NCBI GenBank assembly: GCA_038087875.1
Contig: CM075991.1
Span: 2,666,001-2,730,000 of the forward strand
Reading direction: 5' to 3'
Length of the DNA stretch: 64,000 bases
DNA from: Malacoraja senta
Lineage: Eukaryota
Shown here: in pieces, positions 1 to 64,000 of the stretch
How the letters are laid out: each line of letters begins with the position of its first letter
Numbering within the stretch: the stretch's first letter is position 1
Translations under genes and position numbers: made by a program
The notes under the pieces: generated by a model
The model's database searches: none
Told to the model about the DNA's origin: nothing
The model's input: the letters and a program-made list of their open reading frames with translations, nothing else

Positions 1-276
1 AGTGATTGTTGAATTGGTTTGGACAACTCGGCGGCTATTCGAGCAGATTCAGTGTTCCATTGTAGCAACTTCCTGTAACACAACCCAGAGCCTTAAATAA
101 ACCATCTCCTCTATATTTGATTCCTCCTGTGTAAACCAGTGGGGTTCAGTCTGAAGTGTCCAGACATGAAACGTCGCCTGTCCATTCTCTCCTCAGATGC
201 TGCCTGACCCGTCGAGTTCCTCCAGCTCAAGATTCCAGCATCTGCAGGTTATTTCATTTTATTTCATTATATTTTT

Positions 277-1030
277 AGTTTAGTTGAGTTTAGTTTAGAG
301 ATACAGGGCGGAAACAGGCCCTTCGGCCCACTGAGTCTGCGCCGACCAGCTATCCCCACACACTAACACTCCCCTACGCACACTAGGAACAATTTACATT
401 TCTATCGCCAATTAACCAACAAACCTGCACTTCTTTGGAGTGTGGGAGGAAACGGAAGATCACGGAGGAAACTTACGCAGGTCACAATAGACAATAGACA
501 ATAGGTGCAGGAGTAGGCCATTTGGCCCTTCGAGCCAGCACTGCCATTCAATGTGATCATTGCTGATCATCCGCAATCAGTATCCCGTCCCTGCCTTCTC
601 CCCATATCCCCTGACTCCGCTATTTTTAAGAGCCCTATCTAGCTCTCTCTTGAAAGCATCCAGAGAACCTGCCTCCACCACCCTCTGAGGCAGAGAATTC
701 CACAGACTCACCACTCTCTGTGAGAAAAAGTGTTTCCTTGTCTCCGTTCTAAATGGCTTACTCCTTATTCTTAAACTGTGGCCCCTGGTTCTGGACTCCC
801 CCAACATCAGTAACATGTTTGCTGCCCCTAGCGTGTCCAAGCCCTTAACGATCTTATATGTTTCAATGAGAAACCCTCTCATCCTTCTAAACTCCAGAGT
901 GTACAAGCCCAGCTGCTCCATTCTCTCAGCGGGGAGAACATACAAACTCCGTACAGACAGCACCCGTAGTCGGTATCGAATCCGGGTCTCTGCCGCTGTA
1001 AGGCAGCAACCGCTGCACCACCGCGCCACC
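277..1030 (-). mobile_element. tRNA-derived SINE interrupted by a CR1 LINE 3' fragment (~485-930)
   Basis: SINE tail (TTTAG)n at 277 and SINE body resuming at 931. The insert encodes the CR1 ORF2 C-terminus (LGLYTLEFRRMRG...FFSQRVVSLWNSLP) with an (ACAATAG)n tail. Confidence 0.85.
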
Positions 1031-1676
1031 CTTAAGTTTAGTCTAGTTCAGTTTAGAAGTACAGCATAGAAACAGCCCCTTCGGCCCACCAAGGCCATGC
1101 TGACCATTGATCACCGGTTAACACGCATTCTATGTTATCCCACTTTCTCATCCACTCCCTGTACACAAGAGGCTATTTACAGAGGCCAATCACCTACAAA
1201 CCTACACGTCTTTACGATGTGGGAGGAAACCCATAAAAGGTTCTGATTGTCTACCCCATCTATGCCTCTCATCATTTTATATACTTCTGTAAGGTCCCTC
1301 CTCAACCTCAGACGTTCCAGAGAAAACCATCTAAATATGTCCAACCTCTCCTCATAGCTACTATTCTCTAATCCAGGCATCATTCTGATAATTAAAGTGT
1401 ATATAATAGTGAGGGGGCTAGGTTATATAAATAGGAAAGATTTATTTCCCTCAAAAGAGGGGGCATAGATTTAAGGAAACAAGACTCAGAAGGTGAGGAC
1501 AGTTGTCTGGAATTCTGTGGCTGAATAGATACATGAGGCAGAATCCATCACCAGATTTAAACTGTGCTTGAGATGTGTACCTGTCCTGGAGAGTTGTAGC
1601 CTGTGCTGAAAGATGGCCAAGGATGCTCATTGACTAGCAGAGACTAGATGGCCCGAATCACCTCCAGTGTAATGAG

Positions 1677-2582
1677 TAGAGCCAGGATTTTGCCATAAAT
1701 GCCATGTGCCTTTTCATGTCTTTGTTGATGAATCCATCAAGATAATGCCTTTTTCACGATCGAGTGCCTAAATCAGCCTTTTATTTGCCGTTTTGCTACA
1801 AGGTCGTTCTATTTTCTCTAGTTGTACCGAGATTACAATGACGTTTTCTATGTTAACATGTTAATATTAATGTTATTATTAACGTGTTAACATAGTATAA
1901 ATTACAAGAACATTTCCACCACCGGGGGCGCCACTGTCGGTCGTTCATTCATTCGTGCCGCTGCCTGCGCTGGTTCAGTCTTCTCCAAGATCTATTGATT
2001 GCTTCCAATTTTACAAACTTCCCACAAGCTACCACTTCCCTTGAGAAACGTGGCGAAACATTAGTGAATAACTTGCAGATTTTCAACAAAGTAACTGACG
2101 ATATTCATAAAGTTCCTGGCGATGTAGGTAAAGATATACAAGGAAAATGTGAGAGAGTGATTTTAGCTAACAAAGATCTTGAAGAAATACAAAACATAGC
2201 TAAAGTTCTCAAAGGTAGTTGTAATGCACAAGATATCAACATGAATATAGAGTCTGTAGCTTGTTTTGGGTATGCACCAGTGACCTCAGCTGGGGTAGAA
2301 AGATGTTTTTCACAACTGAAGCATATTCTGTCTGACAGACGATATAGTTTAACAGCGGATAATTTGAAAAAAATGCTAGTAATTACGTTCAACCAGGCAA
2401 CTTTGGTCATTTAATGCAGAATACCTTTATATTACCATTTTTAACCATATTTTGGTGGTGGAAATACATGGCTTTTTATGCCTTTTTTTCAATAAATGCC
2501 TTTTTTGTGCCGTTTTTGTAATTTTATTATGCCTTTTTGCCCACCTATTTCAGTTTTTTAGTGCCTAAACATCCTGGCTCTA
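1677..2582 (+). mobile_element. Internally deleted hAT DNA transposon with transposase C-terminus (ORF 1995-2414)
   Basis: TIRs TAGAGCCAGGAT/ATCCTGGCTCTA; imperfect 8-bp TSD gtaatgag/gtaatgcc; ORF ends in the hAT dimerisation-like motif PVTSAGVERCFSQLKHILSDRRYSLTADNL. Confidence 0.85.
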
Positions 2583-2944
2583 GTAATGCCTTATGCTAGG
2601 CATTGCCATAGGGCTAGGACAACATTCCAGCAATTGCGATACACAGTGATTACATTTATCAGTCTCTTTCCCACCCCGGTCTGCACACATTTCTCCCAGC
2701 ACGGTGACGCAGCTGGTAGAGATGCTGCCTCACGGCGCCACAGACCCAGGTTCGACCCTGAATACAGGCGGTGTCAGTAGGGAGTTTGTACATTCTCCCC
2801 GTGACCACATGGGTTTTCTCCGGGTGATCCGGTTTCCTCACACCTTCTTCAGACATGCAGTTTGCCAGACTAATTGGCTTTGGTAAATTGCCCCTGGTGT
2901 GTATGATGCTAAACACAGAACTAGTGTGTTCATCCAACTGGAAT

Positions 2945-3330
2945 CATAAATTGGAGGAACAGCATCTCACATTTCGCTTGGGCAGCTTACAACCCAGTGG
3001 CATGAGTTTGATTTTTCTAACTTCAAGTAACCCCTGCATTCCCTCTCTCTCCATCCCTCCCCCACCCAAGTTACGCCAGATTCCCGTTCTCACCCAGCAC
3101 GCAGCTTACAATGGCCTGTTTCCTTTATCACCGTTACTTTTTTGCATTCATTTGTTCCATACCTCTCTACATTACTGTCTATATCTCTCCTCTCCCTTTC
3201 CCCTGACTAGTCTGAAGAAGGGTCTCGACCCGAAGACCAGTCTGAAGAAGGGTCTTGACCTGAAACGTCACCCATTCCTTCTCTCCACAAATGCTGCCTG
3301 TCCTGCTGAGTTACTCCAGCTTTTTGTGTC
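2945..3330 (+). mobile_element. Penelope-like element 3' end (GIY-YIG tail, 3' UTR, tandem hammerhead-like cores)
   Basis: KLEEQHLTFRLGSLQPSGM is homologous to 57134-57190; followed by CTGAAGA-agggtctcgaccc-GAA at 3212 and a second core at 3242. Confidence 0.8.
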
Positions 3331-4193
3331 TGTCTCCTTATATGACACCCACTTGTCTCCTTATCAGCTCTCGCCTTTGTCACTCACTGTCTGATCACCT
3401 CCTCCTCCACCTGTATCCACCTATCACTTGTCTGAAGAAGGGTCCCGACCCGAAACCTCACCTATCCATGCTCTCCAAAGATGCTGCCTCATCCTCTCAG
3501 TTACTCCAGCACTTTCTGTCTATTTTTGTACACCACCATCTGCAGTTCCTCATATCCACATCTTTAACCCTACTGGGTATAGTCATGGAGTGATACAGTG
3601 TGGAAACAGGCTCTTCGGCCCAACTTGCCCACACCGACCAACATGTCCCTGCATTTGGCCCATATCCCTCTAAACCTGTCCTATCCATGTACCTATCTAA
3701 ATATTTCTTAAACTTTGCGATAGTGCCTGCCTCAACTATCTCCTCCGGCAGCTCGTTCCATACTTCCATCACCCTTTGCGTAAAAAGGTTACCCCTCAGG
3801 TTCCTATTAAATCTCCCCCCCTCACTTTAAACCTATGTCCTCTGCAGAAGATATTGAATGCCAGCAATACTGAATGCAATACTAACATTGTATAAAGAGT
3901 TTTGCACGATTTTTGATTTGTGTATATATTTGTTATTACCTATAAAGAATATTTTCAAAGTATATAATTCCCTCCACAGGTGCTGCCTGACCCGCTGAGT
4001 TCCTCCAGCACTTTGTATTTTCAAACACTCATCAGTTTCTGCTCAACACCAGCCAATGTGGTCAGACTGGACTTGCATATAAAGGCTCTCAGTGTAAGGT
4101 TTTTCTTGCAGGAGTAGTCATTAACAGCGAGAGGCAATAGAAATGTAGCAAATGGGTTCTTTCCACAATGTCTTTATGTGGATCTGCAGTAGC

Positions 4194-4492
4194 TGCGGAG
4201 AGGTGAGGTGAGGAGAAGGTAGTGGGGGGGGGAGGGAGGGGAGAGGAGAGGGGGGATGAGAGGGGAGGAGAGGAGAGGAGAGAGGAGAGGTAGGGAAGAG
4301 GAGGAGGGGGAGGAGAGGGAACGGGAAAGGGGAGGAGAGGAGAAGGGAGGAGAGGGGTAGGGAAGGAGAGGAGAGGAGAAAGGAGGAGAGGGGAGGGGAG
4401 CGGAGGGGAGAGGAGAGGAGGAGAGAGTGGAGGGGAGGGGAGGGGAGGGGTGGGGAGAGGAGAGGGGAGGGGAGGGGAAAAGAGAAGAGAGG
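4194..4492. repeat. Polypurine (GA-rich) low-complexity tract
   Basis: About 300 nt of almost pure G/A (GGAGA/GAGG units). Confidence 0.95.
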
Positions 4493-4499
4493 TGTTTTT

Positions 4500-5340
4500 T
4501 TAATCAAGAAAAGAAAAATCGGAGAAATCAGACGGTGCCCGGGAAGAGCCACAATAGCAAGCCCGGATAAAGCAGAATCTTGATATCTTCAAGTAAACTT
4601 CTTAAACAGAGGGGGCTTATTCCAACAAGTGAAGCTCTGGTGCTCACGGCCACTCTTGTGAGAGATCACAGCGACCTATCATCTCCACAGACTCATCCCC
4701 ACCAAACTGCCTCCACAAATGACTCGCTCGCTGCTCGTTTCATGTCATCTCCCTCCTGATTTATGTTGGATGTTGAGTAGAAGGGACTCGGTGCCAAGTT
4801 TTGTGAGATTTTATCTTCTCTTTCTGTCTCTCCCTCCCTCTTTCTCAATTCAGTCGCGGAGGGAAGGGGGGTGGCTTTTATTTCCTCCCCTTTTTTAAAA
4901 TTAAAAAGTCACAGCTGCCAAATCCAGCCAGCGAGAGAGAGAGGGAGGGAGGGAGAGAGGGAGAGAGGGAGAGAGGGAGAGAGGGAGAGAGGGAGGGAGA
5001 GAGAGGGACCTTCGCAAAGGCACCGGAGCGCTGCCGAGGCGAGTCCATTCAAACCCCCAGCATCGTGGAAGTATCAGCCCAGCGGTCAAACCGAGTCCAT
5101 TTCCATCGGTTAACCGAGCTGGACTTTAACTCTTTAACAACCGAGTGTTTCTTTTACAAGGGGGATTCAACGTGGCAAGAATTTTATCAACCTTTTTTTT
5201 TTTTAACCCATGTAGTTCTCTCTAAGTGATTGAGGAGTATCGGCTGGGATCTGCTGTGAATCTTTTGTTTGTCCTGCTGGATATTTTCTCTGTGTGTGTG
5301 GGTGTGTGTGTGGGGGTGATCTAGCGGGGTGCTGTCCGAG
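4500..5340 (+). promoter_or_regulatory. Putative promoter / 5' UTR region of AEBP1
   Basis: Stretch of about 0.8 kb without recognisable TEs directly upstream of the ATG, with raised CpG and a GA-rich repeat (4932-5007). The TSS cannot be located from sequence. Confidence 0.5.
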
Positions 5341-5539
5341 ATGACCACCCTCGCCGCTCTCCCCGCGACCTGCACCTTCCTCCTGCTCCTCTCGCAGTGT
5401 CTGCACGCCCACCTCCCTCCTCAAGACCCCCGAGCCGGCCCGGCGAGCGGGGACAAGGCAGCGGTCTCCCTGCCCATCCCATCCCGAGCAGCAGAAGATG
5501 GAGCGACATCTCTCCGGACTGGCCAAGGACCCGCTCCTG
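5341..5539 (+). CDS. AEBP1: AEBP1/ACLP-like coding exon 1 (signal peptide)
   Basis: ATG at 5341, hydrophobic signal-like MTTLAALPATCTFLLLLSQCLHA, strong donor G|GTAAGT (phase 1). Lies in a TE-poor, CpG-richer region. Confidence 0.85.
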
Positions 5540-6536
5540 GTAAGTCATAGAGTGATACGCCGTGGAAACAGGCCCTTCGGCCCAACTTGCCCACACTGGC
5601 CAACACTAGTCCCACCTGTCTGCGTTTGGTCCATATCCCTCCAAACCTGTCCTATCCATGTTCCTGTCCAACTGTTTCTTAAACGTTGGGATAGTCCCAG
5701 CCTCAACTACCTCCTCTGGCAGCTTGTTCCACCACCCTGTGTGTGAAAAAGTTACCCCTCGGATTCCTATTAAATCTTCTCCCCTTCACCTTGAACTTAT
5801 GTCCTCTGGTCCTCGATTCCCCTACTCTGAGCAAGCGACCCTGTGCATCTACCCGATTTATTCCTCTCATGATTTTGTACAGTGTAAGTAAGTGTAGCTC
5901 TTTCATCTGGTGGCCTTCTGCGGTTTGGTGGGCTATGGGCCAAATGCAGGCAAATGGGACTAGTCCAGTATCTTTGGTCAGCATGGACAAGGTGGGCCGA
6001 AGGGCCTGTTCCCATGCTGTATTGTTCAGTTTATCAGTTTATTGTCACATGTACAGAGGTACAGTGAAAATATATTAGTTTGTGCAGTGTAATTGTGATA
6101 TTTGTGGAATGTTGTAAACAAAATGCAGATGTAGCCCAGACCATCACACACACCAACCTCCCTCCCTTACCTTCACGCTGCCTCAGCAAGGCCACCAGCA
6201 TAATCAAGGACCAGTCACACTCCCTCTTCTCGCCTCTCGCATAACGCAAGAGGTACAGAAGCGTGAAAACGCACACCTCCAGATTCAGGGACAGTTTCTT
6301 CCCTGCTGTTATCACGCAACTGAACAATCCTATCCACAACTAAGAAGTGGTTTTGACCTCCCATCTACCTCATTGGAGACCCATGGACTATCTTTAATCG
6401 GACTTTACTGGATTTTATCTTGGACTAAACTTTATTCCCTTAAGCTCGATTGTAGTCATGTAAAGTCTTTCTGCTGACCGGTTAGCACGCAACAAAAGCT
6501 TTTCACTGTACCTCGGTACAGGAGACAATAGACTCA

Positions 6537-6752
6537 AGGGCTTGTCCCACTTGGCTGTCATTTGCGCGTCATTTACGCGACATAATTTACGAGTCGTGAG
6601 GCACTCGTGATGCGCGCATGGCGTGCATTATGCATGCATGGCGCATGGTGATACGTGGTGGTGTAGGCAGTGACGCGCGGATTTTGGGATTCACAAGATC
6701 TTCGCGCGCCACCTGCGTGACGCGCAAATGACGCCCAAGTGGGACAGGCCCT
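6537..6752. mobile_element. PIF/Harbinger-type MITE
   Basis: TIRs AGGGCTTGTCCCACTTGG/CCAAGTGGGACAGGCCCT, long internal inverted repeats, flanks TCA/TAA. Confidence 0.8.
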
Positions 6753-7157
6753 TAAACTAAACTAAAATGACTGGTCATTATAATCTGCTTTAGGGGGGAG
6801 GGGGAGAGAGGGTGGGGTAGAGGAGAGGATGGGAGGGGGAGAGGAGGTGGGGAGAGTGGGTGGGGGGAGAGTGGGTGTAGGAGAGGGGGGAGAGGAGGGA
6901 GGGGAGGGGGGGGAGAGGGGGCTGGTGAGATAATAAACATGACCTGGAGTTTACAAATACTGTGTGGCAGTTCGCTATACGGCCAAACGTTAAATTGCAG
7001 CTGAATAATTGGGAGAAGGGTCTAAAATAAGACCCAGCTCAGAAAGAATTTGCATTAGTTTAAGAAATATTTGAAAGTTATTAATATTCTAGGAAGCTGA
7101 CGAAAATGGGCAGGAGAGCCAATTTCATCTATTCTTGTTATGACCTTGTATGAGTTT

Positions 7158-7535
7158 TTTTAGTTTAGTTTAGAGATACAGCGCAGAAACAGGCCCTTCG
7201 GCCCACCGAGTCCGCGCCGACCAGCGATCCCCACATATTAACACTACCCTACACACACCACGGACAATTTTACACATACACCAAGCCAATTAACTTGAGT
7301 CTGTTGATTCCACAATGCTTAGGGGTGTCAGAGGGGAATTAATGGTTGTGTGTATATATGGAGAATTTATACATGTACGTCTTTGGAGTGTGGGAGGAGA
7401 CCGAAGATCTCGGTGAAAACCCACACGGTCACGGGGAGAACGTACAAACTCCGTACATGCAGCACCTGTAGTCGGGATCGAACCCGGGTCTCTGGCGCTG
7501 TAAGGCAGCAACTCTACGGCTGCGCTGCCGTGCCT
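7158..7535 (-). mobile_element. tRNA-derived SINE (HE1-like) with internal 73-nt insert
   Basis: tRNA-like head (rc ggcacggcagcgcagccgtagag...ggttcgatccc), (TTTAG)n tail; many similar copies in the window. Confidence 0.85.
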
Positions 7536-9008
7536 GCCCAAGTTCTGAACACTTGGTATGGAAATCTGTGTGGGGAAGAGTTTGACTTCTGCAGACATTT
7601 CCAAATGCAGAAAATGTATGCTAAAGTATGGGGGAATTCTCCATATAAACACTAAACCATTAATTGCCCTCTGACGCCCCTAAGCATTATGGAATCAACA
7701 CTCAAAACGCAATAATGTTTGAACTTTGAAAGAAATCCATCTCTATTTTTCATTAGTGGTTCCTGATGAATAAGATATTCAAATCTTTCCCTCTTATCCT
7801 TGCATTCATATACCCATTACAAAGTACTTAAAAAAAAAAATTGAGGTCAGGTAAGGGGGGATGCTAGTTGAAGAGTTGGTATGTCCCATTAACATAATCC
7901 TCATAAAAATATTTGTTTCTCTTTTTTCCTCTTTCTCTTTCTCTTTCTTTCCTAGGGTCTATTTTTTAACTCTTTTTCTTTTGTTTTTTAATTTTGCTCT
8001 TATAGGGTCTTCATCCTTTTTTGTTGTCACATTTTCTACACTCACTTTTTCCTTCACTTTCTTCTTTCCTTCAATCTTTTCTTTTTCTAGTGTAAAAAAT
8101 AAATGGAGTACATTAATTGTAAGAAGACATAAGTGACAAGTACTAATGTATGTGGTTGTAATGTAATGTACTTCCAATAAATAAAAATTAAAAAAAAATA
8201 TATATATATATATATACCCATTACCACAGCCTGCCTAAAGAAGCATAGAAACATGGAAAATAGCCGCAGGAGGAGGCCATTCGGCCCTTCGAGCCAGCAC
8301 CACTATTCATTGTGATCATCCCCAATCAGTAACCCGTGCCTGCCTTCTCCCCATATCCCTTGATTCCACCAGCCCCTAGAGCTCTATCTAACTCTCTCTT
8401 AAATCCATCCAGTGATTTGGCCTCCACTGCCCTCTGTGGCAGGGAATTCCACAAATCGATCACCCTGAAGCATTTTAGTTATGCCTTCATCTTCTCTAAA
8501 AAGACAAGGTTGTTCAACACGCCCGCTCCCCAGTATTCGTTTACAATGCTTCTGTTTGGGGAAATGCTTTATTTCCATTTAGGTTATTCACCAATTGTTC
8601 TTCATCCAGTGTAGAAGGATCCCGACCTGAAACATGGCCTTTCCATCCCCTCCTTAGATGCTGCCTGACCTGCTGAGTTCCCCCAGCACTTTGCTCGCTG
8701 TTTTGTTCAAGATTCCGGCACTTGCGATTCCTTGTGTCTCTCTTTCTTCAAGCTTTTCACTGCACACGTGACAAGGATCTAGAACTGAAACGGAAACTTT
8801 ACCTCTTTCTTTGCTCCGTGTGGCGGCAGAGTGGTGCAGCGAGTAGAGCTGCTGCCTCGAGGTCCATCCCGACCTCGGGTGCTGTCTGTGTGGAGTGTGC
8901 TTGTTCTCCCAGTTTCCACCGGGTGCTCCGGTTTCCTCCCACATTCCAAAGGGGTTTCTAGGCTTGTAGGTGAATTGGCCTCTGCAAATTGTCCCCAGTG
9001 TGTACGGA

Positions 9009-9303
9009 GCGGTCTTAGAATAAAGGGGAGGTCATTTAAGACTGAGGTGAGAAAAAACGTTTTCACCCAGAGAGTTGTGAATTTATGGAATTCCCTGCCA
9101 CAGAGGGCAGTGGAGGCCAAGTCACTGGATGGATTTAAGAGAGAGTTAGATAGAGCTCTAGGGGCTAGTGGAGTCAAAGGATATGGGGAGAAGGCAGGCA
9201 CGGGTTATTGATAGGGGACGATCAGCCATGATCATAATGAATGGCGGTGCTGGCTCGAAGGGCCGAATGGCCTCCTCCTGCACCTATTTTCTATGTTTCT
9301 ATG
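9009..9303 (+). mobile_element. CR1 LINE 3' fragment
   Basis: LRIKGRSFKTEVRKNVFTQRVVNLWNSLPQ...GYGEKAGTGY, 3' UTR and (TTTCTATG)n tail. Confidence 0.9.
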
Positions 9304-9453
9304 GTTGAGAAAGTGGGATAACATTGAACTAATGTGAACGGGTGATGTATGGTCAGCGTGGACTCGGTGGGCTGAAGGGCCTGTTTCCATGCTGTGTCTC
9401 TAAAAAAGCATATTATCTGTGCTGACATTGATGGTGTCCCTCTCTTTCAACAG

Positions 9454-9840
9454 GGCGATCCAAGAAAGTGTTACATGGAGCAGAGGGCACCCTCCCAGAC
9501 GCGCGAAGGAGACGTGAAGAACCAGACAGTCTATCGACAGTGACACCAGAGGTAGCGCTGAAACCGACTGGGACACCCAAAAAGGTCAAGAAAGAAAAGA
9601 AGCCAAAGGTGAAGACGCCCAGGCCAAAGAAAGAGAAGAAACCAAAGGAGAAAGTTCCAAAGCCAAAGAAAGAGAAGAAGCCCAAAGAGAAAACTGCTAA
9701 ACCCAAAAAGGAAAAACAAAACAAAGAGAAGTTGCCCAAATCTAGGAAAGAAAAAGCCCCAAAGAAACCAGCGGATGAAGGTGAGGGGATTGTGGAGCCC
9801 GTGCGGGAAGAGAAGCCTCAGCCAGAGGAAGGATACGAGG
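9454..9840 (+). CDS. AEBP1: AEBP1-like exon 2, Lys/Pro/Glu-rich repeat
   Basis: Acceptor tctctttcaacag; in frame with exon 1 (GRSKKVLHGAEG...KKEKKPK...EEGYE); donor G|GTACGT. An alternative in-phase donor lies at 9780|9781 (GTGAGG). A K/P-rich N-terminal repeat is characteristic of ACLP. Confidence 0.85.
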
Positions 9841-9861
9841 GTACGTATACAATGAAAGTGT

Positions 9862-10043
9862 GTTCAAGAAGGAACTGCAGATGCTGGAAAATCGAAGGTG
9901 GACAAAATTGCTGGAGAAACTCAGCGGGTACGGCAGCATCTATGGAGCGAAGGAAATAGGCAACGTTTCGGGTCGAAACATTGCCTATTTCCTTCGCTCC
10001 ATAGATGCTGCCGTACCCGCTGAGTTTCTCCAGCAATTTTGTC
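9862..10043. mobile_element. Fold-back PLE-derived short element with 14-bp TSD
   Basis: Inverted arms centred on gtttcgggtcgaaac; TSD tacaatgaaagtgt at 9848-9861 and 10044-10057. Confidence 0.85.
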
Positions 10044-10630
10044 TACAATGAAAGTGTACCAGCTGGAGGATACTGCTCAACGTGGTTACATGCAGGGAGG
10101 TTGAGCTTTGCTGTTCCAACCCAGCCATCTATAAATTCACCTGTTCTTTAGTTTAGTTTTTATTTAGTTTTGTTTAGAGATACAGTGTGGAAACGGGCCC
10201 TTCGGCCCACCGAATCCGCACCGACCAGCGATCCCCGCACGTTAACACTATCCAACACACACCAGGGACAATTTTACACATACGGCAAGCCAATTAACCT
10301 ACACGTCTGTGGGGTGTGGGAGGAAACCAAAGATCTCGGAGAAAACCCACGCAGGCCACGGGGAGAACGTACAAACTCCGCACAGACAGCACCAGTAGTC
10401 GGGATCGGACCCGGGTCTCCGGCGCTGTGACGCAGTAACTCTACCGCTGCACCACCATCTTTTGCTTCAAATTCTAGCATCTACAGTCCCTTGTGTTTGC
10501 ATTTTGATGGCTCTGGGTTGACAGGAGCTCTGTCAGAGTCTCTCTCACTGCTCCCCCCTCTGTGATTTACACCACTCACCAGATCTTCCACCCCCCCCCC
10601 ACCTCACATCTTTATACTCGCTATCTTTCA

Positions 10631-11245
10631 ATAGACAATAGACGCAGGAGTAGGCCATTCGACCCTTTGAGCCAGCACCACCATTCAATGTGATCATGGC
10701 TGATCATCCCCAATCAGTACCCCGTTCCTGCCTTCTCCCCATATCCCCTGACTCCGCTATTTTTAAGAGCCCTATCTAGCTCTCTCTTGAAAGCATCCAG
10801 AGAACCTGCCTCCACCGCCCTCTGAGGCAGAGAATTCCACAGACTCACCACTCTCTGTGAGAAAAAGTGTTTCCTCGTCTCGGTTCTAAATGGCTTACTC
10901 CTTTTTTTAAACTGTGGCCCCTGGTTCTGGACTCCCCCAACATTGGGAACATGTTTCCTGCCTCTAGTGTGTCCAAGCCCTTAACAATCTTATATTTCAA
11001 TGAGATACCCTCTCATCCTTCTAAACTCCAGCGTATACAAGCCCAGCTGCTCCATTCTCTCAGCATATGACAGTCCTGCCATCCCGGGAATTAACCTTGT
11101 AAACCTACGCTGCACTTCCTCAATAGCAAGAATGTCCTTCCTCAAATTAGGGGACCAAAACTGCACACAATACTCCAGGTGTGGTCTCACTAGGGCCCTG
11201 TACAACTGCAGAAGGACCTCTTTGCTCCTATATTTGATTCCTCTT
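10631..11245 (-). mobile_element. CR1 LINE 3' fragment
   Basis: YRALVRPHLEYCVQFWSP...LGLYTLEFRRMRG on the minus strand, with a CR1 3' UTR. Confidence 0.92.
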
Positions 11246-12657
11246 CCTTTCAGTCGGATTTGGGATCTCATCCCATGTCTGTCTACCTTCCTCCACAGAT
11301 GCTGCCTGACCCACTGAGTTCCTCCAGCAGTTTGTTTTTATTTCCACTGAGCCTGGGTGACTGTTCCTGGGGCTGATCGGTGGAATATAACTCCTTTGCT
11401 TTCTTTGTTATTTTCTTGTCATCAAAGTTCTCATAAAATTGAATTCCAGCAAAAAAATAATTATCCAAGTTGAAAAGGAAGCAACTCTTTTTGAACTAAG
11501 CTGACATCCAAGCTCCCGATACTTCCCTGCTTCCCCCCCCCCCCACCCCCACACTTTTCCCCATCTTCATCCATGTTCTTCAGGGATGCTACCTGGCCCG
11601 CTGAGTTACTCCGGCACTTTGACTTTTTTTGTACGCCTGCATCTGTCGTTCCTTGTGTCTATCGGTAGAATTCCCTCTTGTTTCTTTGCAAACATTAACA
11701 TCAAAGGATGAAATTCAGCGGGACAGACAGTATTCTCCAGAGATGCTGCCTGTCCCGCTGAGTTACTTCAGCATTTGGTGTCTATCTCTGAATTGATGTA
11801 AACCAGAGTCTGCAGTTCCTTCCTACACATCAAGGGGTGAAAACTGTTCCCTGAAATCACTTTCCGTGACCAAGAGCCTAAACAATCTGGAAATAGAAAA
11901 ACAGGCATTTTTGAGGAGAAAATTAATGACAGATTGCAGAAACATCACATTGCTTTAAAACATAGAAAATAGGTGCAGGAGTAGCCATTCGGCCCTTCGA
12001 GCCATCACCGCCATTCAATATGATCATGGCTGATCATCTAGAATCAGTACCCCGTTCCTGCTTTCTCCCCATATCCCTTGATTCCTTTAGACCTAAGAGC
12101 AAAATCTAACTCTCTCTTGAAAACATCCAGTGAATTGGCCTCCACTGCCTTCTGTGGCAGAGAATTCCACAGATTCACAACTCTCTGGGTGAAGAGGTTT
12201 TTCCTCATCTCAGTCCTAAATGGCCGACCCCTTATTCTTAAACTGTGACTCCCTGGTTCTGGACTCCCCCTAACATCGGGAACATTCTTCCTGCATCTAG
12301 CCTCTCCAATCCTGCTTTCGGCCAAGGGGCTACAGTTATGAAAAACGTACACACAAATTGAATAAAAGAAAGACTTACTTTTATACAACACCAGTCACAA
12401 TCTGAGACCAGTCCAGGTGTCCCTGCAGCTGATGAAGCACCTGAGAGGTGTGGAAGGTGTGATAATGTAATCGACAATTTGCACGCTGCACAGTCTCATA
12501 AACAGTAATGCGATAATGACCAAATAATCTGATTCATGTGTGGGAAGGAACTGCAGATGCTGGTTTAGACCGAAGATAGACACAAAATGCTGGAGTAGCT
12601 CAGTGGGACAGGCAGCATCACTGGGGAGAAGGAATGGGTGACGTTTCAGGTCAGAAC

Positions 12658-13123
12658 TAGGGTTGCCAACTGCCCCGTATTAGCTGGGACATCTCGCTTT
12701 TTGGGCTAACTTGGTTTGTCCTGTAAGGGACCGCCCTTGTCCCGCATTTGATTGCTACTAATCGGGTCGAGGGGGCTGTCGGGTCAGAGCGCTGCGTCTG
12801 ACCCCACCTCGCCCGTGGCCCCGTCGGTCGGTCGCTTGCCCGGCCAGCTGTCCGACCTTCAGACCTTCGCTTACCGCCGACACCACCACCCTCCTTCTCA
12901 GGGCCGATCATCGGTTCAGGAGTTGGATGGGGTGCCGGACTTTGCGCACGTCTTCGCCCGGGCCAAAACTCCTCAGCTGGCCCTGCCGACTGGGCTTTGT
13001 GTGCAGTCCTGCACCCGGGCCAACTCATCATTCACCCAGCCACGGCCGTGTTGGTCAACGAATTGCCGTCGGGAATTTGTCCCGTATCTCCCTTATTTGG
13101 GAGTGAGAAAGTTGGCAACCCTA
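12658..13123. mobile_element. hAT-type MITE inserted into a PLE-derived element
   Basis: TIRs TAGGGTTGCCAACT/AGTTGGCAACCCTA; imperfect 8-bp TSD gtcagaac/gtcaagac. Confidence 0.85.
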
Positions 13124-16100
13124 GTCAAGACCTTTCTTCAGATGGGATTAATGTACTCGGTTGACAATCGAATATTATTTAGGGTGCTGAATTACACGAT
13201 GATTTTGGTGCCACATATGACAAAGGGCTAACGTCTCTCATTAGTGGAGAGAGACACAAAACGATGGAGTAACTCAGCGGGACAGGCAGCATTGCCATCT
13301 CTGGAGAGAAGGAATGGGTGGCGTTTCGGGTCGAGACCCTTCTTCAGATCATTAGTGGCTACAGTTCAATTACATTCACATTTGAAGAGCTTTTTCAGGT
13401 TGTTTGAAGATTTAAAGCTGCGTCTTGCAGGGTGCTTGTAACGTGACACCTCATTTGGCACGGTGTCAGCTTTCTGGAACTTTCCTGCCACACTTACTTC
13501 ATGAGGCAGGATATGGCCCAGCTTCAACCTGCAAGCAGGGTAAAGAAGGAATAAGCATGCTGCTTCTGTTTGGGGAGAAGGCAGGCAAGGGATATTGATT
13601 GGGGACGATCAGCCATGATCACAATGAATGGCAGTGCTGGCTCGAAGGACCGAATGGCCTCCTCCTGCACCTATTGTCTATGTTTCTATGTTTCATTCCG
13701 GTTGTCAAAATATGCCTTGCTGAAAATATTGTCCTTTTAAACTTTTTCACTCATTTGGGATTCATCTTTGGTGCACTATCACTATATGATATCAAAAACA
13801 TCTGGATGATATTGTGCAGTATCAACTAAAGCTAGGTAATCTCACTGTACAATATCAACAACACACAGATGTTATCACCTAATGACAGCAACAACATCTG
13901 GATAACATCAGATCTAATACCACCAGCACTAGGGTCATCTCTGGTCATCCAGCCCACCAAGTCCACGCTCATCATAAGGTCATAGGAGCAGAATTAGGCC
14001 ATTCAGCCCATCAATTCTGCTCTGCCATTCAATCATAGAAACACAGAAAATAGGTGCAGGAGGAGGCCATTTCTCCCTTCGAGCCAGCACCGCCATTCAT
14101 TGTGATCATGGCTGATCATCCACAATCAGTAACCCGTGCCTGCCTTCTCCCCATATCCCTTGATTCCGCTGATCTCTCTCTCTCTCCTAACCTCATTCTC
14201 CTCCCTTCTCCCCCTAATCCTGACACCCGTGCTAATCAAAAATCTATCTCTCTCTGCCTCAAAAATATCCACTGACTTGGCCTCCACGGCCTTCTGTGGC
14301 AAAGAATTCCACAGATTCACCACCCTCTGACTAAAGAAATTCCTCCACATCTTCCTAAAGATTACAGCATCTGTAGTTCCTTGTCTCCCCTCTCACTTGT
14401 GATGTTTTCTCCTGAAGCCTGGCAGGCAGCAGTAAACTTCACCCTCCCCTCAACCTCGCCAGTTCCATTAGCCTCACTGCGAGGTTGAAGATGCAGAGGC
14501 AGAGCCCCCACAGGGTCATTTCTCCGTTTGTTTAGTGACGTTAGTGATAACTCCCTTTGTCCACCTCACTGCCACACACTGTGTGAAGAAAGCGGGAGGA
14601 AAGTGATTGCACGCACTAAAATGAACTATCTCTAGCATGTGTAGGAAGGAACTGCAGATGCTGGTTTACCGCCAAAGCTAGACCAAAAGCACTGGAGTAA
14701 CTTAGCGGGGCAGGCAGCATCTTAACTCAGGTCAGGACCGAGTTAAGTCCTCAGTCCTCAGTTCACATTTCAAGTTAGTGTTGTGTAGTTTTCCAGAGTC
14801 TAATTGTTGTTAGGAAGAAGCTGTTCCCAATCCTGGTGGTCGTGGTTTTCAGATTCCTAAACCTTCTTCCCGAAGATAGGAGTGAATTGAGAGGTTGGTG
14901 TTGCATCTTTGATGATGTTGCTGCCTTTTTGAGGCAGTGCCTCCTATCCGAAACGTTGCCTATTTCCTTCGCTCCATAGATGCTGCTGCACTCGCTGAGT
15001 TTCTCCAGCACTTTTGTCTACCTTCGATTTTCCAGCATCTGCAGTTCCTTCTTAAACACCTCCTATATATCCGTCTGATAGTGGTGATGTCAGTGCAGTA
15101 GACAATAGACATTAGGTGCAGGAGTAGGCCATTCGACCCTTCGAGCCAGCACCGCCATTCACTGTGATCATGGCTGATCATCCACACTCAGTACCCCGTT
15201 CCTGCCTTCTCCCCATATCCCCTGACTCTGCTATCTTTAAGAGCACTATCCAACTCTCTCTTCAAGAGAGTATTCTTTGCTGGTACAAAGTCCCAGATGT
15301 GGCTTAATACAAATGGAGCAAGACATCTTTGATATAACATTCCAGGGCCTCTGTAATAAAGGTGAATAGAACAGCCCAAAGCTTTCAGGCCTGCCACTTG
15401 CTACAGCTGTGTGTATTCTGCACTCCACCAAACCTACCTTAGCTGGGTGCAGAAGGCACAGGGCATCATCCTGGCATGCAGGATCAATGGGCAAACAGAT
15501 GTGAAACAGGGATCGACACAAAATGCTGCAGTAACTCAGCGGGACAGGCAGGATCTCTGGAAGAGAAGGAATGGGTGACGCTTCGGCTCGAGACCCTTCT
15601 TCAAACAGGGAGGTCCTCGACCAACACTGAGGGGAAATGGTCAGTCGAGGAAGGCGGGAAGCGATGAACGAACGTCGCTCGGGGGAAGGAATTCATAGCA
15701 GCGAGAGGGAAACCCTGAAGTGAACATCCACCAGGGACCACGCTGGAGCGGAGCAACCATTAACGAGGTTGCACTCCAAAAGAAAAGAATGAATAAGCGA
15801 GTATTTCAAACCATATCCTCCAGCGACTGGTCGAAGGGGGGAGATTATTAACCAAGTCTAAATCCACAAAGTGAAATGCTTCTGTGGCTAGTCATAATTA
15901 TCTACCCAGATGTGCCTCCTCCACTTGGCAAGGAATTGTAAAGACAGATAGGGAGCTTATCTGTTCCCTGTCTCAGTGATTCATTTCTCCACCACCGGAC
16001 TTTATAAACAGCGCTGGAATGTACCAGTCGCTGAGGCTACAGCATCTGCATTTAACCACACACGTCAAGTCCCAAGCACTCTGACATTTAGCAGCAAAAT

Positions 16101-16254
16101 CCACACCACTGTTTTCCTTCTTAACTGTTTGCTGTACACTGTTTTTTATGAATTTCGTGAATTTTTGTGAACATTCGGCACCTTGATTCCCACCAGTGCC
16201 AAATCAAAAGCAGTGCCTACAAAAGGTAAATAGATTTGTCAGGTATAGAGAATG

Positions 16255-16570
16255 GGGCGGCACGGTGCCGCAGCGGTAGAGTTGCTGCCATACAGCGCCG
16301 GAGACCCGACTTCCATCCTGACTACGGTTGCTGCCTGTATGGAGTTTGTACGTTCTCCCTGTGACCACGTGGGTTTTCTCTGGGTGCTCCGGTTTCCTCC
16401 CACACTCAAAAGACATGCAAGTTTGTAGGTTAATTGGCTTCAGTAAAATTGTAAATTTGCCCTCGTGTGTGTGGGATAGTGCTAGTGTACAGGAATCACT
16501 GGTCGGCGCGGACTCAGTGGGCCGAAGGGTCGGTTTCCACGCTGTATCTCTAAAGTCTAAAGTAAAGTCT
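16255..16570 (+). mobile_element. Full-length tRNA-derived SINE
   Basis: Head gggcggcacggtgccgcagcggtagag with degenerate B box, conserved body, (CTAAAGT)n tail. Confidence 0.88.
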
Positions 16571-18939
16571 AATAATTTCAGGGCTATGGGCAAAGAGCAG
16601 TACTGAGATTTGTTTTTCTAGCAAATCATTCCGTTTTACCTTATACCTAACCAAGTTGTTGACTTCTCATTTCTCCACATTATATTTCTTGCACTGGGCC
16701 CCTGTCCTCTGAGTTCACCAAAGTATATCTCCATGCAAGAGAGGAGAGGAGCAGCGTTTTTCATTTAATTCTCCAATTTTGGGTAACTTACCAACTCCCC
16801 CTGCCCCTTCTCCACCCCTCTCACCCCTGTGCCCAACCTGGACTCGCACCCATTTCCCCCCCTCCCCTTCCACCTACATTCCTTCCTCTGACTTCACAAT
16901 TTGCAACTCTTCTCTCCTTATCTCTCACATCATTAGGGCTTTCATCTCTGGTCTTTGCCCAACCATCTTCCTATTCCACATGCCCCTCACCTGCATCATT
17001 GATGATGTTACTGTCTATTTGAGGCAGTCCTCTGATGGTGGGGAGGTCAGTAGCCGTGATGGACCGGGCAGTGGTCATCACTCTTTGTAAGTGTGCATTC
17101 GAGTCGCCGAACCAGTCAATACGCTCTCCACCCTACACCTGCTGAAGTTCGAGAGAGTATTGGTTGCACGTACAAAGCCCCAGTTGTGGCTCAATATAAA
17201 CAGAGTTAGACATCTTTAGTGTAACATTCCAAGGCCTCTCTAACACAGGTGAAGCCTTTCAGGCCTGCCAAGCCTACCTTAGCTGGGTGCAGAAGGCACA
17301 GGTTGGTGGAAATGGGGCATGATCTTGACATGCAGGATCAATGGGCAAACAGATCCTTATCTCTCACACCTTTAGGGTTTCCATCTCTGGTCTTCACCCA
17401 ACCATCTGCCTATCCCAAATGCCCCTCACCTGTATCCATCTACCACTTGCCCTGGCCCAGTTTTTCTGCCCTCCACCAACCCCCAACATCATCCTGACCC
17501 ACGATGGCACTGACTCGTGTTGTCTAGAGATGCTGCCTGACCTGCTGAGTTATTCCAGCACCTTGTGTCTTTTTATATCTCTGTGCAACCACTTTTCATC
17601 CGTCTCACAACGTGTCTCCCCACCTAGCTTTGTGATCTCAGCAAACTTTAATCTGTTTGCCCACAAGCAAAATACTAGAGATGCTGTGTATCTGAAATAA
17701 ATATGGAAAATAATGCAAATATGCAGTGTATGGGTGTCAGGGGTCATGAGCGGGAGGGCAGGAGAATGGGGTTGAGAGGGAGAGATAGACCCGCCATGAC
17801 AGAATGGATTTGATGGGCTGAATGTACCTCATTCTGCTTCTATGACTTATGTACTTTTGAAGTCAGGTAGCATCTATAGAGAGTGAAAAACAGTGGATCA
17901 ACCTGAAATGTCAACTCTGTTTGTCTCTCCTCAGGTGCTGACTGGCCCACTGAGAATTTTAAATATTTTTTTAATTTCTAACAATAATGATGCCTTATAC
18001 TGCTATATTGATGTAAATTCCAACCGTTAAAGAGGTTTTACTGTCCTAAGACTCAGGGGTGTAATGTCTGAATAGACCATGACTACTGGAGTTATACACT
18101 ATAGGATCTGAGGACATGTATCGGATTGACTTTGAAAAACAATATCTCTTTGGGCACAGGTTGAATTGGGCTCTTTGTCAGTAAATATGCTGATCCATAG
18201 AAACATGGAAACATAGAAAATAGGTGCAGGAGTAGGCCATTCGGCCTTTCAGTTGATCATCCAAAATCAGTACCCCGTTCCTGCTTTTTCCCCATATCCC
18301 TTGATTCCGTTAACCGTAAGATCTATATCTAACTCTCTCTTGAAAACATCCAGTGAATTGGCCTCCACTGCCTTCTGTGGCAGAGAATTCTACAGTTTCA
18401 CAACTCTCTGGGTGAAAATGTTTTTCCTCATCTCAGTCCTAAATGGCCTACCTCTTCTTCTTAAACTGTGAAACTATTCTTGTATCCTCAGAACTATCTA
18501 AATAAATATCTCCCCACAGCCTTCTTTAATTCAAGGAAAACAAACCCAGCCTATCCAATCTCTTCCCGTACCAAAGTCTACAAATTGTTACTAAAATTGT
18601 CATCCCTTTCTCCTTGCTATTAAAATTAAACAATAATCAATGTTTGTGACATGCTAGCTATAGAAAGAAACTCCAATAAAAATTGAAAACACAAAGTGCT
18701 GGTGTAAGTCATCGAGTCAGGCAACATCTCTGGAGAAGATGGATAGCTGATAGGTGAAGATAACTGAGTCTGAAGAAGGGTCCCAACCCAAAACATCACC
18801 TCTCCATGTTCTCCAGAGATGCTGTCTGATCCGCTAAGTTACCCCAGCAATTTGTGTCTTCTTTTGTAAAGCAGCATCTGCAGTTCCTTGTTTCTACAAT
18901 ATAAATATGTTTTGACACGTCAGCCTGTCAATAGAATGG

Positions 18940-19360
18940 ATCAACTGGGCTTATGTTCACTGAAACTTAGAAGGATGAGAGGGAATCTTATAGAAACATA
19001 TAAAATTCTTAAGTGATTGGATAGGCTAGATGCAGGAAAAAATGTTCCTGATGTTGGGGGAGTCCAGAACCAGGGGTTACAGTTAAGAATAAGGGATAGG
19101 CCATTTAGGACTGAGATGAGGAAAAACATTTTCACCCATAGTTGTGAATCTGTGGAATTCTCTGCCACAGAATGCAGTGGAGGCCAATTCACTGGATGTT
19201 TTCAAGAGAGAGTTAGATGTAGCTGTTAGGGCTAATGGAATCAAGGGATATGGGGAGAAAGCAGGAACGGGGTACTGATTCTGAATGATCAGCTATGATC
19301 ATATTGAATGGTGGTGCTGGCTCGAAGGGCTGAATGGCATACAATGTTTCTATGTTTCTA
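18940..19360 (+). mobile_element. CR1 LINE 3' fragment
   Basis: Degenerate ORF2 C-terminus (DRLDAGK...LRIRDRPFRTEMRKNIF) and tail. Confidence 0.88.
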
Positions 19361-19536
19361 GAAGAAAGATAAAGGAAATTTCAGGCAAAGGATCCCACTC
19401 TATCTCTATTTTTTTTATTTCTAACAATAATGATGTAACAATATAACAATATATTGATGTAAATACCAACCGTTAAAGAGGTTTTACTGTCCTAAGACTC
19501 AGGGTGTAATGTCTGAATAGAAGACCTGCATTTATT

Positions 19537-19720
19537 TGTTTAAGAAGGAACTGCAGATGCTGGAAAATCGAAGGTAGACAAAAGTGCTGGAGAAACTCAG
19601 CGGGTGCAGCAGCATCTATGGAGCGAAAGAAATAGGCGATGTTTCGGCCCGAAACGTTTCCTATTTCCTTCGCTCCATAGATGCTGCCGCACCCGCTGAG
19701 TTTCTCCAGCACTTTTGTCT
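19537..19720. mobile_element. Fold-back PLE-derived short element with 13-bp TSD
   Basis: Inverted arms centred on gtttcggcccgaaac; TSD acctgcatttatt on both sides. Confidence 0.85.
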
Positions 19721-19987
19721 ACCTGCATTTATTTTACTGCTTTCAATGTCAGATTTGTAAATGTTATTTACATTCAAAGCACACTACAGCTTGGGAGAAT
19801 AGACACTTGGATCAGGTGTAGAATGAGGCAGTGAGGATTAGTATTTACACATCCTTTCAGTACCAAACCCTGTTAAGCTTTCCACGTAGGTAAATGCCGG
19901 GTCTTTCAAATGTATATGTCAATTTAAATCTTAAGATGTGTACAAGTTATGCATTAATCTTTAATTTTTCATTACTTTGCTGACCAG

Positions 19988-20047
19988 AAAAACCAACTGA
20001 CCCCGCCACAGGAATTCATGAGGAAATTCTCAGAGGCTTGGAGAAAT
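19988..20047 (+). CDS. AEBP1: AEBP1-like exon 3 (60 nt, EKPTDPATGIHEEILRGLEK)
   Basis: Pyrimidine tract + CAG, open phase 1-1, donor T|GTGAGT. Confidence 0.7.
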
Positions 20048-20258
20048 GTGAGTAAATTCAGCGTTGCAGTAATCAAAGGAGACATGGTACCTATTAGTGG
20101 AGGTGGCTACTAATGTTGCAGATCCTCTAGGTCCTGTTCTCCAGCATAAAGCAAAATGATAATAAAGTGCATCAGAGTTTTTAGAATTATACCATAACTA
20201 ATATCTATCAGGAAATATGAAACTGACTGTGCCAATTTGAATTCGAAAAGTGATGTGT

Positions 20259-20675
20259 GACAATAGACAATAGACAATAGGTGCAGGAGTAGGCCATTTG
20301 GCCCTTTGAGCCAGCACTGCCATTCAATGTGATTATGGCTGATCATCCTCAATCAGTACCCCGTTCCTGCCTTCTCCCCATATCCCCTGACTCCGCTATC
20401 TTTAAGAGCCCTATCTAGCTGTCTCTTGAAAGCATCCAGAGAACCTGCCTCCACCGCCCTCTGAGGCAGAGAATTCCACAGACTCACCACTCTCTGTGTG
20501 AAAAAGTGTTTCCTCGTCTCCGTTCTAAATGACTTACTCCTTATTCTTAAACTGTGGCCCCTGGTTCTGGACTTCCCCCAACATCGGGAACATGTTTCCT
20601 GCCTCTAGCGTGTCCAAGCCCTTAACAATCTTATATGTTTCAATGAGATACCCTCTCATCCTTCTAACCTCCAGG
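20259..20675 (-). mobile_element. CR1 LINE 3' fragment
   Basis: Near-identical to 485-930 and 10631-11245. Confidence 0.9.
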
Positions 20676-21646
20676 TGGATTGAAGACTTGATGGTTACAG
20701 AGGGGTTTCACATGACAGGCATGAAAAGAGGACCACATACTGTTAGACCAGAATTAGACTCTATTGTTACAAAGACGTCACTAATAAATCCAAAAGAATA
20801 TTCAGGCGAAGGTTCTTTACCTGGTTATTAAGCTCACTATTATGGGGACTGCTTGTGGTATGAAGCAAAGATTCATTCCATGAGATGATGCATGTAGAAA
20901 ATAGGTGCAGGAAGAGGCCATTTGTCCCTTTGAGCCAGTATGTGATGGTACTGGGTACCAAGGGGTATGGGGATAGTGCAGGAATGACTCTGATGTAAAG
21001 GATCAGCCGTGATCAGGCTGAGAGAGAATGAAAAGGTATAGGGAGCCACGCGTTGTGAATCAAAGTCATCTTTGTTAAGGCAACACAGAGAACAGCACAC
21101 ACGTGACAGGGAGGGTTTTTCCCCCCAGGGTTCTCAATATATACCAGGGCACACCCCTTAACCACCTGACGACTCCTTCCTGCCAAACACAGTCACGTTG
21201 ATCCTGCCAGCCCAAGTGCCGAGGGTTCGCTCAGTAAGTGGCCTAACCACCAGGTGGCGCCACTTTTGAACATCCCACTCCTACTTCTACCTCTTACGTT
21301 CTTATGAAGGAGGACGGTATTTGTTCATAGGGTTGGATAAAGAAGGGTTGGAAGAGGCCCCATGAGGGTCAATAGTGCCTGTAAGGACCTGTTGGGCCAA
21401 ATGGCCTCATTTTATGATGTGGATAGATATCGAGTAAAATAGCGTCAGTATAGATCCAGCAATGACCCTCAGACTGCCAGTACAGTTCGTAGGCTTCTGT
21501 CAACACCAGCTGCTGCCCTCTCTGACTAAAACACAACTGAGGTCTCTTACATAAATCACTTGTTATTGCTTGGTTTTGAACACAAGATAGACACAAAATG
21601 CTGGAGTAACTCAGCGGGCAGACAGCATCTCTGGAGGGAAGGAATG

Positions 21647-21680
21647 GGTGACGTTTCGGGTCGAGACCCTTCTTCAGACA
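21647..21680 (-). ncRNA. Minimal hammerhead-ribozyme-like motif (representative PLE-associated copy)
   Basis: rc reads tgt-CTGAAGA-a-gggtc-tc-gaccc-GAAA-cg-TC-accc: CUGANGA core, helix II, GAAA, palindromic ACGU in place of helix III, UH triplet. Helix I is only about 2 bp. Confidence 0.55.
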
Positions 21681-22353
21681 GGATGAAGAAGGATATCGAC
21701 GCAAAACATCACCCATTCCTTCCCTCCAGAGATGCTTCCAAATGTAGAAATAAAATCTACAGGAGTAATGTCTCAGTCTTTATTTAGGGATTTTTGCTTC
21801 TCTTTTTGATTATTTATGTCCACCAGCTTTTGAAATACAATGCCTTGGAAGTCCAGTTGCCATATTGAGAGTGATTTTTCTGTATTTTCTGACTTATGGA
21901 CAAAAGAACTGTAAGAGGGCTGTTAAAGTGTAAAATCGGAATGCCTACATTTCCCAGGGATGGTCTTTAGTTGGAACAAGCTTCAACTCTGTCTGTGTAA
22001 TCCTTTGGTTATTCATATATATATAATCTATTAAAAAAAAACAATTCAATGCAGATGTTGTAACCAGACACATAGACCTGAAGCTGAGTTTCCATCAGGC
22101 AAGGAGGAAACATGGAAACTCATGGTGTGAAGGAAACAGATGAGCCAGTCATACACCAGTGAAAGCCGTGAGCTATTAGATTAGTTTATTGTCACGTGTA
22201 CTGAGGTACAGTATCTTCACTGTATGTGTACTGGGTATAGTGGAAAGCTTTCGTTGCGTGCGAACCATAAGCGGAAAGACAATACATGACTATAATCGAG
22301 CCGTCCACAGTGTACAGATACATGATAAAGGGAATAGCATGAATAAAGGTTAG

Positions 22354-23201
22354 CAGGCACGGAAATCGCTTTCAAAATATGGGGGGGACCGGGGGACGGG
22401 GGGGGACACAATTTCTTGCCGGCTCACACTCACTCACACACACACACACACACACGTGAGGCTTTGGAAGCTCAATCCAGCGCTAAATGCAGCTCAGCTC
22501 TGCCTATCTCGCCAGGTTAACCTACAGCCCTGCCTGGACTGACGGGACACCAGCTTGGAGTCGTGGAGCTAGCGCTGCTTCTCCACGCTGGCTGTAAGCC
22601 TGGGCCATATTTCCCGTAAGTCCAGGCAGGGCTGTAGGTTAACCTGGCGGGACAGGCAGAGTTGAGCTGGGTTTAGCGCTGCTTCTCTGCGCTGGCCGTG
22701 GGCCTGGGGGCACAGGTCCCGTCTGACTCCCGACGTCTCTGGCCACCCCCGGGCGTGGGGGCACTCGGGTGAGGACGGGGATGGTCCAGTGGTGGTTCGG
22801 CAGCGATTGCAGCGCCGGAGACCGGGATCTATCCTGGCTGCAGATGAGGCGCAGGTCTGTGTCCAGGGCTGCCGAGAGTGTTTTGCCACGTCTCCCTCCT
22901 CCAATCACCGCGCTCTATCCTCAGTCCCAGCCCCTACTGCCGCCTCTGACCGACACCTCCCTCCTCCAATGATCGTGCTGAATCATCATGTCCCACCCCC
23001 ATTGCCTGCTGACCGATGTCTCTCTCGTCCAATCGGCGCCCTCGATCAGCAGTCCCACCTACACTGTCTCGCGGAAAGCGGAGATGTCACCGAGTTTTAT
23101 AATCTGGATTACAAAAAATGGGTGGGGGGGATCGTCCCCCACCTCTCAAAACAGGGGGGGGGGATGTGCCCCCCTGGCCCCCCCTGGGATTTCCGCCCCT
23201 G
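22354..23201. mobile_element. hAT-type MITE
   Basis: TIRs CAGGCACGGAAATC/GATTTCCGCCCCTG with G/C-run subterminal repeats; imperfect 8-bp TSD aaggttag/atgtttag. Confidence 0.75.
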
Positions 23202-23355
23202 ATGTTTAGTGCACGATAAAGTCCGATCAAAGATAGTTCAAGGGTTCTCGAAGGAGGTAGATAGTAGCTCACGACTGCTCTCTAGTTGTTGGGAGGATGA
23301 CTCAGTTTCCTGATAAAAATAAAATTGCAGATTCTGAACTGGGATGCTGGTGTTT

Positions 23356-24285
23356 CTTTTTTTTATTTTTTTTTAAGATATTTTTTATTGGAGGTAGATA
23401 CATATCATATTAAAATCGATACCAGTCTTACATTTTTAAATTACTAATATCGTCCATTATTATTACAATGTCTCCAATACTTTTTTCTTTTTTTTTAAAA
23501 CTAAATAGAACTAAAAAGATATAGATGAAATAAAGAAAGAAAGAGGAAAAAGAGAAGAAACAAGAAAAAAAACAACAACAAAAAACCCAAAAACAAAACA
23601 AAAAACAAAAACAAAATAAAAACAAAAAAAAACAAAAAAACAAAAAGATAATAAAGAAGAATGGAATAATTTACTACGATAAAAAACTTCATTCGAGATA
23701 TATTCGTACATTTCAGAGTATAACCTTTCATCTATTCCTTGGCACGGGTGTTAGTCAGGTTCATGTGCTGAACCATTCTGACCCTTTAAATAGTCAATAA
23801 AGGGAGACCATGTTCCGACGAATAGTTCCTGTTTGTCCAACAGGACAAGTCTAATTCTTTCCAAGTGTAAGGTCTCCGACATTTCTATAATCCACATTTT
23901 AATTGTGGGGGTTATAGGGCCTTTCCAAAATGTTAGAATTAATTTTTTCCCAGTTATTATACTATAATCAATAAAGTTTCTTTGAGTTGATGTAAATGTT
24001 TGATTTAGTTCTAATGTTCCAAGTATTATCAATTTTGGATCCGGGTCCAATTGAATGCTAGTCACTTTAGATAATATTGTGAAAATATTTACCCAGAAAT
24101 TTTTAATTTTTATGCAATTTGCAAACATATGAGATAAGTTAGCTTCTAAATGTTGACATTTATCACATATTGGTGAGACATGTGGGAAGATTTTATTTAA
24201 TTTTGTTTTAGAATAATGTAACCTATGTATTACTTTGAATTGTATTAGAATAATGTAACCTATGTATTACTTTGAATTGTATTAG
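23356..24285 (-). mobile_element. L1/Tx1-type LINE 3' fragment
   Basis: Minus-strand ORF2 C-terminal zinc knuckle (CDKC...HMFANC...FW; ORF 23751-24128), T-rich 3' UTR, AATAAA plus poly(A) at the left end; 37-nt tandem duplication at the truncation point. Confidence 0.85.
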
Positions 24286-24391
24286 GTGGGCGGGTTTCTG
24301 TAACTAAATTGTTTTGATATTTCAAGGGAGAAGTAACTTTCAAGGCAGAATGCGTTGATAAAGAACTGAAGGCTGTTTGTTTTGTTTCCAG

Positions 24392-24499
24392 CTAACCAGG
24401 ACCTGAATCCCACCGAATCCCCCAGCAATGCATTCACTCCACCCATTGTTAAAGCATACTACAACGTGACAAAGGAAATGAGCGGGGAGGAGAAGACGG
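24392..24499 (+). CDS. AEBP1: AEBP1-like exon 4 (108 nt, SNQDLNPTESPSNAFTPPIVKAYYNVTKEMSGEEKT)
   Basis: Acceptor tgtttgttttgtttccag, open phase 1-1, donor G|GTAGGT; contains an NVT sequon. Confidence 0.7.
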
Positions 24500-26994
24500 G
24501 TAGGTTCATGGCAACATCCCTCTTGCTTATAGCAGAACTGTTCTGAGAATAACGGTAACATGGTGTCTCTCTGATTGAAACAGGCACCACAGTCTATTAG
24601 GGTTGCATGTAACTTGTGAGGCTCCATTGCCACATAGCTCAGAGCAGAGTCTCCTCAGCTTCCCTTCACTTCATGGTTAACACCTCGAGTTGTCCATAGA
24701 AAGGGAAAGCAGTAAGATAGACACAAAATGCTGGAGTAACTCAGCGGGACTGGCAGCGAAGAAATGGAGAGAAGAAATGGGTCGAGACCCGAAACGTCAC
24801 CTATTCCTTCGCTCCATAGATGCTGCCTCACCCGCTGAGTTTCTCCAGCATTTTTGTCTACCTTCAACCTATGTTTAATCATTTTAATTCAGGTGTAAAA
24901 GACAGAGGAATGAAGCTGAGCTAAGGTGAGAATGTGGAACGAGAAAGAGTATAGCATTAACCCAATTATTTCAAAGAAAAGAAAATTGGGCAGTTTGCAT
25001 AACCGGCAAGTCATTTGCTGACACACATTTTTCCCATTTTCGACATTGTGTTTCACCTCCAAAGATCTCCAAATGAGTTAAACAAAATGAAGAAGATGAG
25101 GCTCCGGAATCCAACATTGCTCAGTAAAGTCAGAATGAGAATGGAAGTGATTGGTCAACAGTAAATTCAAGCTAATGATAGGAATGAGCTGAAAGAAATA
25201 TACGTATACTTTGCACTTGGACGTATTTTCCCAGAGACTAGGATCCAACGTATTTAGTTTAGATACAGCGCAGCCCATCGAGTCCCCGCCGACACGTGAT
25301 CCCCGTACACTCGCACTACCCTGCACAAATGGGACAATTTACACATTATCAATAAAGCCAATTAACCTACAAGCCTGAGGTAGACAAAAATGCTGGAGAA
25401 ACTCAGTGGGTGAGGCAGCATCTATGGAGCAAAGGAAATAGGCAACATTTTTCGAGTTGAAACCCTTCTTCTGGCCCGAAACTTTGCCTATTTCCTTCGC
25501 TCCATAGATGCTGCCTCACCCGCTGAGTTTCTCCAGTATTTTTGTCCACCTTCGATTTTCCAGCATCTGCAGTTCCTTCTTGAACATTTAACCTACAAGC
25601 CTGTACGTCTTTGGAATGTGGGAGGAAACCGGAGTTCCCGGAGCGAACCCACAGGGTCAAGGTGAGACCATACAAATACTGTATAGATGGCACCTGTAGT
25701 CAGGATCGAACCCGGATCACTGGTGCTAAGGCAGTAACTCTACCTCTGTGACTCCGTGCCGCAGTATAAACAAAATTGATATAAATAAAACTGAAAATGT
25801 TACAGGCCTATTGAGAGGCCGGTGGAGCTGCTGCCTCGCAGCGCCAGAGATCTGCGTTCAATCCTGACCTCAGGTGCTGTCTGTGTGGAGTTTGCACATT
25901 CTCCCTGTGACCACGTGGGTTTCCACCAGGTGCTCCGGTCTCCTCCCACATCCCAAAGACTTACGGGTTGCAGGTTAATTGACCTCTGTAAGTTGGCCCC
26001 TAGTATGCAGGGAGTGGATGAGAAAATGAGATAACATACTGTAGAACTAGTGTGAATGGGTGATCGATGGTCGTCGTGGACTTGGTGGGCCGAAGAGAAT
26101 GTTTCCATGCTGTATGCCTAAGCTAAACTAAACTTAGAAATGGAGGATCGTAGAAACAAGGAATTGCAGATAGTCAACATCTAGGAACTAACTTGAACCA
26201 GTAGGTATGCATGTAAATGTAGGTATCCAAGTTCTCCAGGGATGCTGGCTGACCCACTGAGTTACTCCAGTACTTGATGTCTTTCTAAGAAATGGGGTTG
26301 GGGGAAGGGTAGTAATAATACTCAAAGAAAAGCTCTCTTTCGAAAGCTAGAATAGTCTCAAACAGGTCAAACAGACTCCCTCCGAGCTGATCAATCCTAT
26401 ATCTGCTTACGAAGGAACTGCAGATGCTGGAAAATCAAAGGTAGACAAAAATGCTGGAGAAACTCAGCGGGTGAGGCAGCATCTATGGAGCGAAGGAATA
26501 GGTGACGTTTCGGGTCGAGTCTGAAGAAGTGTCTATCTCGTCTATCTCTGGAATTCTCTGCCACAGAAGGTAGTTGAGGCCAGTTCATTGGCTATATTTA
26601 AGAGTGAGTTAGATGTGGCCCTTGTGGCTAAAGGGATCAGGGGGTATGGAGAGAAGGCAGGTACAGGATACTGAGTTGGATGATCAGCCATGATCATATT
26701 GCATGGCGGTGCAGGCTCGAAGGGCCGAATGGCCTACTCCTGCACCTATTTTCTATGTTTCTATGTGAGAGGATTAGAATTAGGCCATTCGGCCCATCAA
26801 GTCTCCTCCGCCGTTCAATCATGGCTGATCTATCTCTTCCTCCTAACCCCATTCTCCTTCCTTCTCTAAGACCTCTATTTTACTGCAATTATCTGCTTTA
26901 TATGGGGGCCAATATCTGACAGTGCTGTCTGTTCATGGGTTCATTCTATTGATGGACATAACAGACTCAAATCTTACTTTTATTCCCTTTACAG

Positions 26995-27078
26995 GCAAAC
27001 CTACGGAATCCTCAGATATTCCAACGGCGTCATATGGAGGGAATTATGATTATGGAATAGATGAAGATGCGGATGAAT
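26995..27078 (+). CDS. AEBP1: AEBP1-like exon 5 (84 nt, GKPTESSDIPTASYGGNYDYGIDEDADE)
   Basis: Acceptor ttttattccctttacag, open phase 1-1, weaker donor T|GTGTGT. Acidic Tyr-rich segment like the ACLP linker. Confidence 0.7.
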
Positions 27079-27327
27079 GTGTGTTTCCAACTTTTTATTC
27101 CCCTCTGCTGATCTACTCACTAGATAGCCATTCCCCCATGATGCTGATGTTGCATGCCAATGAATGAATTATCTCCAGCTATGTGGAAGGGGCTAAACAT
27201 AGGTCTAAGAAAATGAAAATGACAGGCAGAGCGTTTGCAAAACTGGTGAACATTATAGATTGACCATCAGCCAACACTGTTGTGCAAGTTCAAGAGAATC
27301 TCTGGGATGAGTCATTCATTCTTTAAG

Positions 27328-27732
27328 AGTTTCGAAGGATGAGAGGAGATCTCATTGAAACATATAAGATTGTTAAGGGTTTGGACACGCTAGAGGCAGG
27401 AAACATGTTCCCGATGTTGGGGGAGTCCAGAACCAGGGGCCACAGTTTAAGAATAAGGGGTAAGCCATTTACAATGGAGACGAGGAAACACTTTTTCTCA
27501 CAGAGAGTGGTGAGTCTGTGGAATTCTCTGCCTCAGAGGGCGGTGGAGGCAGGTTCTCTGGATGCTTTCAAGAGAGAGCTAGATAGGGCTCTTAAAAATA
27601 GCTAAGTCGGGATATGGGGAGAAGGCAGGAACGGGGTACTGATTAGGGATGATCAGCCATGATCACATTGAATGGCGGTGCTGGCTCGAAGGGCCAAATG
27701 GCCTACTCCTGCACCTATTGTCTATTGTCTAT
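27328..27732 (+). mobile_element. CR1 LINE 3' fragment
   Basis: MRGDLIETYKIVKGLD...FFSQRVVSLWNSLP, (CTATTGT)n tail. Confidence 0.92.
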
Positions 27733-29638
27733 AAGCCCCAATATCTTATATACCTGTTATTCCTCGACTGTTTGATTGTTTAATCAACCACAAGCAGTTT
27801 TACAAAGAAAGTTCATTGAATTGGATACTTTGTTGTGACGTGTGACAAGTCACAGTGAAATTCTTTGCTTGCTTCCCTTGCCAAGGAATGCAAACACTCA
27901 CTCACAGTTACAAATCCGATAGTCTGTGAACTTATGAAGAACCAAGCAGTTCATTCAACCTCCTAGATTGCAGGCAATCTGTTAAAGGATAGATGTTTTC
28001 TCATTCTGTTTATTGAGTGAATCACAGAAAGGCCAATGTTCACCCAGGCAACGTCTTAATTCCCTGGGAAATGTGGTTCATCAACATGTAAAAGACATTT
28101 GGACAGGAACATGGTTTAGAATGATACAGGGCAAATGCCAGTAAATGGGACCAGCTTAGACAGGGCGGCATGGACTAGTTGGGCTGAAGGGCCTTTTCCC
28201 ATGCTGTATGTATGACTGTCTGCAGCCACTCTGCTGAAATTTTTTTTTTTTACTTTTAAAATATAACAATTTTATTTCTATTTTATTTTGAAATATAAAT
28301 AATGCTCCCTGCCTTGCCGTAATGTTATCTCAAAGGTTTCAAAGGTCTTTTATTGTCACGTGTACCAATTAAGGTACAGTGTTATTCGAATTACCATACA
28401 GCCATACTGAAAAAAGCAACAAGACACACGGCAGTCACGGTGGTGCAGCGGTACAGTTGCTGCCTCACAGCGAATGTAGCGCCGGAGACCCAGGTTCGAT
28501 CCCGACTACGGGTGCTGTCTGTACGGAGTTTGTACGTTCTCCCCGTGGGAAGATCTCTGAGATCTTCAGTTTCCTCCCACACTCCAAAGACCGACAGGTT
28601 TGCAGGTTAATTGGCTTGGTAAATGTAAAAATTGTCTCTAGTGGGTGTAGGATAGTGTTAATGTCGGGCTTGCATGTCAGCGTGGACCCGGTGGGCTGAA
28701 AGGTCTAAACTAAACGACATAAAAGTGAACACAAACATCCCCACATTCCTCACTGTGATGGAAGCAATAAAGTCCAATCTTCTTCCTCCTTATTCTCCCA
28801 CGGTCGGGGCAGTCAAACCATCTGCAGTCGGGGCGATCGAAGCTCCCACAGCCGGCGGTCGAAGCTCCCACAGCCGGCGGTCGAAGCTCCTGCGTCGGGG
28901 TGATCAAAGCTCCCGCGTCGGAGCGGGCGGAACTCCTGCGGCCTGGAGATCCCGGTCGGCTTCTAACCAGAAACCGCGAGCTCCACGATGTTAAAGCCCG
29001 CAGACTCCCGCGGTTGGAGCTCCCGCGGTCAGTCTCCAGCAGAAGCCCCCAGCTCCTCGATGTTAGACTGCAGTGCGGACGGAGATACGATATGGAGAAA
29101 AATCACATCTCCGTCGTGGTAAGAGATTTTTAAAAAGTCCCCCCCCCCCCCCCCACCCCACACACACACATAAAACAAGCTAAAGAACACTAAAACATAC
29201 ATTTAACACATACTATAAGACAACAAAGAAGGAAGTGACAGACAGACTGTTGGCGAGGCAGCTTACCCGGCATCTCTAATTTAGGTGAGCAAAAAATAAG
29301 ATGATAGTGGAATAGTGGTGTTTCTAACATCTTTAGACAGGCACATGAATGTGGATGGGATGGAGGGATATGGATCACATGCAGGTAGAGGACATTAGGT
29401 TAATGACATCATGTTTGGCACAGACATTGTGGGCTGAAGGGCCTGTTCCTGTGCTGTACTGTGCAGCATTCCACAATAGGCAATAGACAATAGGTGCAGG
29501 AGTAGGCCATTTGGCCCTTCGTGCCAGCACCGCCATTCAATGTGATCACGGCTGATCCACCTTCTAAGGTCTGGAATTCACCATGCGAGGAAATTAGGTG
29601 CAGGAGTCATTCTTCCCAAGTTTTCCTCTTTGTTGCAG

Positions 29639-29752
29639 ATGGGTGGAGCCAGCCGGAGAGCAAACCAAAGAAAACCTCCGGCACAGCATTGGAGAAGGAA
29701 CTCGAGTTTGAGTTGGAGATTGAGGAAGTTGAGACAGATGAACATGGGGAAT
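29639..29752 (+). CDS. AEBP1: AEBP1-like exon 6 (114 nt, YGWSQPESKPKKTSGTALEKELEFELEIEEVETDEHGE)
   Basis: Acceptor ttttcctctttgttgcag, open phase 1-1, donor T|GTGAGT. Confidence 0.8.
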
Positions 29753-31270
29753 GTGAGTATTTGCCATTTTCCTTCACGGATGCTGCCTGACCCACTGAGT
29801 TTGTTTTTCGCTTGAGTGCAGCAGTGCTCTGTTAGTCTATCCGTTCTAATACTGCTTCACAAATGACAAATGGCAAATGTATCTCGTAACAACACCTTCA
29901 CACAGGGGATTCAAAACTGCCATGGATACACATGACCTGTTCATCTGACACTGTAATGCAGAAAACTACATTATTCTGCCCATTCTGATTTCCTTCCTGC
30001 CAGTCGCAGCTCAGAAATATAATACACTATCAAGAAACAGAGGGCATAGGTTTGAGGTGAGATGGGGCAAGATTTAATAGGAATCTGAGGGTGGTTGGTA
30101 TATGGAATGAGCTGCCAGTGGAGGTAGCTGAGGCAAACACAGTGGGATATGGGCCAATTGCAGGCAAATGGGAGATGGGGCATCTTGTTTGGTCGTCATC
30201 CAACATGTTGACAGAATTGGTCACCTGACGGGTCACAGCGTGCACCATTTCGTCGTTTCTGGGGATCGCCACGAGGAGGCTTCCGTCATGATCCCCTCCA
30301 TGCTGTATGACTCTATACTATGCAACTCAGATTTCATTCTGGTGCCTCTGGATCCAGCAGCTTCTCATCTGCAGTCAAGGAAGCAATGACTATTGGGTTT
30401 GTAAGGCCTGCCAACTCAGCCTAGACCAAGGGCTAACAAGCCACAAATCAGATGACTGGAATGATCCCACATGAACTCAGTTTGCATTCACGGCTCATAA
30501 ACCTCAACTTTTGAACGATATTACCAGTGTTGAAGCTAATCAGAATTCATACTGCCCAGCTACTATTAAAAACATATGAGAGTGTAAAGAAGGTGACATG
30601 GAATTAGACGCCTATTCAGAGTTACCCATTCTGAGTTTTTTTTCAATATTTACAATGTGACAACATATCATAACTTCCTTTAACTCTGTAATCTTTACTG
30701 GAACAAGGGCTTGCATGAGATTCAAGGAGATACAAGAAACTGCAGATGCTGATTTACAAAAAAAGACACAAAGTGATGGACTAACTCAACAGGTCAGGCA
30801 GCATCTCTGGAGAACATGGATAGGAACTGTCTGAGATACTCCAGCACTTTGTGTCTTTGCTTGCAAGAGATTGTTTACAGTCAGTGATTAAAAAACAATG
30901 AACCACAAAGGATATGACTAATGGTGGAGAATTAAATAAAAAAATAAGATTACTGGAAATACAAGGTCTGTTCAGCATTAAAAGAAGACAAAGTTATTGA
31001 AGTTGATACCTCACATCTTCAATGACCCAGGTTCAGTCCTGACATCATCCTCTACTGCCTATGTGGTTTGCACGTTCTACCATTCTCATCCATATCCATG
31101 TGCCTATCTAAAAGTATTTTAAAAAACACTATTGTGTCTGCTTCTACTATCAACTATGGGTTTTCATAGGCCTCTTGGTTTATTACCGCAACCTGAAGGC
31201 CCACCAGTTGGTGGGCTAATTGGCCATTTTAGACGAACTCCAGTGTGTTGGTGAGTGGAAGAGTCTAGGG

Positions 31271-31778
31271 CAGGGGTTGGCAACCTTTTCTGCCAAGGGG
31301 CCAGGACGTATGTCTGTGATGGGCCACACGTATCACATGTACACATGGATCCCGCCCCGGATGGCAGGCATTAAATCACGTGCTCACATAGATCCCGCCC
31401 CTTCAAGGATGCCACCCTGAGCACTGAGCTCAAATATCACACTCACTCGTCCCCGGCCCACTGACAACCCCGATCCCGACAGTGAAGCCCAGACACAGAA
31501 GGTGCGCGGCCGTGCTGGCGGCTTTGCGCAGGATGTGGTACAACCAAATCACCTTCCGGGTACCAGAGGTAGACAATAATGCTGGAGAAACTCACTCCAG
31601 CATTTTTTTCTACTTTTGATTTTTCCAGCATCTGCAGTTCTTTCTTAAACATTCCAGGTACCGGAGATGACGGAAGTCTGCGGGCCGGATGATTGAGGAA
31701 AAAAAAAACGCCTGCGGGCTGGATGATTTTGGGTTACGGGCCGGATTCAGCCCAGGGCCCATAGGTTGCCGACCACTG
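31271..31778. mobile_element. hAT-Charlie-type MITE containing a PLE-derived insert
   Basis: TIRs CAGGGGTTGGCAACC/GGTTGCCGACCACTG; TSD gtctaggg/ctctaggg. Confidence 0.85.
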
Positions 31779-33987
31779 CTCTAGGGTGTATGTGTTGCAG
31801 GGTACATTAGTGCGGGAAAGAGATTGTTCAAGAAAGAACTGTAGATGTTTGAAAAATCGAAGGTAGACAAAAATGCTGGAGAAACTCAGCGGGTGAGGCA
31901 GCATCTACGGAGCGAAGGAATAGGTGACATTTCGGGTCGAGACCCTTCTTCAGACTGAAGAAGAGATTGCTCTGTCAGACAGCATAGCTTTGATAAATCA
32001 CAATGACCTCCTGAGCAAAAAAACAAATTGCTGGCGGCACTCAACGAGTTAGACAGCATCTGTGGAAGGAATGGAAAGGTGATATTTTAGTCTGAAGAAG
32101 GGACTCAATCCAAAACGTTGTGGCCATTCCCTCCACAGATGCTACCTGACCCCTTGAGTTCTTCCAGCACTTTGTGTTTTGGTCAAAATTCCAGCATCTG
32201 CAGTCTTCTGAAATGATCTTCTATTTTGTAAGGAGATATAGTAGTTTTGCAGAACCCTTCAACAGCACTAAGAACCCCTATCCAGAAAGAATGATTTCCT
32301 TTTAGATGCTGAATATTCTGCTGTACTTTTCCAATGCGTTGGATTTCAGTTTTACACTCCAATGCTTCAGTTTTCTTCTGGTTAATTCACCCAATTATAA
32401 TTAAAATAGAGATGATTAAAGCTGAATGGAAGGTAATATGTAATAACGGAATGGCAGCAATATGTGGCAGCACTGAATGAAACTACAGTGTATCACCTTG
32501 GCCACTAATACAAAGGGTCCTTCTCTTCTGAGGCTGCCCACTCAGGATCAAAGATGACTCTAGCTTTGCAGTTTCATGAGGTGGCCCATGAATCATAGGT
32601 CTACACAACATGGAAACAGACCCATTGGACCAACCCATCCATCCCGCCCAAGTTGCTTAGGTCAAGCTAGTCCAACTTCCCTGCACCTGACCCATATCCC
32701 TCCAAACCTTTCCTTTCCATGTACCTGTCCGAGTGTCTTTTAAACCTCAATTATTTCATCTGGCACCTCATTCCGTGTATGCACCACCCTCTGTTTGAAG
32801 CAGGTGACCCTCAGCTACCCTTTAAATCCTTTCCCTCTCACCATGAACCGATCTCCACCTTTAAACTCACGTACACTGGGGAAAAGACAGTGGGTGTTAA
32901 TTCAAGACCATGGCTATTAAAGACTAATTTGTAACTTCCAGAATCGCCTACTAGAGTCATTGAGTGATACAGTGTGGAAACAGGCCCTTCGGCCCAACTT
33001 GCCCACACCGACCAACATGTCCCAGCTACATTAGTCCCACCTGCCTGCACTTGGTCCATATCCCTCCAAACCTGCCCTATCCATGTACCTGTCTAACTGT
33101 TTCTTAAAGGTTGAGATAGTCCCAGCCTCAACTATCTCATCTGGCAGCTTGTTCCATACACCCACCACCCTTTGTGTGAAAAAGTTACCCCTCAGATTCC
33201 TATTACATCTTTTCCCCTTCACCTTGATCCTGGTCCTCGATTCCCCTACTCTGGGCAAGAGACTCTGTGCATCTACCCGATCTATTCCTCTCATGATTCT
33301 GTACACGTCTAAGGGTGGTGAATCTGTGGAATTCATTGCCACAGACGGCTGTGGAGGCCAAGTCAATGGATATTGTTATGGTGGGGATTGATAGATTCTT
33401 GATCAGTACGGGTGTCAGGGGTTAGGGGAAGAAGGCAGGAGAATGTGGTTGAGAGGGGTATATAGATCAGCCATGATTGAATGGCAGAGTAGATGCGATG
33501 GGCCAAATGGCCTAATTCTGCTCCTAGAACTTATGCATCGAGTCTGCTCCGCCATTCGGTCATGGCTGATCTACTTTTCCATCTTGACCCTTGTCCTGCC
33601 ATAACGTTTGATGGCCTTACTAATTAAAAACCTATTAGTCACTGCTTTAAAAATACCCAATGACTTGGCCTCCACAGCCATCTGTGGCAATGTATTCCAC
33701 AGATTCACCATGCTCTAAAGAAATTCCTCCCCATCTCCATTCTAAAGGTACATCCTTTTATTCCGAGACTGTGCCTTCTGGTCCGAGACTCTCCCAACTA
33801 CTGGAAACATCCTCTCCATGTCCACTCTATCTAGGCCTGTCTAATAGTGCATTTTGTCTCCATCTATTAGAGGGTCTATTGTGGGATATCTGGTGTTCAG
33901 GCTGCTCGCCAGAGCTGATTGAGTGCAATTGGGGTGGGTGTCTAGAGATATTGAACTGCAGAGTATGATGAATTGTATGTTTTTCAG

Positions 33988-34068
33988 TGCAACCCAAAGA
34001 GCCCAAACCTGATGAGACGTATGACTACGGAGATATATGGGACGAGAACCCTTGGGATGGAGACACAT
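33988..34068 (+). CDS. AEBP1: AEBP1-like exon 7, repeat exon A (LQPKEPKPDETYDYGDIWDENPWDGDT)
   Basis: Acceptor tgtttttcag, 81 nt phase 1-1, donor T|GTAAGT; paralogous to exons 8 and 9. Confidence 0.8.
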
Positions 34069-34890
34069 GTAAGTATTTTTGTACAGTTTTATTGTTATGT
34101 TTTGTAACAATAGATGCACAGAGTCTCTTGCCCAGAGTGGGAGAATCAAGGACAAGAGGACATAGGTTTAAGGTGAAGGGGAAATGATGTAATAGGAATC
34201 TGATGGGTAACCTTTTCACACATAGGGTGGTGGGTGTATGGAACAAGCTGCCAGAGGAGGTAGTTGAGGCTGGGAGTATCCCAACATTTAAGAAACAGTT
34301 AGACAGGTACATGGATAGGACAGGTTTGGAGGTGAGCATTTTCTGTAAGAAGGCAACACTCCTGTTCCCTGTAATATCTACAGTGTACAGGATGGCTGTG
34401 CCAGTGAGGAAGTCCGGTTATGTTGCTGATGCAATAGGCTCTCCTAGCCCCCGGACCCCATGTTGGAGGATGCTTTGCTTCCACTCCAGTTCTGCAATGC
34501 AGAAGCCCCAGACTCTCCTACTGGTGGGACAAGCTTCCTGAAGGGACAGGCTGGTGGGTAGTTGATGGGCTCCATCAGCCATTGATGTTGGGCTTCTCCT
34601 TGTCCCTGATGAACTCATGGTACCATTCTGAACACCCGCTCTACACTTGTACTGTGGCTGGGGATTCCCAGGAGTGAATCCGAATGCTCAGGAGCTGGGC
34701 TTTATCCAACAAGGCTTTGAGAAGGTGACGGAATCTTTTTCTATCTGCTGCAGCAGGTTCAGGAATAGAGTGGGACTATATTTTGGGACTCTGGTGTGGG
34801 CTCAAAGCTGATTGAGTGTAATGAGGACATGGATCTGTGTGGGGAACGTTGGATCATGAGGTACTTTAAGATGCAACATATGTTTTTCAG

Positions 34891-34971
34891 TACAATCCAA
34901 CGAGACCAACCCTGATGAAACCTATGACTATGGAGACACATGGGAGGAAAAGCCTTGGGATGGTGAAACAT
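34891..34971 (+). CDS. AEBP1: AEBP1-like exon 8, repeat exon B (LQSNETNPDETYDYGDTWEEKPWDGET)
   Basis: Acceptor tgtttttcag, 81 nt phase 1-1, donor T|GTAGGT. Confidence 0.8.
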
Positions 34972-35362
34972 GTAGGTATTCTCTTCCTTGTGCTGTTACT
35001 TTTTGTGATAATAGTTTCTTGGTGTGATTCTGGAGTAGGCCGCATTAAACAGGTTGTTAAATGAGATTTAAATTATAATGCTTTGTTCCGGGTGTATTCT
35101 GATTAACCTCCACTAACAAGAAGGTTAAGGGCAGCATGTACATGGAAACATGTAGGTGTCACGCTCTTTTCTTACCTGGAAATACATCATCAGTGTATAA
35201 TCACTGTGAGTAATTCCTGGAACTCTCTCTCCAAAGGCAATGTGAGACCACCACAAGGAGCTTTGCAACAGGTCTAGACTGCCCAACACCTCCTGAAAGG
35301 TAGAGACAAAGAACTGTAGATGTTGACATACCAAAAGAGATACAAAGCACTGGACCAACTTA

Positions 35363-35897
35363 AGGGGCCGTCCCACTTGGGCGACCTAATCCGCGAGTTC
35401 TGGCGAGTTTGCCCTCATACTCGCAGCGTGGTTGACACGAGGTCGTAGGAGGTCTACGTAACTCTGCTTCATGCTCGAGAGTGGTCTCCGTGTACTCGAG
35501 GCCTCAGCTAGGTCGCGGCGTTTTTTTCAATATGTTAAAAAATGCCCGCGAGTAAAGAAAGGTCGCCATGGAAAAAACTATACTTTTTATACTCGTAGGT
35601 TTAATCGTAGTAGGTCGTAGTAGGTCGGCATGTTAGTCATAGGTAATCAAGGGTAGTCGAAGGTAGTCGTAGATAGTCTTCATCATAGTCGAAGGGAGGT
35701 CGAAGGGAGGACGAAGGAGATCAAAGGAGGTCGTCTTCACTCTCCACTATTCGGTGTCCAATTTTCCCGAAGTTAGTCATAGCTGGTCGTAGCTAGTCAA
35801 AGCTGGTCTTCAACATAGTCGAAGGAGGTCTTCAACATGTCATTTTTTCAAACTCTTCTAAACTTGCCAATTAGGTCGCCCAAGTGGGACAGCCCCT
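35363..35897. mobile_element. PIF/Harbinger-type MITE
   Basis: TIRs AGGGGCCGTCCCACTTGGGCGACCTAAT/ATTAGGTCGCCCAAGTGGGACAGCCCCT; flanks TTA/TCA. Confidence 0.85.
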
Positions 35898-37361
35898 TCA
35901 GCAGGCCAGGCAGCATCTCTGGAGAACATGGATAGGTGACGTTTCAGGCCGGGTCTGTTCTACAGCCTTCTTCAGTCTGAAGAATGGTCGCGAACCAAAA
36001 TAGTCACCTATCCATATTCCCCTGAGGTGCGGCTTGACCTACTGAGTTACTCCAGCACTTTGTGTCACAAAGGCAATGAAGGATAGGCGGTAAATGCTGG
36101 TATTTGCAGTGTTTATCCAGACCCTGAAAGATGAATAAATAATACAGGTGCCGTTACAGAGGTCAAAGGCAGCTCGCACTCAGTCTGTCTCTCGAGATGT
36201 GTTGTCATCTGCTTCCAACTGCAGCTGATGCTTATGGTCCAGAGGGGTTTCCATATCTGGAGGTGTATCAATGAGGCTTGTGTGTGGTCTGGAGCAGATG
36301 CTTTGTATGTGCTGCACTAATCATTCTGAATGCAGACGAAGATGGCACCATAACGTTCACTCTGATTCATTAGTGGGAAGAGTCAAGGGGCAAAGTGTTT
36401 TATTGTTGAAACACAACAATTTAATTCTTACTTGTAGCAGCATGACAGGTATGAAAACATAATACTTTGTAGATGCCACGATAAACAAAAAAAGATCGTC
36501 AATAAACTAAAACATAACAATATGGTGCTAAAAATCAGAAATAAAGCTTCAAGTCCCTCGTGCACCCCAAGCTTTTCATAGTTTGGTTTAACTGGAGTTC
36601 GTAGTGATCAACAGCCGAATGTTTGTTGGGAAGGAGCTGTTCCTGAACCCGGACGTTACAGTTTTCAGGCTCCTGTATCTTCTTCCCGATGACAGAAGTG
36701 AAATGAGAGTGTGGGTCCTTGCTGACGCTGGCTGCCTTTATGAGGCAGCGCCTCCTATAGATCGCATTGATGGTGGGAGTATAATACTTTAAACAATAAA
36801 ATATACTTCATGATGCGAGGCATTGCTGCAGTCAATGTACATTTTAATTCACTAGGGAACATGTTGGCCGATGTGGGCACGATGGGCCGAAGGGCCTGTT
36901 TCCACGCTGTCTTCTTCTCTCATGTCCATCTTCCATGTTTCCAATGTTAACATCGCTGTCATCGTCCGTCATGTAAAGGACGCAAGCTTCCGGCGACGAT
37001 CAGTGGAAGCCATCACTTGTTGCAATAGATGATGGTGGTGGCAGAATTAGCTCAGGATACTTCCAGTTTCCAGCCCCGCGACATGGACGCTTCTGCTATG
37101 GGGACTCCACGCTGTATCACGCTATGATATTAAAAAATAAGAACATTACAGCTGGTTTTATTGGAAACAGGGTGGAATGATATGGTGGCTATTGTCTTTA
37201 AGATGAAAATATACTGTAACGGTTCCATTCTCAACGTCAACATGCTGATCGGTGAACATCAGACAAAGTTGTATTGCGTGGGCTGCAACAATATACACCG
37301 AGTTTTGTGCTTCTAAGTCTACAGATAAAATCAGTAATGTCAAATGTTGTGTGTTTTTCAG

Positions 37362-37436
37362 CACTGCCGATAGAACCCAACCCTGATGAAACATATGACT
37401 ACGGAGATACTTGGGACGAAAAGCCTTGGAAAGAAT
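37362..37436 (+). CDS. AEBP1: AEBP1-like exon 9, repeat exon C (SLPIEPNPDETYDYGDTWDEKPWKE)
   Basis: Acceptor tgtttttcag, 75 nt phase 1-1, donor T|GTAGGT. Confidence 0.8.
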
Positions 37437-37865
37437 GTAGGTATTTGCAGGAGATGTGGGCACTCATTGACTCAGGCAGCATTTAATCCCCAGAATAGAG
37501 TTGCTTGTCTTGCCATGGCTAGGACTGAGAGTCTGGGTTCGTGTCTACATCAGACCAAGTATGAGCAGTAGAGTCCCTCGCCTGAAGGACATCAGTGAAA
37601 CAGATGGGTTGTGGTGACGTCAAGTCAAGTTGAGTTTATTTCACATGTACGGGTCCGATGATGTAATGCTTGCAGCATCATTACAGGCGCATACACTCTG
37701 ACAAGCACACAAAATATATAAACTATCTATAAATTAAACATAAAATGGCAGATACATTTCTGCAAGACAGCAACTTGAAAAAAAGACTATAAATAAAGAA
37801 CCGGGGCATTAGTGGAAAATAAACATGGGGCGGCACGGTGGCGCAGCGATAGAGTTACTGCCTTA

Positions 37866-38163
37866 AGGGCCTGTCCCACCAGCATGCGCATGCGTCTAGC
37901 GCGACCAAACGGAAGCGGAGTTCGCGCTAAGTACGCGCAAAGTTCGCGCGTGACGTAATTTAAGTCAAACTCACCAATCAGCTGGGCAGGAGGCGGGCCG
38001 ACTGAATTTGGACGTCGTACGGCGTCGGGCGGTGATGTCATCACGCGACGGTACAGCGGGCAGTGACGTCATCGTGCAACGCCACGCGCTAGGCGTACGC
38101 CGTCAAGACGCTGCGTACGACGTCAAGACGCTGCGTATGCCGTCAAGACGTGGGACAGGCTCT
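37866..38163. mobile_element. PIF/Harbinger-type MITE inside a SINE
   Basis: TIRs AGGGCCTGTCCCAC/GTGGGACAGGCTCT, TTA TSD. Confidence 0.85.
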
Positions 38164-41100
38164 TTACAGCTCTTGCAGCGACAGTGATGCGGGTTCAACC
38201 CTGACTACGGGTGCTGTCTGTACGGAGTTTGTACGTGACCTTGAGTGGGTTTTCTCCGAGATCTTCGGTTTCCTCTCACACTCCAAACACGTACAGGTTT
38301 GTAGGTTGTGTGGGAAGAAACTGCAGATGCCGGTTTAAACCAAAGATAGACACAAAAGGCTGGAGTAACTCAACGGGACAGGCAGCATTTCTGGAGAGAA
38401 GGAATGGGTGACGTTTCCGTCTGAAGAAGGGTCTCAATCTGAAACGTCACCCATTCCTTCTCCCCAGAGATGCTGCCCGTCCCACTGACTTTCTCCAGCT
38501 TTTTGTGTCTGTCTCAGGTTTGTAGGTTAATTGCCTCGGGTTTGTGTACTTGGTATAAGTGTAAATTGTCCCTGGTATGTTATAGTGTTAATGTGCGGGG
38601 ATCGCTGGTGAGCAGGGACACGATGGGCAGAAACAATTCTAAACACTCTAGTAATACAAAAGGTGGTCTATGTTCTGTTGTTGATGTGGGATTGGAGTTG
38701 TGCAGGTTGGTTGAAGAAACTGATAGTGTGTGCAGCTATCACTACGAATGACTAGTTATTATTTTAAACTGAAATTAAATTCCACCGTTACCATGACTGC
38801 TACTGAACTTGGGCTGAAGGGACTGTTCCCTTGCTGTATAACTCGACATCTTTGTTATCTGGACTGTATATCCAGGTCTCTGCATTACTGGTCTGGATGT
38901 TTTATCACAGTGATAGGAATACTTGCCGATTATGATATTATTCACAAGATTCTGAAGTGTATCAACTGACAAAGATTATTAAATAATAAATTATATTTAA
39001 TTATTAAATTATAAATCTCCATTTCCTGAGTTCTGAGATACACTGGCAATATGAGATGATATAAAATAATTCCTTCAGTTCTCATTAAAATTCTAGAGAA
39101 ATATCTGAGTTAGCACTATGTTTAAGAAAGAACTGCAGATGCTGGAAAAATCGAAGGTAGACAAAAATGCTGGAGAAACTCAGGTGAGGCAGCATCTATG
39201 GAGTGAAGGAATAGGTGACGTTTCGGGTCGAGACCCTTCTTCAGACTGATGTGAGCACTATGGTTGATTTTTGTCTATAGCTCGTGTACACCAGACGTTA
39301 TGACAACAACATGAAGGATAGAAGGCAGAGTTGTACAGTGCAGTTTAGCTCGTCTCAGTTTCTAAGATCAGCTTCAATTGTTTAGTTTAGAGATACAGAG
39401 ATACGGAAACAGGCCCTTCGGCCCACTGAGTCCGCACCGACCAGCGATCCCCACACAGTAGGGAAATTTACATTTATACCAAGCCAATTCACCTACAAAC
39501 CTGTACGTCTTTGGAGTGTTGGGAGAAACTCATGTGGTCACGGGGAGAACATACAAACTTCGTGCCGACAGCACCCATAGTCAGGTTCGAACCCAGGTCT
39601 CCGGTGTTGCAAGTGCTGTCAGGCAGCAACTCTACCACTGAGCCACCATGTTGCCCAATTGTCAATCAAACATCTTTCTTAGGTTAGTTGACTTGGTGTG
39701 TGTGTAAATTGTCCATAGTGTGTGTAGGGTAGTGTAAATGTATGGGGTAGACAAAAATGCTGGAGAAACTCAGCGGGTGAGGCAGCATCTATAGATGATG
39801 TCTCACCCACTGAGTTTCTCCAGCATTTTTGTCTACCTTCGATTTTTCCAGCATCAGCAGCTCTTTCTTAAATGTAAATGTATGGGGATCGCTGGCCGGC
39901 ACAGATTCGGTGGATCGAAAGGCCTGTTTCCACGCTGTATCTCTAAATACTTTAAAATACAAAACAAAATTCAGGTGTGCCACAGACATCAACATCATTT
40001 AATGCTCCCTTCAGTGTTCAGGCTGTCTGTTTCTGAGAGCAGTCGTCTCCTTTTAGTTCCACGGGGAAACAGGATTTGAGTTAGCAACCAGCCTTGTGTA
40101 GCAACTGTTCTGAAGATGGACAAAATTAGCAGGATGCCAAAATGACATTCGGTTCATTTCATATGTTGTTCAAATCCCAATGGGAATAAAACACACACAA
40201 CAAATAAGATATGACATTTGCTCCTGTTAATGCTCCTTTGTTTTCTTTTGCACAAATGAAGAATATATCAAGTGAAGACACAAAGTGCTGGAGTAACTCG
40301 GTGGGTCAGGCAGTGTCTCTGGGGAACATAGATGGGTGACGTTTTGGGTCACGACCCTTGTAAACCCTTGTAGCTCCTTGTTTTTACAAAGCATCAAGCA
40401 GTCGAGCTAATTGTCTATCTCAATGTAAATAATTATTCTGTGGTGTCCTATTACTCAATTTCCATTTTATGTCTGTGTTCTAATTATTAAAATACGTCAT
40501 CACGGGGATAATAACATAAAGTTCAAGAGTCTGGTGTGGTTTCTAGAAACGCTTCAGCTCAGACGACATTTTTTTACATAAACTTGTAACAAAAAGACAG
40601 TAGAGACATTATTCAAAGATAGACACAAAGTGCTGGAGTGCAGGCAGCATCTCTGGAGAGAAGGAATGGGTGACGTTTCGGGTTGAGACCCTTCTTCAGA
40701 CCCTGTCTCGACTCGAAACGTCACCCATTCCTTCTCTCCAGAGATGCTGCCTGTCCCGCTGAATTACTCCAGCATTTTGTGTCTATCTTCGGTTTAAACC
40801 AGCATCTGCAGTTCCTCCCTACACGTACGGTCATTATCTGCCCACTGTATCCAGTGAAAAGAAATCATATGGGTTAAAATGAAGGAAGGGAGGAGAGTTG
40901 GCTCTGATGTGTAATCTGGTTGTTGGACTGGTGTAGCTGTGATGGAGGTCTGTCTCTGTGGCTACAGATGATGTGTACGACTTTACGTCATCATTGGGGA
41001 ATTGAAAGAAAAATAACTCCTGATCCAAAATAAAGTGAGTGTATGAATAGCCAAATATCTTGGAACAATCACGTAACCACGAACTATAATGTCACTGTGG

Positions 41101-42859
41101 CATGGATACGGAGATCGGTAACTGGTGCTCCATTCTAAGTTTAATGCCATAAAGAGTTATGGAACATAGAATAAAGTAGCACAGTAACAGGCTCTTGGAC
41201 CCACAATGTCTGTGCGGCACGGTGGCACAGCGGTAGAGTTGCTGCTTTGCAGCGCTTACAGCGCCAGAGACCCAGGTTCAATCCCGACTACAGGTGCTGT
41301 CTGTACGGAGTTTGTACGTTCTCCCCGTTAGCGTGTGGGTTTTCTCCGAGATCTTGGGTTTCCCCTACACTCCAAAGACGTACAGGTTTGTAGGTTAATT
41401 GGCTAGGTATAAATGTAAATCGCCCCTTGTGCATGTAGGGTAGTGGTCTCGGTGGGCCGAAGGGCCTGTTTCCACGCTGTATCTCTAAACTGAATATGAC
41501 GTTCGATGATCCATTCCCTGCACTTCCATGTACCTATCCAAAAGTCTCTTATACGCCACTATCATATCCGACTGCACCATCACTGGCAGCACATTCCAGG
41601 TACTCACCCCTCTTTGTGTGAAATAAACTTGTCTACATATCTCCTTTAAATGTTGTCCGTCTCATCTTAAAGCTATGTCTTTTAGTATTTTGCTAGACCA
41701 AGTGGGACCCGTTGGGTCCCGTTTCCCCAAGGCAATATTCCACCACTGACCCATAGCCCCCAACTGTGCAGGCCTTAAGATAGACACAAAGTGTTGGAGT
41801 AACTCAGCGTGACAGGAGAGAAGGAATGGGTGACGTTTTGGGTACAGACCCTTCTTCAGCACTTTGGTATAAACCAGCATCTGCAGTTCTTTCCCACACG
41901 AAGGATCAGAGACAGCATGTTCAGGAGAGAATTTATGAAATATTTCTTTGTGGAAAGGGTGGCATAAATATGGAGCTCTGGGTCGGAGATGATTGATGTT
42001 TCCAGTTCTAATTGTTATTCATTAATTTATTTTTGAAAACCCATCAGGTGAGGATTGAATCAGGCCAGGTTTTGTTTTGCATTCATTTAGCTGCCATTGT
42101 TCACCCCAAGACTTGAGATTAAATCCTGCTACTCTCTTGCCCAGAGTAGGTGAATTGAGGACCAGTGGACATAGGTTTAAGGTGAAGGGGAGAAGATTTA
42201 ATAGGAATCTGAGGGGTAACTTTTTCACACAAAGGGTGGTGGGTGTATGGAGGTAGTTGAGGCAGGGACTATCCCAACATTTAAGAAACAGTTAGATAGG
42301 TACATGGATACAACAGGACCAAACAAAGGCCAGTATGGGCAAGTTGGGCCGAAGGGCCTGTTTCCACATTGTATCACTCTATGACTATAACACAAACTGC
42401 AAATAATCCGTGCTTCAGAAGTGGATAAAAATAGAAAGGTGTAGTGAGACCAAGTGGGCCGAGTAAATGGTTTTATTGACAATACGTTACTTGAATTACA
42501 CGAACATTTCGTCGCGTTTTTTTAAGCTCTTGTCGTTGCGAAGAGCACTAGCTACTGAACAAACTTACTAACTCTAAAAATCCCGCGAAAAACCCTGTCA
42601 CGTGACAGTCCCGACTTCTGACGAGGGTTCTGCATGCACAGCTTAACCACTAGGTGCCGCTACAGAGTGAAGGTTTACAGGTATTCTGGGCCAAGTACTG
42701 GATACGTGGAATACAGGGGTGAAGGGGTATGGACTGAAGACTTTGAACCAAGAGTTTGGACAATTCATGTAGCCACACAAACCACTGCACTGAAAGTTCA
42801 GAAGATCAGGGGTGTCTGAAAAGAGCGGCTGAACTGACATCTTGTTTTATGCTTTGCAG

Positions 42860-42922
42860 CAAAACCTAAAAAGGTACCAGAAGAACAAGAGCCAGAAGAA
42901 TATTGGCCACCATTACGAAAAG
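42860..42922 (+). CDS. AEBP1: AEBP1-like exon 10 (63 nt, SKPKKVPEEQEPEEYWPPLRK)
   Basis: Acceptor ttttatgctttgcag, donor G|GTGAGT. The EE-W-P motif just before CPP resembles mammalian AEBP1 (EEEWTPTEKVKCPP, from memory). Confidence 0.85.
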
Positions 42923-43260
42923 GTGAGTTGAATTCTTGAGACCATAATTGGAAGTACTTTGCTGATTATTTCTAAGCAGGCCGATGTACCATCTAACATT
43001 GTCCTCTTTTCAGTTTACCAATACGTTGAATATCAGCAACAGTTCTCTCAAAGGTCTGAGCACTTCTTGCTCCTCTTGAAAATGGGACTGATCGACTGAT
43101 TGATTGAAAGATATGGCATGGAAATAGGCCCTTCGGCCCATTGATCATTCGTTCACACTAGTTCTATGTTATCCATCTTTCTCATCCACTCCCTACACAT
43201 TGGGGGCAAATTTTACAGAGGTGAATCAACATACAATTACACGTGTCTTTGGGATGTGGG

Positions 43261-43663
43261 CAGGGCCGGATTTAGATGAAGAGAGGCCCTAGGCTGTTCC
43301 ACTTGTGAGGCCCCTCCCAATCCCCCACCCCCACGACTAGAGGAAGATGGTCCACCAGATTGACACCGATTTGCAGCCGAGTGTGGCCAATGAGATAAGG
43401 GGCGGGAAAGCTGCGCTTTTTATTTATTTATTTATTTATTGCTAGTGCTAGTGTCGAGTTATCGGCTTAAAACACTATTATTCTGAAATGGAGGGCAAGG
43501 AAAATTACTGAAGGGTTGTTTAGAGACTACAGCGCGTTGTGACAGCATATGTAAGAAAGGACTATGACAGTGTCAAAAATATTATGCACGTTTGGCCGGA
43601 GCCCCCCTAGATTTCGAGGCCCTAGGCTTCCGCCTACGTAGCCTAATGGTAAATCCGGCTCTG
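43261..43663. mobile_element. hAT-type MITE inside a SINE
   Basis: TIRs CAGGGCCGGATTTA/TAAATCCGGCTCTG, perfect 8-bp TSD gatgtggg. Confidence 0.92.
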
Positions 43664-44746
43664 GATGTGGGAGGAAGCTGGAGAACCTGGAAAGAACCAC
43701 ATGGACACAAGGAGAACGTGCAGACTCCACATAGACAGTACCCGAGGTCTGGATCAAACCCGGGTCACTTGCAATGTGAGGCCACAGCTCCACCATCTCT
43801 TCGTATCCAAGAGGAACATAGGAATAGGATGGGTCCCTAGCAACTTAGACATGTGTGCATCAGCCTTGAACCATTGGACAGTGCCATTCTACAGTGTACT
43901 CCAGCACAATACTTGTTACCAACTCTTCCCTCCTCCCTAACCATTGCCTCAGATGGCTAAATAGACGTTACACACATTATCAGATTGTGACATCGGTTTA
44001 GGATGAACTGGAAATGGTTTACTCCTGGGACTACAATGATCTACTCTATTAATCTCACGTTGCGTGACTGATGTTTGTGGCTTTGGCTGGAATTATCAGA
44101 CAATGCAAATGTTTCCAGAGTTACAAAATTCCAGATGACGGGCTGTGTGGTGTGATGATGCGTTTAGTTTATGGTCAGCGTCCCATGAGGGAGATTTCTC
44201 AGCTTTTATTGGTGTGCATCTGCATCAACTTCGGTAGAATTCTTCATCATTGCTGTGCTGTGCAGTAAATGAGTAATTCTACTGACGTTGGTGTATTCTT
44301 TTAGTTTATGAACTGTCCCATAACATTCATGTGGCCAGGCGGCATTATATTGTAGGGAGTGGCAAAACATTACGCGACAGACTTTTCCCCAACTCTTTCC
44401 ATGAAGTATTTCCATCCCATTAGGAGGGGGGGGGGAGAGAGGGAGAGAGAGAGGAGGAGAAAGAAGAGAGGGGGGGGGGGAGGGGGAGAGAGAGAGAATT
44501 GGAAATTATCTGCCTCATGCATTTTGTTCAGGATTGCCTCATTGTACCACTCGACCCGACACGCCACCCATTCCTTCTCTCCAGAGATGCTGCTTGACCC
44601 GCTGAGTTACTCCAGCATTTTGTGTCTACCATTGTAAAGTACTGGTTGGTGTCATGGGGGGCAGGGGCTGCAAGTCAGACCTATTGGGATGGCTTCTACC
44701 ACAACGTGACACTGTGGCACAGCAGCCATGTGGTTGGCGACTGTAA

Positions 44747-45072
44747 TGGGCCTGTCCCACTTATGCGACTTTTTCAGCGACTTCCGGCACCCGTCATAGG
44801 TCGTTGCAGGTCGCCGAAAATTTTCAACATGTTGAAAATCCAGCAGTGACCAGAAAGATGCTACGACTCTTTGGGCGACTACTCATGACCATAAAGGCAA
44901 CACCCTGGCGACATGTAACCTGTATGGTCGTGAGTAGTCACCCAAAGAGTCGTACCTTGTTCTGGTCACCGCTGGATTTTCAACACGTTGAAAATTTTCG
45001 GCGACCTGCAACGACCTATGTATGACAGGTGCTGGCAGTCGCCGAAAAAGTCGTGTAAGTGGGACAAGCCCT
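44747..45072. mobile_element. PIF/Harbinger-type MITE
   Basis: TIRs GGGCCTGTCCCACTTA/TAAGTGGGACAAGCCC; near-complete palindrome; flanks TAA/TTA. Confidence 0.85.
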
Positions 45073-45925
45073 TTACAGGCATTTCAATGGAGAAGCCCTA
45101 AGTGTCAACAGCATATATATTTTATACTGCAGACGGATGAAGCTTCCAACCCAGTCAAAGGAAGACCAGCAATGAGGAACAAAAGCGAGTAGCTAAAGAG
45201 TTGTTCAGTGGCCAGTTGTCAGATTCCTCTGAAGTCAAAACTCAATGGGGAAGGGTTGGAATGTATCATTGGATAAGTACCAATCACAACTGTGAACATG
45301 GTGGTGGGTTGAGAGAATCCTCCTAATTATATCAACCATGCCAATCTATTTCTGTTGCCAGTAATTACTCTCTGCATCTCAGTACCAAACTACTCATTTC
45401 AAAAAGCGGATGTTATTGTTCAGCCAACTATTTTCAATGGGCAGAATATCTCAGTGTCTGTGCTCAGGAGACAAGTGTCAGATGTGCTCTTAGCGTAGAG
45501 TATTTATCATCATTATCAGGTAGTGAGGTAGCACTAACGTTGGGCTAACGTTGGGCCAAGTTGGCTCAAAAGCCAACACTTGTAACCCGTGCCTTTGTGA
45601 GGCTTGGGATTCGCTGAGTACTCCCAAGCAGAGACGTTGAAGTCCTGTATTTCCACACACTTTGCTGTTGTTCAGGTCCACTGTTGTGGATGTCGTAGCC
45701 ACAATTATTTTGCTGTTTACAATAGTTACACAGAGAAATGATAGAAGGCAAAGAGGTAAGATTTAGCTCATTTACATTTGCCTTTATTAACTGGGTCATG
45801 GAATGAGAACATCTCTGCCAATGTCAGGGATTACAGGCCATGCCTAACTGCTGCTGAATTGGAACGACCGTCAGAGTTGGTGGGTCTGCAGTTACTAGGC
45901 CCATCATAGAACAATCACAGAATAT

Positions 45926-46233
45926 GGGCAGCACGGTGGCGCGTCGGTAGAGTGCTTACTTACAGCGCCAGAGATCCCGGTTCGATCCTCACTACGCTTG
46001 CTGTCTGTACGGAGTTTGTACGGTCTCCCTGTGACCTGCGTCGGTTTTCTCCGAGATCTTCGGTTTCCTCCCACACTCCAAAGACGTACAGGTTTGTCGG
46101 CTAATTGGCTTGGTATAAATGTAAATTATTCCTAGTGTGTGTAGGATGGTGTTAATGTGCGAGAATCACTGGTCAGTGCGGACACGGTGGGCTGAAGAGC
46201 CTGTTTCCACGCTGTATATTTAAACTAAACTAA
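45926..46233 (+). mobile_element. Full-length tRNA-derived SINE
   Basis: A-box-like ggtggcgcgtcggtag, B box ggttcgatcc, (AAACT)n tail. Confidence 0.88.
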
Positions 46234-46802
46234 CCAGGAACAGGCCCTTCGGCCCATAATGTCTGTGCTCAATATGATGCCAACTAGCTAAGAACAAGAG
46301 AATTCCTTACCTGAAGAACTTTAATGAACCGGATGGGATTTTTTGGAGATTTCTTGTGCGTTAAGACTAGCTATTCAAATTCGGATTTTATTGAATTACT
46401 TAAATTTAAATTCTCCAGCAACCTTGGTTGGATTTTAAATCATGTCTCGGGATCTATGGCCTAGATCTGTGGTTCCTGCATCAGTTCCTATAGCATTCAC
46501 TGAGTTACATTCACATTTTTCTTGGTGTTCTCTCAGGGTTTGTAAGATTGTGGCTTCCAGGTCTTGTCTGCTTTTGTCCAGAAACACTGCTGTGATATTG
46601 CTCTCTCCCTAAGTCAATATTTATCGAGGTTTTGGAAGCTGCAATGTTGTTGCTGGCTTTAAATCATCCTTGCAATTGATCTGCCTCCTCCCCCAACTCT
46701 AATCCCAAGTCAGAGCTAAATTAATACAGTACAGATGTGGCCACATGACGTGCCTGCATGTGTTACTGTGCATGTTAACTCTGCTGCTGCTGTGGACCTT
46801 TA

Positions 46803-47276
46803 AGGGCCTGTCCCACTTTGCCATTTTTTCGGCGACTGCGAACATCAGTGACTGACGCCCTAAAAACCGTCAATTGTACGACACTCTGCGTCACCGTCAC
46901 GTCAAGCTACGACACTATCACCCGCCTTCACAACACAAGAAGGTTACACCGAAGTATAAGAATCACATTGGAAATGAACTTATCTAATGAACAATAAATC
47001 TAAGGACCAATACATTTTTAATGGATAAGTCGGCACTTTATATACCCGCGTCACCGGCCGTCACCCGCGGGACAGCGTACGTCAGTGTGTGACAGGGCGC
47101 ACAACATGAAAAGACACCCAGATGTCACCTGAAGATTTTGAACTTTCCAAAATCCAGGGACGACAGGGAGACACCGTGTGTCACTACATGCGTCACCCCG
47201 CGTCACGCCCCGACCACGCCACGACATCCTCTTTTCAGGCTGTCGCTGAAAATGTCAGACAAGCGGGACAGGCCCT
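46803..47276. mobile_element. PIF/Harbinger-type MITE
   Basis: TIRs AGGGCCTGTCCCAC/GCGGGACAGGCCCT, TTA TSD. Confidence 0.85.
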
Positions 47277-48011
47277 TTACTGTTGCAGTGAAACTTACTA
47301 ATTACAACACAAAGGAAGGCCATTTGGCCCGATCGACCCATGGTGTCTGCCACCAATTGCTCTCCGCAGTCCCAAACACTAACTTCCTGTACCCTTCTGA
47401 CTTACACTCTCTGACAAACAGAAAATACAAAGTGCTGGAGTAACTCAGCGGGTCAGGCAGCATCTCTGGAGGAGTTGAATGGATGATATTTTGGGTCGGG
47501 ACCCTCCTTCAGACACACACCCTTTCAATTTCCCTTTGATCATTTTGCCATTTGCCGACACAGAGAAGTATATTATAGTGGCCAGTTAACCAACTTGCTC
47601 ATCTAGGGGTGGTGCAGCAGTGGAGTTGCTGCCTTACAACATCAGAGACCCAGGTTCGATCCTGACTAAGGGGCTGTTTGCACAGAATTTGTACATTCAT
47701 CTTGGGCTTTCTCCGGGTGTTCCGGTTTCCGCCCACACTCAAAAGACGTACAGGTTTGAAGATTAATTGGCCGCTGTAAGTTGTAAATTGTCCCCAGTGT
47801 GTTGGATAGTGCTAGTGCACGGGATATTTGGTGGTTGGCACAGGCTCGGCGGGCCAAAGGGCCTGTTTCTGCTCTGTATCTCTAAAGTCTAAAGGAAATC
47901 TTTGGGATGTGGGAGGGAACCAGAGCACCCAGTGGAAATCCATGTGGTCATGAGGGGGAAGATGCAAACTCCACACAGACAGCACCGAGGTCAGGGCCAA
48001 ACTAGGGTCTC

Positions 48012-49078
48012 TGAACGGGTCCTTTTCACAATGGCAGGCAGTGACTAGTGGGGTACCACAAGGCTCAGTGCTGGGACCCCAGCTATTTACAATTTATATT
48101 AATGATCTGGACGAGGGAATTGAAAGCAACATCTCCAAGTTTGCGGATGACACTAAGCTGGGGGGCAGTGTTAGCTGTGAGGAGGATGCTAGGAGACTGC
48201 AAGGTGACTTGGATAGGCTGGGTGAGTGGGCAAATGTTTGGCAGATGCAGTATAATGTGGATAAGTGTGAGGTTATCCACTTTGGTAGCAAAAACGGGAA
48301 GGCAGACTATTATCTAAATGGTGGCCGATTAGGAAATGGGGAGATGCAGCGAGACCTGGGTGTCATGGTACACCAGTCATTGAAAGTAGGCATGCAGGTG
48401 CAGCAGGCAGTGAAGAAAGCGAATGGTATGTTGGCCTTCATAGCAAGAGGATTTGAGTATAGGAGCAGTGAGGTTCTACTGCAGTTGTACAGGGTCTTGG
48501 TGAGACCACACCTGGAGTATTGCGTACAGTTTTGGTCTCCAAATCTGAGGAAGGACATTATAGCCATAGAGGGAGTGCAGAGAAGGTTCACCAGACTGAT
48601 TCCTGGGATGTCAGGACTTTCATATGAAGAAAGACTGGATAGACTTGGCTTATACTCACTAGAATTTAGGAGATTGAGAGGGGATCTTATAGAAACGTAC
48701 AAGATTCTTATGGGGTTGGACAGGCTAGATGCAGGAAGATTGTTCCCGATGTTGGGGAAGTCCAGGACAAGGGGTCACAGCTTAAGGATAAGGGGAAAAT
48801 CCTTTAAGACCGAGATGAGGAAAAACTTTTTCACACAGAGAGTGGTGAATCTCTGGAACTCTCTGCCACAGAGGGTAGTTGAGGCCAGTTCATTGGCTAT
48901 ATTTAAGAGGGAATTAGATGTGGCCCTTGTGGCTAAAGGGATCAGGGGGTATGGAGAGAAGGCAGGTACGGGATACTGAGTTGGATGATCAGCCATGATC
49001 GTATTGAATGGCGGTGCAGGCTCGAAGGGCCGAATGGCCTACTCCTGCACCTAATTTCTATGTATCTATGTATCTATG
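48012..49078 (+). mobile_element. 5'-truncated young CR1 LINE with uninterrupted RT C-terminal ORF (48041-48979)
   Basis: SGVPQGSVLGP, FADD, LVRPHLEYCVQFW, FFTQRVVNLWNSLP; 312 aa without a stop; (CTATGTAT)n tail. Confidence 0.96.
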
Positions 49079-51243
49079 AAGCTGTGAATTCTTTGTTCTC
49101 GGCGGCGGGCCCCACATCGGGACCTTGGCGGCAAGTTCTCAACCGACCGAACGCCGGCACTCATGTAGGTGATGATTCTCCACCAGCCCGCCACTCCTGC
49201 CGACATCCCTCCTCCCTCGCCGACGGCCCTCCATGCTCTCGGTCCCTCCTCGCCCGATGACGGCCCGCACTCATCAACGGCCCCTTCACTCACCAATGGC
49301 CCCCTCACTCACCGACGGCCTTCCCTGCCAGCTCTCTGACGCCCCCTCGCTCGGCCGCGGACCCGTCCTTGTCCCTTGTTCTCGGCGGTCACTGTCTCCG
49401 GCCTTGACCGACTCCGTGCCGGCGGCCGGGCCCGCTCCTGTGCGGCGCTCACCGAGAGCAGTACAAACTACTGAACCATTGTGCCACCCAAATTGAAGTT
49501 AACATCTCTTCAGTGGGCCTTGTGATTTCTGGATGTTGACTCAAGAAGCATGGTGGTAGCAATTGAAAGAGTAAATTGTAACCAGATAGTTCATGTGCAT
49601 TCTGGCTAGACTAATAGACTTAAATGCAGCCACACCATTCAACCATGAAACAGAAAACCTGCTGAAATTAGATCCATATATTCACATTGAGTTTTCATGG
49701 TTTTGACATTTTATGCAGCTGTACATCATCCCTTCCCTGTATTTCATAAGATCATCATTTTACTGAGGGCCGGTTGACCTACAAACCCCCACATCATGTG
49801 GCATGTGGCAGGAAACTGGTGCACTCACAGGAAACTCCCACGGTCACAGGGAGAATGTGCAATCTCCACACAGACAGCACCCGAGGTCAGGATGGAACCC
49901 GGTTCTGTGGCGCTCTGAGGCAACAGCTATCGGAACTCATTCCAGGAATGAGTCTGAAGAAGGGTCTCGACCCAAAGCGTCGCCTATTTCCTTCACTCCA
50001 TAGATGCTGCCTCACCCGCTGAGTTTCTCCAGCATTTTTGTCTACCTTCGATTTTCCAGCATCTGCAGTTCCTTCTTAAACATTCCAGGAATGAGTGGCT
50101 TAGCATATGATGAGTGCTTGACAGCACTGGGCCAATACTCGCTGGAGTTTAGAAGGTTGAGGCGGGGACCTCATTGAAACTTACAGAGTAATGAAAGACC
50201 TGGGTAGAGTGGATATGGAGAGGTTGTTTCCACTGCTGAGAAGAAGAAAGGTCTTGACCCGAAACGTCACCATTCCTTCTATCCGGAGATGCTGTCTGTC
50301 CCACTGAGTTACTCCAGCATTTTATGTCTGTCTTCGGTTTAAACCAGCATCTGCAGTTCCTTCCTACAACATTTATCCAGTTTCTAACCTGCCCTAACTA
50401 GGAAGATGCATTCAGGTATCAGGCTGCCCCAACAGAGCGTGTACATGCGAGTACTAGCCTGGCAGATAATGATAAGCAATAACAGTGCTCCGACAGTGAA
50501 GATCTGTGTCGGTATTCACTTGTTCAGATAAAGCAGGAAGACACAGGAGACTATTCTGTCGCAACATAGAACATAGAATATATAGCACAGCAACAGGCCC
50601 TTTGGCCCACAATGTCTGTGCCAAGCATGATGCCAAGTGAAGCTAATCTCCACATGATCGACATCCCTTCATTCCCTGCATATCCATGTGCATATCTATA
50701 AGTCACTTAAATGCCTGGATCGTATCTGCCTCCACCACCATTCTTCACAGCGCATTCCCGACACCCGCTACTTTGTATAAAGAAATCTTGCCGCGCACAT
50801 CTCATTTAAACTTTGCCTCTCCCACTTTAAAGCTACGCCCTCTAGTTTTTGACATTTCCACGCTGGAAGAAATATCTACCTGATCATTGTGTAGGAAGGA
50901 ACTGCAGATGCTGGTTCAGACTTGAAGGGTCTCGTCCCGAAACGTCACCCATTCCTTCTCTCTCCAGCGATGCTGCCTGTCCCGCTGAGCTACTCCAGCA
51001 CTTTGTGTCCAACTTATCAATGCCCCCCATAATTTCAAAATCTGACATTCTAAAGATAACAAGGCAAGTAAAACCCACTAATCCAAGTAGCATTCTAGTA
51101 AACCTCTTCTGCACCCTTTCCAAAGCCTCCACATCCTTCCTGTAACAGGACCACAAGAAGTGAACACAAAACTCCAAACTTGACTTAGCCTGTAAAGGTG
51201 CAATAGGACTTCCTGACTCTTATATTTGATGCTCCAACCGATG

Positions 51244-52010
51244 AATAATAATAATAATCATATCTTTTATTGTCATTGCACATAGGTACAACAAGATTTG
51301 GTATGCAGCTTCCATCCGATGTCATAACAAACTAATAAAATAACTAATAAAATTTAGATACCCCGAGAAACGTGATTTGTAAAAAAGAACAGTAAAACAG
51401 TCTAAAGTGCAAATAGGTCTGTGCCGGGTCGATGTGCGACGTGACCATCCGAGGGAGACAGTTCATGGGGGGGGCACTCAGCAGGGCTGGTTCAGAGCAG
51501 CTATAGCTCTGGGGATGAAGGTGTTCCTGAGTCTGGAGATGCTGGTGTAGAAGGCCTTATAACGTCTGCCGGAAGGTAGAAGTTCGAACAGACTATTGCA
51601 AGCATGTGAGGAGTCTTTGTGAATGCTGATGGCCTTCCTGAGGCACTGTGTGTAGTAGATGCCCTCCAAGGCTGGTAGCTGTGTCCCAATAATCTTCTGC
51701 GCTCTGTGGACGACGCGCTGAAGAGCTCTCCTCTCCGCCTCCGTGCAGCTGAGATACCACACAGAGATGCCATACATTAGAATGCTCTCTGTGGTGCAGC
51801 GGTAGAAGGTTGTCAGCAGCTTTTGGGGCAGACCAGTCTTTTTCAATGTTCTCAGGAAGAACAGTCGTTGCTGTGCCTTCTTGACCAGCGCAGCAGTGTT
51901 GGTGGACCATGTGAGGTCCTCTGAAATGTGTGTGCCCAGAAACCTAAAGCTGGACACTCTCTCCACACTGTCCCCGTTGATAGAGATTGGGGTGTATTCC
52001 CCATTATGTG
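51244..52010 (-). mobile_element. Rex/Babar-type LINE 3' fragment
   Basis: VERVSSFRFLGTHISEDLTW...KKAQQRLFFLR...FYRCTTESIL...LLPSGRRY; (TTA)n tail at 51244. Confidence 0.88.
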
Positions 52011-52550
52011 GGGAAGGCAAGCGTACCATATACCTTCCTTGCCACTTAGACTTGGAACCCGAGATCCCTCTGTGTGTCAATGCAGTTAAGGGTCTTGCCT
52101 TGAACTGTATTTTTTCCCTTTACATTTGACCTCCTAAAGTGCAGCATCTCACACTTCCCCAGATGGAACGTATGCAGGACTGGGCCCATCATGGAAAAGC
52201 GATCATATCCAGTTTGACAGAGAAGGCAAATGTAGCTGCAGCACAATTTAATGCAAAAAATTAAAAGAATGACTTGTATGTAAGTCAACTCTCCCACAGC
52301 CTACTGTCTCCACCTCTTCCTTTCCTTTTTCTGCACCCCCCACATCAATCTGAAGAAGGGTGTCGACCCGAAACCTCGCCTATTCCTTCGCCTAAACCAA
52401 AGATCTCTATTCTGACCATAAAAGACAATTTTTGAGAATATTTTTTCATGTTTCTAAAGTGCAGGTTTGATCAGCAAGAGATTCATTGAGAGAAATGACT
52501 TCATTCTATAGCGGTGGCGATCCATGCATGAAACATATTCTGTAAAATGA

Positions 52551-53080
<530 letters not shown>

Positions 53081-53676
53081 TTCTGGGAAGACCAGAGAAT
53101 TCAGGCTCTGGGGAACTGGTGCAGAGAGCAAGTTGTAGCCTGACGCAGATTAGCCATGATCATATTGACCAGTGGGGTGGAACTGTGAGGCGAATGGCCC
53201 ATTGTATCACAGAACTCGAATTCTGGTTTTTTTGCCGTTAAAAGTGTTATTTTTATTCATAATGATGTAGCGAAATATAGACTATACTCCAGAACTATCT
53301 TAAGAAAGCAGCTGCAGTAAAGCTACATGTTTTCTTACTCCCAAAAATATATTCAGGCACGTCATCAAAAATATTAACCTTTCTGACAAACCACACAAGG
53401 ACTAAATAAGCCGAGGGTTAACAGCTATTTTCCAGCACCAGCTTCAACAAAGATGCATCAGATCACTCTTTACTGCATGGCAATCGAGAAGGCTCTCACA
53501 CTGCATTGTCCCAACTGTATTCATTGGGTTCCCATGCATATAGACTTCCAGCCGAGACAGCACCAGAAGAGTGTGTTCAGAGCATTGTAATGGGCCTGTC
53601 CCACTTAGGCGATTTTTTCGGCAACTACAGGTGACCTGGCTGTTTTCACATGGTCGCGGGGTGATGCCTGTACGGT

Positions 53677-54650
53677 CATCAATGATCTGGATGATGGTGT
53701 GGAAAATTGGATTAGTAAGTATGCAGATGATACTAAGATAGGTGGTGTGGTGGATAATGTAGATTTTCAAAGTCTACAGAGAGATTTAGGCCATTTGGAA
53801 GAGTGGGCTGAAAGATGGCAGATGGAGTTTAATGCTGATAAATGTGAGGTACTACATCTCGGCAGGACAAATCAAAATAGGACGTACATGGTAAATGGTA
53901 GAGAATTGAGGAATGCAGTTGAACAGAGGGATCTAGGAATAACTGTGCATAGTTCCCTGAAGGTGGTAAAGAAAGCTTTTGGGGTGCTGGCCTTTATAAA
54001 TCAGAGCATTGAATATAGAAGTTGGGATGTAATGTTAAAATTGTACAAGGCATTGGTGAGGCCAATTCTGGAGTATGGAGTACAATTTTGGTCGCCTAAT
54101 TATAGGAAGGATGTCAACAAAATAGAGAGAGTACAGAGGAGATTTACTAGAATGTTGCCTGGGTTTCAGCAACTAAGTTACAGAGAAAGGTTGAACAAGT
54201 TAGGTCTTTATTCTTTGGAGCGCAGAAGGTTAAGAGGGGACTTGATAGAGGTCTTTAAAATTATGAGCGGGTTAGACAGAGTTGACGTGGATAAGCTTTT
54301 TCCATTGAGAGTAGGGAAGATACAAACAAGGGGACATGACTTGAGAATTAAGGGACAGAAGTTTAGGGGTAACATTAGGGGGAACTTCTTTACTCAGAGA
54401 GTGGTAGCTGTGTGGAATGAGCTTCCAGTGGAAGTGGTGGAGGCTGGTTCGATTTTATCCTTTAAAAATAGATTGGATGGGTATATGGACGGGAAAGGAA
54501 TGGAGGGTTATGGTCTGTGCAGGTAGATGGGACTAGGGGGAAGTATTTATTTAAAAAATAAAAATAAAAAATAAAAAATGTTCGGCACGGACTTGAAGGG
54601 CCGAGATGGCCTGTTTCCGTGCTGTAATGGTTATATGGTTATATGGTTAT
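53677..54650 (+). mobile_element. CR1 LINE (second subfamily), RT C-terminal ORF 53699-54526
   Basis: YADDTK, LVRPILEYGVQFW, FFTQRVVAVWNELP; (TTATATGG)n tail. Confidence 0.94.
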
Positions 54651-55140
54651 GAGTAGTCTCCTCAAGTCACCAAAAGAGTCGTAACGTTTTTCTGGCCGCC
54701 GCTGGATTTTGAAATGTTCAAAACTTTTCGGCGACTGTGGGCTTAATGTAACTAGTCTTCTCCTGCCATAGGTGCTGTCGTAGGTTGTCGCCAGGATGAC
54801 GCAGGTTGTCGCCAGGTGACGTTGGTTGTCGCCGGGTGCTGACTTCGGTGAATTCCATTAGCGACAACCTACGTCAACCGGCAACGGGTACCGGCGACAG
54901 GGTCGTTGCTTGTCGTAGCTTGTCGCGGGTGGACATAGGTTGACTTCGGTTGTCGCCTGTGTGGTCGTAGGTTGTCGTACGTGTGGTTGTAGGTGGATGT
55001 CCTAAGTCACGATGATTGGGTCGGCGGTTGTCAGTAGCTTGCTGTAGCTTGACGTCGACTAGTTGGTAGATGTCGTAGACATTATCGTAGGGGGGTCCAG
55101 TAGCCGCTTTTTCGGCAACCTGCTACGACTGCTACGATCA

Positions 55141-56060
55141 AATCTACTTAACCTTATCCACTGCCTCGAGGATATAAAGTGTTGGATGGCCCAGAACTTC
55201 CTCCAACTAAACGAAAGTAAGTCTGAGGTCATCCTTCTCGGCCCCTCGGACTCGATCAAAATGATAGCAGGCAGCCTTGGAAGCTTTACCTCGTTACTCA
55301 AACCTCACATCAAAAACCTTGGCGTGATATTTGAAATTTGACAAACAAGTCAATGCCGTGGTAAAAGCTAGCTTCTTCCAGCTTCCATAGCTAAAATAAA
55401 ACAATTCCTCCAGTTTGATGACCTCGAAAAGATCATCCACACATTTATCTCCTCCCGCCTCGATTACTGCAACTCCCTTTACACTGGCATCAGCCAATCT
55501 TCCCTGCAACTGGTCCAAAACCCCGCAGCAAGACTCCTGACGGGCACCTGAAAAAGGGACCACATCACCCCGATTCTGGCCTCTCTCCACTGGCTCCCTG
55601 TGCTGTTCCGAATAAATTTCAAAATCCTTCTTTATGTTTACAAAGCCCTTAATGGACTTGCCCCCACCTACGTCAAAAGTCTGCTTGCCCACCACACCAC
55701 CTCCAGGTCCCTCAGATCGGCCGACTTGGGGTTACTGAACATCCCGCGGTTTAGGCATAAGCTCAGGGGCGACCGCGCCTTTGCGGTTGCAGCCCCTAGA
55801 CTGTGGAACAGCATCCCTCTTCCCATCAGAACTGCCCCCTCCATCGACTCTTTTAAGTTGAGACTTAAAACTCATCTTTACTCTCAAGGCTTTCTTGACG
55901 TCCTCTGAGGGAGGGCTTTATGTATGTATGTATTTATGTATGTACTTAATCTTTGAACCTATGTTGTATAACGTTAGTACCTCCACCAATGTAAAGAACT
56001 TTGGTCAACGAAAGTTGTTTTTTAAATGTGCTATAAAAATAAAAGTGACTTGACTTGACT
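55141..56060 (+). mobile_element. L2-type LINE 3' fragment (frameshifted)
   Basis: CLEDIKCWMAQNFLQLNESKSE, SRLDYCNSL, HITPILASLHWLPV, RAFAVAAPRLWNSIP; (GACTT)n tail. Confidence 0.9.
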
Positions 56061-56166
56061 GTGACAGTCGTCGAAAAAATTGCATAAGTGGAACAGGTTC
56101 AAGTGGACAAAGTTCAAAGGTGATGTCGATTCCTATTTGAGGTATTCATCGTGGCAAGAGTTGTTA

Positions 56167-56369
56167 AGGGCCTGTCCCACTTAGGCGACTCTTTAGGCGT
56201 CTTCCAGTGGAATTAATGGAATTCACCTACGACACCTGGCGACAACCTACGACAACACCTACGATAGCAAAAATTGCTGCCACTGTTGCCCAAAAATTTT
56301 CAACATGTTGACATTTTTACAGCAGTCGCCTGTAGTCACCCAAAAAATCACCTAAGTGGGACAGGTCCA
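56167..56369. mobile_element. PIF/Harbinger-type MITE
   Basis: TIRs AGGGCCTGTCCCACTTAGG/CCTAAGTGGGACAGGTCCA, TTA TSD. Confidence 0.85.
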
Positions 56370-56862
56370 TTAATGATGGAGTGGAGGACTGGGAAGTTTC
56401 TAAGATCCAGCAACAGAAGACTCAGAAGCTCTGAAGAAGGGACATCATGAGCTTTGAGAGCAAACTTGCATGCAGTATAAAATGCAACAATAAAAGTTTT
56501 TATGGGTATAAATAAGAAAGAGAGTAATTCAGATCGTCATGCAGCCTCGAGAGAACATGGTGAATTAATAACAGCAAACAGAGAGATGGTAGAAATGCAT
56601 GGAACATAGAACTGTACAATACAGGAGCAGGACCTCAGGCCCATGCCAAACATGATGCCAAGTTAAACTAACCTCCTCTGCTTCCACATGGTCTATTTCC
56701 TGCATGTCCATGTGCCAGTCTAAAAGCCTCAAACTTCATTATCGTATCTGCTTCCACCACCGCTTCTGGCAGTGCGCTCCAGGCACCCAAAACCCCCCCA
56801 TTATGCCGCACATCTCCATTGAACTCCATAGAGTCCCTGCCCATATAGCTCCTCACTCGACT

Positions 56863-57401
56863 GTCCAGGGACCCCCGACAGTCCTTTCCGGTTAGGCACA
56901 GGTTCACTTGCACCTGCTCCAACTTCATCGACTGCATCTGTTATTCAAGATGTGGACTCTTACAAATCGGCGAGACCAAACGTAAACTGGGCGATCATTT
57001 CGCTAAACACCTTCTCTCAGTCCACCTGAACCTACCTGATCTCCCGGTTGCCAAACGCTTTAACTCCCCTTCCCATTCCCACACTGACCTTTCTGTCCTA
57101 GGCCTCCTCCATTGTCAGAGTGAGGCCAAATGCAAATTGGAGGAACAGCATTTCATATTTTGCTTGGGCAGCTTACAACCCAGTGGTATGATATTGATTT
57201 CACTAACTTCAAGAACCCCGGCATTCCCTATCTCTCCATCCCGCTCCCACCCAAGTCGCACCAGCTTCTCGTTCTCAACCAGCAAACAGCTAACAATGAC
57301 CTGTTTCCTTTATCATTGTTACTTTTTTGCATATCTTATATTCATTTGTTCTATATCTCTCTACATCATCGTCTATATCTCTCATTTCCCTTTCCCCTGA
57401 C
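56863..57401 (+). mobile_element. Penelope-like retroelement fragment, GIY-YIG endonuclease and 3' UTR
   Basis: Frame from 56876: RQSFPVRHRFTCTCSNFIDCICYSRCGLLQIGETKRKLGDHFAKH...PVAKRFNSPSHSH...KLEEQHFIFCLGSLQPSGM, a decayed PLE GIY-YIG domain. Confidence 0.88.
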
Positions 57402-59083
57402 CTGTACATTCCAGGCTTTTCCCTGCAGCCCTTCTTAAACAGAGGCACGACATTTGACACACTCCCGTCTTGGAGTTTAAAAATAGGGACATTTTGTTGC
57501 AATTGTCCAGGGTGTTGGGAGATGTTCCATGAAATACTGTGTACTGTTTTGGTCCCCTTGCCTAACTAAATATATAGTACATTTGGAGGCAGTGTAGTAT
57601 AGTATCTTCTTCTTAGGCCCCCTTCGGTCATGGCTGACCATGGGTGTCTCCAGGGTTGGAGGACGCCAGTGAGTGACTTTGTTTAATGTGGGGAGACTGG
57701 TTCACAGACAGCCACCCCACGGTCCTTGACAGATCTGGGTCAGGACCCAATGGTATGGAGTCCAAGACGACCAGAGACCCTTTTCTGCTGCAGCCTTCAT
57801 CCGCCTTCCCAGCCGTTGTGACGCTCCACTAAGGTCAGCCATCATCCTCCCTGTTCCACCATTGAGGTCTTGGTTGGATTGCTCTTTGTCGGAGATCTCC
57901 CCCTCGACCTTACCACCATGGGTGGCCCTACCACGGCATCGCTCTCAGGATCTCAGGACCACACAAGCTTCTCCACCACGACAAGGTGACAATCCACGGA
58001 GAAGTATAATATAGAGATTCAACATGAAAACAGGTCCTTCAGTCCAGTGAGATCCATGCTGATCGTCGATCACCAGCTCACGCTAGTTCGACATTTTCCC
58101 ACTAATGCAACTTTCCCTACACTTGAGGGGAAAATACAATGGCCATTTAACCTTCAACCCCACACGTCTTTGGGCTGTGGGAGGAAACCAAAGCACCTGG
58201 AGGAAACCCAAGTGGTCACGGGGAGAACGTGCAAACCCCACACAAACAGCACCGCAGATCAGTATCAAACCTGGGTCTCTGGTGCTGTGAGGCAGCTGCT
58301 CTACCAGCTATGTCACTGTGCTGCCCTAAGTGTAGAGTCTGGGCCACTGTGCAGTCCAAAGGAGAATCACCAGGATAATTTCTAGGATGAGAATGTTGTC
58401 CTGTCCAGAGGAATAGAAGAGTATGGAAAGGGAGTAGAGTTGAGGCTAGCATAGATCAGCCATGAACATATGTAATGGCAGGGCAGCTCGATGGGCCTTA
58501 TGGGCAACCCTTGCTCCTATTTTCTTGCATTCCTGTGTTTTAATGCTGTTGGCTTTTCTCTTTCCTTGGTCTGGAATGGTATCTGCTGTGGAGACTGGAA
58601 ATGATAAATTCCTGATCGATGTTTACAAAGAAAGGCTGAGACAGTTTGTCTTCTGAGCACAGACAGCATCATTGTCGCACTGCCCAACTCCCACTGGCTT
58701 ATTCTAGAAAGCAGTATCTTTGGCTCTCTGGCACAATTTTAATCCAAAACAGACTTTGACTTTCCACGAATTGGCTGATTCCAATAGAGTACAGTAAATA
58801 ACTTCAGCTTGTTAGTTCAAGGACATTGCACTAAAGTGGCCCTCAGCTGAGTGAATGTTTAGGTTGCTAGCAAGTGAACAATCTGCTCCAGAAGCTGAAG
58901 TTGTTGTTTGTATAGTGTTGCATCTTCTGATCCAATATGTATATCTAAAGTTTTACTGTTACATGCACAATATCTTCAAAGTGCTTTCGTGCTGTTGAAA
59001 ATGCAAAATCCAAATCCTGACAACATTTCATACAGATTGAAATGTAATTTTATTATTGTAACCAGAACCAAGGTTCTATTAAT

Positions 59084-59457
59084 TCATAAGTTCATAACAA
59101 GCAGAATTAGGCCATTTGGCCCATCAAGTCTACTCCGCCATTCAATCATGGCTGATCGATCCTTCCCTCTCAATCCCATTCTCCTGCCTTCTCCCCGTAA
59201 CCCCTGTCACCCATATTAATCAAGAATCTAGCAATCTCCACTTTAAAAATATCCATTGACTTGGCCTCCACAGGCTTCTGCGGCAATGAATTCCACAGAT
59301 TCACCACCCACTGACTAAAGAAATTCCTCCTCATCTCCTTTCGAAAGGTACATCCTTTTATTCTGAGGCTATGAACTTTGGTGCTGGACTCTCCCACTAG
59401 TGGAAACATCCTCTCCACATCCACTCTATCCAAGCCTTTCACTATTCGGTAGGTTTC
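59084..59457 (-). mobile_element. CR1 LINE 3' fragment
   Basis: MKGLDRVDVERMFPLVGES...FFSQWVVNLWNSLP. Confidence 0.9.
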
Positions 59458-59575
59458 AGCCTGTTATCCAATCAAATCAGATAATACTATACATATATGG
59501 AATCAAGCCAAACTCATGTACAATAGGCAGAGTGAAGGAAATGATATAGAGTGCAGGACATAGATGTTCCTTGAA

Positions 59576-59815
59576 GGTAGACAAAAGTGCTGGAGAAACT
59601 CAGCGGGTGCGGCAGCATCTACGGAGCGAAGGAAATAGGCAACGTTTCGAGCCGAAACCCTTCTTCAGACTTCAGTCCTTTCTCCTTTCTTCTCCCCCCC
59701 CCCCCCCCCACCCTACATCAGTCTGAAGAAGGGTTTCGTCCCGAAACGTTGCCTATTTCCTTCGCTCCATAGATGCTGCTGCACCCGCTGAGTTTCTCCA
59801 GCACTTTTGTCTACC
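59576..59815. mobile_element. Inverted pair of PLE-derived ends with hammerhead-like cores on both strands
   Basis: Arms of about 95 nt are reverse complements; cores at ~59641-59669 (-) and 59723-59750 (+). Confidence 0.85.
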
Positions 59816-61442
59816 ATGAAAAGGGAATAACGTTTAGTGCAAGGTAAAGTCAGCAAAGTCCGATCAAGGATAGTCCGAGGTTCACCAAAGAGGTAGATAG
59901 TAGTTCAGCACTCAATCTGTGTGATGGACTGGGCTGTCTGCAATGTAATTCACTGAGCCACAAAGCCAACTTAGTGAGCATTAATGAGTCAAAATGGTAG
60001 GAGTTTTGGAGGGAAAATATTCTTCCATTGCCGCACTTATTAGGGAAACAGACTAAAATGTGATACTTATTTTTGGTAATAGCATTGGGCAAGCAGACAA
60101 TAATTATGCATATATTTAATGAGTTATTACAAGATCAGGGATGGAAAATCCAATGGCATCATTTAAAGCTACAGTGGCTAAAGCTACATTATTTTAAAGT
60201 GAGTGACGCAACAGAACATTATTCTAGGTTTTACTGATTATACTTCAACTCTCTCAACTAAACTAAATCTCCACACTAAACTGCTTTACTCTTTTACTTT
60301 CTACTGTAGCTCATTTGAATGCTCTGTAAGGTTTCCTCTTATACAGTACGTCGAACAAACTCCTCAGCCTAACACCCTCTATCACATCCAACTCCCAAAT
60401 TGGCCCACATCTGATGGCTACATCTTCCAGATATATACTCTCTGAGGTAGTCAATATGATTCAATGCAACATAGTGCTAAATATTTTATAACCATGACTA
60501 CATGAGTCTTTATCAGATAAAATAAAATGTGAATTTAGTGTTTCCCTGTGAACTATGGAGAATATCAGAGAGAACCTTGGAATGACTGACTGTGGGTTAG
60601 TTGGTTATGTACTGGGATTTCTAGGGCATTCTGACATTTGAAAGATAAAGATATTACGTGAGGAATCTGCCTGCTCTTGGACAAAACAATCTATTTCCCA
60701 AAGAGCAAGTCTCACAGAAATCCAATATAGTACTTTTATAGCGTTTTGTTAACGTACTTACTCGCTGATGACTAACAACTTAAGTCTATCAACTGTTTGC
60801 ACTCCAAGGCTCACATCAATCAATAATTAATTTGTTGATATGTAAAAGTCATTTATGAATATTTTGTTCAACAATTTTCACATTCTACACTTGGAAAGAA
60901 CCAAGTACAGGTTTGTGATTTGATCGGCTTCAGTAAGTTGTAAAAATTGTCCCTAGTGCGTAGTTTAGTGGACGGGGTGATCGCTGGTCGGCACGGACTC
61001 AGTGGGCGGAAGAACATTTATCTGCGCTGTATCTCTAAAGTCTAAAGTAAAGTCGAACCTCAACATCTGTGACCTTGCCCCAAGGCAAGTATTTAATAAA
61101 TGCTCCTTTGACAATTGCTTGAACAAGTGCCAATTGCTAAAGAGAATTTCTCTCTATTTGGCTCTACAGCACTGTCACTTGGCCTAGGATTAAAAAGGAA
61201 AATAATCTTAAAGGAGCATTTCTCTTTCATGTGGCAATAGAAATTCTAAAATTGCACAACTAAAAAGTTCTCTGGGGAGTCATCATCAGAACAGATGGTC
61301 TGCAGAAGTGACATCTCAGCATAATAGGGAGACCCCTGTCTCTTCCTCATGGTCACCAGTTAGAAATTAGATGAAAGAAAAGCAATTTATATCCCATTAC
61401 CAATCCATTCAACATCAACAAGGATCAAAAATAGAAAGATTA

Positions 61443-64000
61443 AACGAGAACTTACCATTTGAATGTCAAATCAGTCTGAAGAAGGGTTTCGGCCCGAAAC
61501 ATTGCCTATTTCCTTCGCTCCATAGATGCTGCTGCACCCGCTGAGTTTCTCCAGCATTTTTGTGTACTTACCATTTGAAGTTTGATCTTTGTTTTATGAG
61601 AAGTTGAAGTGAGGGAATACATGAAGAGCCCGCCAGTCCGCATGCGCGTCAATCTTTAGAGCAGCTGTATGAAACCACAGAATAGTCGCTGACCTAAGCT
61701 ATAGAAAGATTAACAAGCTTAAACTACCGAATGGTCTTTATGAGAAGTAGGGTTGGGAGTGGAGGGCACTTAATCCCTCACTTCAACTTCTCATAAAATA
61801 AAGATAAAACTTCAAACGGTAAGTTCTCGTTCTATTTTATTTCGAAGACACGTGAGTGACTACGTGAAGACTTCAAAGCTCTGTGGTTTCATGCAGTAAC
61901 CCAATCTGTGTGTGAACCACTTAAACTGATAAACCATTAATGGTAGAAAAAACATGGGTTATTAATGCCATGATGCTAACTTGCATACGTGGCCATTATT
62001 CTTAACCGGACCATAGTCCCAATAGACTGTTGAGTTAGACAATAACTCATGCAACACTGTGCAGAATTTTATCTGCAAATATCCAGACATATTCAACCAA
62101 ATTTTATCATTTATTAACACACACTATGTAAGCCTCTTGCTGTAAGATGAAAGGGAAAATATCCATTCTATTGGCTGCTAATGAGCCATCAGCAATATCT
62201 TGAGACTATTGAATAACAAAAAAGAAACTATCTTTCATCTCATAGGCACTAGCAAACTCAGTGCACTTGTATACCCCCGATCTCTGCTCTGGTGGGTATG
62301 CTGTCAACTTCAAATGTACGCAATCCTGCCCATTTTGCTTATGAGATCATTCACATAACAAGCTACCCTAATGTCAATTATGACCTAGAGTCCAAGCCAG
62401 AGATTGAGTAAAGACTGTGTTCTTTGTGCTGAGATCAGTTGCTGAAAGCATAATCATCTTAAAAATACTGCTCCCATTAGGAATATAGTAGAAGAATATT
62501 TGCATAATAATTTACTGATATACATCGCAAACTACAATGAGTGTAGGCTATTAGAGTGGTCAAATAAAATACACCCTGCATAACGTTAGTGAACAGCGAG
62601 TGAATAACCAATCATTTATTGTCCCACTTATGGTACTATAGAGAATGACAAAGCAGCACAAGCAATGTCAATTGTGCTATCACACAAACGCTTCTCTAGG
62701 CTCAAACTGAAAGCCACACAAACCTCTGTTACTTCAGTTTAAAAGTAACTCACATATGTTGTTCACAAGCTTCTCATACAATCGTGCAGAGCTAGCTGCC
62801 CGAGAAGACAGGCTGCCCCAGGCATCACTCATGACTGAGTAAATAAGAGTTGCTTCAGCCACCTTACCATGGCGTGAAAATAGGCAAAATTGGCACTATT
62901 AAATTTCATGTTGCCTTATTTTTAATATCGCAAAAGGTATCTACTGATATCCCCTATGTTTCATCAGCTGCAAATTTTTGCATATTACCTAAAACTCGAT
63001 GACACAATGCCCTAATCTGAGTAGGGCAGTATAGGCTTTCACCACAGGCTTTGTTATCAAAAAACACCAGAATCTGTGTCTCATGTGTATAGATATGGCA
63101 GAGTATGCAACTTCAAGATCGATTCTCTGAATTAGTTAAAATGCTGAAAGCCAATCATCCATCTTAAACTGGGTAATTAAACCCATGATCAGATTAGCCA
63201 AATGCTAACCCGATTCGGCCTGCACCATGTTTCTGTAAACTTGAGAAGTATCTGAAATATATCCCTCTAGTCCTTGGCCAGACCACTCATCCTCGGATGA
63301 GCTGTCACTGATTGCACTCGGAACCCCTGTTCCTCTATTGACCATACGGACGGAAATTTTTTAGCTTCTCTTGATGCATTATCTAGTTATTCATACATTT
63401 CGCTGATAACATATAATCAGAACCTTATGACTAGAGCTGAAACCACAGTCTCCCTTTGATGTGGGAATACGAGTTCCCTGTCAACTCTAGACTAAGAGTC
63501 ACCACAAATACTCAGCCGTTTTCCCTCAGATTAGAAATTAGTATAATGCAAGCCTGAATCAGGAATTGCCTCGCAGTCCTTTGACTGAAACCACTTGTCT
63601 GAGTCGCCAGAGTGCACAACACAATCTCTTCGACCCGCCACTCAATCAGGAATACTGGTATTGAGAGCCTACGTAATATTATAAATACATTGTTGATTCA
63701 CAACATGAACCTGCAGGTCAGATAACAATTATATTATATGCCAGACCAGCTTCCTGCTGGTAATACCTATCCCAGAGAGGATGGCAATGATGATTCCAAT
63801 GAACTGGCAACTCTACTAACTGAGGAGAAATTAAACCACGTGTTGAGGAAGGCTTCAACTACTTCATTCTACTGAGCAGTCTGATAACCTCAATCACAGA
63901 TGATGAGGCAATGCTTCCCTGGTCAATATGACCCATATGGCCAGCCAGTTCCATGATGGTCTACCCTGAACCAGGGTAAACAAACTGTTCCTACTTGGAA
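61443..64000 (-). mobile_element. Decayed DIRS-type (tyrosine recombinase) retrotransposon, right end
   Basis: Inverted repeat 61443-61616 / 61774-61831 resembles the DIRS ITR/ICR arrangement. Minus-strand remnants LISAQRTQSL (~62405-62437, YR-like) and LDNASR (~63369-63386, RNase H-like); no intact ORF. Confidence 0.55.

Follow-up and report, generated by a model that had tools for sequence, protein, structure and literature searches.

Clustered tyrosine sulfates in flexible acidic tracts are known from several secreted, collagen-associated proteins: collagen is bound by the tracts of both fibromodulin and lysyl oxidase, the fibromodulin tract has heparin-binding proteins as further ligands, and such tracts are described as having arisen convergently in different vertebrate lineages (PMC9372746, PMC7310474). 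AEBP1/ACLP, a matrix protein that regulates collagen and an M14 carboxypeptidase-like pseudoenzyme, consists of a signal peptide and Lys/Pro-rich repeats (PMC3218051) followed by an acidic linker and discoidin, M14 and regulatory domains, and its collagen binding has been mapped to the discoidin domain (PMC13062534, PMC10196838). The literature searched yielded no report that connects ACLP with tyrosine sulfation, and none on an exon triplication in batoid AEBP1.

The window analysed here, 64 kb from the skate Malacoraja senta, carries a gene that is labelled CPXM2-like in RefSeq but in all likelihood represents AEBP1/ACLP in the skate, as its orthologue (Table 1), the identity already proposed in the first-pass annotation. 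Exons 1 and 2 provide a signal-peptide-like start (judged by eye) and a Lys/Pro-rich repeat extension; exon 1, which ends at a GTAAGT donor, matches the Amblyraja and Leucoraja proteins at 88% in tblastn. The Leucoraja protein contains PF00754 (discoidin, F5/8 type C) and then PF00246 (M14 carboxypeptidase-like), both above the Pfam cut-off, while the window includes the first discoidin exon only (37 residues, 100% identical by tblastn) and no exons 3' of exon 11 were found within it. Exon 11 agrees with exon 10 of human AEBP1 in length, in phase and in ending on Gln (PMC10196838), with 10 exons ahead of the discoidin exon in the skate versus 9 in human. The discoidin plus inactive M14 architecture is shared with CPXM1 and CPXM2, and chondrichthyan proteins are called CPXM2-like in RefSeq, but the nearest named tetrapod relatives are AEBP1. 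The best 120 of 1297 matches comprised 99 named AEBP1, 13 non-tetrapod CPXM2-like proteins and 8 that are unnamed or hypothetical; in this one-way test no tetrapod CPXM1 or CPXM2 name occurred in the best 120 of 1297, and no bona fide CPXM1/2 sequence was among the matches listed. The three paralogues AEBP1, CPXM1 and CPXM2 are not separated in the Atlas, and the chimaera protein is entered in UniRef as 'AE binding protein 1a'.

Table 1. Features of the AEBP1/ACLP gene within the 64-kb window.
Feature	Position	Strand	Length (nt)	Phase	Remarks
Exon 1	5341..5539	+		0-1	start codon, signal-peptide-like N-terminus
Exon 2	9454..9840	+	387	1-1	Lys/Pro-rich repeats
Exon 3	19988..20047	+	60	1-1	
Exon 4	24392..24499	+	108	1-1	
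Exon 5	26995..27078	+	84	1-1	acidic, second YDYG-bearing exon
Exon 6	29639..29752	+	114	1-1	Glu-rich
Intron stretch 5' of copy A	33866..33930	+			homologous to 34766-34825, upstream of copy B
Exon 7	33988..34068	+	81	1-1	repeat copy A
Exon 8	34891..34971	+	81	1-1	repeat copy B
Exon 9	37362..37436	+	75	1-1	repeat copy C
Exon 10	42860..42922	+	63	1-1	last linker exon
Exon 11	52597..52706	+	110	1-0	first discoidin (F5/8 type C) exon

Within the linker, exons 7 to 9 are copies of one unit, with the features of tandemly duplicated symmetric exons: adjacent and homologous, of equal phase at both ends and with homologous splice flanks. Their lengths (81, 81 and 75 nt), common acceptor and phase 1-1 ends, as previously annotated, were all confirmed on the sequence. 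The acceptor is TGTTTTTCAG, the donors of A, B and C are GTAAGT, GTAGGT and GTAGGT, and all three translations are free of stops. Phase symmetry is real but not special to the triplet, as the whole linker shows it (9/9 internal exons are phase 1-1). The PDETYDYGD core described as invariant is so within this species, but across batoids only E and Y-x-Y-x-D-x-W-x-E remain (E4, Y11, Y13, D15, W17, E19), with P7 and G14 each present in 14/18 units, T10 in 15/18 and the last Trp (W22) in 13/18. An exon profile scanned over the 64 kb gave exactly three copies at 76-84 bits and a next best score of 3.5 bits; since the three matches are the profile's own training sequences, the informative part is that there is no fourth copy. 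Exon 5, which shares the YDYG motif, is single-copy and conserved in 13/13 chondrichthyan proteins examined; a profile-profile probability of 7.6% over 6 columns gave its homology to the repeat no support.

Three copies are present in 7/7 batoid species from four orders (the window species, Amblyraja, Leucoraja, Narcine, Pristis, Hypanus and Hemitrygon), a single copy in 12/12 shark species, and one diverged copy in the chimaera. The expected lineage-specific expansion in cartilaginous fish thus stands as lineage-specific, but it is confined to batoids. Nor is the triplet general to vertebrates: none of 96 bony-vertebrate linkers scored above the shuffled 99th percentile, and the unit has no detectable counterpart in these 96, in line with the first-pass annotation, by which mammalian ACLP is not known to have such a triplicate. 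Sturgeon, paddlefish and gar also have a YDYGD motif, which was rejected as a homologue because its 3.3-3.9 bits lie inside the shuffled range. The unit has no Atlas match and no Pfam family; among other proteins it was seen only in a skate cluster out of 4 candidates and in none of 286 short candidates, and a search of 1.84 billion representatives, a library that gave no batoid AEBP1 either, returned only one unrelated repeat protein without the tyrosines. The shark exon lies at the same linker position, encodes a similar unit of 26-27 residues and has a mean identity of 48-59% with the batoid copies, copy A being closest on average (59%). It differs in copy number and in a less conserved Tyr pair and Trp: Y11, Y13 and W17 occur in every batoid unit and in 9/12, 11/12 and 7/12 sharks, respectively (the species not being independent), the single unit of Heptranchias lacking both tyrosines, so that the pair is dispensable in that shark. 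Conversely, a Tyr at unit position 20 is found in 11/12 sharks and in no batoid unit, and the residue just before copy A is Tyr in 12/12 sharks but His in 6/6 batoid proteins and in the window.

Rajiformes and Torpediniformes are placed as the two earliest lineages to branch off within batoids (preprint 10.64898/2026.02.13.705779), and both carry the triplet, which puts the triplication on the batoid stem; the copies thus probably go back to the ancestor that rays and skates share. Unequal crossing-over probably copied a frame-neutral exon within the all-phase 1-1 linker, and did so twice, with C apparently splitting off first and A and B separating later. The history of the copies proposed here is very probable. 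Tandem genomic duplication, as first suggested from intron similarity upstream of A and B, is borne out by that homologous flank: the 33911/34804 pair has a local score of 49, which 0/500 dinucleotide shuffles reached (maximum 41), and the stretch has no other match within the window. It is one of six flank comparisons, the other five of which were unconvincing (A-C 110/500 and an out-of-register B-C 20/500 upstream; 123, 429 and 278 of 500 shuffles downstream). The unit tree, built on 26-residue units and poorly resolved, separates A+B from C plus sharks at 78%, with a C clade at 85% and all batoid units together at 26%. Paralogues are more alike within than between species (14/576 and 5/576 permutations, one species per order; 12/36 among the three skates alone), as gene conversion between the copies might produce, but the excess also arose when the units were simulated without conversion, limiting the residues allowed and letting rates differ (P 0.49, 0.38; branch-length fit saturated).

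Purifying selection acts between the copies, as the first-pass annotation had supposed from synonymous differences in the core. Codons 7-15 of the window copies show 9 pairwise synonymous and 0 non-synonymous differences, a count that is circular because the core was picked for being invariant. Over 22 codons, dN/dS was 0.14/0.68 for A-B (Fisher p 0.022), 0.10/1.17 for A-C (p 0.0005) and 0.11/1.34 for B-C (p 0.0002), i.e. ratios of about 0.1-0.2. Outside the core, A and B differ by 1 synonymous and 7 non-synonymous changes and show no purifying signal.

The favoured reading, to which we give a probability of about 0.55, is that the units would form not a folded module but a disordered acidic tract of sulfotyrosines, comparable to the tracts that fibromodulin and lysyl oxidase carry. 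Within five positions of each repeat Tyr there are 4-5 acidic, 0-1 basic and 0-2 hydrophobic residues with no Cys near, surroundings that agree with the tabulated features of sulfation sites (PMC7310474); the residue at -1 is Asp for Y13 and Thr for Y11, so that Y13 conforms to the Asp(-1) rule (PMC9372746). Golgi tyrosylprotein sulfotransferases would be expected to modify at least Y13, with its Asp at -1 and five acidic neighbours. Each of the two tyrosines is kept by 75% or more of the sequences in either group, being found in 18/18 batoid units (plus three Hemitrygon units by eye) and at the shark frequencies given above. The linker would be flexible and disordered: the composition of the tract is 33% D/E, 16% P/G and 5% I/L/V/F/M, and AlphaFold2 gave the tract no secondary structure at pLDDT 39-48, with the discoidin core mostly at 65-91. 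The AlphaFold2 result is weak evidence, given the shallow linker alignment and values below 50 for some of the folded peptidase domain as well. An earlier AlphaFold model was low throughout (mean pLDDT 34.7). A sulfated Y-x-Y tract would be predicted to bind basic partners, e.g. collagen or heparin-binding growth factors, and may serve as an auxiliary, heparin-mimicking anionic stretch immediately ahead of the discoidin domain, where collagen binds. The likeness to fibromodulin, osteoadherin and lysyl oxidase, in which clustered tyrosines likewise stand beside a folded domain, claims no sequence homology, and the batoid tract differs in being internal, exon-repeated and Trp-bearing, with sulfation only predicted. 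Sulfation gives no account of the invariant Trp. In the skates alone, copy B has an N-E-T sequon 8 residues before Y11, absent from A, C and the Narcine and Hypanus units; a nearby N-glycosylation sequon is listed as a negative feature for sulfation (PMC7310474). A simple gain in dosage from triplication is spoken against by the linkers themselves: D/E-preceded tyrosines number 6-7 in batoids (5 full-length proteins) versus 6-9 in sharks (12 proteins), and net charges overlap (-16 to -28 and -10 to -42), neither having been raised by triplication since batoids lost other tyrosines. Rather, the duplication would have rearranged the tract so that its YxY pairs stand in four to five tight clusters, versus one or two in sharks, with no net charge added.

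That same equality of charge and tyrosine number is what neutral growth of a spacer would give, in which a frame-neutral exon was duplicated by chance and its copies were kept by general constraints (acidic, secreted, length-tolerant) with Tyr turnover elsewhere. Such a history is possible, if doubtful. The uniform phase of the linker exons would allow it, the linker has grown by other repeats in other lineages (a different Tyr/acidic unit is present three times in one caecilian, and catsharks repeat an acidic stretch in the region of exon 2), and disordered regions are often built of tandemly duplicated symmetric exons (PMC3632108). From the pattern described there, the batoid case shows no mechanistic difference, sharing phase-symmetric exons, disorder-type composition and internal tandem duplication; it is a single example of that pattern, specific to one lineage and fixed throughout the batoids. 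Neutral growth fits less well with exactly three copies throughout the four orders, with Y11, Y13 and W17 fixed across batoid units (in species that are not independent) and with the low dN/dS between copies. A putative role in binding calcium or hydroxyapatite, aiding mineralisation of the tessellated cartilage of batoids, would draw on the one-third acidic content and on the calcium sequestration proposed for comparable osteoadherin tracts (PMC7310474), but much of the conservation falls on aromatic rather than acidic positions. Sharks likewise have mineralised cartilage, with one copy and linkers that are equally or more acidic, and this role is very unlikely.

The invariant W17, together with W22 and a constant unit spacing of about 27 residues, would suit the proposal of the first-pass annotation that the unit is a sequence-specific ligand or small module, whose Trp and Tyr dock regardless of sulfation, with three copies giving avidity. 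Collagen, a receptor such as LRP6/FZD8, or the basic Lys-rich region of ACLP itself would be candidate partners, and binding of ACLP to FZD8 and LRP6 has been reported (PMC12892912). The unit has, however, neither a Pfam family nor a predicted structure, its sole relative among the 1.84 billion representatives is the unrelated protein without tyrosines, collagen binding is already assigned to the discoidin domain, and mammalian ACLP lacks the unit, so that the known partners do not require it; docking of this kind is unlikely. Each exon being frame-neutral, and copy A being bracketed by an inverted LINE-like pair (33063-33275 / 34111-34332, 89%), the three could also be a cassette for adjusting isoforms, with alternative or mutually exclusive splicing of its exons, but this is very improbable. 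All three units are joined in frame in 14/14 linker-bearing proteins of related skates (a cluster of 17, with 15 members listed and 14 of these spanning the linker) and in 3/3 Hypanus RefSeq isoforms, although contigs drop rare variants; twelve of the 14 derive from Logan contigs of 4.3-4.8 kb, exons 1-11 spanning 47 kb in the window. Inclusion of the exons in the spliced product, as originally claimed, thus holds in related skates rather than in the window's own species. A mutually exclusive cluster with one copy per transcript was rejected on these proteins, and the inverted repeat around copy A was dismissed as a special feature, similar pairs also bracketing exons 2, 3 and 5 (4/11 exons).

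If the sulfotyrosine reading is extended, the ACLP linker of every jawed vertebrate would be a tyrosine-sulfate domain that has gone unrecognised, providing a further collagen/growth-factor site beside discoidin. Exon repeats would have changed its valence independently, with one unit tripled in rays and skates and another present two to three times in a caecilian and a salamander, and the batoid triplet would be a matrix-mechanics adaptation of the ray body plan. This wider proposal is tentative and rather improbable; if true, the triplet would offer a natural experiment on the N-terminal portion of the human Ehlers-Danlos gene product, a portion so far unexplained. The triplet is also a clean rare genomic change marking rays plus skates (3 vs 1), a real but modest lineage marker, although batoid monophyly is not in doubt. 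Exon duplication in disordered linkers of matrix proteins is an ordinary process and the exons are already in RefSeq models, so that a specialist would find the case neat rather than surprising.

Among the sequencing runs listed for exon 2 none was RNA of the window's own species, which counts neither for nor against its splicing. Contig runs over 29550-43000 consisted of four guessed to be RNA, from one related organism and one study, two of them flagged as probably DNA; they were swamped by interspersed repeats, and the matches listed for this interval included no exon-exon joints. In each run a single contig takes in both exon 6 and repeat exon B, at identical depth, which is a hint only.

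The three repeat exons (A, B and C, which are exons 7, 8 and 9 of the gene) were confirmed as first annotated, including their lengths, phase 1-1 ends and the common acceptor TGTTTTTCAG directly before each. A nucleotide profile of the three found no fourth copy in the 64-kb window (next best match 3.5 bits). The phase 1-1 ends, while correct, are not distinctive, as the nine internal exons that precede the discoidin domain (387, 60, 108, 84, 114, 81, 81, 75 and 63 nt) are all phase 1-1; the whole linker, the acidic region N-terminal to the discoidin domain, is built of symmetric exons, not the repeat alone.

Features of the AEBP1-like locus and its surroundings (positions within the window)
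Feature	Position	Length	Remarks
Exon 1	5341–5539		four residues of Amblyraja and Leucoraja absent
Exon 5	26995–27078		motif YDY[GE]I; unusual donor GTGTGT
Repeat exon A	33988–34068	81 nt	phase 1-1, open, GT donor
Repeat exon B	34891–34971	81 nt	phase 1-1, open, GT donor
Repeat exon C	37362–37436	75 nt	phase 1-1, open, GT donor
Discoidin exon	52597–52706	110 nt	phases and Gln end as in human AEBP1 exon 10
LINE-like inverted pair	33063–33275 / 34111–34332	222 nt	89% identity; around copy A
MITE-like element	35359–35901	~540 nt	53-nt terminal inverted repeats; B–C intron
Transposon remnants	1896–2411, 47954–48976, 53609–54523		hAT dimerisation domain (PF05699), two reverse-transcriptase fragments (PF00078)

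A protein search with the copies gave a single cluster of 17 members; the 15 that are listed include the Amblyraja radiata and Leucoraja erinacea proteins of RefSeq. By tBLASTn, the Amblyraja and Leucoraja proteins identified eleven exons between 5341 and 52706 (67–100% identity for orthologous pieces) and none in 52707–64000, so the next intron is longer than 11 kb unless an exon was missed. The protein has discoidin, M14 and regulatory domains. The gene is likely to be the AEBP1 orthologue, as proposed, since 99 of the best 120 of 1297 matches are named AEBP1 (none of these 120 is a tetrapod CPXM1/2), the Lys/Pro-rich extension typical of ACLP (PMC3218051) is present, and the discoidin exon resembles human exon 10, whose length, phases and Gln end follow from a published in-frame deletion (PMC10196838). 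This assignment draws on names, architecture and the exon match; the Atlas lumps the paralogues. The RefSeq name of the chondrichthyan proteins is 'inactive carboxypeptidase-like protein X2'; proteins so named in Chondrichthyes, sturgeon, paddlefish and coelacanth (P0002, P0003, P0016–P0025, P0028, P0032 and P0048 in our comparison) look like AEBP1 orthologues, and the name is a probable systematic misnaming.

The repeat exons are spliced together in relatives of M. senta: three tandem units occur in all 14 linker-covering proteins among the 15 listed cluster members. Twelve of the 14 derive from Logan contigs of 4.3–4.8 kb encoding 966–1071 residues (in the 966-residue forms nothing but the N-terminus is missing) and, as exons 1–11 occupy 47 kb of the window, we infer that these contigs are mRNA assemblies. 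All copies are kept in 3/3 Hypanus isoforms. Since contigs drop rare isoforms, an exon may occasionally be skipped.

The reported similarity between the intron stretches ahead of A and B was confirmed (score 49, reached by 0/500 shuffles) and is unique within the window; the remaining five comparisons of flanks were unconvincing. Between copies, dN/dS is 0.14/0.68, 0.10/1.17 and 0.11/1.34 (Nei–Gojobori, 22 codons; Fisher p 0.022, 0.0005 and 0.0002, in the same order). The suggested purifying selection thus stands over the 22 codons, but the count of zero non-synonymous changes in the core is circular as evidence of constraint, and the A–B pair shows no constraint outside the core. The inverted LINE-like pair is not special to copy A, as exons 2, 3 and 5 are bracketed by similar pairs. 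End sequence similar to that of the MITE-like element begins near 37866. In a related organism, the contig that covers exon B carries four differences (34919–34940) and may be another copy; one of them would replace the core Thr by Ile, which sharks also have.

Three copies were found in all seven batoid species, namely Malacoraja (window), Amblyraja and Leucoraja (Rajiformes), Narcine (Torpediniformes), Pristis (Rhinopristiformes), and Hypanus and Hemitrygon (Myliobatiformes). All 12 sharks have one (Heterodontus, Cetorhinus, Carcharodon, Heptranchias, Mustelus, two Scyliorhinus, two Chiloscyllium, Hemiscyllium, Stegostoma and Rhincodon), and the expansion, though lineage-specific as claimed, is therefore confined to batoids and not general to cartilaginous fish. 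At the repeat position Callorhinchus carries a Trp-rich stretch that has diverged; its 9.4 bits exceed the 99th percentile of shuffled sequences (5.9) but not their maximum (13.3). The triplicate is also not general to vertebrate AEBP1: of 108 bony-vertebrate matches, 12 with a short or unanchored linker were set aside, and 0/96 usable linkers exceeded the shuffled 99th percentile, in a set that barely samples teleosts and lacks the human protein. Within batoids, skates and torpedo rays branched off before all other groups (preprint 10.64898/2026.02.13.705779), so both duplications are most simply placed on the batoid stem. The same preprint puts the common ancestor of rays and sharks other than Hexanchiformes near 256 Ma (212–312), with orders splitting largely in the Jurassic.

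Same-slot identity across species is 77% (A), 73% (B) and 71% (C), higher than between-slot identity at 56–69%. The unit tree groups the C copies (85%) and A+B (78%) but not the batoid units as a whole (26%); together with the similar introns ahead of A and B, this points to an earlier split of C. Within one lineage, some residues are common to several copies (in Leucoraja and Amblyraja, for instance, both A and B have Thr7), a hint of gene conversion. A permutation test favours conversion (14 and 5 of 576); a simulation without conversion gives the same excess of paralogue identity (P 0.49 and 0.38), its branch fit being saturated.

The PDETYDYGD core, described as invariant, is looser across batoids: over 18 units from six species only E4, Y11, Y13, D15, W17 and E19 (numbered within the 26–27-residue unit) are invariant, while P7 is kept in 14/18, T10 in 15/18, G14 in 14/18 and W22 in 13/18. 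By eye, the three Hemitrygon units also keep the six. Among the 12 sharks Y11 occurs in nine, Y13 in 11 and W17 in seven, so that constraint looks tighter after triplication, the species not being independent.

The repeat tract (33% D/E, 16% P/G, 5% aliphatic or Phe) matches no Pfam family, and protein-library, short-candidate and Atlas searches gave no credible relative of the unit outside AEBP1. In an AlphaFold2 model the tract has no secondary structure while the discoidin core folds, which is weak evidence of disorder, given the shallow alignment of the linker and a peptidase domain that also failed in part. Within five residues of each repeat Tyr lie 4–5 acidic residues and no more than one basic residue, and Y13 follows Asp; this is the setting given for sulfated tyrosines (PMC7310474, PMC9372746). 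Acidic sulfotyrosine tracts of fibromodulin and lysyl oxidase bind collagen, and tracts of this type arose convergently in vertebrates (same sources); the likeness lies in the clustered Tyr of an acidic tract, sulfation here being predicted from sequence. ACLP itself is known to bind collagen via its discoidin domain (PMC13062534, PMC7889889, PMC10196838). By this analogy the repeats would, with a probability of about 0.55, be a flexible array of sulfotyrosines in an auxiliary role: if sulfated, their tyrosines would form an anionic tract beside the collagen-binding domain.

Comparison of whole linkers (omitting the N-terminally short Pristis) shows no simple gain from triplication. Y-x-Y clusters (4–5 in batoids vs 1–2 in sharks) and Trp (6–7 vs 3–5) are increased, but Tyr preceded by Asp or Glu (6–7 vs 6–9) is not, net charge overlaps, and total Tyr is 14–15 vs 11–15. 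The unraised acidic-Tyr count and charge favour neutral spacer growth of a disordered linker, which we consider an unlikely but serious alternative. That the repeats are a Trp-based ligand motif is more doubtful still, given that the known collagen binding of ACLP runs through the discoidin domain. Two other shark tyrosines are lost in batoids, the single Heptranchias unit has lost both of its own, and skate copy B bears an N-glycan sequon. The single-copy exon 5 carries a second acidic motif in 13/13 chondrichthyan proteins, chimaera included, and is a strong candidate for sulfation.

The batoid-specific triplication is genuine, under purifying selection and apparently undescribed. No paper on elasmobranch AEBP1 was found, and titles and abstract openings of the AEBP1-plus-sulfation literature (subscription papers and supplements, including sulfoproteomics tables, lying outside this scope) gave no ACLP sulfation; the available text of PMC8547655 concerns glycosaminoglycans instead. 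Nor do the best-ranked papers of broader searches, lower ranks aside, join AEBP1 with tyrosine sulfation. In their available text, PMC9925722 describes whole-gene M14 duplications, not exon repeats of this type, and PMC12892912 reports binding of ACLP to FZD8/LRP6 and states no binding site. The gene and the duplication process are already known; the function of the triplication we can only infer.

Repeats also occur in other lineages. Residues 304–440 of the caecilian Rhinatrema (P0076) hold three copies of another Tyr/acidic unit, of which most tetrapods have one, and residues 326–420 of the axolotl Ambystoma (P0055) hold two by pattern match, the second below the 8-bit profile cut-off. At that cut-off 85 of the 96 bony linkers have one match, seven none, three two and one three. 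These repeats, known from protein sequence, are regarded as independent of the batoid triplication. Repeats of this kind seem to arise readily in the linker, as one would predict for a disordered region assembled from symmetric exons (PMC3632108). Geotrypetes (P0094) also repeats this Tyr/acidic unit, which is two- to three-fold across the listed amphibians. Where the Lys-rich region ends, a short Glu-rich unit is repeated a varying number of times in the catsharks, the basking shark and the epaulette shark (P0023, P0141, P0139, P0142); the linker differs in length there too.
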